Shown here one piece after another: positions 1 through 33,460 of a stretch of 33,460 nt of DNA. Each line of letters opens with the position of its first letter. Within the stretch, counting starts at the first letter, position 1. The DNA is taken from contig SHMW01000047.1 of NCBI GenBank assembly GCA_008080735.1, forward strand, positions 1 through 33,460, written 5' to 3'. Source of the DNA: Promethearchaeota archaeon. GTDB taxonomy: Archaea; Asgardarchaeota; Lokiarchaeia; Sigyniarchaeales; SOKP01. The notes beneath the pieces are model-generated. The model searched no databases and was not told the origin of the DNA. It saw only the letters and a list, made by a program, of their open reading frames with translations. A program made the translations under genes and the position numbers.

Positions 1-320
1 CGGCAAATATCGGGAGAAGGCAACATCCAGAATTATTTTCCTTCGAGGCAGTTGCTTACAATTTAAACTTGGTTTCCGATCCTCGCAAACGCCTAACCGA
101 TCAAGCAAGGCAAAAGGTTACCAAATTTCTCACCGCCCCCCCGATCAAATTCTCCCCTTCAAACGGGCACCCCACAAAAGAGGTAAAAAGGAAGGAAAGG
201 GTAAACAAAAGCAAGATCAGACCGCAGAAATACCAAATGAGTCCCAAAAGTTTTTTAGCAATGACTCAAACTGCCTATGTGTAGTAGTACTAAATAATAC
301 CGATTCACGCAAGTGTTGAG
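1..320 (+). mobile_element. Possible degraded 3' end of a transposase/IS at the window edge (tentative)
   Basis: Visibly more GC-rich than the rest of the window. Frames +2 (to TGA near 319) and +3 (to TAG at 284) are open from the edge. Frame +3 reads LFSFEAVAYNL, reminiscent of the C-terminal AYNL helix of DDE transposases. No terminal inverted repeat confirmed. Confidence 0.2.
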
Positions 321-444
321 GTCAAAAGAGATGTGCACTCTAAAAAATGCATACAGAGTGTTTATCCTATAAACGATAAAATAATAGAATAGCCTTACTT
401 TTTTTAACTTAGGAAAAAACTTATACCATATTTCGTGAAGATTT

Positions 445-1068
445 ATGGCTTCTGAAAAAGATCTTCGGTTTGAATGTGAAAGATGTGGAAAGTGTTGTTC
501 TGATGAAAAAACAATCGTCAATCTCACTTACAACGACATCTTAAGAATTAAAGAAGCCTTAGGTCTTAATCTTGATGAAATAAATCACATTTTAGCATTT
601 TATGTGTTTGAAGAAGAACCCACTGAGGAAGATAAAAAGAAGATGGTTATATCTCCTATTGAGACAGAACAAGGATTAGCTTTCGTAGGACTAAGAAAAA
701 GACCTGATGGTACATGTTATTTTTATGATCAAAAAAAGAAAAAATGTCTAATCTATAATGCAAGGCCTAATTTCTGTAGAACTTTTCCCTTCTCTTTTGA
801 GGTAGAGGATAATGAAAATGACCAAGAGAGAAAGGGATCACCAGTTAAGATGAAATATACTGAAAAGGGCAGACAGTATTGTCCTGGGATAAGAGAGGAT
901 AATCCACTAATAAACAAAAAAAAGTGGCTCGAATTAGGGAAAAAAACTATTGAGGATTTGAACAAAAATTATTTTATTTTTAAGGAATGGAACGAGAAAG
1001 TTAAAAATGGGGAAGTTGAAGCCTCTGCAAAAAATTTTCTTAAAATGATTTTAAAACTTAAAGAATAA
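445..1068 (+). CDS. YkgJ/CxxCxxCC family Fe-S/Zn cysteine-cluster protein
   Basis: FECERCGKCC at the N-terminus, C-x-F...C-x-IY-x-x-RP-x-x-CRTFPF, distal CPGI. Confidence 0.9.
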   Translation: MASEKDLRFECERCGKCCSDEKTIVNLTYNDILRIKEALGLNLDEINHILAFYVFEEEPTEEDKKKMVISPIETEQGLAFVGLRKRPDGTCYFYDQKKKKCLIYNARPNFCRTFPFSFEVEDNENDQERKGSPVKMKYTEKGRQYCPGIREDNPLINKKKWLELGKKTIEDLNKNYFIFKEWNEKVKNGEVEASAKNFLKMILKLKE

Positions 1069-1089
1069 TTTAGTCTTATTGTGAATTTC

Positions 1090-2193
1090 CTATTGTATAA
1101 AAGAATAATATTGAAAACTGGCAAGGAGCGCCCAATAGAGCATTCTTAATTCTATTAGCCAAGCAAGGTGATCTTCTTTCCATGAAAAATCTGTACCTTC
1201 CACTTCTTGGTCAAATATTTGGGTTGATTTTAACATCATATCTAATAATCGAGAGATAAGTTTTTTTTCATTGTTTTTCATATCTAAAAGATCTATAATT
1301 AGAAGAATTTTAGCACATTGGGTAATAGTGAGCTCTTGTGGATTAATCTGGTCTAATAGGTTTTTTGCCGAATCAATATATTTATTTTTAGCTTTTGAAT
1401 AATTATCTTCTTGTTCCAACAATTTAAAACAAGAAAATAAGTCGTAGAGATCTATAATTGGGTCATAGTCTTCCAATTCAGCAATATTTTGATTTATTAA
1501 GGTTTCAAATAAGTTTACATTTCTGTATTCGATTTTAGGGAATTTGGAATTGAAAATATGAACACTATTTATTAAATAATAGTTGAGGTGTAGTTTTTCC
1601 GATGAAAATTGATTTATTTCCCGTGTTAAAAATTTTCTCAGTTTTTCTATATCAATAATCTGAGAGCTTTCATAATTAAGCTCGGATATAATGGATAATC
1701 CAAAAAAACAACTTTTAAGTTCAGGAATCTGTGTTTTTTTTGAGACAAAAAGTCCATCGTGGACATATTTCTCCAAGATAGAGATTACTTTTTCAATATC
1801 TAAATGAATTGCTTCACCCATTATCTTATATATGGAAATATAATAGTACAAACTTTCTAACTCAATCTGATCAAGAAAGGGTTCAATAGAATATTTGAAA
1901 TTAGTCGTATCTATACTAAATTTATTGAAAATTCGGGGACTAATGGTGGGAAAATCCCCTAAAAAGTCTAGAAAGGTTCCTTCCGTTTTTTCTTTTCTCT
2001 CTTGGGTTTTTTTTTGCTCTTGTTGAGTTGAGTTGCTTTTAATTTCCTTAGATCTATCTAAAGAAGTACGAATATCACTTTTTAGGGTATTTAAATTCTC
2101 TCGTATCGCTTGTTCCAATGATTTGATTAGGTCTAATTCGTTCTCTTCGGATGATTCAGACTTATCATTTACATGCTCATCTTGTCCTTCCAT
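1090..2193 (-). CDS. Hypothetical alpha-helical protein; acidic/coiled N-terminus plus possible prenyltransferase-like alpha/alpha toroid repeats
   Basis: 373-aa ORF from GTG 2211; ATG 2193 (MEGQ) is the likelier start. Repeated helices LESLYYYISI, DGLF...PELKSCFFGLSII, ELRMLYWALLA. Confidence 0.6.
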   Translation of the reverse strand: MEGQDEHVNDKSESSEENELDLIKSLEQAIRENLNTLKSDIRTSLDRSKEIKSNSTQQEQKKTQERKEKTEGTFLDFLGDFPTISPRIFNKFSIDTTNFKYSIEPFLDQIELESLYYYISIYKIMGEAIHLDIEKVISILEKYVHDGLFVSKKTQIPELKSCFFGLSIISELNYESSQIIDIEKLRKFLTREINQFSSEKLHLNYYLINSVHIFNSKFPKIEYRNVNLFETLINQNIAELEDYDPIIDLYDLFSCFKLLEQEDNYSKAKNKYIDSAKNLLDQINPQELTITQCAKILLIIDLLDMKNNEKKLISRLLDMMLKSTQIFDQEVEGTDFSWKEDHLAWLIELRMLYWALLASFQYYSFIQ

Positions 2194-2482
2194 TTTAAAA
2201 ACATTCCACACTGTTATTTTGATTGTTATTGCTTTGATTATGATTTTTATATGATTTTCTTTCTTCTCTTCAATTCGAATAATCTTAAATTATCTGTCGT
2301 GCGCAAGGCATCATATCAATCTAGCTAGTTAATAAAAAGATATTATTAAAAGCTTTAATAATTTTTCTCAATTCAATTATAATAGAGCATAATAATGAAA
2401 TTATTATTAAATAAGAAAATATAAGATGATCAAAAATATTTTGAATGTATTAATATACTGAGTGTAGAGGTTTGAATTTACC

Positions 2483-3214
2483 ATGATAAAATGGAACAAA
2501 TTTGCCGAAGACTATGATAGAAAGAGAAGAACACCTTGGAATGAGTTGGTATCTTTCCTTTACTCAATTAAACGAGAAGATTATAAATTTAAAGGAACCA
2601 ATTTAGATTTAGGATGCGCAAATGGAAGACATTTTGAAGTATTTAGCAGCGAATATAACAGAATCATCGGAATTGATAATTCTATAGAGTTTTTAAAAAT
2701 TGCGAAAAAAAGACTATCTCAAAATCAAGAACATAACGGCAACTTGCACTATGTGGATTTAATTTTAGCGGATATGGCGAAATTGCCAGTTAGAAAGGAT
2801 ACTATCGACAATATTTTTTCAATCGCGGCACTCCATCATATTAAAAGTTCAAAAGAAAGGGAAACAACCTTTAATCTTCTTAATGCAATATTGAAGCCAG
2901 AAGGTTATTTGCTAATAACTGTATGGAGACGATGGCAAAAAAGGTTTCGCAAGCATTTTATAAAAGATTGGATTAAGCGTATTCTTCTGAGTTCTCATAA
3001 AAAAAACGAAATTGGAAAAGGATTACAAGAATTTGGTGATATTTTTGTTCCTTGGACAAACTCTTCGCAAAATATAACCATAAATCGTTTCTATCATCTT
3101 TACTCTTCACGTGAATTCCAAAAATTACTTGCGGATTTTGAAATTAAAAAATTTGAAAAAATGGGTGGTCCTGGAGGAAAAGATAATTTCTTTGTGCTAG
3201 CCAAAAAAGAGTGA
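2483..3214 (+). CDS. Class I SAM-dependent methyltransferase, Trm9/ALKBH8-like (tRNA U34 carboxymethyl methyltransferase family)
   Basis: LDLGCANGR motif I, IGIDNS, SIAALHHI, LKPEG.LLITVW, DIFVPW, RFYHL match the Trm9/ALKBH8 pattern (SIAVIHH, D.FVPW, RYYH). Confidence 0.8.
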   Translation: MIKWNKFAEDYDRKRRTPWNELVSFLYSIKREDYKFKGTNLDLGCANGRHFEVFSSEYNRIIGIDNSIEFLKIAKKRLSQNQEHNGNLHYVDLILADMAKLPVRKDTIDNIFSIAALHHIKSSKERETTFNLLNAILKPEGYLLITVWRRWQKRFRKHFIKDWIKRILLSSHKKNEIGKGLQEFGDIFVPWTNSSQNITINRFYHLYSSREFQKLLADFEIKKFEKMGGPGGKDNFFVLAKKE

Positions 3215-3227
3215 AAATGCCAACATA

Positions 3228-3719
3228 CTAGTGACATACTATCGATTTATAGCACTCCAACACATAGGGCTCAAAATTCTCATATAATTCATCTATAATC
3301 CCGGTATGAAATGAAAATAATCGTTCTGAAATATCACAATAAAATAAGCCATGAATTGCTTTTTCAGCGTAGTAATGTTTTCGAATCATCTTCCTTCTAT
3401 TTCCAAACCACCATGTATACTCATGACTATTTAACCAGTCATTTTTTTTCTCTGTCACAACCATATTGATTGCATTATAGACATCTATGGATTTTTGGAC
3501 CGCATCATAATGCATGAAATTTTCTCTTTTTTTTGATTCCCAACTGATTTCCATTTTAGCATTTGCTTTCCAATATTCATCATACTCGTTATTTGAGTGT
3601 AATATGATTAATCCTTCCTTTTCATCCCCATCAAATTGTATCTCTTTAAACCATACGGGCATCCGATTGATAGTGATATTTGCTTCCTCTTTTTTATAGA
3701 CGTAATAGGTATATTGCAT
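3228..3719 (-). CDS. Hypothetical protein (beta-rich, 163 aa)
   Basis: Intact ORF with normal composition, convergent with the methyltransferase (13-bp gap). No motif recognised. Confidence 0.7.
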   Translation of the reverse strand: MQYTYYVYKKEEANITINRMPVWFKEIQFDGDEKEGLIILHSNNEYDEYWKANAKMEISWESKKRENFMHYDAVQKSIDVYNAINMVVTEKKNDWLNSHEYTWWFGNRRKMIRKHYYAEKAIHGLFYCDISERLFSFHTGIIDELYENFEPYVLECYKSIVCH

Positions 3720-3931
3720 TTTCCTATAGGTACTTGAATTATAATCTCAGTGTTTTTAGGTTTATCATTAAAATATTTTGAAGCTATAAAAAATTTCACA
3801 TAAAACAGATCCAGACTTCTTTATTAAAAAGATGATTATATTAAAATTCAAATAATTGATTTCAACTAAATTCTTCGTTAAAAAGAATTGTATTGATTAT
3901 TAAAAACCCTAAAGAAAATAATGCAAAAACT

Positions 3932-4525
3932 CTATTCAAGTAGTTTTTTACCTTCTTCAATCCAGCTTCGAACTGAATCTTCAGAACATCCATCTATTAA
4001 AGTACCTATCTCATCTGGATTTTCCTTTACTAAATCATTTACCGAATTTATCCCGATCTCTTTAAATTTTTCTTCTGTTTTTGGTCCCAAACGATGCAAT
4101 TTGGTCAATGGAATTGCCTTTTCCTGAGGAGTCTTTTTTGGTTTTTCTTTGGATTTCTTCACTTCTTTAGGTTTTTTCTCTATTTTCTTTTTCTCTGGTT
4201 TCTTTTCGATTTTTTCTTCTATTTCTTCAGGTTGTTTCTCCTTCTTTCTCTCTTCCAAGGGGATGAAAGGTGTTCGTTTCTTCTCCTTTTTAACGAAGGG
4301 GGTACGCTTTTTTTCTTTTTTCTCTGGTACTTCTAATTGATTAAGGGTTTCTATATTGATTTCATGAGCAGATTGCCTACGATAATCAATTCGGATGCCT
4401 AGATCTTTTAATTGCTGAATTGTTTTATCGGATTTCTCGATCTCAGCTAAAGAAAACCCGTCTCCTGTTCTTAAATGGTGATCACGGGCGGGTGATTGAA
4501 CCACCGATATTATTTCTTTTTCCAT
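3932..4525 (-). CDS. rpl13e: Ribosomal protein L13e (eL13) with K/E-rich linker and C-terminal helix-hairpin-helix domain
   Basis: R.GDGFSLAEI...LGIRIDYRRQSAHEINIETL matches archaeal L13e (GRGFS..EL...LGI.VD.RR.S.H..NV). The C-terminal LTKLHRLGPKTEEKFKEIGINSVNDL is an HhH motif. Confidence 0.8.
   Translation of the reverse strand: MEKEIISVVQSPARDHHLRTGDGFSLAEIEKSDKTIQQLKDLGIRIDYRRQSAHEINIETLNQLEVPEKKEKKRTPFVKKEKKRTPFIPLEERKKEKQPEEIEEKIEKKPEKKKIEKKPKEVKKSKEKPKKTPQEKAIPLTKLHRLGPKTEEKFKEIGINSVNDLVKENPDEIGTLIDGCSEDSVRSWIEEGKKLLE
4262..4321 (-). repeat. Tandem 30-bp/10-aa repeat KKEKKRTPF(V/I) x2 inside the L13e linker
   Basis: Copies at 4292-4321 and 4262-4291 differ at 7 synonymous codons and have one V/I change. 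Confidence 0.9.
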
Positions 4526-4727
4526 TCTATTACCACGCTTATCAAAATTAATTAGGTATTTATAATAAAACTGAAAGATTTTTATTTTTTTCTATTTAAT
4601 ACACGCTATTGAATAAGACCTCTGTTTCTTGCCGATAGCCAAAAATAAATATCTGTCATTTGGAACAGATATGATCTCTTGAAGATTAAATAACAAGGAG
4701 AAGAACCAAAAAGGAATTTTTCAAATA

Positions 4728-5381
4728 TTAACGTTTAATAATTTCTAATTCCGCTAATTTATTAAGAACTTCATAGATTTCCATTTTCGTTTTATCAAAT
4801 TTACGGGAAATCTCTAAGGGAGAATTATTTCCATTGCATTTCAATGCGACAAGATATTCAAGATCATTTATAATCCCCATAGAGCGAATTGATTGCAAGA
4901 CGTTTTTTATGATAATGAGTTGCGGATATTCTTCTGCTATGGATCCTCCCATTGTAATTACCTCGATATCTGCGCTAAAAGTTTTAAATTTACTCTTATC
5001 ATCGGTTTTTCGAAAATGATCAATTTCAGCTTTATGCTTTTTCCAAAATTTATTGCCAATCTTGATTATTGCTTTTTTAATCTGCTCGATATTATCATCT
5101 GCATCTGAGATTGAACAAATTAAGATTCGTGAAGGTCTATGATATGATATGATTATTGTAGAACTTTCTGACTCAACTATACGGATTATATCATCAATAT
5201 TGTGTCCTTTAGCCATCGCTGAATGGATACTGTCGATGATTTGATTGATCTCGTTGAAGAAGTCGGGGAACACCTCTTTTTCTATTTGAGTCTTGGGAAA
5301 TTCTTTTAATGTAGTTTCTAGTAGTAAAATCCCACTATCCCCGTCAATTAGATAAACTTTATAGATCAATTTTACAAGCAA
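4728..5381 (-). CDS. Longin-like domain + C-terminal winged-helix protein
   Basis: N-terminal IYKVYLIDGDSGILLL...IIISY...ILICSISD...IGNKFWKKH...F..F..DIE fits longin topology. C-terminal ALKCNGNNSPLEISRKFDKTKMEIYEVLNKLAELEII fits a wHTH. TTG start uncertain. Confidence 0.7.
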   Translation of the reverse strand: MLVKLIYKVYLIDGDSGILLLETTLKEFPKTQIEKEVFPDFFNEINQIIDSIHSAMAKGHNIDDIIRIVESESSTIIISYHRPSRILICSISDADDNIEQIKKAIIKIGNKFWKKHKAEIDHFRKTDDKSKFKTFSADIEVITMGGSIAEEYPQLIIIKNVLQSIRSMGIINDLEYLVALKCNGNNSPLEISRKFDKTKMEIYEVLNKLAELEIIKR

Positions 5382-5502
5382 AAGATAAAAATTTTTATGT
5401 TAAAATAAAGAAAATCCATCCTTATATACTTCATACTCGAAGTGGGAATATATAAAAAGTCGAATTTTCATTGAAATACTAACTAAGAAATTTGGTTTAT
5501 TT

Positions 5503-6738
5503 ATGAAAAAAAATAACAAAGCAATGCACCTATTTGTTTTAATAATGTTTTTCTTGTTTTTTTCTCCAATTTTTAATAATTCATTTAGGTTAAATATTCA
5601 AAAAAAAATCTTCTTATCTGAAAATGATGTTTCGAATTATCAAATACTCAATGGAGTTAAATATGATGTTGCGATAAATTACACGGTTACTAGAACTAGC
5701 GTATCAAATCAAGAGTATTATTATAAAATACCGAGGTTAAATAATCGCACTCCATACTCTAATTTGACAAGTTATACTCCTCCATACCAAGAAAGTGAAC
5801 TTCTCTTTAATAAAATAACCGGCTCTAATGACGATCCTCACTATCTTGTGGATAGATTTAATAACACCTATGATTTGTTCAATGCCACCTTATCTAAAGG
5901 TGATTCCCTAACTTTTAGTCAAAATTATATAGTGAGATTGAATGAAATCTCCTTTCAGAATGTAGATTATGATGATATAGGTGAATACAACTATTCTGAC
6001 ATTATTTTTGATTTATATTGTAATCGTTCTGTACAATATTATAATACTTCAGATGAAGACCTAATATATGCATATGAAAATGAAATCGGAATATTAAAAT
6101 CAGATAATCCCATAGAAATTGCCAAAAAAATCTGTGATTGGATTGCTCAAAATATCCAATATGAAATACAAGTGCCCGAAAGAGGTGCAAGTTGGGCATA
6201 TAAAGAAAAAAAAGGAGATTGTTCGGAATATGCTGATCTCTTGATAACTTTACTCAGGATTGGAAATATTCCCGCGCGAAAAGTTACAGGTTTCGTTTTG
6301 AGTAATCAAATTCCTTTTAAACCAAATATTGGAGATGTTTATACTTTTTACTTTAATGATTCTGGAGATAATTTATTAGGTCACGCCTGGGTGGAATATT
6401 TTGTCCCGAATATTGGTTGGATTGCGTGTGATCCTACTTGGTATTCTGCGGGTGGTGATTATTTTAATAAAATCGATTACCAAAGATTAGGTTTTAATAT
6501 TGGTCAATGGTTTTATTATCCTCCCTCTGATAATGTTAGTGAATATATTAATCCTCCCATCGGATATCCAACAACTACAGATTATTCATATATTTTGAAA
6601 ATAACTGTCTTGGAAACATTTTATGCTCAAGATTATCTCCCATACATCATCCTTGGTATATCTTTGGCTGTTATTGCGATTGGAGTAGGGTATTATGTAA
6701 TTCGACGACGGAAAAAAACCCGAGAAATAGTGTATTAA
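5503..6738 (+). CDS. Secreted, membrane-anchored transglutaminase-like (Cys-His-Asp) protein
   Basis: N-terminal signal/TM; GDCSEYA, GHAWVE, WIACDPT triad motifs; many N-x-S/T sequons; C-terminal TM followed by RRRKK. Confidence 0.9.
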   Translation: MKKNNKAMHLFVLIMFFLFFSPIFNNSFRLNIQKKIFLSENDVSNYQILNGVKYDVAINYTVTRTSVSNQEYYYKIPRLNNRTPYSNLTSYTPPYQESELLFNKITGSNDDPHYLVDRFNNTYDLFNATLSKGDSLTFSQNYIVRLNEISFQNVDYDDIGEYNYSDIIFDLYCNRSVQYYNTSDEDLIYAYENEIGILKSDNPIEIAKKICDWIAQNIQYEIQVPERGASWAYKEKKGDCSEYADLLITLLRIGNIPARKVTGFVLSNQIPFKPNIGDVYTFYFNDSGDNLLGHAWVEYFVPNIGWIACDPTWYSAGGDYFNKIDYQRLGFNIGQWFYYPPSDNVSEYINPPIGYPTTTDYSYILKITVLETFYAQDYLPYIILGISLAVIAIGVGYYVIRRRKKTREIVY

Positions 6739-6756
6739 ATCAGAATTAAAGATATT

Positions 6757-8175
6757 TTAAATATAGGTATTTATCAGCTCGATCAAATTAGTTGATAAAT
6801 CGGGCAAATTTTTTTCTATTTTTTCTATTTCTATTTGATTTTCCAATAAGATTAAAAGATAGAGATGATATTTATCCACTTTGATTTTCTTAAATACTAA
6901 TTTTTTTGAATCGTCCGTGATGCCGCTCGTTATGATGAAATCTTCCTTTAATAGTTTGAATTCTTTAAAGGTTTTATATAAGGTTTGAAAGTGTGGAGCG
7001 GAAATCTCAAAAACTTTCCCTGACACGTCGTCTTTTGAATAGTTCGATAAAATAATACCACTCTCATTTAAAAGTAAGATAGCATCGGTTTTTGTCTTTT
7101 TCGCAAATCGTTTTAACTGCTGCTTAAATAATTTTCGATTTGGGCTGAGCTGGGAAAGACCGAATGAATAAGCTGAGATTAAGGACCAATGGGCGAAAAT
7201 TGAAGTCTTAAAAATTTTAACAAAAAACCTATCAGAAAGGCTTTTTATCTCTTTTTTCATATAATCCACATTTTTATCAATCTCGACTGAATCTTTTAAA
7301 TCGGGATCGTATTTATTTAAACAGATGACGATCGGAGGGAATTCATCAAGCTCCTTTAATGAGGTTATAATTCTGCTGAATAAGGCAAGTGAAGAGTCCA
7401 AACGCCCCGAATCCTGAATATCAACAAAGAAAAATAGGAGGTCGATATTATACAAATAAACTTTACTCTGCTCAAAATAGCGGTCTAAATATTTTTTTTG
7501 ACCACCTAAGTCCCAAATCATAATCTGGGATGACTCTTCTGAAAGGAGATGTTCTCGTGAACGATCTACTCCCTTAGTAGGGAGTGATTTGATGATCTCG
7601 GAATATTTTTTCTTCACACCCAATAGGAATGAGGTTTTACCAGCTTTATCAAGACCCGCAAATACCACTTTTATGGTGCGCTTTGAGGAGAAAGGATCTT
7701 TTAACTCATTTGTGAATTCAGTCAACTCATTCCTTAGAGACATAATTATTTCTTCATAACTCACTGGCTTCGGGGTTCTTTGAATCTCCGTGGCGGTCCG
7801 ATCTATAATCACCCGCAAATATTTCATATTTTCATAGAAAAATGTCCTATTATTCTCATTGACTAATACCGTAATGGTGGCAGCCTTCGCTTGTCCGCGC
7901 GCCTCGGGATCGGGAATCAAAAAGAAATAGGTAAGTCCATTAAGTTTCAGGTCCGGAAAAGGAATGACTCCAAAATAATTAATTCCATCTATTTCAAAAC
8001 TATCTTGATAAGTAGAGTCTCCCATCAGTAGGCTGATCGTCTTCATGGCAATGAGCATAGTTGACATTTGATCCATTGATTCGGGCCATATCACCACTGG
8101 TTCCGGACCACTCTCATCAAACACACTTAAAATAATGGATTTAATTATTTTATTATTCGAATTTTCCATTTTCAA
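6757..8175 (-). CDS. Multidomain small GTPase: uDENN/longin-like N-domain + Arf/Rag-like GTPase + roadblock-like C-domain
   Basis: N-terminal ILSVFDESGPEP. G1 GLDKAGKT, G2 PTKG, G3 WDLGGQ, G4 NKYD, G5 TSIF. C-terminal AILLLNESGIILS is a roadblock beta-hairpin. Confidence 0.85.
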   Translation of the reverse strand: MKMENSNNKIIKSIILSVFDESGPEPVVIWPESMDQMSTMLIAMKTISLLMGDSTYQDSFEIDGINYFGVIPFPDLKLNGLTYFFLIPDPEARGQAKAATITVLVNENNRTFFYENMKYLRVIIDRTATEIQRTPKPVSYEEIIMSLRNELTEFTNELKDPFSSKRTIKVVFAGLDKAGKTSFLLGVKKKYSEIIKSLPTKGVDRSREHLLSEESSQIMIWDLGGQKKYLDRYFEQSKVYLYNIDLLFFFVDIQDSGRLDSSLALFSRIITSLKELDEFPPIVICLNKYDPDLKDSVEIDKNVDYMKKEIKSLSDRFFVKIFKTSIFAHWSLISAYSFGLSQLSPNRKLFKQQLKRFAKKTKTDAILLLNESGIILSNYSKDDVSGKVFEISAPHFQTLYKTFKEFKLLKEDFIITSGITDDSKKLVFKKIKVDKYHLYLLILLENQIEIEKIEKNLPDLSTNLIELINTYI

Positions 8176-8371
8176 TTAGATTTAATAAATCGGAAGTTAT
8201 TCAAATTCTTTAAAATAATTTTGTTTTATAAATTCTCTTAAAAACGAAGAAATAATTTTCCTGAAAAGAATAAAAAACCCAAATCTCCATCAAAAATGAA
8301 GTCTAGAGCAAAAGACTTTACTTTTTTTAAAGAGTCCCATCTTTAATTATATCTCATAATTTTCTATATAT

Positions 8372-9157
8372 ATGTTCCAATTCAAATCCCGCGATGAAAT
8401 CGAACGGTTATTCCATGATATTTATGAGGTCTTGGTTCATATTGATCGTGAGTTGGACAAACCGTGGGTGAAGATCAAAAGTATCGAATTTTTTGATAAT
8501 TATAGCCCAGAGCAGATTGAGTCCATCATAATGAAATTTAATTTCCTAACTAAAGAGTCTTGGAACCATATTGAAATAGATAAAATTGAATTTATATTAG
8601 AATCATTGCAATTTTTACACTATGATATTGCCCAGTTGTCTAAAATATTAAACTATAGTGGTTTTGAAAAATTAATTAAGCAAATATTAGCCTTAAATGG
8701 ATATAGCGCACTGAATAATTTTCGCTTCTCAGATAAGTCAAGTTTCAAACAAAAAACTTCGCAAGGGCGTTATGAAGTGGATGTGGTGGGATTAAATAAT
8801 TCACATTTGCTTTTAATAGATGCAAAGCAATGGAATAAGCGAGACCCGTATTCAGCCATTAATAAAGCAGCTAATCTTCAATTAAGACGTGCTGAAGCGC
8901 TTAAGAGGAATCCTGACATCGTAGGAGATTTATTGAAACAATTAAGCGGGCGTTATTTCGAAATTAGAAAGTACCTCCCGCTAAAAGTCATCCCAATAAT
9001 GGTGACATTAGAAGAAAGTACTATCAAACTTAATAATAACCATATTCCAGTTGTTCCAATATATATATTAAATTCGTTCATACAAGAATTAAGTGATAAT
9101 CTTTATTATTTTAAGATTCTACGAATAGGTAAAATATCCCTCCAAACCCAACTATGA
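8372..9157 (+). CDS. PD-(D/E)XK restriction-endonuclease-like protein (Mrr/NERD-like)
   Basis: GFEKLIKQIL..NGY helix, EVDVVG, LLIDAKQW, VIPIMVT. Confidence 0.8.
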   Translation: MFQFKSRDEIERLFHDIYEVLVHIDRELDKPWVKIKSIEFFDNYSPEQIESIIMKFNFLTKESWNHIEIDKIEFILESLQFLHYDIAQLSKILNYSGFEKLIKQILALNGYSALNNFRFSDKSSFKQKTSQGRYEVDVVGLNNSHLLLIDAKQWNKRDPYSAINKAANLQLRRAEALKRNPDIVGDLLKQLSGRYFEIRKYLPLKVIPIMVTLEESTIKLNNNHIPVVPIYILNSFIQELSDNLYYFKILRIGKISLQTQL

Positions 9158-9486
9158 AATTCAAAGAAAAAATTGCGGAAAAATGGATGATGATATTTTT
9201 TTTTTTTCGAGGAAGATTTTGAATATAATTACAAGTTTTTGGCCTTTTTCTAAGAAATCGAACACTTTGGTCAATGTTTTGAAAATATCTCCAATTTCCT
9301 TATTCCCAATATGTACATTTAATTTTTGAGAAATAACGTCAAACATTATAATAAGTCTTATTACTATAGAAATATTTTTCTTTACTAAGTTCTAAATATA
9401 ATTGGCGATAAGTAGAACTTATTTGGTTGAATGAGAATAATTATATAATTTTTCATTAATTAAGATATGTGAGAAACAACGAAAAA

Positions 9487-9493
9487 GTGGTGA
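9487..9493 (+). promoter_or_regulatory. Archaeal Shine-Dalgarno GTGGTGA upstream of the proposed ATA/ATT start
   Basis: GGTGA lies 6 nt before ATT at 9500. The same SD core precedes the starts at 18933, 20096 and 31653. Confidence 0.55.
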
Positions 9494-9499
9494 AGAATA

Positions 9500-10204
9500 A
9501 TTAGTAAAAAAGACGCTCCAATAGACTATGAGCTCGAGATATTACAGTGTGTAAAAAATCATCCAAGTGGAGTCACGATCACGGATATAGCAGAGATATT
9601 AGGATTTTCAAGGAACACAGTCAGTAAGTATATTAGTATGCTTGAACTGAAAAATAAAATTTACAAAAAAAAGATTGGAGCATATTCGTTGTACATTAGT
9701 TCTGAGGAAACAAATCTCCCCAAAAGTTTAATCCTATCTTATTATAAAGCCTTGCTAAAGGGACTACGAGAAAACTTCCCAAACAAAGAAGAGATTTTCA
9801 AAAAAATTGGTCGAAATCAAGCAAATTTAATTAAATTCTCTTTTAGTCCGAATATATATAAACAGCTCAAAAGTTTGAAGGGAAATCCCATTTCGAGAGT
9901 ACATTTAGAACTTTTTAAGGAATTCTACGCTGCATATGATGTATTCCAACCCAACGTGGAAATCTCTATTCTTGATGTTGATCCAAAAGGGCAGAAAGCA
10001 GTTTATCGATTTAAAAATTCTATCTTTTTAGATGATGATGATTTGTATATATATCACATATATTTGATGACGGGAATAACTCAATCCATCTTAGAACGTG
10101 AACTGGAGGAAGATGTGATCTGTAAGGTTGAAAATTATCATATCAGCGATGATAGAAAAGATTCCTATTTTGATGTTTCCATTGTAATTGGAAATAATGA
10201 TTAA
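9500..10204 (+). CDS. Winged-helix transcriptional regulator with V4R-like ligand-binding domain; true start upstream of the tracked ATG 9638
   Basis: The in-frame upstream extension ISKKDAPIDYELEILQCVKNHPSGVTITDIAEILGFSRNTVSKYISM supplies the HTH. It is bounded by TGA at 9491 and contains no ATG/GTG/TTG. The C-terminal IGRNQA...YLMTGITQSIL...CKVE resembles V4R. Confidence 0.8.
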   Translation: MSKKDAPIDYELEILQCVKNHPSGVTITDIAEILGFSRNTVSKYISMLELKNKIYKKKIGAYSLYISSEETNLPKSLILSYYKALLKGLRENFPNKEEIFKKIGRNQANLIKFSFSPNIYKQLKSLKGNPISRVHLELFKEFYAAYDVFQPNVEISILDVDPKGQKAVYRFKNSIFLDDDDLYIYHIYLMTGITQSILERELEEDVICKVENYHISDDRKDSYFDVSIVIGNND

Positions 10205-10278
10205 CAGGGAATATTTGAAAAGAAAGAAAAAAAGATAATTAAATCTGAATCAATTTTCCATGGAAGTCAAATGGAACT

Positions 10279-11337
10279 CTAAACTTTAATGGTTTTCACT
10301 GAGGTCTCCTTGAGATAATTGGGGGCTTTCTTTAGTATTTCTTTTGCTTCAGCTATTACATTTTCCATTATCGAGCCCACGGATGAGACTTCATCGATAA
10401 TACCAATGCTCTGACCGAGTAAGACCGCCCCATTTTCAATATCTCCTTCATAGGTCATCTCGTAATGTTTTTGATCCTCCATGAGCATTTCTGGAGTCAT
10501 TTGCTGTTCTTGAGACATTTTTTCATCTTTATCGCTAACTAATCCGTGACTCTCAGAATATTTATTTTTCCAAAGGCGGATAGGACCGAAGACTCCCGTA
10601 ACTAACTCGGTATCGATTGCCTTCGCCTCGGGAACGATATCTTTGTAGTTTTGATGGAATTCGCTTTCTTTAGATGCGATAAATCGCGAACCCATAGCAA
10701 CCGCATCAGCTCCCATGACAAGAGCTCCAGCGAGAGATCTACCAGTAGCGAATCCTCCGCATGCAACAATGGGAATTTCAGGATATTTATCCGCAAATTG
10801 CTGAAGAAGGACTAAGGTACTCACCTTTTCGTAAGATTGATGTCCTCCTCCTTCTGTACCAGTACATACTAAGCCATCAACTCCCGCTTTTACACATTTA
10901 TCTGCTAACCATAATGCGGGTGCGACGTGAAAATTCTGAACATCTGTTTGTTCTTTGAGTTTTTGATAAGAGCGACTTGATTGAAGCATTTTTGGTGAAC
11001 CCGCGCTGGTAATTATATACTTACATTGTTCTCTGATTTTGGGATTATTTATGATAAATTTCGGGATAACTCTACAGAGATGTGGGGCATCAGGTTGCAT
11101 ACGCGAAGTACGGATATTAAAGCCAAAAGGTTTATCCGTGTGTTCGACAACATATTCCATATTCTTCTTGAGTTCTTTTTCACTACTTTTCCCTAGTAGG
11201 TTGGTATGGCTTAATACACCCAATCCTCCTGCTTCGGATACTGCCACCGTTAATTTTGTAGTATAAAACGGTCCCATTGGTGCACTAATGATGGGATACT
11301 TAATATCAAACATTTTAGTTATTTCTGTTTCAATCAT
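10279..11337 (-). CDS. Nitronate monooxygenase / FabK-like FMN-dependent oxidoreductase
   Basis: IKYPIISAPMG, AVSEAGGLGVL, KPFGFNI, GTEGGGH, PIVACGGF, GADAVAMGSRF, GQSIG. Confidence 0.92.
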   Translation of the reverse strand: MIETEITKMFDIKYPIISAPMGPFYTTKLTVAVSEAGGLGVLSHTNLLGKSSEKELKKNMEYVVEHTDKPFGFNIRTSRMQPDAPHLCRVIPKFIINNPKIREQCKYIITSAGSPKMLQSSRSYQKLKEQTDVQNFHVAPALWLADKCVKAGVDGLVCTGTEGGGHQSYEKVSTLVLLQQFADKYPEIPIVACGGFATGRSLAGALVMGADAVAMGSRFIASKESEFHQNYKDIVPEAKAIDTELVTGVFGPIRLWKNKYSESHGLVSDKDEKMSQEQQMTPEMLMEDQKHYEMTYEGDIENGAVLLGQSIGIIDEVSSVGSIMENVIAEAKEILKKAPNYLKETSVKTIKV

Positions 11338-11377
11338 CTTTATTCATTTTAATTTTGTTTTTAGGTATTTTGGTATT

Positions 11378-13372
11378 TTAAGTTATTATCATCTCTTGTT
11401 CGTAAAAATCAGTCAATCTATTTTCCATTATTAAAAAGTCGTTATCGCTATTATATAACGCATCGATTTCTGCGCCGAAATCTCGATAAATTGCTTTTCG
11501 TTTAAATTTATAAGTGGGAGTGACGTATTTCTCATTAGTCAAAGCTTCGGAACTAATTAAAAACTTTTTAGGTCGCATATGGTCTGAGACATCCTTAGTA
11601 AGCTCATCTACCTCCTCTTTAATTAGGGCTAATATTTTATGGTTTTTAATCAAATCTGCCCAAGTTTCATAAACGATTCCTTCTTTATCCGCATAATCCT
11701 TTAAAGGTTGTTGATACGGAACAAGGATCGCGGTAAGATATTTTCTGCTATCATCTCCGACTACAAGAAATTGGGCGATAATTCTTGATGTAGGCGTAAT
11801 CAAGTTTTCGATGGCTGCGGGACTTATCATCTTTCCAGTAGCAAGTTTAATGATCAATTTTTCTCTTCCCACTATGGATACATATCCATCCTCATCAATT
11901 TCTACGACATCTCCAGTATGAAGCCATCCATCCTCGTCGAGTGCTTCGGCGGTGTGTTGTGGTTTATTCCAATACCCTTTCATCACCATCGGTCCCCTAA
12001 TTAGCAATTCATTCGTGATGGGATCAACTTTTTGCTCGATGTTTTTATAGGGATTATCGGGAATTTCTATGGGCGGTCCCACTGAACCAATCTTTTTACA
12101 TTCTTCTATTTTTTTATCAAAATTAGGCCGAAAGTCCGAATTATCTTCTGTTCGCGTGAGATGTGTTACCGGGGAAGCTTCTGTAAGTCCATAACCCTCA
12201 ATTAAGGGAATATTAATCGTATTAAAAAAGTATATGAGATCCTTTGAAATTGCGGCCGAACCACTAATCATTAGTTCCAAATTCCCCCCCAATTTATCAA
12301 TAATTCTTTTTCCAACCACTTTTCCAAGTATATTATGTTTCAATCTGCATCCAAGTGTGTTTTTTATATCATCCCGTTTATTTTCAAAATAATGTTTCCC
12401 GTTTTCAATTACGCCTTCGACCAAATTTTTAATAAAATTGGGATAGGTTGAAAGCTCTTCCAAAACAATTTCGTATATTTTCTGATAAAGGTATGGAATT
12501 CCTGCCATAATTGTAGGTTCAAAAAGTTCAAACGACGTGCGAATTGTTTCTGGATTTAATTCACTTACGATATCTAAGGTGGCGCCGACCAAGAGCGGAC
12601 AATATTCCCCCACACATCTGCCAAAAGAGTGAGAAAAGGGTAAAACCGAAAGAAACCGATGTTCCCATGGCTTTATTCCTTTCTTCAGGGTCATAGCAAC
12701 AGATACAGAAGCAAGGGCGTCAGATAGGAAGTTTTTATGGGTAAGCATAACTCCTTTCGGAACACCCGTAGTCCCCGATGTATAGATGATGCTCGCTAAA
12801 TCCTCTTCTTGAATCTCGGATAATGAATAAGAGAATGCATTGGATGAATAATAATGTTCTACTCCTAATGAAAGAAGTTCTTTAAAAGTCATGAGATGAG
12901 CATCGTTCATTGTATACCGTTTGGGATCAAATATTATGATAACCTTCAAGTTGGGAACTTCGTGTATAATTGCCTTTACTTTTTCCAGATTTTCTCGAGT
13001 ATCAACAAAAATCGCTTTACATCCCGCATCATTTACGATATATTTAATCTCTTCTGGCTTGAGGGAAGGATACAACGCAACAGTAATGGCTCCCAAAGAT
13101 TGAATCCCGATATCCGCTAAAATCCACTCCGTTCTATTTTCCGAGCAGATTCCAATTCTGTCTCCTTTTTTAAATCCCATCTGTTTCAGAGAATAGAATA
13201 CCGCTTTTAAAGAGTCGACTAGCTCATCATAAGAGATCGATTCTACCGTACTGTCTGCTTTTCTAATCCATCGGATTGCAGGTTTTTTATAATATCTATT
13301 TTTCGATGCAACAATCATTTCGGGAAGATTATTAAAGCGAGTTTTTGGTAGGTATTTATTTTCTTTCGTCAT
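11378..13372 (-). CDS. fadD: Long-chain fatty acid--CoA ligase (AMP-forming)
   Basis: YTSGTTGVPKGV, LPFSHSF, EGYGLTE, GWLHTGD, GREK, TPTYKFKR. Confidence 0.92.
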   Translation of the reverse strand: MTKENKYLPKTRFNNLPEMIVASKNRYYKKPAIRWIRKADSTVESISYDELVDSLKAVFYSLKQMGFKKGDRIGICSENRTEWILADIGIQSLGAITVALYPSLKPEEIKYIVNDAGCKAIFVDTRENLEKVKAIIHEVPNLKVIIIFDPKRYTMNDAHLMTFKELLSLGVEHYYSSNAFSYSLSEIQEEDLASIIYTSGTTGVPKGVMLTHKNFLSDALASVSVAMTLKKGIKPWEHRFLSVLPFSHSFGRCVGEYCPLLVGATLDIVSELNPETIRTSFELFEPTIMAGIPYLYQKIYEIVLEELSTYPNFIKNLVEGVIENGKHYFENKRDDIKNTLGCRLKHNILGKVVGKRIIDKLGGNLELMISGSAAISKDLIYFFNTINIPLIEGYGLTEASPVTHLTRTEDNSDFRPNFDKKIEECKKIGSVGPPIEIPDNPYKNIEQKVDPITNELLIRGPMVMKGYWNKPQHTAEALDEDGWLHTGDVVEIDEDGYVSIVGREKLIIKLATGKMISPAAIENLITPTSRIIAQFLVVGDDSRKYLTAILVPYQQPLKDYADKEGIVYETWADLIKNHKILALIKEEVDELTKDVSDHMRPKKFLISSEALTNEKYVTPTYKFKRKAIYRDFGAEIDALYNSDNDFLIMENRLTDFYEQEMIIT

Positions 13373-13563
13373 TTTTTTTTGGAAGTTGAGTTATTCTTTT
13401 TAATTGACTGATACTTATCGATGATCTATAGTGATCAATCATAATATATTTATTATCTTTTCTGATTTATAAAGCTTCTGGTTTTCAATCAGATTAAAGA
13501 AATATAACTAATAATTAAAAGAAAATTTTAAAAAATAGAATTTAAAAAAAATGGTTGATAAAA

Positions 13564-16539
13564 TCATTCTTTTGGTTCATTTAGTTTCTGTGATTTAGGT
13601 TTCTGGAGATTATTTCCAAGTTTATTATTAAGATTTTGGATAGACTTTCCCATTTCTTTCTTTGATTTGGGTAGAATCAATTTTTTCTTCTTTCTTTTTA
13701 CCAGGTAATTTCGACTGAGTCCTGTCGATCCTAATCCTATAGCAACTCCTCCAATGGCCACCCCACCAATTTGAATCGTATTCGCAAGGGATATCGAATC
13801 CATTGGGAGGCCATACTGATATTCTGCCAGAGATGGCATTACGTTTTGCTGAAATTCGGGTATCCATTTTAGAATACACTCCATGCAATGATCATCTAAT
13901 CCATTCGCACTCTTAACTTCATCGTAAGCATTCATATCACCATCGATGGCAGCAAACCACCTTTCCAAACCCTCTTTTGAGACCAATGAATTGGGACTAG
14001 AAGTATTCCACAGAGCTAATGCAGACCCTAAACACATATTCGTAGGTTCGGGAATTCCCACTTCAAATCCATAGATCTCCTTATCGCCCAAAGGAAGCGG
14101 AAATCCATTAGGATACATCTCTTCACCCATTACTGATCCATTCGCCCACTGTTCTAATAGAATTTGGAAGCAGAAGTCCTCCATAGGTACTCCATATCCC
14201 ATTTCACTTTCTATAAGGATTGGTACTAGATAGTCGCTGAAGCACCCCTCACCCCAAAGCCATTGGAGTATTAAGTCAATTTGGGCTGATGTTAAATTAA
14301 ATTCGTTCATGATGAGTTGTTTTGTTTCATTATATTCATTTGCTTCGACCCATTTAGGGATTCCTTCAAACATATTTAATAGAGATAAATTATTCTCCGG
14401 ATTCCATAAAGCATCACACTGTTCAAAGGTGAGATTCAGCGGTACTGGTATTCCTGCTTCTAATCCTGTAGTACCCGCTACTATTCCGTCGACCATCGTA
14501 CTAAAATCTATGCCATTAGGATAAAGATCCATCCCTAAAGCAGTTCCGTTTGACCATTGTTCATAAAGCACTTTTAACGCAAGCTCGCTTACTGTTGAAC
14601 TATATCCATAAGGTTCAGGAGCTTGGGTCAGCAATGGAAATAATCCATAACTAAATCCATTCGGTGCCCAGAGCCACTCTAATATTAAATCAATTGTATC
14701 ATTATTAAGAAATGGAAATTCTCCAATTAAATCCTCCTTGGGAGCGTCTGATGAATTTGCTTCATACCATAACAATATTCCATCCATATTTGTGAGGGAA
14801 TAATTTGATTCTTGATTCCATAGTTCCTCACATTGGTCATATGTCAAATTAAGTGGTATAACCACACCTGGTTCTAATCCTGTAGTATCTGGATCCATTC
14901 CATCAATGATTGTGCTGAAATCTATTCCTTGAGGATATAAATCCATACCAAGAACAGTTCCGTTTGCCCATTGTTCAAAAAGTATTTGTTTACAGAATGA
15001 ATCCATAGTGACATCATACCAGCTGGTAAGAAGTGTGGGCAGAGTTGTCGTATAAAAGGCACCTTGGTTCCATCCTCCGCCATTTCCCCATAGCCAGTCG
15101 AGTATCAAATCCATATCTGTGGAATCGAACCCACTACTACCATATAGACTTTGCTCATAGTCATATCCATCAAATTCGGTGAAAAAGTTCAGTAATTCAT
15201 TATATATGCTCTGGTTAAAGGAATCATGAGCAAAATATGCATTATACCATTTTTGAATTCCGTTTTCAATATTCAAGAAAGAATATTCACTTGATTCATC
15301 CCATAATCGAAATGTGGCTTCCATAGGTATTCCCGAATCTGTATCTGGACCACCTGGTTCTAATCCTCTTGTATTGGTAGGTATACTATCTTCATAGACC
15401 GAAAAATCTACTCCGTCATCATAGCTTAGACATTTTGCCCATTGTTCGTAAAAACTGTAGAGTTTGAGTTCATCATAAGAAATTTCACCTTCATTCCAAT
15501 CCCGTGGGCGATATTGTGGCATATCAGTCCATAAGGCTGTACCTTCTGTATTAAAATCGTTTATAAACAGATCGATTACATCAGAAACGAAATAATCGTT
15601 ATAATAATTATAAAGAATACGCAATTTATGATTACCATCCACATAATAATCTCCATCACTCGTCTCGAGACCATATCCATCGGCCATTTCATTTAATAGT
15701 GTATCGCTAGCATTTTCAATTAAACTCATTAACTCAAGGATACCAAATCCTCGATCTTGGTTTGTATCTACGTCTGCACCTTCGGGCCAATTAGGATTTT
15801 CTGTTCTAACTAGGGTGTCCTCAAAAACACCAGGAAGACGATTACCCCACCATCCCTCTACGTCTACACCATATTTTAAACGATTAACTCCATAATCCTC
15901 TGTAGGATCTGGTGCGCTCAAACGGTTTATCCCAAAATTCAAATCCTCGCCATACCATTCAGATATTCCATATATTTCGGGATAATCTTTTTTTGTTATT
16001 TCGCTATGAAATTGAACATACAAAATAATAACCCATATTCCAACCTCATCCCAATATATATCTTCAGCCACGTCATCTCCAATACCCGGGAGTCCAGTTT
16101 GCCCCAACATTTGCTCTATTTCATATATAAGATTCATCCATATAGTCGCATTTACGAGAGGTCCAGAAGCTTCGAGTGCTTGTTCTCGAATCAAATCCAG
16201 AGCAATCGCAGGTCCCATCTGAAGAATCATCTCCTCAATCGCATCTGGAGCGATATCCTCTATAGTTGAAAGCGCAATTGCAGGTCCCATCTGATGAATA
16301 AGATCCTCAATCGCGAGAGTTCCAACATTTTTAATTTGACTTAGCGCTTCACCACTTCCATATTGTTTTATCATTGGTTCAACCAACGGGACACCCTCTT
16401 CTTTGATACCTAAGAGTCCCTCATCAACGGAGCTGTAAGTCAAATCGGTTATGAGATTATCTAAGAGGATCCCTCCTGGTAAAGCAACTCCACCGAGAAC
16501 CAAACACATAATTGACGCTACTGCTACTTTCTTCGACAT
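13564..16539 (-). CDS. Large acidic surface protein with N- and C-terminal TM helices and internal repeats
   Basis: Likely start ATG 16539 (MSKKVAVASIMCLVLGGVAL). C-terminal TM IQIGGVAIGGVAIGLGSTGL followed by KRKKKK. Four EQW(A/S) repeats. Confidence 0.85.
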   Translation of the reverse strand: MSKKVAVASIMCLVLGGVALPGGILLDNLITDLTYSSVDEGLLGIKEEGVPLVEPMIKQYGSGEALSQIKNVGTLAIEDLIHQMGPAIALSTIEDIAPDAIEEMILQMGPAIALDLIREQALEASGPLVNATIWMNLIYEIEQMLGQTGLPGIGDDVAEDIYWDEVGIWVIILYVQFHSEITKKDYPEIYGISEWYGEDLNFGINRLSAPDPTEDYGVNRLKYGVDVEGWWGNRLPGVFEDTLVRTENPNWPEGADVDTNQDRGFGILELMSLIENASDTLLNEMADGYGLETSDGDYYVDGNHKLRILYNYYNDYFVSDVIDLFINDFNTEGTALWTDMPQYRPRDWNEGEISYDELKLYSFYEQWAKCLSYDDGVDFSVYEDSIPTNTRGLEPGGPDTDSGIPMEATFRLWDESSEYSFLNIENGIQKWYNAYFAHDSFNQSIYNELLNFFTEFDGYDYEQSLYGSSGFDSTDMDLILDWLWGNGGGWNQGAFYTTTLPTLLTSWYDVTMDSFCKQILFEQWANGTVLGMDLYPQGIDFSTIIDGMDPDTTGLEPGVVIPLNLTYDQCEELWNQESNYSLTNMDGILLWYEANSSDAPKEDLIGEFPFLNNDTIDLILEWLWAPNGFSYGLFPLLTQAPEPYGYSSTVSELALKVLYEQWSNGTALGMDLYPNGIDFSTMVDGIVAGTTGLEAGIPVPLNLTFEQCDALWNPENNLSLLNMFEGIPKWVEANEYNETKQLIMNEFNLTSAQIDLILQWLWGEGCFSDYLVPILIESEMGYGVPMEDFCFQILLEQWANGSVMGEEMYPNGFPLPLGDKEIYGFEVGIPEPTNMCLGSALALWNTSSPNSLVSKEGLERWFAAIDGDMNAYDEVKSANGLDDHCMECILKWIPEFQQNVMPSLAEYQYGLPMDSISLANTIQIGGVAIGGVAIGLGSTGLSRNYLVKRKKKKLILPKSKKEMGKSIQNLNNKLGNNLQKPKSQKLNEPKE
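13850..15480 (-). repeat. Four ~136-157-aa intragenic repeats (EQWANG...YP.G.DFS...GLE.G...LW...SL...GI..W...DLIL.WLW)
   Basis: Conserved Trp codons at 15439, 14968, 14554 and 14146 (spacings 471, 414 and 408 nt). Confidence 0.9.
16200..16390 (-). repeat. 72-nt/24-aa tandem repeat (AIE..I.QMGPAIAL) x2 plus a degenerate third copy
   Basis: GCAAT(C/T)GCAGGTCCCATCTGA occurs at 16202 and 16274. Confidence 0.85.
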
Positions 16540-16759
16540 TTTATATATATCTTTCCTTTTTTTTATTAAAATATTGCGATCATCATTACTGATCACAAGC
16601 ATCTATAACTATCTATTTGGTTTTTCATATATATAAATCTTATCTTATCTGGAGTATATCTTGAAATAATTATTAGATATAATAGAAAAAGTAAACAAAC
16701 AAACTTATAAAAATGTAGCTTTAAAACCAGTTTGTAAGAAAGATTATATCTAAAAACAG

Positions 16760-17812
16760 CTATTCAATTCCTAAGTACTCTTTAACTTGTTTTCTAACCA
16801 TATTTGTGGCGATATTAATTACACCGCTTTTGACCTTTGGGTTGGAGAAAATTATCAAGAGCATTTTACTAAGATTTGGGTTTTGTGAATCAATTGGCGC
16901 AAGGTCGAGCACACCTTCAGTCCCTCTCACAGAGATCGACTGTAGAGAGCCAGCGCTCAACCCTTCAATTATATCCGAACCCATCATCGAAAGATTCTGT
17001 CCTATGGTTGCGAATAACGTATCGGAAATCCGATCTGAAATCGCAGATGCTAAGATAGTTCCGTCTCTGTTAATAAGAGCCGAGGCCTCCACTTGAATAT
17101 CGATATTTAATAATTGTTTTAATATTTCATTTAAACTTTCAGGTTTAAGCTCTTTCTCCTCCAATTGAATTTCTTTAGAAGCTGGTTTAGTGTCTTGAGC
17201 TTTATGTTTTGATTGTGGAGCCTGAAGTTTTTCCGAAAGGAATCCAAGAACATCTCTCATATCTTTTTCGAGCTGTTTTTGTCTTCCTTGGATTTGGTTT
17301 GAGGGAGGCCTCTGAGTTTCTGGTTGCTGGGATGGTGCTTGTTGAGTCCGATTTCCTGCCAATGGGTGGGGTTGGGGGCGTGATGATCGTTCGATGGGAT
17401 CTGATGCAAACATTGAGCCATCAAATGGGCTAGGATCAATTTCTTGGAGATATTCCCGTCGAGCTTTGTGCGAAGCCTCGGACTCTGCTTTTTCTTTAGT
17501 TTGCGTTTCATAGGATTGCTCATCCATTGGTATTTCTTGAAGTTCTATGTTGTTTTTATTGTCTGAAGAAGAGTTGTCGGAATTGAAAAATCTTACTTCC
17601 GCAGGCGCATGATTACTTGTTTGAGGGGATCTGGGCTGGGGAGTACGTTTTTTTTCTTTTTTCTTTGTATCTGCATCTTTTTCCTTTTCTTTATTTCCAA
17701 AAGGCACCCGTAATCTGGGGGGTTTGGTAGACACAGGAAGCAAAGCTCCGCATTTCCGACATACCTTCGTATTTTCATCGTTCGTGGAACCGCAATTAGG
17801 GCAAATAATCAT
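16760..17812 (-). CDS. Zinc-ribbon + long disordered linker + roadblock/LC7 (MglB/LAMTOR-like) protein
   Basis: CPNC...CRKC at the N-terminus; P/Q/S-rich linker; C-terminal LNEILKQL...VEASALINRDGTILAS...G.LQSISVRGTEG...LLIIFS...GVI is a roadblock signature. Confidence 0.88.
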   Translation of the reverse strand: MIICPNCGSTNDENTKVCRKCGALLPVSTKPPRLRVPFGNKEKEKDADTKKKEKKRTPQPRSPQTSNHAPAEVRFFNSDNSSSDNKNNIELQEIPMDEQSYETQTKEKAESEASHKARREYLQEIDPSPFDGSMFASDPIERSSRPQPHPLAGNRTQQAPSQQPETQRPPSNQIQGRQKQLEKDMRDVLGFLSEKLQAPQSKHKAQDTKPASKEIQLEEKELKPESLNEILKQLLNIDIQVEASALINRDGTILASAISDRISDTLFATIGQNLSMMGSDIIEGLSAGSLQSISVRGTEGVLDLAPIDSQNPNLSKMLLIIFSNPKVKSGVINIATNMVRKQVKEYLGIE

Positions 17813-17985
17813 TTTCTTTTTTTCTTAGAGAACTTTTTTTAATAACAAATAATGATAATGCAGAGATAATGCTTTCTATGCTATTTAAAAAACTCACCAA
17901 CTATCTCAAGAAATATATAAAACTCCAGATATAAATTCATTACTATTGATTTAAAAAAAACTTTATAAAGAAATTGTCGGTGAGT

Positions 17986-18933
17986 TTATTTATATAAAAT
18001 TTGTTTCAAAATATTTGTAAAGCTTTCGATATCTTCCTTCTGATAATTTGGTTCATCTTTAACCAATAGTAGATAATAAGGTGGTACATCATCTTTCAGA
18101 GAAATTTGTGTAAAGATGAAATATTTTTTATAGCGCTGAACCAAGACGCTTGTATCCGATTTATTGAATAGTCCACCTCTCTCCTCAGCTGCCCTGAAAC
18201 TATCATTAAGTGTTAGGAAATAGGGCGTGGATGAATTTAGAATCTCTTTTATCTCATCATTTTTGAAATAACTTCCAATTTGAAGTGAATTATCATCAAT
18301 CACCACCACTCCATCAGATTTAACTTTATTGGCAAATTGCGCTATGGTTTTCTCAATTAATTCGGATTTACTATATAAGGTGAGAAGGATTTCTGACATT
18401 GCTTTGATAATGGAGGGGAGATCGTATATCGAAGTATTATAAAAATAGAGTCGCTTATAATCTGCTTCACTTTTTATATCCTCCTTCAGGTTAATTGTTA
18501 AATTAGAATATTCATTATATGCGCTCCTTTCTAAGACCGGGTCAAATTTATGGAAAAAGATATATATGGGTGGTTCGGCTTCCAGCTCTTCGAATTGTGC
18601 GATTACATCTTTTAAATAATCAATTGCTTCTGGGATTCTCTTTTTATCTTGGATATCGATAACATAGATAGCTATTTCAGTATTTTCAAAATATTTACCC
18701 GGATTCTTTAAATACGCGATTCGATATGATTTCTGGCCTCCTAAATCCCATTCTGAAACAGCTTTTCCTAAAAACTCGAAAACCCTTCTTTGTGCTCCTC
18801 GTGTTGGAGACAAAATCGCTATCTTTGAGAATTCTCTCTTAAGCGCTAAAATAATCGATGTTTTCCCTGCTCCATCAAGTCCGGTAAATAAAATCTTCGA
18901 TGCCTCTGGATCCTCCTCTTTTAAATATTCCAT
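17986..18933 (-). CDS. Rag/Gtr-like small GTPase with C-terminal roadblock domain (paralog B)
   Basis: GLDGAGKT, SPTRG, WDLGGQ, Rag-type G4 HKFD and G5 TSIYD...KAMS. C-terminal GVVVIDDNSLQIGS. SD AAGGTGA upstream. Confidence 0.88.
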   Translation of the reverse strand: MEYLKEEDPEASKILFTGLDGAGKTSIILALKREFSKIAILSPTRGAQRRVFEFLGKAVSEWDLGGQKSYRIAYLKNPGKYFENTEIAIYVIDIQDKKRIPEAIDYLKDVIAQFEELEAEPPIYIFFHKFDPVLERSAYNEYSNLTINLKEDIKSEADYKRLYFYNTSIYDLPSIIKAMSEILLTLYSKSELIEKTIAQFANKVKSDGVVVIDDNSLQIGSYFKNDEIKEILNSSTPYFLTLNDSFRAAEERGGLFNKSDTSVLVQRYKKYFIFTQISLKDDVPPYYLLLVKDEPNYQKEDIESFTNILKQILYK

Positions 18934-19145
18934 TAGATGAATTTCACCTTGAGTTCTTAAACCTAAAAATATTCTATATTAAAAATAAAAGAAGAACTCA
19001 AATTTATTAATTTTGTTCTGATTTTTAGAAAAATTCCTAATGGAAATTTTTTGATTATTTTTCTGGATACATTTTCTAAAAAAGAAAAGACGGTTCTAAA
19101 GAAATCCATGAATTAATTTTAAAATTTTCAAAATTGCAGTTACGA

Positions 19146-20096
19146 TTAATAAAGAATCTCTCCAAAGAGCGTTGATATCGATTGTATATTATTTTTATCA
19201 TATTCGGGTGTATCTTTAATTAGTAAGAGATAATATGGAGGTGCTTCTTTTTTCAATGACAGTTTTGAAAATATAAAATAATTTTCGTCTTTTTGGATTA
19301 CTGTTGTTTTATTAGTACTCTCAATAGTTTCAAGCGAATCTGTGTCCACCCGTTCAAAACTATCATTTAAACTCAAGAAGTATGGAATCGAATCTTCGGC
19401 AAGGTCTTTTATCTCATCATCTACAAAATAAGAACTAATGAGGAGCGAGTTATCATCAACTATAATTACTCCTTTTGAGTTGGTTTTATTGACAAATTCT
19501 TGAAGTGTGGTATCAATTAGAACTGTCTTCGGAACCAAGGACAAGAATACTGAGGACATCGCTTTAACTATGGAAGAAATGTCAAAAATAGAAGTTTTAT
19601 GAAAATCTAAGTGGTCATAAGATACTTTCTCTTTAATGTTTTCTTTTAATCTCTCAACTACGTTTTTATATTGATCATTATGATATTGTACAATAGCAGG
19701 ATCATATTTGTGAAAGAAAATATGCACAAAAGGACTTATTTCTAATTCTTCAAACTTTTTTACTACTTTTTTTAAATAATCTATGGATTCATCAAATCGA
19801 TCTTCTTCTTGAATATCAATAACATAAATCGCAACGCTAGTATTAGCAAAATAATCATTTGGACGCTTTAAGTATGATATACGATACTTTCGCTGTCCAC
19901 CCAAATCCCATTCGCTAATTTGCTTTCCCAAAAAATCGAACATCCGTTTTTGGCTTCCTTGTGTAGGAGAAACATCTCCAATTTGAGCAAATTCTCGTTT
20001 CAAGGTCAAAATGATGGAGGATTTGCCAGCAAAATCTAAGCCCGTGAATAAAACTTTAGAAACTTCTGAACTCTCATCTTGCAAGTATTTTAACAT
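19146..20096 (-). CDS. Rag/Gtr-like small GTPase with C-terminal roadblock domain (paralog A)
   Basis: GLDFAGKS, SPTQG, WDLGGQ, HKYD, TSIFD...KAMS, GVIIVDDNSLLISS. Collinear with 17986-18933. SD GGGGTGA upstream. Confidence 0.88.
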   Translation of the reverse strand: MLKYLQDESSEVSKVLFTGLDFAGKSSIILTLKREFAQIGDVSPTQGSQKRMFDFLGKQISEWDLGGQRKYRISYLKRPNDYFANTSVAIYVIDIQEEDRFDESIDYLKKVVKKFEELEISPFVHIFFHKYDPAIVQYHNDQYKNVVERLKENIKEKVSYDHLDFHKTSIFDISSIVKAMSSVFLSLVPKTVLIDTTLQEFVNKTNSKGVIIVDDNSLLISSYFVDDEIKDLAEDSIPYFLSLNDSFERVDTDSLETIESTNKTTVIQKDENYFIFSKLSLKKEAPPYYLLLIKDTPEYDKNNIQSISTLFGEILY

Positions 20097-20243
20097 ATAT
20101 ATTCACCCCAACAATAATACTAACTAACAATACAATGCTAATCTACCATAATAAAAATTAATCCAATAAATAATTACCAAATAATTGATTTACTCTTTCA
20201 ATTTATAAGTAAAATGAGTGAAAAAATTTTATCCTAAAACAAG

Positions 20244-21593
20244 TTAATAATTTTGCTCGAGAAAGGCTTTAAAATCATCATAATTTTCTATTTCGGTTGG
20301 ATTAGGAATCTCCTCACGGTTTTGAATAATTTCTAAAGAACTTGGAGTCTTTGGAATAATGTCAATCAGTTCGATAATCTCATCTGGGAACTTGGCAGGG
20401 TCGGCAGTCTCAAAAGTTATCGATTTTATTTTATTATGTGCTGGATTATCCTTTCGATAATGCTGAAGCGCAGCCCATCCGACCGCTCCATGGGGTTCTA
20501 GGATTTCTTCATAACGAATATATGCATTTTTAATAGTTTCCTTAGTTTCCTCGTCTGATATGGAATATGAAACAATATCTTTGCGTATTTCTTCCATATT
20601 TGGCCTTTTGTGAATATTTCCCTTCTCATCAATGTGTCCTCCGTATAAATCAATTAAGCGAGCAAGATTCGACGGGTGCCCAACGTTCATAGCATTCGAG
20701 ATGCAATTTTTTGATGGCTCTACCTTCTCGTAGGTTCCAGTTTGTAGGAAATTCGGGAACTCATCATTTTCATTAACCGCCGCTATAAATTTTTTAACGG
20801 GAAGTCCCATTTTATAAGCTATCAATCCCCCCATCAAGTTTCCAAAATTACCCGAAGGTACCGAAAAGACTACTTCTTCTCCTTTCTCTTGGACAACTCG
20901 CGAATAACTCCAGAAATAATAGAGAGTTTGAGGGAGTAATCGCCCGAAATTAATAGAATTCGCAGATGAGAGCTTGAGATGAGATAAATCTGGATCTGCA
21001 AATGCTTTCTTTACAAAACGTTGACAATCATCAAATTTGCCTTGTATCCCAATAGCTGCAACATTTTTTCCCAATGTAGTCATTTGCTTTCTCTGTAAGT
21101 CGCTAATCTCATGCTTTGGATACAAAACGACAATTTGGATTCTGTCCATTTCATAAAATGCTTGGGCTACAGCGCCACCGGTATCTCCTGAAGTCGCAGT
21201 TAAGATGATAATATTTTCATCGTCTTGTTCCAAGAAATATTGCATTACACGTGCTAAAGTTCTTGCTCCGAAATCTTTGAAGCTACAAGTAGGTCCATTA
21301 TCTAGATAGCAAATATGATCATAATCTGTTATTTTATTTATAGGAACTTCAAAATTAAGTGCGTCTGTTACAATCTCCTTGAAGGTTTCTTTAGGAATAC
21401 TCTCTCTCACGATATTTGAAAGAACGATAAAACCAAGTTCATTTAGAGGTAATGACTGAAATGAATATATTTCCTCTTGAGATAATGTTTCGATTTCATC
21501 GAGCATATACAATCCTTTATCTGGAGCCTGACCCCTAAGTATTGCTTCTTTAAATCCTACATCAGGAGTATTATGATTAGTTGAATGAAACAT
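20244..21593 (-). CDS. thrC: Threonine synthase (long, E. coli/fungal-type)
   Basis: G.APDKGLY, GPTCSFKDFG (PLP Lys), ATSGDTGGA, FDDCQ, SANSINFGRL, VPSGNFGN, SNAMNVG.PSN, EPHGAV, TA.PAKF. Confidence 0.95.
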   Translation of the reverse strand: MFHSTNHNTPDVGFKEAILRGQAPDKGLYMLDEIETLSQEEIYSFQSLPLNELGFIVLSNIVRESIPKETFKEIVTDALNFEVPINKITDYDHICYLDNGPTCSFKDFGARTLARVMQYFLEQDDENIIILTATSGDTGGAVAQAFYEMDRIQIVVLYPKHEISDLQRKQMTTLGKNVAAIGIQGKFDDCQRFVKKAFADPDLSHLKLSSANSINFGRLLPQTLYYFWSYSRVVQEKGEEVVFSVPSGNFGNLMGGLIAYKMGLPVKKFIAAVNENDEFPNFLQTGTYEKVEPSKNCISNAMNVGHPSNLARLIDLYGGHIDEKGNIHKRPNMEEIRKDIVSYSISDEETKETIKNAYIRYEEILEPHGAVGWAALQHYRKDNPAHNKIKSITFETADPAKFPDEIIELIDIIPKTPSSLEIIQNREEIPNPTEIENYDDFKAFLEQNY

Positions 21594-21670
21594 AATGATA
21601 TTAATATCTAATCAAAGTTTCCCAAAAAACATTTTTAGTGAGAGAAAGATAAGATTATGATCTAAAATTT

Positions 21671-21916
21671 CTAATATTTCCCAAAAAAATCAGTAATATC
21701 AAAATAAATGATTCTTTCTCGTCCGTTAATGTCTAAAACAAATTTATCGTACATTTTATCGTTATCCTTGATAAGTGCTCGCTTTAACATTTTATATTTT
21801 CCAAAGCGTTTTTTCATTTCATCATATTGACGACTGACGCCTTCGATATTATTGCAACCCTGGATAACAATCGCACTTTCTTGGCAAGAGCCGTTTCCGC
21901 CTTGTATTAAAACCAT
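21671..21916 (-). CDS. Small hypothetical protein (GGNGS...AIVI...YD...YFDIT.FFGK type)
   Basis: 81-aa ORF in a co-directional run with protein-like composition. Confidence 0.7.
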   Translation of the reverse strand: MVLIQGGNGSCQESAIVIQGCNNIEGVSRQYDEMKKRFGKYKMLKRALIKDNDKMYDKFVLDINGRERIIYFDITDFFGKY

Positions 21917-21990
21917 ACTAAACCCTTATATTAGTTCTGAAGAAATAATATGACTCCTCTTATATAAGGGTATTTGTTAACAAAGCTTTA

Positions 21991-23352
21991 TTAAGAGTTT
22001 GATATTTTTGCTTTTTCATATATATATTGCTGGGTCGCAATCATAGAACTCGGGCCACTAAAAATATATGCTAAAATTGTCGATATCCCTACGGGGATGA
22101 ATAAGATAGGAAACCAGCTCATTTCAATAACAATTACAATAGCGGTAATAGGATTGTTAATCGCAGCTCCAAGAACAGATGCAATTCCTAAAATAACAAA
22201 CAATTCCACATATTCGGGGTAAACTAATATACCAAAAAACCCACCCAAAAGAGAACCTAATAGAATTAAAGGTAAAATAATTCCAGCACTATTTAATGTC
22301 CCTATGGAGAGAAATAATCCGAATAAAAATAAGAGAATAAGAAATAAAAGAAAATACCATGCAATATTAATATTAAGTAGATTAGTAAATTCAGTTAAAT
22401 AATCCGCATCCGGTCTGATAAGAATTTTTTCAAATTCTGCCCCAATGTACGGAATAATTAAGAATAGGAAAACTGAATAAAACAATGTTCCAACAAATGG
22501 TAAAATCCACAATCCAAGCTTATCTTTAAAAAAAATTGATAATTTATTTGTAAATCCTCTCAATAATCCCATAAACATAAGGACAAATAGACCGGAGAAA
22601 ATCCCAAATACCACCGTCAAAACTATGAAATATATATAATTGAGGTCCACAACATCTATAGACTGATGTAATTGTAGAAAGGGGTCAAGTCCAAAAAAGG
22701 CCGCGTAAATGAAATAGGCAATAGTAGAGGCAAGAATCGAAGGAATTAATGAGCGGTATTTAATGTGATTATTGTAAGGCAATTCCGCACAGAAAAGGGA
22801 ACCTCCAATTGGGGATCTCAATATCACGCCAGTACACGCGCTAGCTCCGGTAAAGGTTGATAATTCTCTTTCCACGTCAAAACGCTCCGATTTATAAAAT
22901 AAATAACCCAAATTCCCTCCAATTAATAATCCCGGACCCTCCAGCCCACAAATTACTCCTGAACCGAAAGTCCAAGAAGTCGCAAGAGTTTTTCCTATGA
23001 GGTTTTTTAATCGTTCAAATGATCTAGTAGGTACATCTGGTTCAATCTTTTTTAATATATGAACATCCTCGACAAATTCTGCGGCACCCGTACCCATTAC
23101 CCTATCGCACTTACACACTTTAACAATGAAACTGGTCAACCCTCCTGCTATAAGAGGGGATATAAAATATGGTAAAAATGAAAATCCCCATTCGAAAATC
23201 ATCAAAAGATAGAAAAACCCTACCATCAAAAATCCGCTTAACACTCCAAGAATGATTGAAATTAAGATAAGGTTTAAATATTTATTGAGCCAAAAGCGCT
23301 GCAATTGGAAAAATTCCTTGATTTTTTGAAAAAAGCTAGTATCTTCAGCCAT
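21991..23352 (-). CDS. CLC family chloride channel/transporter (no CBS domains)
   Basis: Multi-TM; MGTG, GLEGP (gating Glu), PIGGSLFCAE, AGIILP, PITAIVIVIE. Confidence 0.88.
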   Translation of the reverse strand: MAEDTSFFQKIKEFFQLQRFWLNKYLNLILISIILGVLSGFLMVGFFYLLMIFEWGFSFLPYFISPLIAGGLTSFIVKVCKCDRVMGTGAAEFVEDVHILKKIEPDVPTRSFERLKNLIGKTLATSWTFGSGVICGLEGPGLLIGGNLGYLFYKSERFDVERELSTFTGASACTGVILRSPIGGSLFCAELPYNNHIKYRSLIPSILASTIAYFIYAAFFGLDPFLQLHQSIDVVDLNYIYFIVLTVVFGIFSGLFVLMFMGLLRGFTNKLSIFFKDKLGLWILPFVGTLFYSVFLFLIIPYIGAEFEKILIRPDADYLTEFTNLLNINIAWYFLLFLILLFLFGLFLSIGTLNSAGIILPLILLGSLLGGFFGILVYPEYVELFVILGIASVLGAAINNPITAIVIVIEMSWFPILFIPVGISTILAYIFSGPSSMIATQQYIYEKAKISNS

Positions 23353-23402
23353 GGTTCTGGTTTAATACAAATTGGAGATAATATATTATTAGTTCTTTTA
23401 AT

Positions 23403-23960
23403 TTAAAAAGTGTCAGTAAAACTGAGATCTTTATTAGTATTTTTCGGAAAAAGCTTATTTAAAATTTTAATAACTTCTTCTGGAGAATCCGCACCATAGA
23501 TTTTATCTGCCCTCCTATTATCAATTTTTTCATTTGCTAGCTTGGAAGACCATCCTGGCACACTCGCAAGAGCAACAATGGGTTTTTGATAAATCCATGC
23601 GAAACACATTTCTGATAATGTACCTGCCTTGCCACCGATTGCAACTACAGCATCGCCGCTTAATACAACAATTAGATTTCTGGCTTGAGAAAAAGGAACT
23701 GGGATAGCAATATCAACATAATCATTTGCAGCATTTTTTTCTTTATAGGGTATGATTCCAATAGTTAATCCATTTTCTTGTTTCGCACCTTTACAGACTG
23801 CCTCCATACCACCAAATAATCCCCCACATGAAATTGCATAATTATTTTTCGCCAAAAGGCGCCCTATGTTCACCGCTTTTTCTTCGGTGTCTTTATCGAT
23901 TTCGCTTCCACATATGACTGATACAATCCCCTTACATTCCTTTTTGAAATTAAAATTCAT
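23403..23960 (-). CDS. LOG-like / TIGR00725 family nucleotide phosphoribohydrolase
   Basis: CGGLFGGMEAVCKGA...GLTIGIIP, ARN, IGGKAGTLSE. Confidence 0.9.
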   Translation of the reverse strand: MNFNFKKECKGIVSVICGSEIDKDTEEKAVNIGRLLAKNNYAISCGGLFGGMEAVCKGAKQENGLTIGIIPYKEKNAANDYVDIAIPVPFSQARNLIVVLSGDAVVAIGGKAGTLSEMCFAWIYQKPIVALASVPGWSSKLANEKIDNRRADKIYGADSPEEVIKILNKLFPKNTNKDLSFTDTF

Positions 23961-24020
23961 CTCTAATTCACTAATAGATTTATAAAAACAAGTAATTTTA
24001 GATTAGTTATAAATGCTTTT

Positions 24021-25037
24021 TTAGGTTTTTTGACGAGACAATTTAATTGAGACAAGGTCATTTAGAATGGCAGAAGCTGCTTCATATCCGCCGGCACCTC
24101 GACCCATTATTACAATAGGTCCAGCTCTTTTTGTTTGAAATTCAATCACATTTAAAGTTCCACTAATATTAAGTGGGGAATCTTTTTCAATTATCCTCGG
24201 TTCAACAATTAATCTATTATTTTCCGCAATTGCTAAATGTTTAATGACAAACCCATCAGATTTTGCAAGATCGATGGCTTGGGGGGTTATCTTAGATATC
24301 CCGTTAATTTTTACGTCATCTATCGTTAAATCCCAATGAAGGATTTCATTTGCAAGAATAACTATCTTCCCGGCAGCATCATAACCTTCTATATCCAAAG
24401 TCGGATCTGCTTCAGCATAACCAAGTTCCTGGGCTTCCTTTAGAGCTAAAGAAAAATCAACACCCTCAGACGACATCCTACTTAAAATGTAGTTGGAAGT
24501 TCCGTTCAATATTGCCCTTATACTAATGATTTCGTTTGCTAATAAATTCTGTTTCATCGAAAGTGTAGGGACACACGAAGCTACAGTTGCTTCATATTTA
24601 ACAATACAGTGGTTCTTGTTAGCTAATTTATGTATTTCCTTATATTTGAGATAGAACGGTCCTTTATTAGAGGCAATTACATCAATATTATGCTCAATAG
24701 CTTTAATGATATGAGATAAAGCGGGTTCTCCCGTTTTTGGATTGGTTGGAGTGGTTTCGATGCATATATCAAGATTTAATTTAGGTATGTAATCAATCGC
24801 AGTGATGTCTGATTTCCAATATTGGGATTCTCTAAAATCTTTCCCCAATTTACGAATCTCAGATAAATCTAATCCCTCTTGGTTTATTAATGCTCCATCA
24901 AATTCAAAAATAGCGATAAGGCCAATTTCTAGGTCATAATAATGTTTTAATGCCTCTTTCTTCTCTTCTATAAGCTCCAAAAGACATGAACCCACATTTC
25001 CTTTGCCAATTAAGCAACAATTTATTTTCATTTTCAT
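24021..25037 (-). CDS. hom: Homoserine dehydrogenase (archaeal short type)
   Basis: IGKGNVG, ASNKGP, YEATV, ILNGTSNYIL, AQELGYAEADPTLDIEGYDAAGK, GRGAGG.EAASAIL.D. Confidence 0.95.
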   Translation of the reverse strand: MKMKINCCLIGKGNVGSCLLELIEEKKEALKHYYDLEIGLIAIFEFDGALINQEGLDLSEIRKLGKDFRESQYWKSDITAIDYIPKLNLDICIETTPTNPKTGEPALSHIIKAIEHNIDVIASNKGPFYLKYKEIHKLANKNHCIVKYEATVASCVPTLSMKQNLLANEIISIRAILNGTSNYILSRMSSEGVDFSLALKEAQELGYAEADPTLDIEGYDAAGKIVILANEILHWDLTIDDVKINGISKITPQAIDLAKSDGFVIKHLAIAENNRLIVEPRIIEKDSPLNISGTLNVIEFQTKRAGPIVIMGRGAGGYEAASAILNDLVSIKLSRQKT

Positions 25038-25067
25038 TAAACCCTTATGATTTTAATTTGGAGGCAA

Positions 25068-25559
25068 TTATGAATGTATTAGCATCAATTGTTTTTCATC
25101 GCAAATTTTATTCAGTTCCAGAAGGATTTGCTCTTTACTCATCGATTCTGGGAAATCTAATTTAAATTTCACATTGCTGATTTCGCTGATTTCTGTAAAT
25201 TTCGCTTGAAGATCCGGAACTTTAATCCCCTTTTCTGCTAATCTTTCAATAGTATCAACGATATCAGTATCAAAAACATGCCCTGTTAATATAACCGTTA
25301 GATGACGTTCTTCTTTTCCAAGGGTAATATTATCAATACGAATATTTTTTTCTCCTAATTCTTTTTTAATGTTTTCCAAGCTCGTTTCTTTTAATTCTTC
25401 GTTCAGCTCGAAAGTTATGTTCACTGGAATCATATTGTTTAACTTTTTATCGTGATGATGCAAAATACCGAAGATGTTTCCACCATTATTTGAAATCGGT
25501 TTAATTAATTCTATTAAACTTCCAGGTGTATCCGGAATGCGAACTTCTAAATCGATCAT
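25068..25559 (-). CDS. Double-ACT-domain allosteric regulator of homoserine dehydrogenase
   Basis: DTPGSL..LIKPISNNGGNI...H, VIL.GHVFDTDI.DTI..L; 30 bp upstream of hom. Confidence 0.88.
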   Translation of the reverse strand: MIDLEVRIPDTPGSLIELIKPISNNGGNIFGILHHHDKKLNNMIPVNITFELNEELKETSLENIKKELGEKNIRIDNITLGKEERHLTVILTGHVFDTDIVDTIERLAEKGIKVPDLQAKFTEISEISNVKFKLDFPESMSKEQILLELNKICDEKQLMLIHS

Positions 25560-25624
25560 ACAATAATTATGTTATGTTTTATTCTCTATAGATTTTATCA
25601 TTCTAGATTTGTAAGATAAAAAAT

Positions 25625-26320
25625 TTAGGAGGAAGCATTATATCGCAAAAATTCTGGTATCCTTTCTCCACATTCTGGACAGAATGTCAAGCCTTCCGGT
25701 ATTTGTGACCCGCATTTAGGGCACTTTATCTTCCCTGCGGGTAAGCCCTCCGCGCTTTCATACGTTGTGGGCTCTGAGGGAGTTACATAATCCACTGTCT
25801 CCGATATCTTACTTTTTTTGAAAATAATAACGATTAAAGAGATTGCGAAAGCTGCAATTAATATGAACATAAGGATATAGCCCATACCTAGGATCGATTC
25901 ATAGGTTTGAGTATAATTAAATAGGCCACCAATGGTGATAGTGAATTGATATATTCCTGGCAGTGTTTGAATTTTCGGTTGAGTTTTTAATATAAAGGTA
26001 TCAGTTTGATTATTTCCCGTAAGGGTTTTTGTCTCATTTACTATATTAAAATAGATATTAGCATAATTATCACTTATTACGATATAAACTTGTCCACTCT
26101 CATTTGAAGTTATACTAATTTCAATTTGAGCCTCTATCCAAATTAAGTCTGGAAATTGATAACTAACAGTTTTATTCGCGAGTGTTTGGGAAATCGAAAT
26201 ATCTTGATTATTGTTATTCGGAACTTGATCCCGAGGACTCAAGGAATTAATTCCTATGAATGAAAATGCCAAAAGAGATAAAATGAATACAAAAATACTG
26301 AGATGAGTTTTCCGATTCAA
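25625..26320 (-). CDS. Membrane protein: signal/TM, beta-sandwich-like ectodomain, TM, cytoplasmic zinc ribbon
   Basis: TTG start with SD GAGGAGTGA; two hydrophobic segments; CPKC...FCPECG. Confidence 0.85.
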   Translation of the reverse strand: MNRKTHLSIFVFILSLLAFSFIGINSLSPRDQVPNNNNQDISISQTLANKTVSYQFPDLIWIEAQIEISITSNESGQVYIVISDNYANIYFNIVNETKTLTGNNQTDTFILKTQPKIQTLPGIYQFTITIGGLFNYTQTYESILGMGYILMFILIAAFAISLIVIIFKKSKISETVDYVTPSEPTTYESAEGLPAGKIKCPKCGSQIPEGLTFCPECGERIPEFLRYNASS

Positions 26321-26358
26321 AATTTTTCACTCCTCTTACAAATAATACTTAGTTTATT

Positions 26359-27345
26359 TTAAAATTTAATTACATCAATAAAAGAATTTTTCATTCCACG
26401 ATTTATTCTCAAAAGATTTTGCTCTTCAATTATTTTACCAATGACATTAGCATTTAATCCAAACTTTTTGAATATTTCTACAATTTTTTTACAATTATGT
26501 TCCGGGGCTGTCAATATGAATGATGTAGTTAGATACATTTTCGAATACATGATTATATCATAATTAGCCTCTTTAAGAATGGGCGGAATTTTAATCATTG
26601 ATATATCGATATCTGCTCCTACTCCCGAATACTTTATTAATTGAAGCATCGTGCCAAAGATTCCTCCATTAGAAATATCCTTTGATGCAGTCGCTAAATG
26701 TTTCTCCGCCACTTTATTCATCGATTTGCGTTTTTCTAACACCAGCTCTGAATCTTTAAACGTTGTCGTATCAAAAAAATATTTACTGGCTTTTCCGATG
26801 TGTCCCTCAAAATCGGAAGCTAAAATTATATAATCACCCACTTGAGCTCCCCCAGCGGAGATATAATTTTCCTTTTTAATCTCACCGATCATTGTAGAGC
26901 TTAATTCATAACATTTCCCAGAAGTATTTGTGTGTCCCCTGATTATTGGTACTCTAAATTTTTGAGACCCTTCGCAGATTCCTTCTAAGATCTTTTTTCC
27001 AATTGATTCTTTTTTAAAGGAAAGAATTACACTGGCACCTAATGGCTTCCCACCACACGCATATATGTCATCTACACTTACTAAAATACTACTAAACCCC
27101 GCTCCAAACGGATTACTCTCAATAAATGAAGTAATGATACGATCTGTGGTTATTAAGGTATATAATTCCCCATCTCGGATTGCTGCAGAATCCTCTCCTA
27201 AATCTGAGAAAATTCTCTGGCTTTTATAACTATTTGAATCAATATATTGTACAATGGGATTAATTTCTTTTTTTTCAATGATGTTTTTATTATTTCGTAT
27301 CGATTTAGCTAATTTTTCTAATTCATTAACCATGCTTATCTTCAA
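26359..27345 (-). CDS. PurM/AIR-synthase-related ATPase (methanogenesis marker 2 / ThiL-like superfamily)
   Basis: GEDSAAI, TTD, VSVDDIYACGGKP, RGHT, KDISNGGIFGT. Confidence 0.85.
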   Translation of the reverse strand: MKISMVNELEKLAKSIRNNKNIIEKKEINPIVQYIDSNSYKSQRIFSDLGEDSAAIRDGELYTLITTDRIITSFIESNPFGAGFSSILVSVDDIYACGGKPLGASVILSFKKESIGKKILEGICEGSQKFRVPIIRGHTNTSGKCYELSSTMIGEIKKENYISAGGAQVGDYIILASDFEGHIGKASKYFFDTTTFKDSELVLEKRKSMNKVAEKHLATASKDISNGGIFGTMLQLIKYSGVGADIDISMIKIPPILKEANYDIIMYSKMYLTTSFILTAPEHNCKKIVEIFKKFGLNANVIGKIIEEQNLLRINRGMKNSFIDVIKF

Positions 27346-27552
27346 ATATAGAAAGTCTTACTTAATTATAATTATTATTCTCAACTATTAATAATTCAAC
27401 AATAACTCATTCTTCTATACAAATCTATGATTATGATCAAAATGCTCAAATTCTAAAAAGGAATGGAGTCAACAAAAATAAACTTATTAGTTAGAATTTT
27501 CACAAAAATAATAAGAATATTCCTAAACGCAATTTACAACGTTTAATGAGAA

Positions 27553-29061
27553 ATGAAAATTAAAAAGTTGTTTAAATCTTCGGTTATAAAAGGATTTGTA
27601 TATTGTGTCCATGACAAGATAGGACCGCAACCTAAATATATCTGGCCACAAGCAGTACCAGATGAGAACGAAAATAAAGAGCAGCCGATGAAGGACGGCT
27701 TGCTCCGATTATCATACCAGAGTTATATGCAAATCGCCATTAAAAACTTAAGCCTATTATTAAGTGATGGGATGTTTCCAAGCGAGGAAGATGAGAAATT
27801 GACTAGATATTTTGCGATTATTCCTTATCCGGATTTTAATTTGACCTCTCTTACATATTTTCATTTTTTAAATTTAAAAGAGAGAGAAAAACCTATAGAA
27901 ACTGCGTTTTCTTTGTTGATTAAGGAGAATAGAAGAAATTTTCTGTATAATAATCACTTGAGGATTAAAACTTTAATTTCTGACTTTTTTGAGAGCTTGG
28001 ACAAAAATTTTTCAAATGGATTTTTACCTCAAGAAAAATTAGAAAAAGATTTTTATGGTCTATTGGAAAAATTGATTGAAATAGAGAATCAACCTTCCAC
28101 CCCCGCAACCACACAGCGGAAAATGAAGATAATTTTAGCTGGTTTAGACGACTCTGGTAAGACTTCCTTTATTTTCACCGTTGATCGAAAATTTTCCAAG
28201 TTAATGGGGTTAGATCCTACTAAAGGCGCAAATGTTCAATCTATCCAAGCATTAGGAGCATCGCTATTTCTGTGGGACCTTGGGGGGCAAACGCGCTTCC
28301 GAAAAAAATATCTTTCCAAATCCCAAATTTATATATATGAATCAGATTTAATTTTTTACTTTATAGACATTAGAAATGAACAGAGATTCAATGAGAGTCT
28401 TGAATATTTCAGAAATATTTATGAAATATTGGAAAAGGAATTAGAACAAGACACTCCTATTATTTTTATATTTTCTAAAGGAGACCCCGACATTCTAAAT
28501 GATAGACAAGTCCAAAAGAACCTTAAAAGACTTAAATCAGAACTAAAAGAAATCGTACGTGATAAACTAGAATTCTATATTACAAGTATATTTCAAATAG
28601 AGTCTGTACTACGAGCGTTCAGCGCGGGGATCTCAAAATTAAGTCCCAATAGAGAAATTATAGATTTAAATTTGAAGCAATTTTCGAAAGCAACGAAATC
28701 CTATATTATGTTGCTTTTAAGTAATGAAGGACTAGTCCTAGCGGATTATTACTCAAAGAAAGCCAAAAATTTTCTTAATCATCAAGGGTCTAAAGAAATA
28801 ATCCAAGACGTATTTGAGATTACGGCTCCACAATTTACTCAGCTTTTTGAAATCTTTTATAAATTTAAAGCACTTAGAAAGAATGAAGCCAGTTTTGACC
28901 TTGAAGACTCTATAATTATCATCAAACAACTTAAATTGTTTGAGAATAACATTTATGTATTATTTCTTATTGATAAACGAGAGAAAAAAGAAAAGATTAA
29001 TAGTCTAATGCCAAAATTTATAGAGAGAATGAGGGATTTACTGGCAACTTATATAATTTAA
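27553..29061 (+). CDS. Multidomain small GTPase: uDENN/longin-like + Arf/Rag-like GTPase + roadblock-like (paralog of 6757-8175)
   Basis: VYCVHDKIGPQPKYIWP; YFAIIPYPD..LTSLTYF; GLDDSGKT, PTKG, WDLGGQ, SKGD, TSIF; LSPNR; LLLSNEGLVLA; VFEITAPQF. Confidence 0.87.
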   Translation: MKIKKLFKSSVIKGFVYCVHDKIGPQPKYIWPQAVPDENENKEQPMKDGLLRLSYQSYMQIAIKNLSLLLSDGMFPSEEDEKLTRYFAIIPYPDFNLTSLTYFHFLNLKEREKPIETAFSLLIKENRRNFLYNNHLRIKTLISDFFESLDKNFSNGFLPQEKLEKDFYGLLEKLIEIENQPSTPATTQRKMKIILAGLDDSGKTSFIFTVDRKFSKLMGLDPTKGANVQSIQALGASLFLWDLGGQTRFRKKYLSKSQIYIYESDLIFYFIDIRNEQRFNESLEYFRNIYEILEKELEQDTPIIFIFSKGDPDILNDRQVQKNLKRLKSELKEIVRDKLEFYITSIFQIESVLRAFSAGISKLSPNREIIDLNLKQFSKATKSYIMLLLSNEGLVLADYYSKKAKNFLNHQGSKEIIQDVFEITAPQFTQLFEIFYKFKALRKNEASFDLEDSIIIIKQLKLFENNIYVLFLIDKREKKEKINSLMPKFIERMRDLLATYII

Positions 29062-29106
29062 GTTGATATAGTGATAAAGCATAGATATAGATTATAATCT
29101 ATTTCT

Positions 29107-30135
29107 CTAATTATCATCTAATAACTCATCAAGCTTTTTATCTAAAAATTGAGCCTCATCAGACTCTGGATTTAAAATTACCGCTCGCTTGGTATATTTC
29201 TTCGCTTTTTTAAAATTTGAAAGATAGAAATGATTTAATCCTAATCCGAAAATATATTGAAATTGCTCACCGTCTTTATCAAGGAGGATTTCATATATCT
29301 CAACAGAATGTTGATAATTTTCATTTAGAAAATAGCTCTCTGCTAATAGCCTCCAAGCGTCTATGTATTTAGGATCGATGTCGATTACGATATTAAATGC
29401 CTCTATAGCTTTTCTATAAGCCTTAATTCCATTATAGGCAATCCCAAGATTTAACCATGCATCTAAAAATTTATTTTCTTTTTCGATGATTTTATTTAAT
29501 AAGCGAATTGCACGATCGAATTTCTCGTTATTTATAGCGATAATTGCAAGGGAGTTAAGAGCGTGTACATCTTCATGTGAGATTTGTAAAATTTTATTGC
29601 AAACCCTTTCTAATTCAATAAAATTATCTAGTTCATGTAATATAGATCGCATCGCGTGGAGAGAATCTAAGTTATTTGAATCTATTTCCAATGATTTATT
29701 AAATTCTTTTAATGCCGCTTCAAGATCTCCCCGCGCTTCATAGCAAGTACCCAATAAATAATGGAGATTTGTATTTTTTGGATTATTCTTTATTAATTTT
29801 TCATATATTTTGATCGCTTTTTTATGCTCTCCAATATCCCTATATGCTAAACCAAGAGAAGATTTAATAGCAGGAGTCCACTCCTCAAAAAAATCTATAT
29901 TTTCTAATATAATATGGGAAATCTTTATAACTTTTTTGAGGTCTTTTAAATCTAATAATTTGAGTATAAACTCCATAATATAATCTATGTCTTCTACTGA
30001 AATTTCTTTAGGATACTCCTCCAAGAAAATCAATAAAGATTCAAAAGCCTTATCATAATTAGAGTTTTGAAAATGATTTATACTGGATTCTAAATTATTT
30101 TGTGATTTTGGGATTTCTGAATTGTTTTTACTCAT
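29107..30135 (-). CDS. Tetratricopeptide repeat protein
   Basis: About 7-8 34-aa units (LGLAY...A...Y.K...NP; YLLGTCY; AWLNLGIAY; AWRLLAESY). Confidence 0.92.
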   Translation of the reverse strand: MSKNNSEIPKSQNNLESSINHFQNSNYDKAFESLLIFLEEYPKEISVEDIDYIMEFILKLLDLKDLKKVIKISHIILENIDFFEEWTPAIKSSLGLAYRDIGEHKKAIKIYEKLIKNNPKNTNLHYLLGTCYEARGDLEAALKEFNKSLEIDSNNLDSLHAMRSILHELDNFIELERVCNKILQISHEDVHALNSLAIIAINNEKFDRAIRLLNKIIEKENKFLDAWLNLGIAYNGIKAYRKAIEAFNIVIDIDPKYIDAWRLLAESYFLNENYQHSVEIYEILLDKDGEQFQYIFGLGLNHFYLSNFKKAKKYTKRAVILNPESDEAQFLDKKLDELLDDN

Positions 30136-30150
30136 TAAAATTTCAGAATT

Positions 30151-30189
30151 ATTATTATTTAGAAAATGTTTGTATTTCTAAATAATAAT
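30151..30189. repeat. Perfect 15-bp inverted repeat with 9-nt loop
   Basis: ATTATTATTTAGAAA (30151-30165) and TTTCTAAATAATAAT (30175-30189). Confidence 0.85.
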
Positions 30190-30375
30190 TTAATACTTCT
30201 GTATGAAGGAGGGCGCTGCTGGAGGACAACTCCATGAATTATCGTAAAATGGACACCGAAAACTGGAGGTAACACACATTTCTTGAACTTTCGGATTAAA
30301 AAATATATCACTATAATCAATTTTCACAGAGGACATTCTCTTAATATATTCCCAGTAATCATATGTTTTAACCAA
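30190..30375 (-). pseudogene. Truncated DUF2284-like metal-binding protein (N-terminal fragment)
   Basis: IFFNPKVQEMC...CPFYDNSWSCPP matches the DUF2284 N-terminal Cys motif. It ends at TAA after 61 aa with no room for the rest before the TPR gene. Confidence 0.65.
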
Positions 30376-30525
30376 ATTGAAGCTACCGTTTATAGAAATA
30401 GTAATTGGAGCATTGGAATTATAATAATATATTAGTTATGTTCAATATTCTAACATCTATTAAAGTCGATTTTAGTTATAGTAAATAAATTTGGGATAAT
30501 TGACTATATTGGGTTAAATTTTGAT

Positions 30526-31653
30526 TTATATTTCATCAGAAAACACCTCATCAAATATATTATCAACTGGGCTGAAAATATCAATATCTCCATCCCATTC
30601 TATCAAAAAATCTCTATAAATTCCCTCTACTTTCAATACTAATAACTCCAAATAGTATTCAAATCGTTCAATTTCTTCTTTACTAATGATCACACCATCC
30701 AAAAGTTCACTATTATATAGATAAATGATTTTGTCTTGTTCTTTAATTCTAGAAAAACCCTTCTTGTTGGGAGAGGGAGTTAATTCTTGTAGCATTATGT
30801 TTATTGAAGTAATGGAGCTTGAGATTAAATTCTTATCTATATCTGTTTCTTCTCCTCCTAAATTTTTATAAAATATGCATGCTCCTTCCTTAGTAATAAG
30901 AAAAAGTTCCTCGATTCTATCTTTCCAATCAAATTCAAAAAGATATGGGAAACTAAGAAAATAATGAAAAATTATGGATAATGAGAGTAGTTCCATGAGG
31001 GATCCAATTAATCTTATAAAAAGTCCGAATATGGCAATCGAGAAGTCAATTGTTAAAAAATAACCGATTGGAAGTAGTAGAAACGCTAAAAAATACAGTG
31101 ATGCATTTTTCAGAAAATTTTCTAAATCCCTAGTCCTATTGGAAAAATCTCTCAAGTAGGTAACTAAGAAGAGAAGGAATATAGGCCAAAACACCAATGA
31201 AAAAAACCTCGTTATGGTAAGATCAATAATAAAAATCATAATAAAACTAATTGCAATGATACCAAAAACTGAAGTAATAAAATATTTAATTTTAGCTATA
31301 TTTCTCGTACGTTCTATGAAATATATAAAAAATAGTGCCCCAAATATAATAGAAAGATATCCTAAATTCAGAAAAAACTCCCTTTCGCTCCCTCGGAGCC
31401 AAAAAAAATAAGGTGATACGATATTACTCGAAGAATAATAGTCTGATTTGATAAATAATAATTCCATCAATGCAAATCCCAGGAATATACTCATATACGC
31501 CAGCTCTTCCTTCAATCGAAATTTCTTATTCTGCTTTTTATATCGAATAAAAAAGATTACCGCAATTTCAAGAGAGAATATAAAAATTATCCATTCTATA
31601 ATTAATAGGGGAAAGCGTAAATTGCCTGATAAAGGAAAGTCAATCAATAACAT
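30526..31653 (-). CDS. 7-TM membrane protein with C-terminal cytoplasmic longin-like domain (paralog 2)
   Basis: Seven hydrophobic segments, then FPYLFEFDWKDRIEELFLITKEGACIFYKNL...LISSSITSI..ML.E...L...VE..Y...L..WDGD...F. Confidence 0.8.
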   Translation of the reverse strand: MLLIDFPLSGNLRFPLLIIEWIIFIFSLEIAVIFFIRYKKQNKKFRLKEELAYMSIFLGFALMELLFIKSDYYSSSNIVSPYFFWLRGSEREFFLNLGYLSIIFGALFFIYFIERTRNIAKIKYFITSVFGIIAISFIMIFIIDLTITRFFSLVFWPIFLLFLVTYLRDFSNRTRDLENFLKNASLYFLAFLLLPIGYFLTIDFSIAIFGLFIRLIGSLMELLSLSIIFHYFLSFPYLFEFDWKDRIEELFLITKEGACIFYKNLGGEETDIDKNLISSSITSINIMLQELTPSPNKKGFSRIKEQDKIIYLYNSELLDGVIISKEEIERFEYYLELLVLKVEGIYRDFLIEWDGDIDIFSPVDNIFDEVFSDEI

Positions 31654-31657
31654 TGAA

Positions 31658-32830
31658 TCACCTCATTAAAGACTCAACAATCACGTTAAAACTCCCAAAT
31701 AATAATTGTTGGTTTTTATCAAATCTGTTTAGTTGTAAAAGAATTTCTCGGTAGAAAGATTCGAATTGATACTTTACATTTTGGAGGAAATGCGTTAAAC
31801 TTATCAAATCTTTATTAATGATTAACGCATAAACGATATTGAAAGGTTCGGAACCGTATTCTAAAAGAATGTAGGAATTTTGATGTTTAATCTTGTGAAT
31901 ATTCTTTTCTTTTGTTCCCGTTATTTTAGACATTATGATATCTATACCTACTAAACCAGTCGAAACAAGTTTATCATCCAGGTTTGAGGTTTTCTTAAAA
32001 AATTCCTCATTTTTATTTCTAAAATTATATGAATAGATGCTTTCATATGTATCTCGATTAATCACATACAAATGTACCAAATTATCCCGCCATTCAAATT
32101 CATAAAATGGAGGGAAATCCACTACAGAAAATATGATTATTATGAATCCAATTAGTAATATAGATACTCCCATATAGTAAATGATTTGTTCCAAAAAAAC
32201 ATCCCCAAAGATCCCGAGGCCTACCAAAATGGCAAATACTAATGCCATTAGGCTGGTAATCGTACCGATAAAAAACAATAAAAATTTTTTTTGTATTTTC
32301 CCAACAGATCTTCTTACAAGAATCATCTCAAATCTTAACACGTTAATCCCATTCAATGCAACAAATCCAATCCCGATAAAAAATAATGGAGACCGAGTCG
32401 AAGGGGCGATTATTCCAAAGATTATCGCCAATCCATTTAGAATCATTAGAAGATATATGATCTTTAGGTTCACAATCTTAGCAAATTCTTTAGTTAGAAT
32501 AAAAAGCTCTAAAGCGATAGGGGAAAAAAAAGCTAAGGACCACCCAACACGATAGATGATATCTTTCCAAACGGCATCTACGATGAAATTTCGGGCGATT
32601 TGAATAGTCAGCGCACCAAATACCATAAACAAGATAAAATTCCCAAAAGATACTAAAATACGATTTAGTTTTAGATTTACATCTTTAATCTTATGATATT
32701 GGTAAAAAAAATAGAACGATAATTGGATTCCAATAACGACTGCTAATAGATAATAAAGAAATTGTAATTCTACTAATGGATTGTTTTGTAGATACATGTT
32801 TAATGGCTTATAGAAATTATTTAGACTCAA
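31658..32830 (-). CDS. 7-TM membrane protein with C-terminal cytoplasmic longin-like domain (paralog 1)
   Basis: Seven hydrophobic segments, then FPPFYEFEWRDNLVHLYVIN...IYSYNF...LVSTGLVGI..IM..I...ILLEYG...YALII...FESFY...F. Start is TTG 32830 or ATG 32797. Confidence 0.8.
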   Translation of the reverse strand: MSLNNFYKPLNMYLQNNPLVELQFLYYLLAVVIGIQLSFYFFYQYHKIKDVNLKLNRILVSFGNFILFMVFGALTIQIARNFIVDAVWKDIIYRVGWSLAFFSPIALELFILTKEFAKIVNLKIIYLLMILNGLAIIFGIIAPSTRSPLFFIGIGFVALNGINVLRFEMILVRRSVGKIQKKFLLFFIGTITSLMALVFAILVGLGIFGDVFLEQIIYYMGVSILLIGFIIIIFSVVDFPPFYEFEWRDNLVHLYVINRDTYESIYSYNFRNKNEEFFKKTSNLDDKLVSTGLVGIDIIMSKITGTKEKNIHKIKHQNSYILLEYGSEPFNIVYALIINKDLISLTHFLQNVKYQFESFYREILLQLNRFDKNQQLLFGSFNVIVESLMR

Positions 32831-32888
32831 ATAATATAATTATTATATTAATTTAGTTAAAAAACTTTCTTTATAAAGTTGGAAATGC

Positions 32889-33434
32889 TTATGAAATCGT
32901 TTTTTCTTGGTAATAGTTAAAAATATCTCTCGCTAATTGTTCGAAGGCTTTTTGTATCCCAACATTATCTTTTGCACTGGTTTTAAAATATGCTAAATAA
33001 TCTAATTGATTGTTAATTTCTTTTATATCCTTAGGGTTTATAGCTCCTTTCTTTTCAATTAAATCTAACTTATTTCCAATTAAGACAGAGGGGGGATTCT
33101 TATCCAGAGCTTTATTTACTTCCTTTTGCCACTTGATAAGATTCTTAAAAGTGCTCATTCGAGTTAAATCAAAAGCATAAATTATACCCTTCGCTCCTTT
33201 ATAGAATCCCGGTCTGACTGAAGAAAAATGGGTTTGTCCGCTTAAATCCCAAATTTGAAGTTTGATGTTTGCTTTTAGATCTTCAAAGATTAAATCTTTA
33301 ATATAGAAGTTGGTTCCGATGGTCATTTTCGTATTTTCTAAAAATTCGCCTTCCACATATCTATGTAAAATTGTTGTCTTGCCAACCGCCCCGTCTCCAA
33401 TTATACAGATTTTATATAGCTTGTTTCTGAGCAT
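32889..33434 (-). CDS. Rab-like small GTPase without a C-terminal prenylation motif
   Basis: KICIIGDGAVGKT, TIGTNF, LQIWDLSGQ, FYKGAKG, GNKLD, TSAK; ends QEKTIS. Confidence 0.93.
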   Translation of the reverse strand: MLRNKLYKICIIGDGAVGKTTILHRYVEGEFLENTKMTIGTNFYIKDLIFEDLKANIKLQIWDLSGQTHFSSVRPGFYKGAKGIIYAFDLTRMSTFKNLIKWQKEVNKALDKNPPSVLIGNKLDLIEKKGAINPKDIKEINNQLDYLAYFKTSAKDNVGIQKAFEQLARDIFNYYQEKTIS

Positions 33435-33460
33435 TATGTGAAAATATAAAGCATAATTAA

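What the first reader, a model, noticed from the sequence alone, without database searches (positions are those of the whole stretch)
16760..20096. Tandem Rag-like GTPase pair followed by a roadblock protein: minimal Rag-Ragulator-like cassette
Seen: two collinear ~315-aa paralogs with Rag-type G4 (HKFD/HKYD), G5 (TSI[Y/F]D...KAMS) and C-terminal roadblock domains. Their P-loops differ (GLDGAGKT vs GLDFAGKS). A Zn-ribbon-linker-roadblock gene follows on the same strand. Established: eukaryotic RagA/B and RagC/D heterodimerise through roadblock C-terminal domains and dock on roadblock LAMTOR subunits. Inference: an archaeal Rag heterodimer with possibly asymmetric nucleotide states plus its scaffold or GAP. 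It may be an independent duplication rather than a direct RagA/RagC orthologue pair, since the G1/G3 motifs are Arf-like.
Basis: partly seen in the sequence, partly recalled or inferred. Interest (0 to 1): 0.8.

Follow-up and report, generated by a model that had tools for sequence, protein, structure and literature searches.

The report
Duplicated Asgard Rag-like GTPase plus roadblock partner
An Asgard (Loki-type) archaeon carries two neighbouring copies of an already crystallised kind of Rag-like GTPase next to a zinc-ribbon/roadblock gene. One copy is the highly conserved original and the other is a fast-evolving, genus-restricted duplicate, so this is a local variation on a known module, not an ancestral RagA/RagC pair.

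Summary
Three minus-strand genes encode two 52%-identical Gtr1/RagA-family GTPases with C-terminal roadblock domains (A 19146-20096, B 17986-18933) and a Zn-ribbon / disordered linker / roadblock protein (Z 16760-17812).

- B is the ortholog of a single-copy gene found in 130 of 151 sampled genomes of the class. Its closest solved relative is LokiRagO (PDB 8YL2), a homotetramer.
- A occurs only in the window's own genus among the genomes searched. Its protein changes about 15 times faster than B's (dN/dS 0.19 against 0.02), yet it keeps every GTPase motif.
- The P-loop difference (F against G) sits at a position that varies freely among orthologs. It is no evidence for asymmetric nucleotide states.
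- Tandem copies arose separately in at least two other genera.

The conserved unit is B plus Z. In all 17 syntenic loci of the family read that reach far enough downstream, a folliculin-like longin-Rag-roadblock gene lies further along. This scan had already found that module on other Loki genomes, and whole-region synteny weakens the adjacency argument.

No A/B heterodimer and no Z-GTPase contact could be tested, because no multimer tool was available. Z has conserved 'LxEIP' linker motifs and does not appear in the literature I could search. Interest is moderate.

The parts
19146..20096 (-). Gene A: fast-evolving, genus-restricted paralog of the LokiRagO-type Rag-like GTPase (316 aa). G domain is about aa 11-187 (nt 19536-20066); C-terminal roadblock domain is aa 188-316 (nt 19149-19535).
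   Evidence: Pfam Gtr1_RagA 1.5e-28. PDB 8YL2 5e-69. AF2 model plus Foldseek full-length matches to LokiRagO, RagA/C and Gtr1/2. A-type clade of 7 protein clusters, with a relocated sister copy in G003. dN/dS 0.19. All G motifs intact.
17986..18933 (-). Gene B: the conserved syntenic ortholog of the LokiRagO-type Rag-like GTPase (315 aa). G domain is about aa 10-186 (nt 18376-18906); roadblock domain is aa 187-315 (nt 17989-18375).
   Evidence: Pfam Gtr1_RagA 1.7e-26. PDB 8YL2 8.5e-82 over aa 11-312. 56-82% identical to the single syntenic copy in 17 relatives. Found in 130 of 151 genomes of the class at E<=1e-60. dN/dS 0.020.
16760..17812 (-). Gene Z: Zn-ribbon / disordered linker / roadblock protein (350 aa), one copy per genome.
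   Evidence: Pfam Zn_Ribbon_1 1e-6 and weak Robl_LC7. AF2 model. Foldseek to Asgard roadblocks, LAMTOR2/3 and MglB. 409 homologous protein clusters with the roadblock domain 64-76% identical beyond the closest relatives. Downstream of the B-type GTPase in all 19 syntenic loci read.
17723..17812 (-). Z residues 1-30: four-Cys zinc ribbon (CxxC, 10 residues, CxxC), followed by a Lys/Arg-rich stretch.
   Evidence: pLDDT about 86. C18, R19, C21 and G22 are at least 90% conserved.
17528..17548 (-). Z residues 89-95: conserved linear motif 'LELQEIP' inside the disordered linker.
   Evidence: L91 and I94 are invariant and P95 is at least 90% conserved in 50 homologs.
17417..17452 (-). Z residues 121-132: second conserved linear motif 'LQEIxPxPFxGS'.
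   Evidence: L122, E124 and I125 are invariant and P129 is at least 90% conserved. There is a local pLDDT peak of 76 in an otherwise disordered linker.
17225..17302 (-). Z residues 171-196: conserved helix ('KQLEKDM..VL.FLSKK') before the roadblock domain.
   Evidence: pLDDT about 93. L181, D184, M185, V188 and S193 are invariant.
16763..17143 (-). Z residues 224-350: roadblock/LC7 domain with full alpha-beta-beta-alpha-beta-beta-beta-alpha topology.
   Evidence: Helix alpha2 and strands beta1/beta2 are nearly invariant.
6757..8175 (-). Context gene of the same conserved block: longin (weak folliculin-type match) / Rag-like GTPase / probable roadblock protein, 472 aa.
   Evidence: Pfam Gtr1_RagA 1.4e-22 and Folliculin 6.6e-4 at aa 81-141. 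An ortholog lies 1-4 kb beyond Z in all 14 family-f1 loci that reach far enough, and directly after Z in G024.
20244..21593 (-). Threonine synthase. It is the upstream neighbour of the GTPase in 13 of the 18 family-f1 loci read (12 of 16 plus one of the two g5 loci), but not in family f2.
   Evidence: Pfam PALP and Thr_synth_N; synteny.

Best explanation
Shown:
- B is this organism's copy of the LokiRagO-type Rag-like GTPase: a G domain plus a C-terminal roadblock domain, under very strong purifying selection.
- A is a tandem duplicate that arose inside this Lokiarchaeial family and was found only in the window's genus.
- A keeps an intact GTPase and is under purifying selection, but its protein changes about 15 times faster than B's.
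- 15 of its 20 clade-fixed differences lie in the G domain: around switch I, after the catalytic Gln, and flanking G4 and G5.
- Z is a single-copy zinc-ribbon / disordered-linker / roadblock protein. Its gene follows the B-type GTPase throughout the family.

Inferred mechanism:
- The GTPases self-associate through their roadblock domains, as Rag/Gtr and LokiRagO do.
- Z dimerises through its roadblock domain and binds the GTPase as a scaffold or regulator. It could sit on the roadblock platform (as LAMTOR2/3 does) or on the G domain (as MglB does).
- Z's zinc ribbon, basic stretch and two conserved 'LxEIP' motifs recruit or tether other factors.
- A is a specialised second switch subunit with altered regulator or effector specificity. 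It may still form mixed oligomers with B (my estimate about 0.4), but it is neither an ancestral nor an obligate RagC-like partner.
For: Architecture and family.

B is the conserved ortholog and A the derived copy:
- B is 56-82% identical to the syntenic single copy of relatives, A only 45-60%.
- In the trees A forms a clade with 100% local support, joined by a relocated G003 copy and placed among B-type copies of the window's genus and neighbouring genera.
- Monophyly of all syntenic copies is rejected, p-AU 0.021.
- No A-type copy was found in 120+ other genomes of the family.

Selection, G006 against a sister metagenome locus: B 97.8% identity, dN/dS 0.020; A 72.5%, 0.19; Z 0.118; ThrC 0.094.

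Motifs are intact, and fixed differences cluster at the switch and G4/G5 flanks.

B-Z linkage:
- 19 of 19 syntenic loci from 14 genera, 15 of them with nothing in between.
- Consecutive locus tags in 4 NCBI MAGs.
- The arrangement persists in G024 of another family, where the upstream ThrC neighbourhood is different.

Z's roadblock domain is 64-76% identical across most of 409 clusters, at least as conserved as the GTPase.
Against: - No physical interaction was tested, because no multimer prediction was available.
- The whole ~30-kb region, housekeeping genes included, is syntenic across the family.
- Intergenic gaps of 147-212 bp with T-runs, plus a Shine-Dalgarno-like GGTGA upstream of both A and B, suggest separate transcription.
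- Other genes are inserted between the GTPase and Z in G006/L071, G012 and G018.
- The closed 4.4-Mb genome G026 and its genus have the GTPase but no Z-type gene.
- No GTPase-Z fusion was found (weak evidence).
- The genome holds at least 16 strong Rag-like GTPases, so Z could serve another one.
- The young age of A is not resolved by sequence alone: p-AU 0.39 and 0.20.
Confidence: 0.55

Rival explanations
1. A and B form an obligate Rag-like heterodimer through their roadblock domains, the two subunits hold opposite nucleotide states, and the Z dimer serves as a Ragulator-like scaffold or GAP. This would be an independently evolved Rag-Ragulator analogue.
For: - The tandem is retained in at least 7 clusters (90% identity), with A under purifying selection.
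- Only 5 of the 20 fixed A/B differences lie in the roadblock domain, so the dimer surface need not have been remodelled.
- Tran et al. 2024 (PMC10933270, main text and Supplementary Fig. 8) report an AF2-predicted heterodimer for a tandem Rag-like pair in MK-D1, with one homodimer not predicted.
- Rates are asymmetric between the two subunits.
Against: - The P-loop difference lies at a hypervariable position, and both copies keep every catalytic motif.
- Most relatives, including two of the same genus (G001, G005), have B alone.
- The A-like copy of G003 is unlinked.
- The nearest solved homolog is a homotetramer.
- The genes have separate intergenic regions.
- B's extreme conservation is the same with or without an A partner.
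Confidence: 0.2
2. A is an independent, neofunctionalised switch. It forms its own homo-oligomers, has its own regulators and effectors, and has no functional contact with B or Z. The tandem position is only the birthplace of the duplicate.
For: - Duplication of this gene is recurrent, and most older duplicates have moved elsewhere: paralog clades P1 and P2 are unlinked in genera g2, g5, g7 and g11.
- The A-like copy is relocated in G003.
- Fixed changes concentrate on the switch / effector face.
- A evolves fast.
Against: - The tandem position has been kept in most A-bearing lineages seen so far: four A/B cluster pairs share a contig length, besides the window.
- Paralogs of homo-oligomers usually keep cross-interaction for some time (general knowledge, not tested here).
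- The roadblock domain has few fixed differences.
Confidence: 0.3
3. The B-Z adjacency is synteny inertia. Z works with another of the many small GTPases, for example the longin-Rag-roadblock protein further along the block, or with a non-GTPase target.
For: - The whole region is collinear across the family, including threonine synthase, a CLC channel and other housekeeping genes.
- Insertions between B and Z are tolerated.
- G026-type genomes have the GTPase without Z.
- Z lies between B and the longin-GTPase in G024.
Against: - The adjacency survives in G024 (family f2), where the upstream neighbourhood has changed.
- B and Z's roadblock domain are both unusually conserved.
- Roadblock proteins encoded beside small GTPases are a recurrent functional pairing, as in MglA/MglB (established knowledge).
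Confidence: 0.3

Closest known systems
LokiRagO (PDB 8YL2, 'Homo Tetrameric RagA-like small GTPase from Asgard Lokiarchaeota', released 2025-09-10) and LokiRagM (8ZLA / 9M28, monomeric)
   Same: Same subfamily and architecture. B matches 8YL2 at E 8.5e-82 over its full length, A at 5e-69. Both share GLDxAGK[ST], WDLGGQ, HKFD and the C-terminal roadblock domain. The A model's best fold matches are 8YL2 chains.
   Different: Sequence identity is moderate (Foldseek reports 38% for the A model against 8YL2). Here there are two diverged copies in tandem plus a Z-type neighbour. Oligomeric state is unknown. I found no paper for these PDB entries in the searchable library.
Eukaryotic Rag/Gtr GTPases (RagA/B-RagC/D, Gtr1-Gtr2) with Ragulator/EGO
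   Same: G domain plus C-terminal roadblock domain. HKxD G4 motif. Pfam Gtr1_RagA is the best family match. Full-length structural alignment of 311-320 columns. Z's roadblock domain resembles LAMTOR2/3.
   Different: A and B are not RagA/RagC orthologs. Both hit RagA/Gtr1 better than RagC, and the duplication lies inside the Lokiarchaeial LokiRagO-type subfamily. There is no LAMTOR1-like lipidated anchor and no second roadblock pair. Z instead has a zinc ribbon and a motif-bearing disordered linker. The P-loop is Arf-like.
Tandem Rag-like GTPase pair of Ca. Prometheoarchaeum syntrophicum MK-D1 (Tran et al. 2024, Commun Biol, PMC10933270, Supplementary Fig. 8)
   Same: Two Rag-like GTPase-roadblock genes side by side in a Lokiarchaeon, for which an AF2 heterodimer through the roadblock domains was predicted.
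   Different: I could not identify that pair in G026, the closed 4.4-Mb genome of the same order. It has no two adjacent Gtr1_RagA hits at E<=1e-8 and only one LokiRagO-type gene. It is probably a different paralog pair. Tran et al. state that GTPase genes are generally not in operons with roadblock genes, whereas here a roadblock gene is a conserved neighbour.
MglA-MglB (bacterial and archaeal small GTPase with a roadblock GAP)
   Same: A small GTPase gene beside a gene for a full-length roadblock protein. Z's roadblock domain matches MglB structures (E about 1e-6).
   Different: The GTPases here are Rag-type with their own roadblock domain, not MglA-type. Z carries a zinc ribbon and a ~190-residue linker that MglB lacks. 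GAP activity is untested.

Membership tests
Rag/Gtr GTPase family (Pfam PF04670) | G domain scores above the family's curated cut-off and better than against Arf, Ras or Roc | tested here: met
   A 100.2 bits and B 93.5 bits (cut-off 22), against Arf 68 and 71 bits.
Rag/Gtr GTPase family (Pfam PF04670) | HKxD in place of NKxD at G4, and TSI at G5 | tested here: met
   HKYD / HKFD and TSIFD / TSIYD; H129, K130, D132 and T168 are invariant in 50 homologs.
Rag/Gtr GTPase family (Pfam PF04670) | C-terminal roadblock domain following the G domain | tested here: met
   The AF2 model of A has alpha-beta-beta-alpha-beta-beta-beta-alpha at residues 190-315. Full-length Foldseek alignments to RagA, RagC, Gtr1 and Gtr2.
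Rag/Gtr GTPase family (Pfam PF04670) | Obligate heterodimer of an A/B-type with a C/D-type subunit descended from an ancient duplication | tested here: not met
   Orthology part tested: A and B are a duplicate pair within the Lokiarchaeial LokiRagO-type subfamily, and A-type copies were found only in the window's genus. Both resemble RagA/Gtr1 more than RagC. Physical heterodimerisation could not be tested.
Rag/Gtr GTPase family (Pfam PF04670) | Docking of the roadblock-domain dimer on Ragulator/EGO and regulation by longin GAPs (GATOR1, FLCN) | not testable with these tools
   Context only: Z lies beside B, and a folliculin-like longin fused to a second Rag-like GTPase lies in the same conserved block.
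LokiRagO-type Asgard Rag-like GTPases (PDB 8YL2) | Full-length sequence and fold similarity to 8YL2 | tested here: met
   B 8.5e-82 (aa 11-312) and A 5.2e-69 (aa 8-297). Foldseek E 2e-26.
LokiRagO-type Asgard Rag-like GTPases (PDB 8YL2) | Homotetrameric assembly | not testable with these tools
   Only single-chain prediction was available.
Ragulator / LAMTOR roadblock scaffold | Roadblock fold | tested here: met
   Z residues 227-347 match LAMTOR2/3 chains (5Y3A, 1VEU, 6EHR), E about 1e-6 to 1e-7, target TM-score 0.70-0.78.
Ragulator / LAMTOR roadblock scaffold | Two heterodimeric roadblock pairs held by a lipidated LAMTOR1 anchor | tested here: not met
   There is one Z-type gene per genome. 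The other roadblock hits are generic proteins of about 115-140 aa elsewhere. Z has a zinc ribbon and linker instead. No LAMTOR1-like gene is in the block.
MglA/MglB GTPase-GAP pair | Roadblock protein encoded next to its GTPase | tested here: met
   Z follows the B-type GTPase in 19 of 19 syntenic loci.
MglA/MglB GTPase-GAP pair | MglA-type GTPase partner and GAP activity of the roadblock dimer | tested here: not met
   The GTPases are Rag-type (PF04670) with their own roadblock domain. GAP activity is not testable here.

The most novel reading that the evidence does not exclude
A homo-oligomeric Rag-like GTPase has been duplicated in tandem, at the same position between thrC and Z, independently in at least three Lokiarchaeial genera. 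In this genus the new copy has become an obligate, faster-evolving partner of the conserved copy, and the A/B heterodimer docks on a Z dimer. That would be a natural replay of the homodimer-to-heterodimer step that produced RagA/B-RagC/D on Ragulator. It would come with matched single-copy and duplicated lineages for comparison.
Probability: 0.15. Interest if true: 0.7.

Novelty: new variant of a known kind. Interest (0 to 1): 0.4.

Why it matters
Rag GTPases are the eukaryotic amino-acid switch for TORC1, and they always work as heterodimers of two ancient paralogs on a roadblock scaffold. Asgard Rag-like GTPases are known and one has been crystallised as a homotetramer, but their partners are unknown. 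Published work says their genes are generally not linked to roadblock genes.

This locus offers three things:
- a named candidate partner, Z, a zinc-ribbon roadblock protein with conserved linear motifs;
- a matched set of lineages with one or two GTPase copies, which allows a test of how a homomeric Rag-like switch becomes heteromeric;
- a clear example of asymmetric evolution after duplication, with dN/dS 0.02 against 0.19.

None of this is a new kind of system, and the core B+Z module had already been found by this scan on other genomes.

Tried and rejected
1. The P-loop F/G difference as a sign of asymmetric nucleotide handling. Rejected: the position is hypervariable among orthologs.

2. 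'Pairs' of 315-aa and 324-aa proteins on the same contigs in the homolog list (P0098/P0104, P0065/P0066) as evidence for widespread tandems. Rejected: they are the same gene with different start calls, identical in the alignment.

3. A as the local ortholog of the upstream tandem copy of genus g5 (same thrC-up-dn-Z layout), meaning one ancient tandem. Rejected by AU test, p 0.0047.

4. Exact timing of the A duplication. Not resolved: AU tests do not reject A branching outside the g1-neighbour B group (p 0.39) or before the family radiation (p 0.20). The 'young' reading rests on the ML topology and on A's restriction to one genus.

5. GTPase-Z fusion proteins (Rosetta-stone evidence). None found among longer proteins (weak evidence).

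A profile scan gave one locus, L071, which was used with G006 for dN/dS. Comparisons with the window itself are saturated at synonymous sites for most genes.

7. A publication for PDB 8YL2 or 'LokiRagO'. None in the searchable library.

8. Locating the MK-D1 'operon pair' of Tran et al. in G026. No adjacent Gtr1_RagA hits at E<=1e-8.

9. The sigma-70 promoter scan was not used, because archaeal promoters are not covered. Intergenic regions were read by eye only.


Full report
**What is there**

Three co-directional ORFs lie on the minus strand at exactly the stated coordinates:
- A, 19146-20096, 316 aa
- B, 17986-18933, 315 aa
- Z, 16760-17812, 350 aa

A and B are collinear paralogs, 52% identical, E 7e-125. 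Both match Pfam Gtr1_RagA (100 and 94 bits) better than Arf (68 and 71 bits).

An AlphaFold2 model of A (pLDDT 80, pTM 0.78) shows a G domain followed by an alpha-beta-beta-alpha-beta-beta-beta-alpha domain. Foldseek aligns the model over its full length to these structures:
- PDB 8YL2, 'Homo Tetrameric RagA-like small GTPase from Asgard Lokiarchaeota (LokiRagO)', E 2e-26
- LokiRagM (8ZLA / 9M28)
- RagA, RagC, Gtr1 and Gtr2 (311-320 columns)

Arf and Arl proteins match only the G domain. By sequence, B hits 8YL2 at 8.5e-82 and A at 5e-69.

Z has these parts:
- a four-Cys zinc ribbon (Pfam 1e-6);
- a ~190-residue linker, mostly predicted disordered;
- a C-terminal roadblock domain that matches Asgard roadblocks, LAMTOR2/3 and MglB, with target TM-score mostly 0.6-0.8.

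**Which copy is the original**

I fetched 20 loci from relatives and later 20 more. In the 16 syntenic loci of the window's family (f1, 13 genera) among the first 20, the neighbourhood is collinear. The order is: 500-aa Rag-like GTPase, AIR-synthase-like gene, SLOG/LOG-like gene, CLC channel, 81-aa ORF, threonine synthase, ONE ~315-aa Rag-like GTPase, Z, a convergent 261-aa gene, often a variable ~600-aa gene, a 470-aa longin-Rag-roadblock gene, then a transglutaminase-like gene and others.

The single syntenic GTPase is 56-82% identical to B but only 45-60% to A. B-type genes occur in 130 of 151 sampled genomes of the class (118 of 126 in family f1) at E<=1e-60.

A-type proteins form a small clade with 100% local support: the window's A plus P0002-P0007, that is 7 clusters at 90% identity. 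A relocated copy in G003 is its sister. This clade sits among the B-type copies of the window's genus and neighbouring genera.

AU tests gave the following:
- They reject a tree in which all syntenic copies form one clade excluding the paralogs, p 0.021.
- They reject A being the ortholog of the upstream tandem copy of genus g5, p 0.0047.
- They do not fix the exact node, p 0.39 and 0.20.

The 'young duplicate' reading therefore rests on the ML topology and on A's restriction to one genus. Two members of that genus (G001, G005) lack an A-type copy.

**Recurrent duplication**

Tandem pairs at the same position (thrC, up, down, Z) also occur in two g5 genomes (G072, G093) and one g13 genome (G018). 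Their extra copies fall in two other paralog clades. The remaining members of those clades are unlinked in g2, g5, g7, g11 and G003.

Duplication of this gene is thus recurrent. Tandem is the birth state, and relocation is common. Apparent 315/324-aa 'pairs' in the homolog list are one gene with two start calls.

**Selection**

The usable close pair was G006 against a sister metagenome locus, L071:

| Gene | Protein identity | dN/dS |
|---|---|---|
| B | 97.8% | 0.020 |
| A | 72.5% | 0.19 |
| Z | 89.6% | 0.118 |
| Threonine synthase | 91.1% | 0.094 |

A's dN is about 15 times B's. A is a functional gene under relaxed or shifting constraint, and B is among the most constrained genes of the region.

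All G1-G5 motifs and the catalytic Gln are intact in both clades. The x in GLDxAGK[ST] is G, S, T, N, M, D, Y or F among plain orthologs, so the F/G difference says nothing about nucleotide state.

Of 20 positions fixed differently in the A and B clades, 15 are in the G domain:
- before and in switch I: S37A, K38Q, A48S, R50K
- after the catalytic Gln: S70K, N78R, K81D
- in the helix after switch II: I101F, D110K
- flanking G4: P123F, Y125H
- flanking G5: Y164D, Y166H, Y171F
- at the end of the G domain: L184F

Only 5 are in the roadblock domain. This pattern fits changed regulator or effector specificity better than a redesigned dimer interface.

**Z**

The Z family has 409 clusters in the protein database. 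Its roadblock domain is 64-76% identical to the window's across most of them, at least as conserved as the GTPase. Source names include 'predicted regulator of Ras-like GTPase activity (Roadblock/LC7/MglB family)' and 'zinc-ribbon domain-containing protein'.

The alignment shows five conserved modules:
- the zinc ribbon (residues 1-30), followed by a basic stretch;
- motif 'LELQEIP' (about residues 89-95);
- motif 'LQEIxPxPFxGS' (residues 121-132, with a local pLDDT peak);
- a conserved helix (residues 171-196, pLDDT 93);
- the roadblock domain (residues 224-350), with a nearly invariant helix alpha2.

Z is single-copy in each genome. It lies downstream of the B-type GTPase in all 19 syntenic loci read. 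In 15 of them nothing lies in between, and insertions occur in G006/L071, G012 and G018. In four NCBI MAGs the two genes have consecutive locus tags.

In G024, a genome of another family, the order GTPase, Z, longin-GTPase is contiguous although the upstream neighbourhood differs. G026 (a closed 4.4-Mb genome of the same order) and its genus have the GTPase but no Z-type gene. No GTPase-Z fusion was found.

**Caveats on coupling**

- The whole region is collinear across the family, so adjacency is weak evidence by itself.
- The three genes are separated by 147-212 bp containing T-runs, and both A and B have a GGTGA Shine-Dalgarno-like box upstream. Separate transcription is likely; this is inference.
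- The genome has at least 16 strong Rag-like GTPases.

**What is known already**

- Asgard Rag/Gtr-like GTPases with fused roadblock or longin domains are described in Tran et al. 2024 (PMC10933270) and in the references cited in PMC12290439.
- Tran et al. note one tandem Rag-like pair in MK-D1 with an AF2-predicted heterodimer. They also state that GTPase genes are generally not in operons with roadblock genes.
- LokiRagO and LokiRagM structures are in the PDB. I found no paper for them.
- This scan had already reported the GTPase+Z pair and the GTPase / Z / folliculin-longin-GTPase trio on other Loki genomes (e1-2073011 and e1-5415268). I re-derived both here.
- What this window adds is the genus-restricted, fast-evolving tandem duplicate and the picture of recurrent duplication at this locus.

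**Verdict**

The genes are real and correctly described. They are Rag-like in architecture and belong to the LokiRagO-type subfamily. They are not a RagA/RagC-type ancestral pair, and the proposed nucleotide asymmetry has no sequence support.

The most likely reading (confidence about 0.55) has three parts:
- a conserved B+Z switch/partner module;
- A as a specialised extra subunit;
- oligomerisation through the roadblock domains, with Z acting as a scaffold or regulator.

All contacts are inferred.

Noticed in passing
window 6757-8175 (-): A 472-aa protein with a weak folliculin-type longin match (Pfam Folliculin 6.6e-4, aa 81-141), a Gtr1_RagA G domain (1.4e-22) and a C-terminal tail. An ortholog lies 1-4 kb beyond Z in all 14 family-f1 loci that reach far enough, and directly after Z in G024. 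It is a possible alternative partner of Z or B.
   Followed up: partly
window 27553-29061 (+): A second long (502 aa) Rag-like GTPase (Gtr1_RagA 6.4e-22). Its ortholog, with the adjacent AIR-synthase-like and SLOG/LOG-like genes, lies near the LokiRagO-type gene even in the G026 and G019 genomes of another family.
   Followed up: partly
window 9638-16602: Relative to 17 related loci, where Z is followed directly or within one gene by the convergent 261-aa gene (window 8372-9157), this window has a ~7-kb insertion. It carries a 188-aa ORF, a nitronate-monooxygenase-like gene, an AMP-binding acyl-CoA-ligase-like gene and a 1012-aa protein with no Pfam match. G006 has a weakly similar 834-aa gene in the same place.
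   Followed up: partly
G000 contig C97, locus L003 1192-1998 (-) and 2036-3379 (-): A second tandem of Rag/Arf-like GTPase genes (268 aa and 447 aa) only 37 bp apart, which is a tighter, operon-like arrangement than A/B. It may correspond to the MK-D1 'operon pair' of Tran et al..
   Followed up: partly
L031 6631-7443 (-) (G006) and L071: An orphan 270-aa gene with no Pfam match is inserted between B and Z in G006 and its sister locus. It is 92.8% identical between them, with dN/dS 0.13.
   Followed up: partly
G015:C154:6845-7801 (locus L042): The B-type ortholog of this genome is interrupted by two in-frame TAA codons. It is either a pseudogene or an assembly error.
   Followed up: no
window 32889-33434 (-): A Ras/Rab-family small GTPase (Pfam Ras 4.9e-44) at the window's edge. 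The window thus holds five small GTPase genes in 33 kb.
   Followed up: no
window 21671-21916 (-): An 81-aa ORF with no Pfam match between the CLC channel and threonine synthase. It is conserved (47-59% identity) at or near that position in six relatives, so it is probably a real small gene.
   Followed up: no

Follow-up and report, generated by a model that had tools for sequence, protein, structure and literature searches.

Paired seven-helix membrane proteins with longin-like tails as a candidate membrane partner of a lipid-free Rab-like GTPase in an Asgard archaeon

Results

Organization of the locus

The window, by which the whole analysed stretch of 33,460 nucleotides is meant, contains three genes on the minus strand that are read in the same direction, namely the gene of a Rab-like small GTPase, followed by gene A and then by gene B; all features of these genes given below lie on this strand. 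The sequence bears out the initial annotation, which had described them as a co-directional set of one Rab-like gene and two paralogous genes for seven-helix (7TM) longin proteins. The GTPase gene (32889..33434) encodes 181 amino acids that match Pfam Ras (4.9e-44). The G motifs read from its sequence are intact (G1 GDGAVGKT, G3 WDLSGQ, G4 NKLD and G5 SAK), the catalytic Gln is present, and the best solved relatives found in a PDB search are the Thorarchaeota Rab 7ezb (4.2e-35), Ypt7, Rab11, Rab10 and Rab32. The protein ends in ...YYQEKTIS; hence, as noticed at the outset, it has no C-terminal Cys and is devoid of the prenylation motif of eukaryotic Rabs, and an N-terminal amphipathic extension is also missing from its sequence. 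Judged by these features, the product is a Rab-like small GTPase of the Ras superfamily without a lipidation site.

An AT-rich spacer of 91 nt (32798..32888), which carries a TTTATAAA-like element and a T6 tract, lies between the GTPase gene and gene A (31658..32797, 379 amino acids). The element and the tract could be a terminator/promoter, and the T-tract-bearing spacer may separate two transcription units, unlike the coupling of A to B. Gene A was first listed from a TTG at 32830; since the alignment of its homologues begins at the ATG at 32797, this codon is taken as the true start (32797..31658). A Shine-Dalgarno-like element, GAGGTGA (31658..31664), overlaps the TGA stop codon of A (31660-31658) and is located 4 nt before the ATG (31653-31651) of gene B (30526..31653, 375 amino acids), the gap being TTCA, so that the spacing and overlap claimed earlier can be read directly in the sequence. 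Downstream of B lie a TPR gene (29107-30135) and a DUF2284 fragment; both were considered as parts of the module and rejected, because in L001 and L002, the closest relatives, neither has stayed beside A and B. The comparison of neighbourhoods gave no further gene conserved alongside A and B, and no TRAPP Bet3-like partner is present in the locus.

The membrane bundles

Homologues of A number 116, and all the labelled ones are Asgard. BLASTP aligns A with B in the tail only (26% identity, E 8e-8), and hhalign extends the match to 344 columns with a probability of 99.7% (E 3e-27); on this profile comparison A and B are full-length paralogues. Both proteins were modelled by AF2 as monomers (pLDDT 84.3 and pTM 0.75 for A, pLDDT 81.8 for B), and the models contain seven transmembrane helices each, the number of hydrophobic helices counted initially. 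The predicted bundle of A spans residues 7-225 (32123..32779), with helices at 7-37, 43-71, 75-100, 111-130, 137-163, 166-193 and 200-225, and that of B spans residues 13-234 (30952..31617), for which DSSP lists eight helices, the sixth being split into segments 180-201 and 203-209. The positive-inside count of Lys plus Arg is 10.3 in the odd loops versus 2.8 in the even loops of A, and 13.9 versus 2.3 in B; because of these loop charges, the N-termini are predicted to be outside and the longin tails cytoplasmic. The outside loops are very short in both proteins. In single-copy relatives the N-terminal ~230 residues are likewise multi-pass according to a crude hydropathy counter, which over-splits helices.

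Conservation is greater in the membrane bundles than in the tails, with profile scores of 293 versus 173 bits in A. Conserved polar residues in the bundle of A are E10, Q25, Y29, Y34, K36 and N45, and the bundle of B keeps the intramembrane charges E20, E29, E114, D203 and R214; TM7 shows conservation at G210 and G217 in A and at R214, G217 and Q221 in B. The TM2-TM3 outside loop of B is conserved, and the cytoplasmic ends of TM1 and TM2, which adjoin the hinge described below, are strongly so.

No Pfam membrane-domain family, 7tm included, matches A or B at E up to 1, and in the ESM Atlas the membrane domain of A scored 0.86 or less. HisKA_7TM, named initially as one of the folds with which to compare the bundle, was dropped, its ESM Atlas score of 0.82 with 10% of members being at the noise level. 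In fold comparisons with VIA-align almost all top matches of the membrane domains were GPCRs (ADGRL3, CD97 and the GABA-B receptor). ADGRL3 (8jmt_A) reached Z 12.8 against A and 13.7 against B at an rmsd of 4.5 Å, with the noise bar for helical bundles at about 13; overall the GPCR matches had rmsd values of 4.0-4.9 Å, 8-11% identity and Foldseek E-values of 0.02 or worse. Similar scores were obtained with microbial rhodopsins, ACER3 and a de novo designed bundle. A PAQR/ACER3-like hydrolase (fold Z 10.5-11) was discarded since its His/Asp/Ser metal-site residues are not conserved in the helices, and a microbial rhodopsin since TM7 holds no conserved retinal-binding Lys.

The hinge and the longin tails

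The longin is the fold that eukaryotes use to control Rabs. In A and B a hinge links TM7 to the tail, and this segment, FPPFYEFEW in A (residues 228-236; 32090..32116) and FPYLFEFDW in B (residues 235-243; 30925..30951), reported at first as a shared motif, is the most conserved of the family. In A, E233 and F234 are invariant and F228 and P229 are kept at 98%. The hinge together with the longin α1 helix (SGGI.GI / SGAI.S.N) makes up the most conserved soluble part of the proteins.

The tails, comprising residues 240-379 of A (31661..32080) and 247-375 of B (30529..30915), are modelled as domains of ~135-140 amino acids with the order β-β-α-β-β-β-α(-α), lacking an N-terminal helix and with the C-terminal helices lying on the sheet. 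DSSP places the elements of A at E240-247, E253-258, H271-293, E302-305, E308-314, E321-327 and H332-348, plus short helices, and those of B are equivalent. The fold was recognised only in the wide search with VIA-align. The tail of A matched the longins of CPLANE (7q3d_C, Z 13.3, rmsd 2.8 over 123 amino acids), Bet5 (3cue_C, 12.7), MON1A (9lol_A, 12.2) and BLOC-3 (8zwc_B, 12.0), and roadblock proteins (9jue_D, 3kye_A and MglB) scored 2-3 Z units below the longins, at 9.9-10.3. The tail of B matched CPLANE 7q3d_C (12.0), the longins of VAMP7 (11.9) and Sec22 (11.8) and synbindin (11.2), with AP2 sigma also within the range 12.0-11.2. SRX longins (5ck3_A, Z 10.8; 2go5_1, 11.2; 6frk_y, 11.0), the Loki longin dimer 8yqg_B and the MK-D1 roadblock 9jue_D are also among the fold matches of the tails. 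Foldseek ranked Trs23/Bet5 first for the tail of A and gave no match in the PDB at E 0.001 or better.

In sequence searches the tail of A had no Pfam match and its profile found nothing among PDB sequences, and the tail of B matched Pfam Sybindin at 0.055, below the cut-off, its profile reaching Trs23 as the top match in the PDB (E 0.14). A link at the sequence level comes from L043, a soluble longin encoded in the window's genome: Pfam assigns it to Fuz_longin_1 (5.8e-8, above the cut-off), and hhalign aligns it with the tail of B (96.5%, E 9e-10), thus bridging the two. Taken together, the models and matches support the assignment of both tails to the longin fold, a point on which the initial annotation could have failed. 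Two other assignments were rejected. The roadblock/LC7 order (α-β-β-α-β-β-β) of MglB, CvnB and LAMTOR does not fit tails that open with two strands right after the hinge and close with helices, besides the lower scores of roadblocks; and in a longin SNARE the order of domains would be reversed with respect to A and B, where the membrane part comes first and the longin last, and no coiled coil is present. Neither tail has a conserved Arg finger such as that of the longin GAPs FLCN-FNIP, GATOR1 Nprl2-Nprl3 and C9orf72-SMCR8; Arg occurs at no tail position in over 62% of the sequences, and the one such site, R237 of A, belongs to the hinge and not to the longin core. Since GAPs acting in the MglB mode work without an Arg finger, its absence does not exclude such a mode.

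Conservation of the pair and its GTPase neighbours

With the hinge motif as search pattern, 35 loci were retrieved from other species. Gene B follows A in every one of the 34 evaluable loci; the median gap is 12 nt, and 27 of the 34 gaps are of 14 nt or less. Such an arrangement is far beyond chance given the constancy of the order. A and B form, hence, an obligate and tightly spaced gene pair.

A Ras-like gene is positioned directly upstream and in the same direction in the window and in 16 of the 33 other evaluable loci, which are not phylogenetically independent of each other; six further loci have one nearby, four of them at 1.3-5 kb upstream, one just downstream and one divergent. About one third of these type-I pairs have no Ras-like gene nearby. 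As background, a 4.15-Mb genome holds ~45 Ras-like ORFs, ~1% of its genes, to be compared with ~50% adjacency at one gene slot. In the 16 other loci the spacer between the GTPase gene and A is ~90-130 nt long (median 101 nt) and mostly bears tracts of five or more T. An older paralogous pair, type II, has a divergent Ras-like neighbour in the window's genome and in three of four other genomes tested. The window's genome contains ~61 small-GTPase ORFs and, in addition, over 20 other proteins that carry related longin domains. Each of its two A-B pairs lies beside a Ras-like gene, which is true of none of its ~8 single membrane-longin genes.

The adjacent GTPases belong to at least three Rab-like subfamilies that track subclades of A, and the AU test rejects a single origin for them (p 2e-9 and 3e-4); the idea of one dedicated Rab subfamily that was inherited together with the pair is thereby rejected. 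Since the neighbours span at least three subfamilies, the association is recurrent and not only inherited. The enrichment beside Rab-like genes that had been anticipated across Asgard was therefore found: the strong enrichment of 7TM-longin pairs there extends over several independent clades and both paralogous pair types.

Discussion

The arrangement described here makes the A-B pair a candidate membrane partner of the lipid-free Rab-like GTPase. In the model that we favour, A and B would be made together from their tight bicistron and would enter the cytoplasmic membrane with their N-termini on the outside, so that two different longin domains would come to lie next to each other on its cytoplasmic side. 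These would probably form a heterodimer like that of the first longin domains of Mon1-Ccz1 or that of Bet5-Trs23, as the strict pairing (34 of 34) and the tight spacing of the genes suggest. The longin platform would bind the neighbouring soluble GTPase, giving it a membrane address, and would control or read its nucleotide state, and through the seven-helix bundles the longin pair would probably receive some cue from the membrane or from a small molecule. Because buried charges are conserved, as are the cytoplasmic ends of TM1 and TM2 beside the hinge, the bundles seem to be more than anchors. The heterodimer, the binding of the Rab-like protein, its regulation and the sensing are the parts that we infer, and a membrane-integral longin heterodimer that docks the GTPase and controls or reads its nucleotide state is, on the whole, somewhat better backed than doubted. 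Within this model a GEF-like action is the first choice, though it falls short of even weight, a nucleotide-state-specific anchor or effector is nearly as probable, and a GAP is the least probable of the three but a serious option.

The direction of control could, alternatively, be the opposite one, the GTP-bound GTPase binding the longin tails and thereby gating an activity of the bundles such as transport, a channel or lipid handling. SR-β in its GTP form binds the SRX longin of SR-α in this manner, and SRX longins are found among the fold matches (Z 10.8-11.2). The greater conservation of the bundle than of the tail in A (293 vs 173 bits) and the buried charges E20, E29, D203 and R214 kept in B would be expected of a working membrane module, and the very short outside loops argue against a large ligand-binding surface. 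However, the bundle matches no transporter or enzyme family (Pfam at E up to 1; ESM Atlas below 0.9), the His/Asp metal sites of its PAQR/ACER3 matches are not conserved, and the Rab-acting longin heterodimers known so far are mostly GEFs, which leaves this a minority explanation of some weight. The fullest form of the sensing idea would make A and B a heterodimeric seven-helix receptor in which the longin pair acts on the soluble Rab-like GTPase as a signal-gated exchange factor, integrated in the membrane in Asgard before prenylation existed; we consider it unlikely as a whole.

The pair might also work without the neighbouring Rab, as a scaffold in the membrane for Arf- or Rag-like GTPases or adaptor-like proteins, or with the longins of A and B binding only each other, the neighbourhood being then a by-product of Asgard genomes rich in small GTPases. 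The third of the type-I pairs without a Ras-like neighbour, the possible transcription boundary in the Rab-A spacer and the many small-GTPase ORFs (~61) and related longin proteins (more than 20) of the window's genome would fit such independence, as does the observation that GTPase genes of MK-D1 are generally located outside roadblock/longin operons (Tran et al., PMC10933270). Against it, adjacency at a single gene slot is ~50% over a background of ~1%, and it recurs with at least three Rab-like subfamilies, with two pair types and in different orientation; because of this recurrence neither inherited synteny nor chance alone is sufficient, and we give independence little credence. A true GPCR-type receptor, sharing ancestry with the 7TM receptors of eukaryotes and using the longin pair as the G-protein coupling surface, would account for the seven helices, the N-out/C-in topology and the nearly exclusive GPCR top matches (ADGRL3 Z 12.8 for A, 13.7 for B), but is highly improbable, these matches lying at the noise bar (~13) with rmsd 4.0-4.9 Å, 8-11% identity, Foldseek E of 0.02 or worse and no Pfam 7tm family, and being about equalled by microbial rhodopsins, ACER3 and a de novo bundle.

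The genomes of Asgard archaea encode Rab-, Arf- and Rag-like GTPases by the dozen, together with numerous longin and roadblock proteins. To our knowledge, there is hardly any information on which regulator acts on which of these GTPases, or on how they gain access to a membrane without lipid anchors. Dey, Thattai and Baum (PMC4917890) asked explicitly how GTPases lacking a lipid anchor meet a membrane and how they are paired with regulators, and gene neighbourhoods seldom help in assigning regulators to GTPases (Tran et al., PMC10933270). The three genes are a rare case in which the genome points to a specific switch, a specific longin pair and a built-in membrane address. Should the link hold, the partnership of longins and Rabs at membranes would be older than eukaryotes; were the receptor interpretation true as well, it would imply a pathway from receptor to small GTPase made from the pairing of longins and Rabs that serves organelle identity in eukaryotes, and would explain how lipid-free Asgard Rab-like proteins reach membranes. 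Moreover, A, B and the Rab-like protein are small enough for expression, which places binding, exchange and hydrolysis assays and a structure of the complex within reach.

Comparison with known systems

The initial annotation had allowed that membrane-longin fusions might already be catalogued in Asgard surveys, but no description of a multi-pass membrane-longin fusion or of this gene trio was found in the literature searched, which included Tran et al. (2024) and Liu et al. (2020). For Asgard, soluble longin and roadblock proteins and GTPase fusions have been described (Tran et al. 2024, PMC10933270; Liu et al. 2020 preprint) that share both the lineage and the set of parts, and the preprint also contains an Asgard operon of LAMTOR1-like, Rab-like and DENN genes with a predicted candidate GEF function.

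Among eukaryotic assemblies, the closest are TRAPP (Bet5/TRAPPC1-Trs23/TRAPPC4), Mon1-Ccz1, Fuzzy-Inturned (CPLANE) and Hps1-Hps4 (BLOC-3), in which, as here, two different longin paralogues stand with a Rab-type candidate client. Longins of eukaryotic GEFs are the best structural matches of the tails, to which the Fuz_longin_1 bridge and the faint Sybindin signal are added. A and B have, however, one longin each in place of the three per subunit of the tri-longin GEFs, and no Bet3-type subunit such as that of TRAPP; their longins form one chain with the seven-helix membrane domains, in contrast to the peripheral complexes of eukaryotes, and a GEF role of A and B is only a candidate one. The SRP receptor likewise combines a longin (SRX) and a small GTPase at a membrane, SR-α/SR-β binding being dependent on the nucleotide state. 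The anchoring is inverted with respect to it, the longin being here membrane-integral and the GTPase soluble, and the GTPase is Rab-like instead of Arf/SR-β-like.

The prokaryotic systems MglA-MglB and the actinobacterial conservon CvnA-D (PMC13343842) are modules whose gene neighbourhood combines a sensor in the membrane with a Ras-like GTPase and a protein of the roadblock/longin superfamily. Those systems have roadblock topology, MglB as a GAP, a histidine-kinase-like sensor and a DUF742 protein; A and B differ from them in the longin topology, the fusion to the membrane part, the pairing of paralogues and the absence of a kinase. As to the likeness to GPCR signalling drawn in the initial annotation, GPCRs and the two proteins have in common seven helices, an N-terminus predicted outside and, on the cytoplasmic side, a surface for contact with what would be a GTPase partner; the fold match is borderline, at the noise bar, and membership in the sequence family did not emerge. 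The GTPase would be a small Rab-like protein and not a heterotrimeric G protein, and the element of coupling would be the fused longin.

Organisation and anatomy of the trio

The Rab-like gene (33434..32889), gene A (32797..31658) and gene B (31653..30526) are co-directional, all on the minus strand, as the initial annotation had described. The start of A was moved from TTG 32830 to ATG 32797 because all homologues align from there, so that A comprises 379 aa and the Rab-A spacer 91 nt. Only 4 nt separate the TGA of A (31660-31658) from the ATG of B (31653), and GAGGTGA (31664-31658) overlaps the A stop; reading of the sequence bore out both features, and also the proposed absence of Cys from the C-terminus of the Rab-like protein (181 aa). 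This protein likewise has no N-terminal extension able to serve as an amphipathic anchor. Its motifs G1 (GDGAVGKT), G3 (WDLSGQ, with the catalytic Gln), G4 (NKLD) and G5 (SAK) are all intact, it matches Pfam Ras (4.9e-44), and its nearest solved relatives are the Thorarchaeota Rab 7ezb (4.2e-35), Ypt7, Rab11 and Rab10. The predicted hinge joining TM7 to the tail is indeed common to A (FPPFYEFEW) and B (FPYLFEFDW) and is, in family alignments, the most conserved motif of the 7TM-longin family. By BLASTP, A and B share 26% identity, over the tail only; profile-profile comparison extended the alignment to 344 columns and into the membrane part (99.7%, E 3e-27).

Fold of the tails and the membrane bundles

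Confident AlphaFold2 models built with family alignments (A, pLDDT 84.3, pTM 0.75; B, pLDDT 81.8) gave each protein the seven long helices anticipated from its sequence, then a short hinge leading to a C-terminal domain of beta-beta-alpha-beta-beta-beta-alpha(-alpha) topology. In an all-against-representatives structural search with these predicted models, the A tail matched a CPLANE subunit (Z 13.3), Bet5 (12.7), MON1A (12.2) and BLOC-3 (12.0), followed by AP sigma, SRX, VAMP7 and Sec22 at Z 10-11, and the B tail matched CPLANE, VAMP7, Sec22, AP2 sigma and synbindin (Z 12.0-11.2). Roadblock domains scored 2-3 Z units below longins, and the order of elements, strands first, is likewise the longin one, in agreement with the fold first proposed for the tails. 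Sequence-level signals are weak but consistent: B has a Sybindin match below the Pfam threshold, and Trs23 tops the search of its profile against the PDB, at E 0.14. The B-tail profile also aligns (hhalign 96.5%, E 9e-10) with a 135-aa soluble protein of the window's genome that matches Pfam Fuz_longin_1 above threshold (5.8e-8), a transitive bridge from the B tail to this family.

In family alignments, loops 1, 3 and 5 contain 10.3 (A) and 13.9 (B) Lys+Arg; for the N-terminus plus loops 2, 4 and 6 the counts are 2.8 and 2.3. This places the N-terminus outside and the longin in the cytoplasm. Loops on the outer side are very short, apart from the conserved TM2-TM3 loop of B. Conservation of the bundles equals or exceeds that of the tails, and they contain conserved polar or charged residues (E10, Q25 and N45 in A, where the cytoplasmic end of TM1/TM2 is also conserved; E20, E29, E114, D203 and R214 in B), which argues that they serve as more than anchors. 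As for the GPCR analogy initially drawn, GPCRs did head the fold matches (ADGRL3, Z 12.8 for A and 13.7 for B; also CD97 and GABA-B), but with rmsd of 4-5 Å and Z at the level stated to be noise for helical bundles. Similar scores were obtained for rhodopsins, ACER3 and one designed bundle. No sequence family matched the bundles in Pfam, nor the A bundle in the ESM Atlas. From these comparisons of models, homology to GPCRs is not established.

Conservation and recurrence of the Rab linkage

A pattern-plus-tblastn scan, with one genome per species, gathered 35 loci, essentially all from Asgard MAGs (Loki-type, Hel-, Hermod-, Hod-, Odin- and Sigyn-labelled). One, L018 (DATKTW010000108.1), carries the title 'Candidatus Nanopelagicaceae bacterium', but in its trio and flanking sequence it is almost the same as the Asgard locus L017; the contig was probably mis-binned and is no bacterial occurrence. 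In L017, ~520-aa proteins with Ras-like domains stand on both sides of the trio (3581-5146 and 8426-9982; phmmer 3e-23 and 8e-27), so that three GTPase genes cluster around one 7TM-longin pair. A precedes B in all 34 loci of sufficient extent, with a median gap of 12 nt (14 nt or less in 27 loci). In locus L013 (7115-8288), B is broken into two ORFs of 196 and 173 aa, which reflects either a frameshift or pseudogene or an assembly error in the MAG. The Rab-A spacer has a median of 101 nt and contains a T5+ tract in most loci. The short A-B gaps, against this long, T-tract-bearing spacer, therefore make A-B a tight bicistron and the Rab-like gene a conserved neighbour that may or may not share the transcript.

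The gene immediately upstream of A, in the same direction, is Ras-like in the window and in 16 of the 33 other loci that could be evaluated. Four more have a Ras-like gene 1.3-5 kb upstream, one has it directly downstream and another in divergent orientation. Such genes make up ~1% of the window's genome (4.15 Mb; 45 Ras-like ORFs, 61 with Arf/Rag-like), and the enrichment beside Rab-like genes on which the initial proposal depended is thus apparent. When the neighbouring GTPases were placed in one tree with every Ras-like paralog of this genome, they occupied no fewer than three distinct Rab-like clades, one with the window, its closest relatives (L001 and L002) and the four distal cases, a second with eleven loci and a third with three. 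These clades follow subclades of the A tree. A single origin of the neighbours was rejected by AU test (monophyly, p 2e-9; 3e-4 once nearby cases were included). Contig C62 of the window's genome carries a second, more diverged A'-B' pair (type II), with a divergent Ras-like gene ~200-300 nt away; type II trios were found for three of four extra pairs, from genomes whose window-like (type I) pair has no Rab, and locus L019 holds yet another diverged trio. The link is therefore a recurrent one, seen with different paralog types, gene orientations and GTPase subfamilies.

In the window's genome both A-B pairs have a Ras-like neighbour. About eight further, single-copy multi-pass proteins that end in a related longin tail are encoded there (C32:30743-31846, C7:974-2089, C93:1149-2270, C67:17447-18556, C1:4393-5526, C12:42787-43893, C28:5852-7420 and C84:15047-17260), most of ~370 aa and two longer, with more hydrophobic segments; none has a Ras-like neighbour, nor any small-GTPase gene within 3 kb. 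Several large proteins also hold internal copies of the tail domain.

The type II Ras-like genes (contig C62, L048:3990-4523 +; L064:2857-3396; L065; L066:277-~840, minus strand) have the P-loop in frame upstream of the first ATG, GTG or TTG. All four present GAGGGG..AAGG and then ATA, ATC or ATT; L064 has TAA, a stop, immediately before AGG ATC. The pattern suggests that translation begins at a non-canonical but conserved Ile codon ~6 nt past an SD-like element; gene callers would cut these GTPases to ~140 aa, with loss of the P-loop.

Distribution and flanking genes

HMMER search of 1.84 billion representatives returned 586 clusters at E <=0.001 (135 at <=1e-30), nearly all of ~370-390 aa or fragments thereof and, where annotated at source, hypothetical. 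Matches at <=1e-20 occur in 86 of 400 genomes of the phylum, mostly in the window's family (65/134) and its class; two further taxonomic families contain distant members. Two genes from the trio, on the plus strand, a 502-aa protein (27553-29061) bears, between extensions at both termini, a Gtr1/RagA-like G domain at residues 192-406 (Pfam 6.4e-22); as it is not found beside the pair in relatives, it probably forms a module of its own. The 342-aa TPR-repeat gene downstream of B on the same strand (29107-30135) was ruled out as part of the module, being absent from beside the pair in L001 and L002. Between B and the TPR gene, a 61-aa ORF (30190-30375, minus strand) covers only the first 38 of 161 positions of DUF2284, a metal-binding family (5.5e-8), and looks like a truncated remnant.

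A proposed membrane-integral longin pair for a lipid-free Rab-like GTPase

The initial proposal is supported in part: the longin fold, the cytoplasmic orientation, the obligate pair and the Rab linkage hold, while GEF activity, receptor function and an analogy to GPCRs are possible. In the most economical reading, A and B would be the two halves of a longin heterodimer built into the membrane; the lipid-free Rab-like GTPase would dock on it and have its nucleotide state set or read there. We infer the heterodimer, the binding and the direction of regulation, and likewise that the pair may act in sensing. The longin-only heterodimers known to act on Rabs are GEFs, and since these are also the top fold matches, a GEF role is slightly favoured by analogy. 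The tails might instead act as an MglB-like GAP or as an SRX-like GTP-specific anchor. Family alignments contain no conserved arginine in either tail, which argues against an Arg-finger GAP. The proposed docking of the GTPase on A-B is open to direct testing.

Targeted full-text search found no description of a membrane-longin fusion, and the trio is apparently not yet described. Tran et al. 2024 (PMC10933270) characterised Asgard Rab, roadblock, longin and TRAPPC3 proteins, with no mention of membrane-fused longins, and reported that MK-D1 GTPase genes generally lie outside operons with roadblock/longin-type genes. The main text of the Liu et al. 2020 preprint, which describes a LAMTOR1-like/Rab-like/DENN operon and many roadblock/longin asCOGs, contains no such fusion, nor do the Asgard-eukaryote clusters of a 2026 structural-clustering preprint, which include '7TM proteins' and a class C GPCR-like family. 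The trio belongs to the known theme of longin or roadblock proteins associated with a small GTPase.
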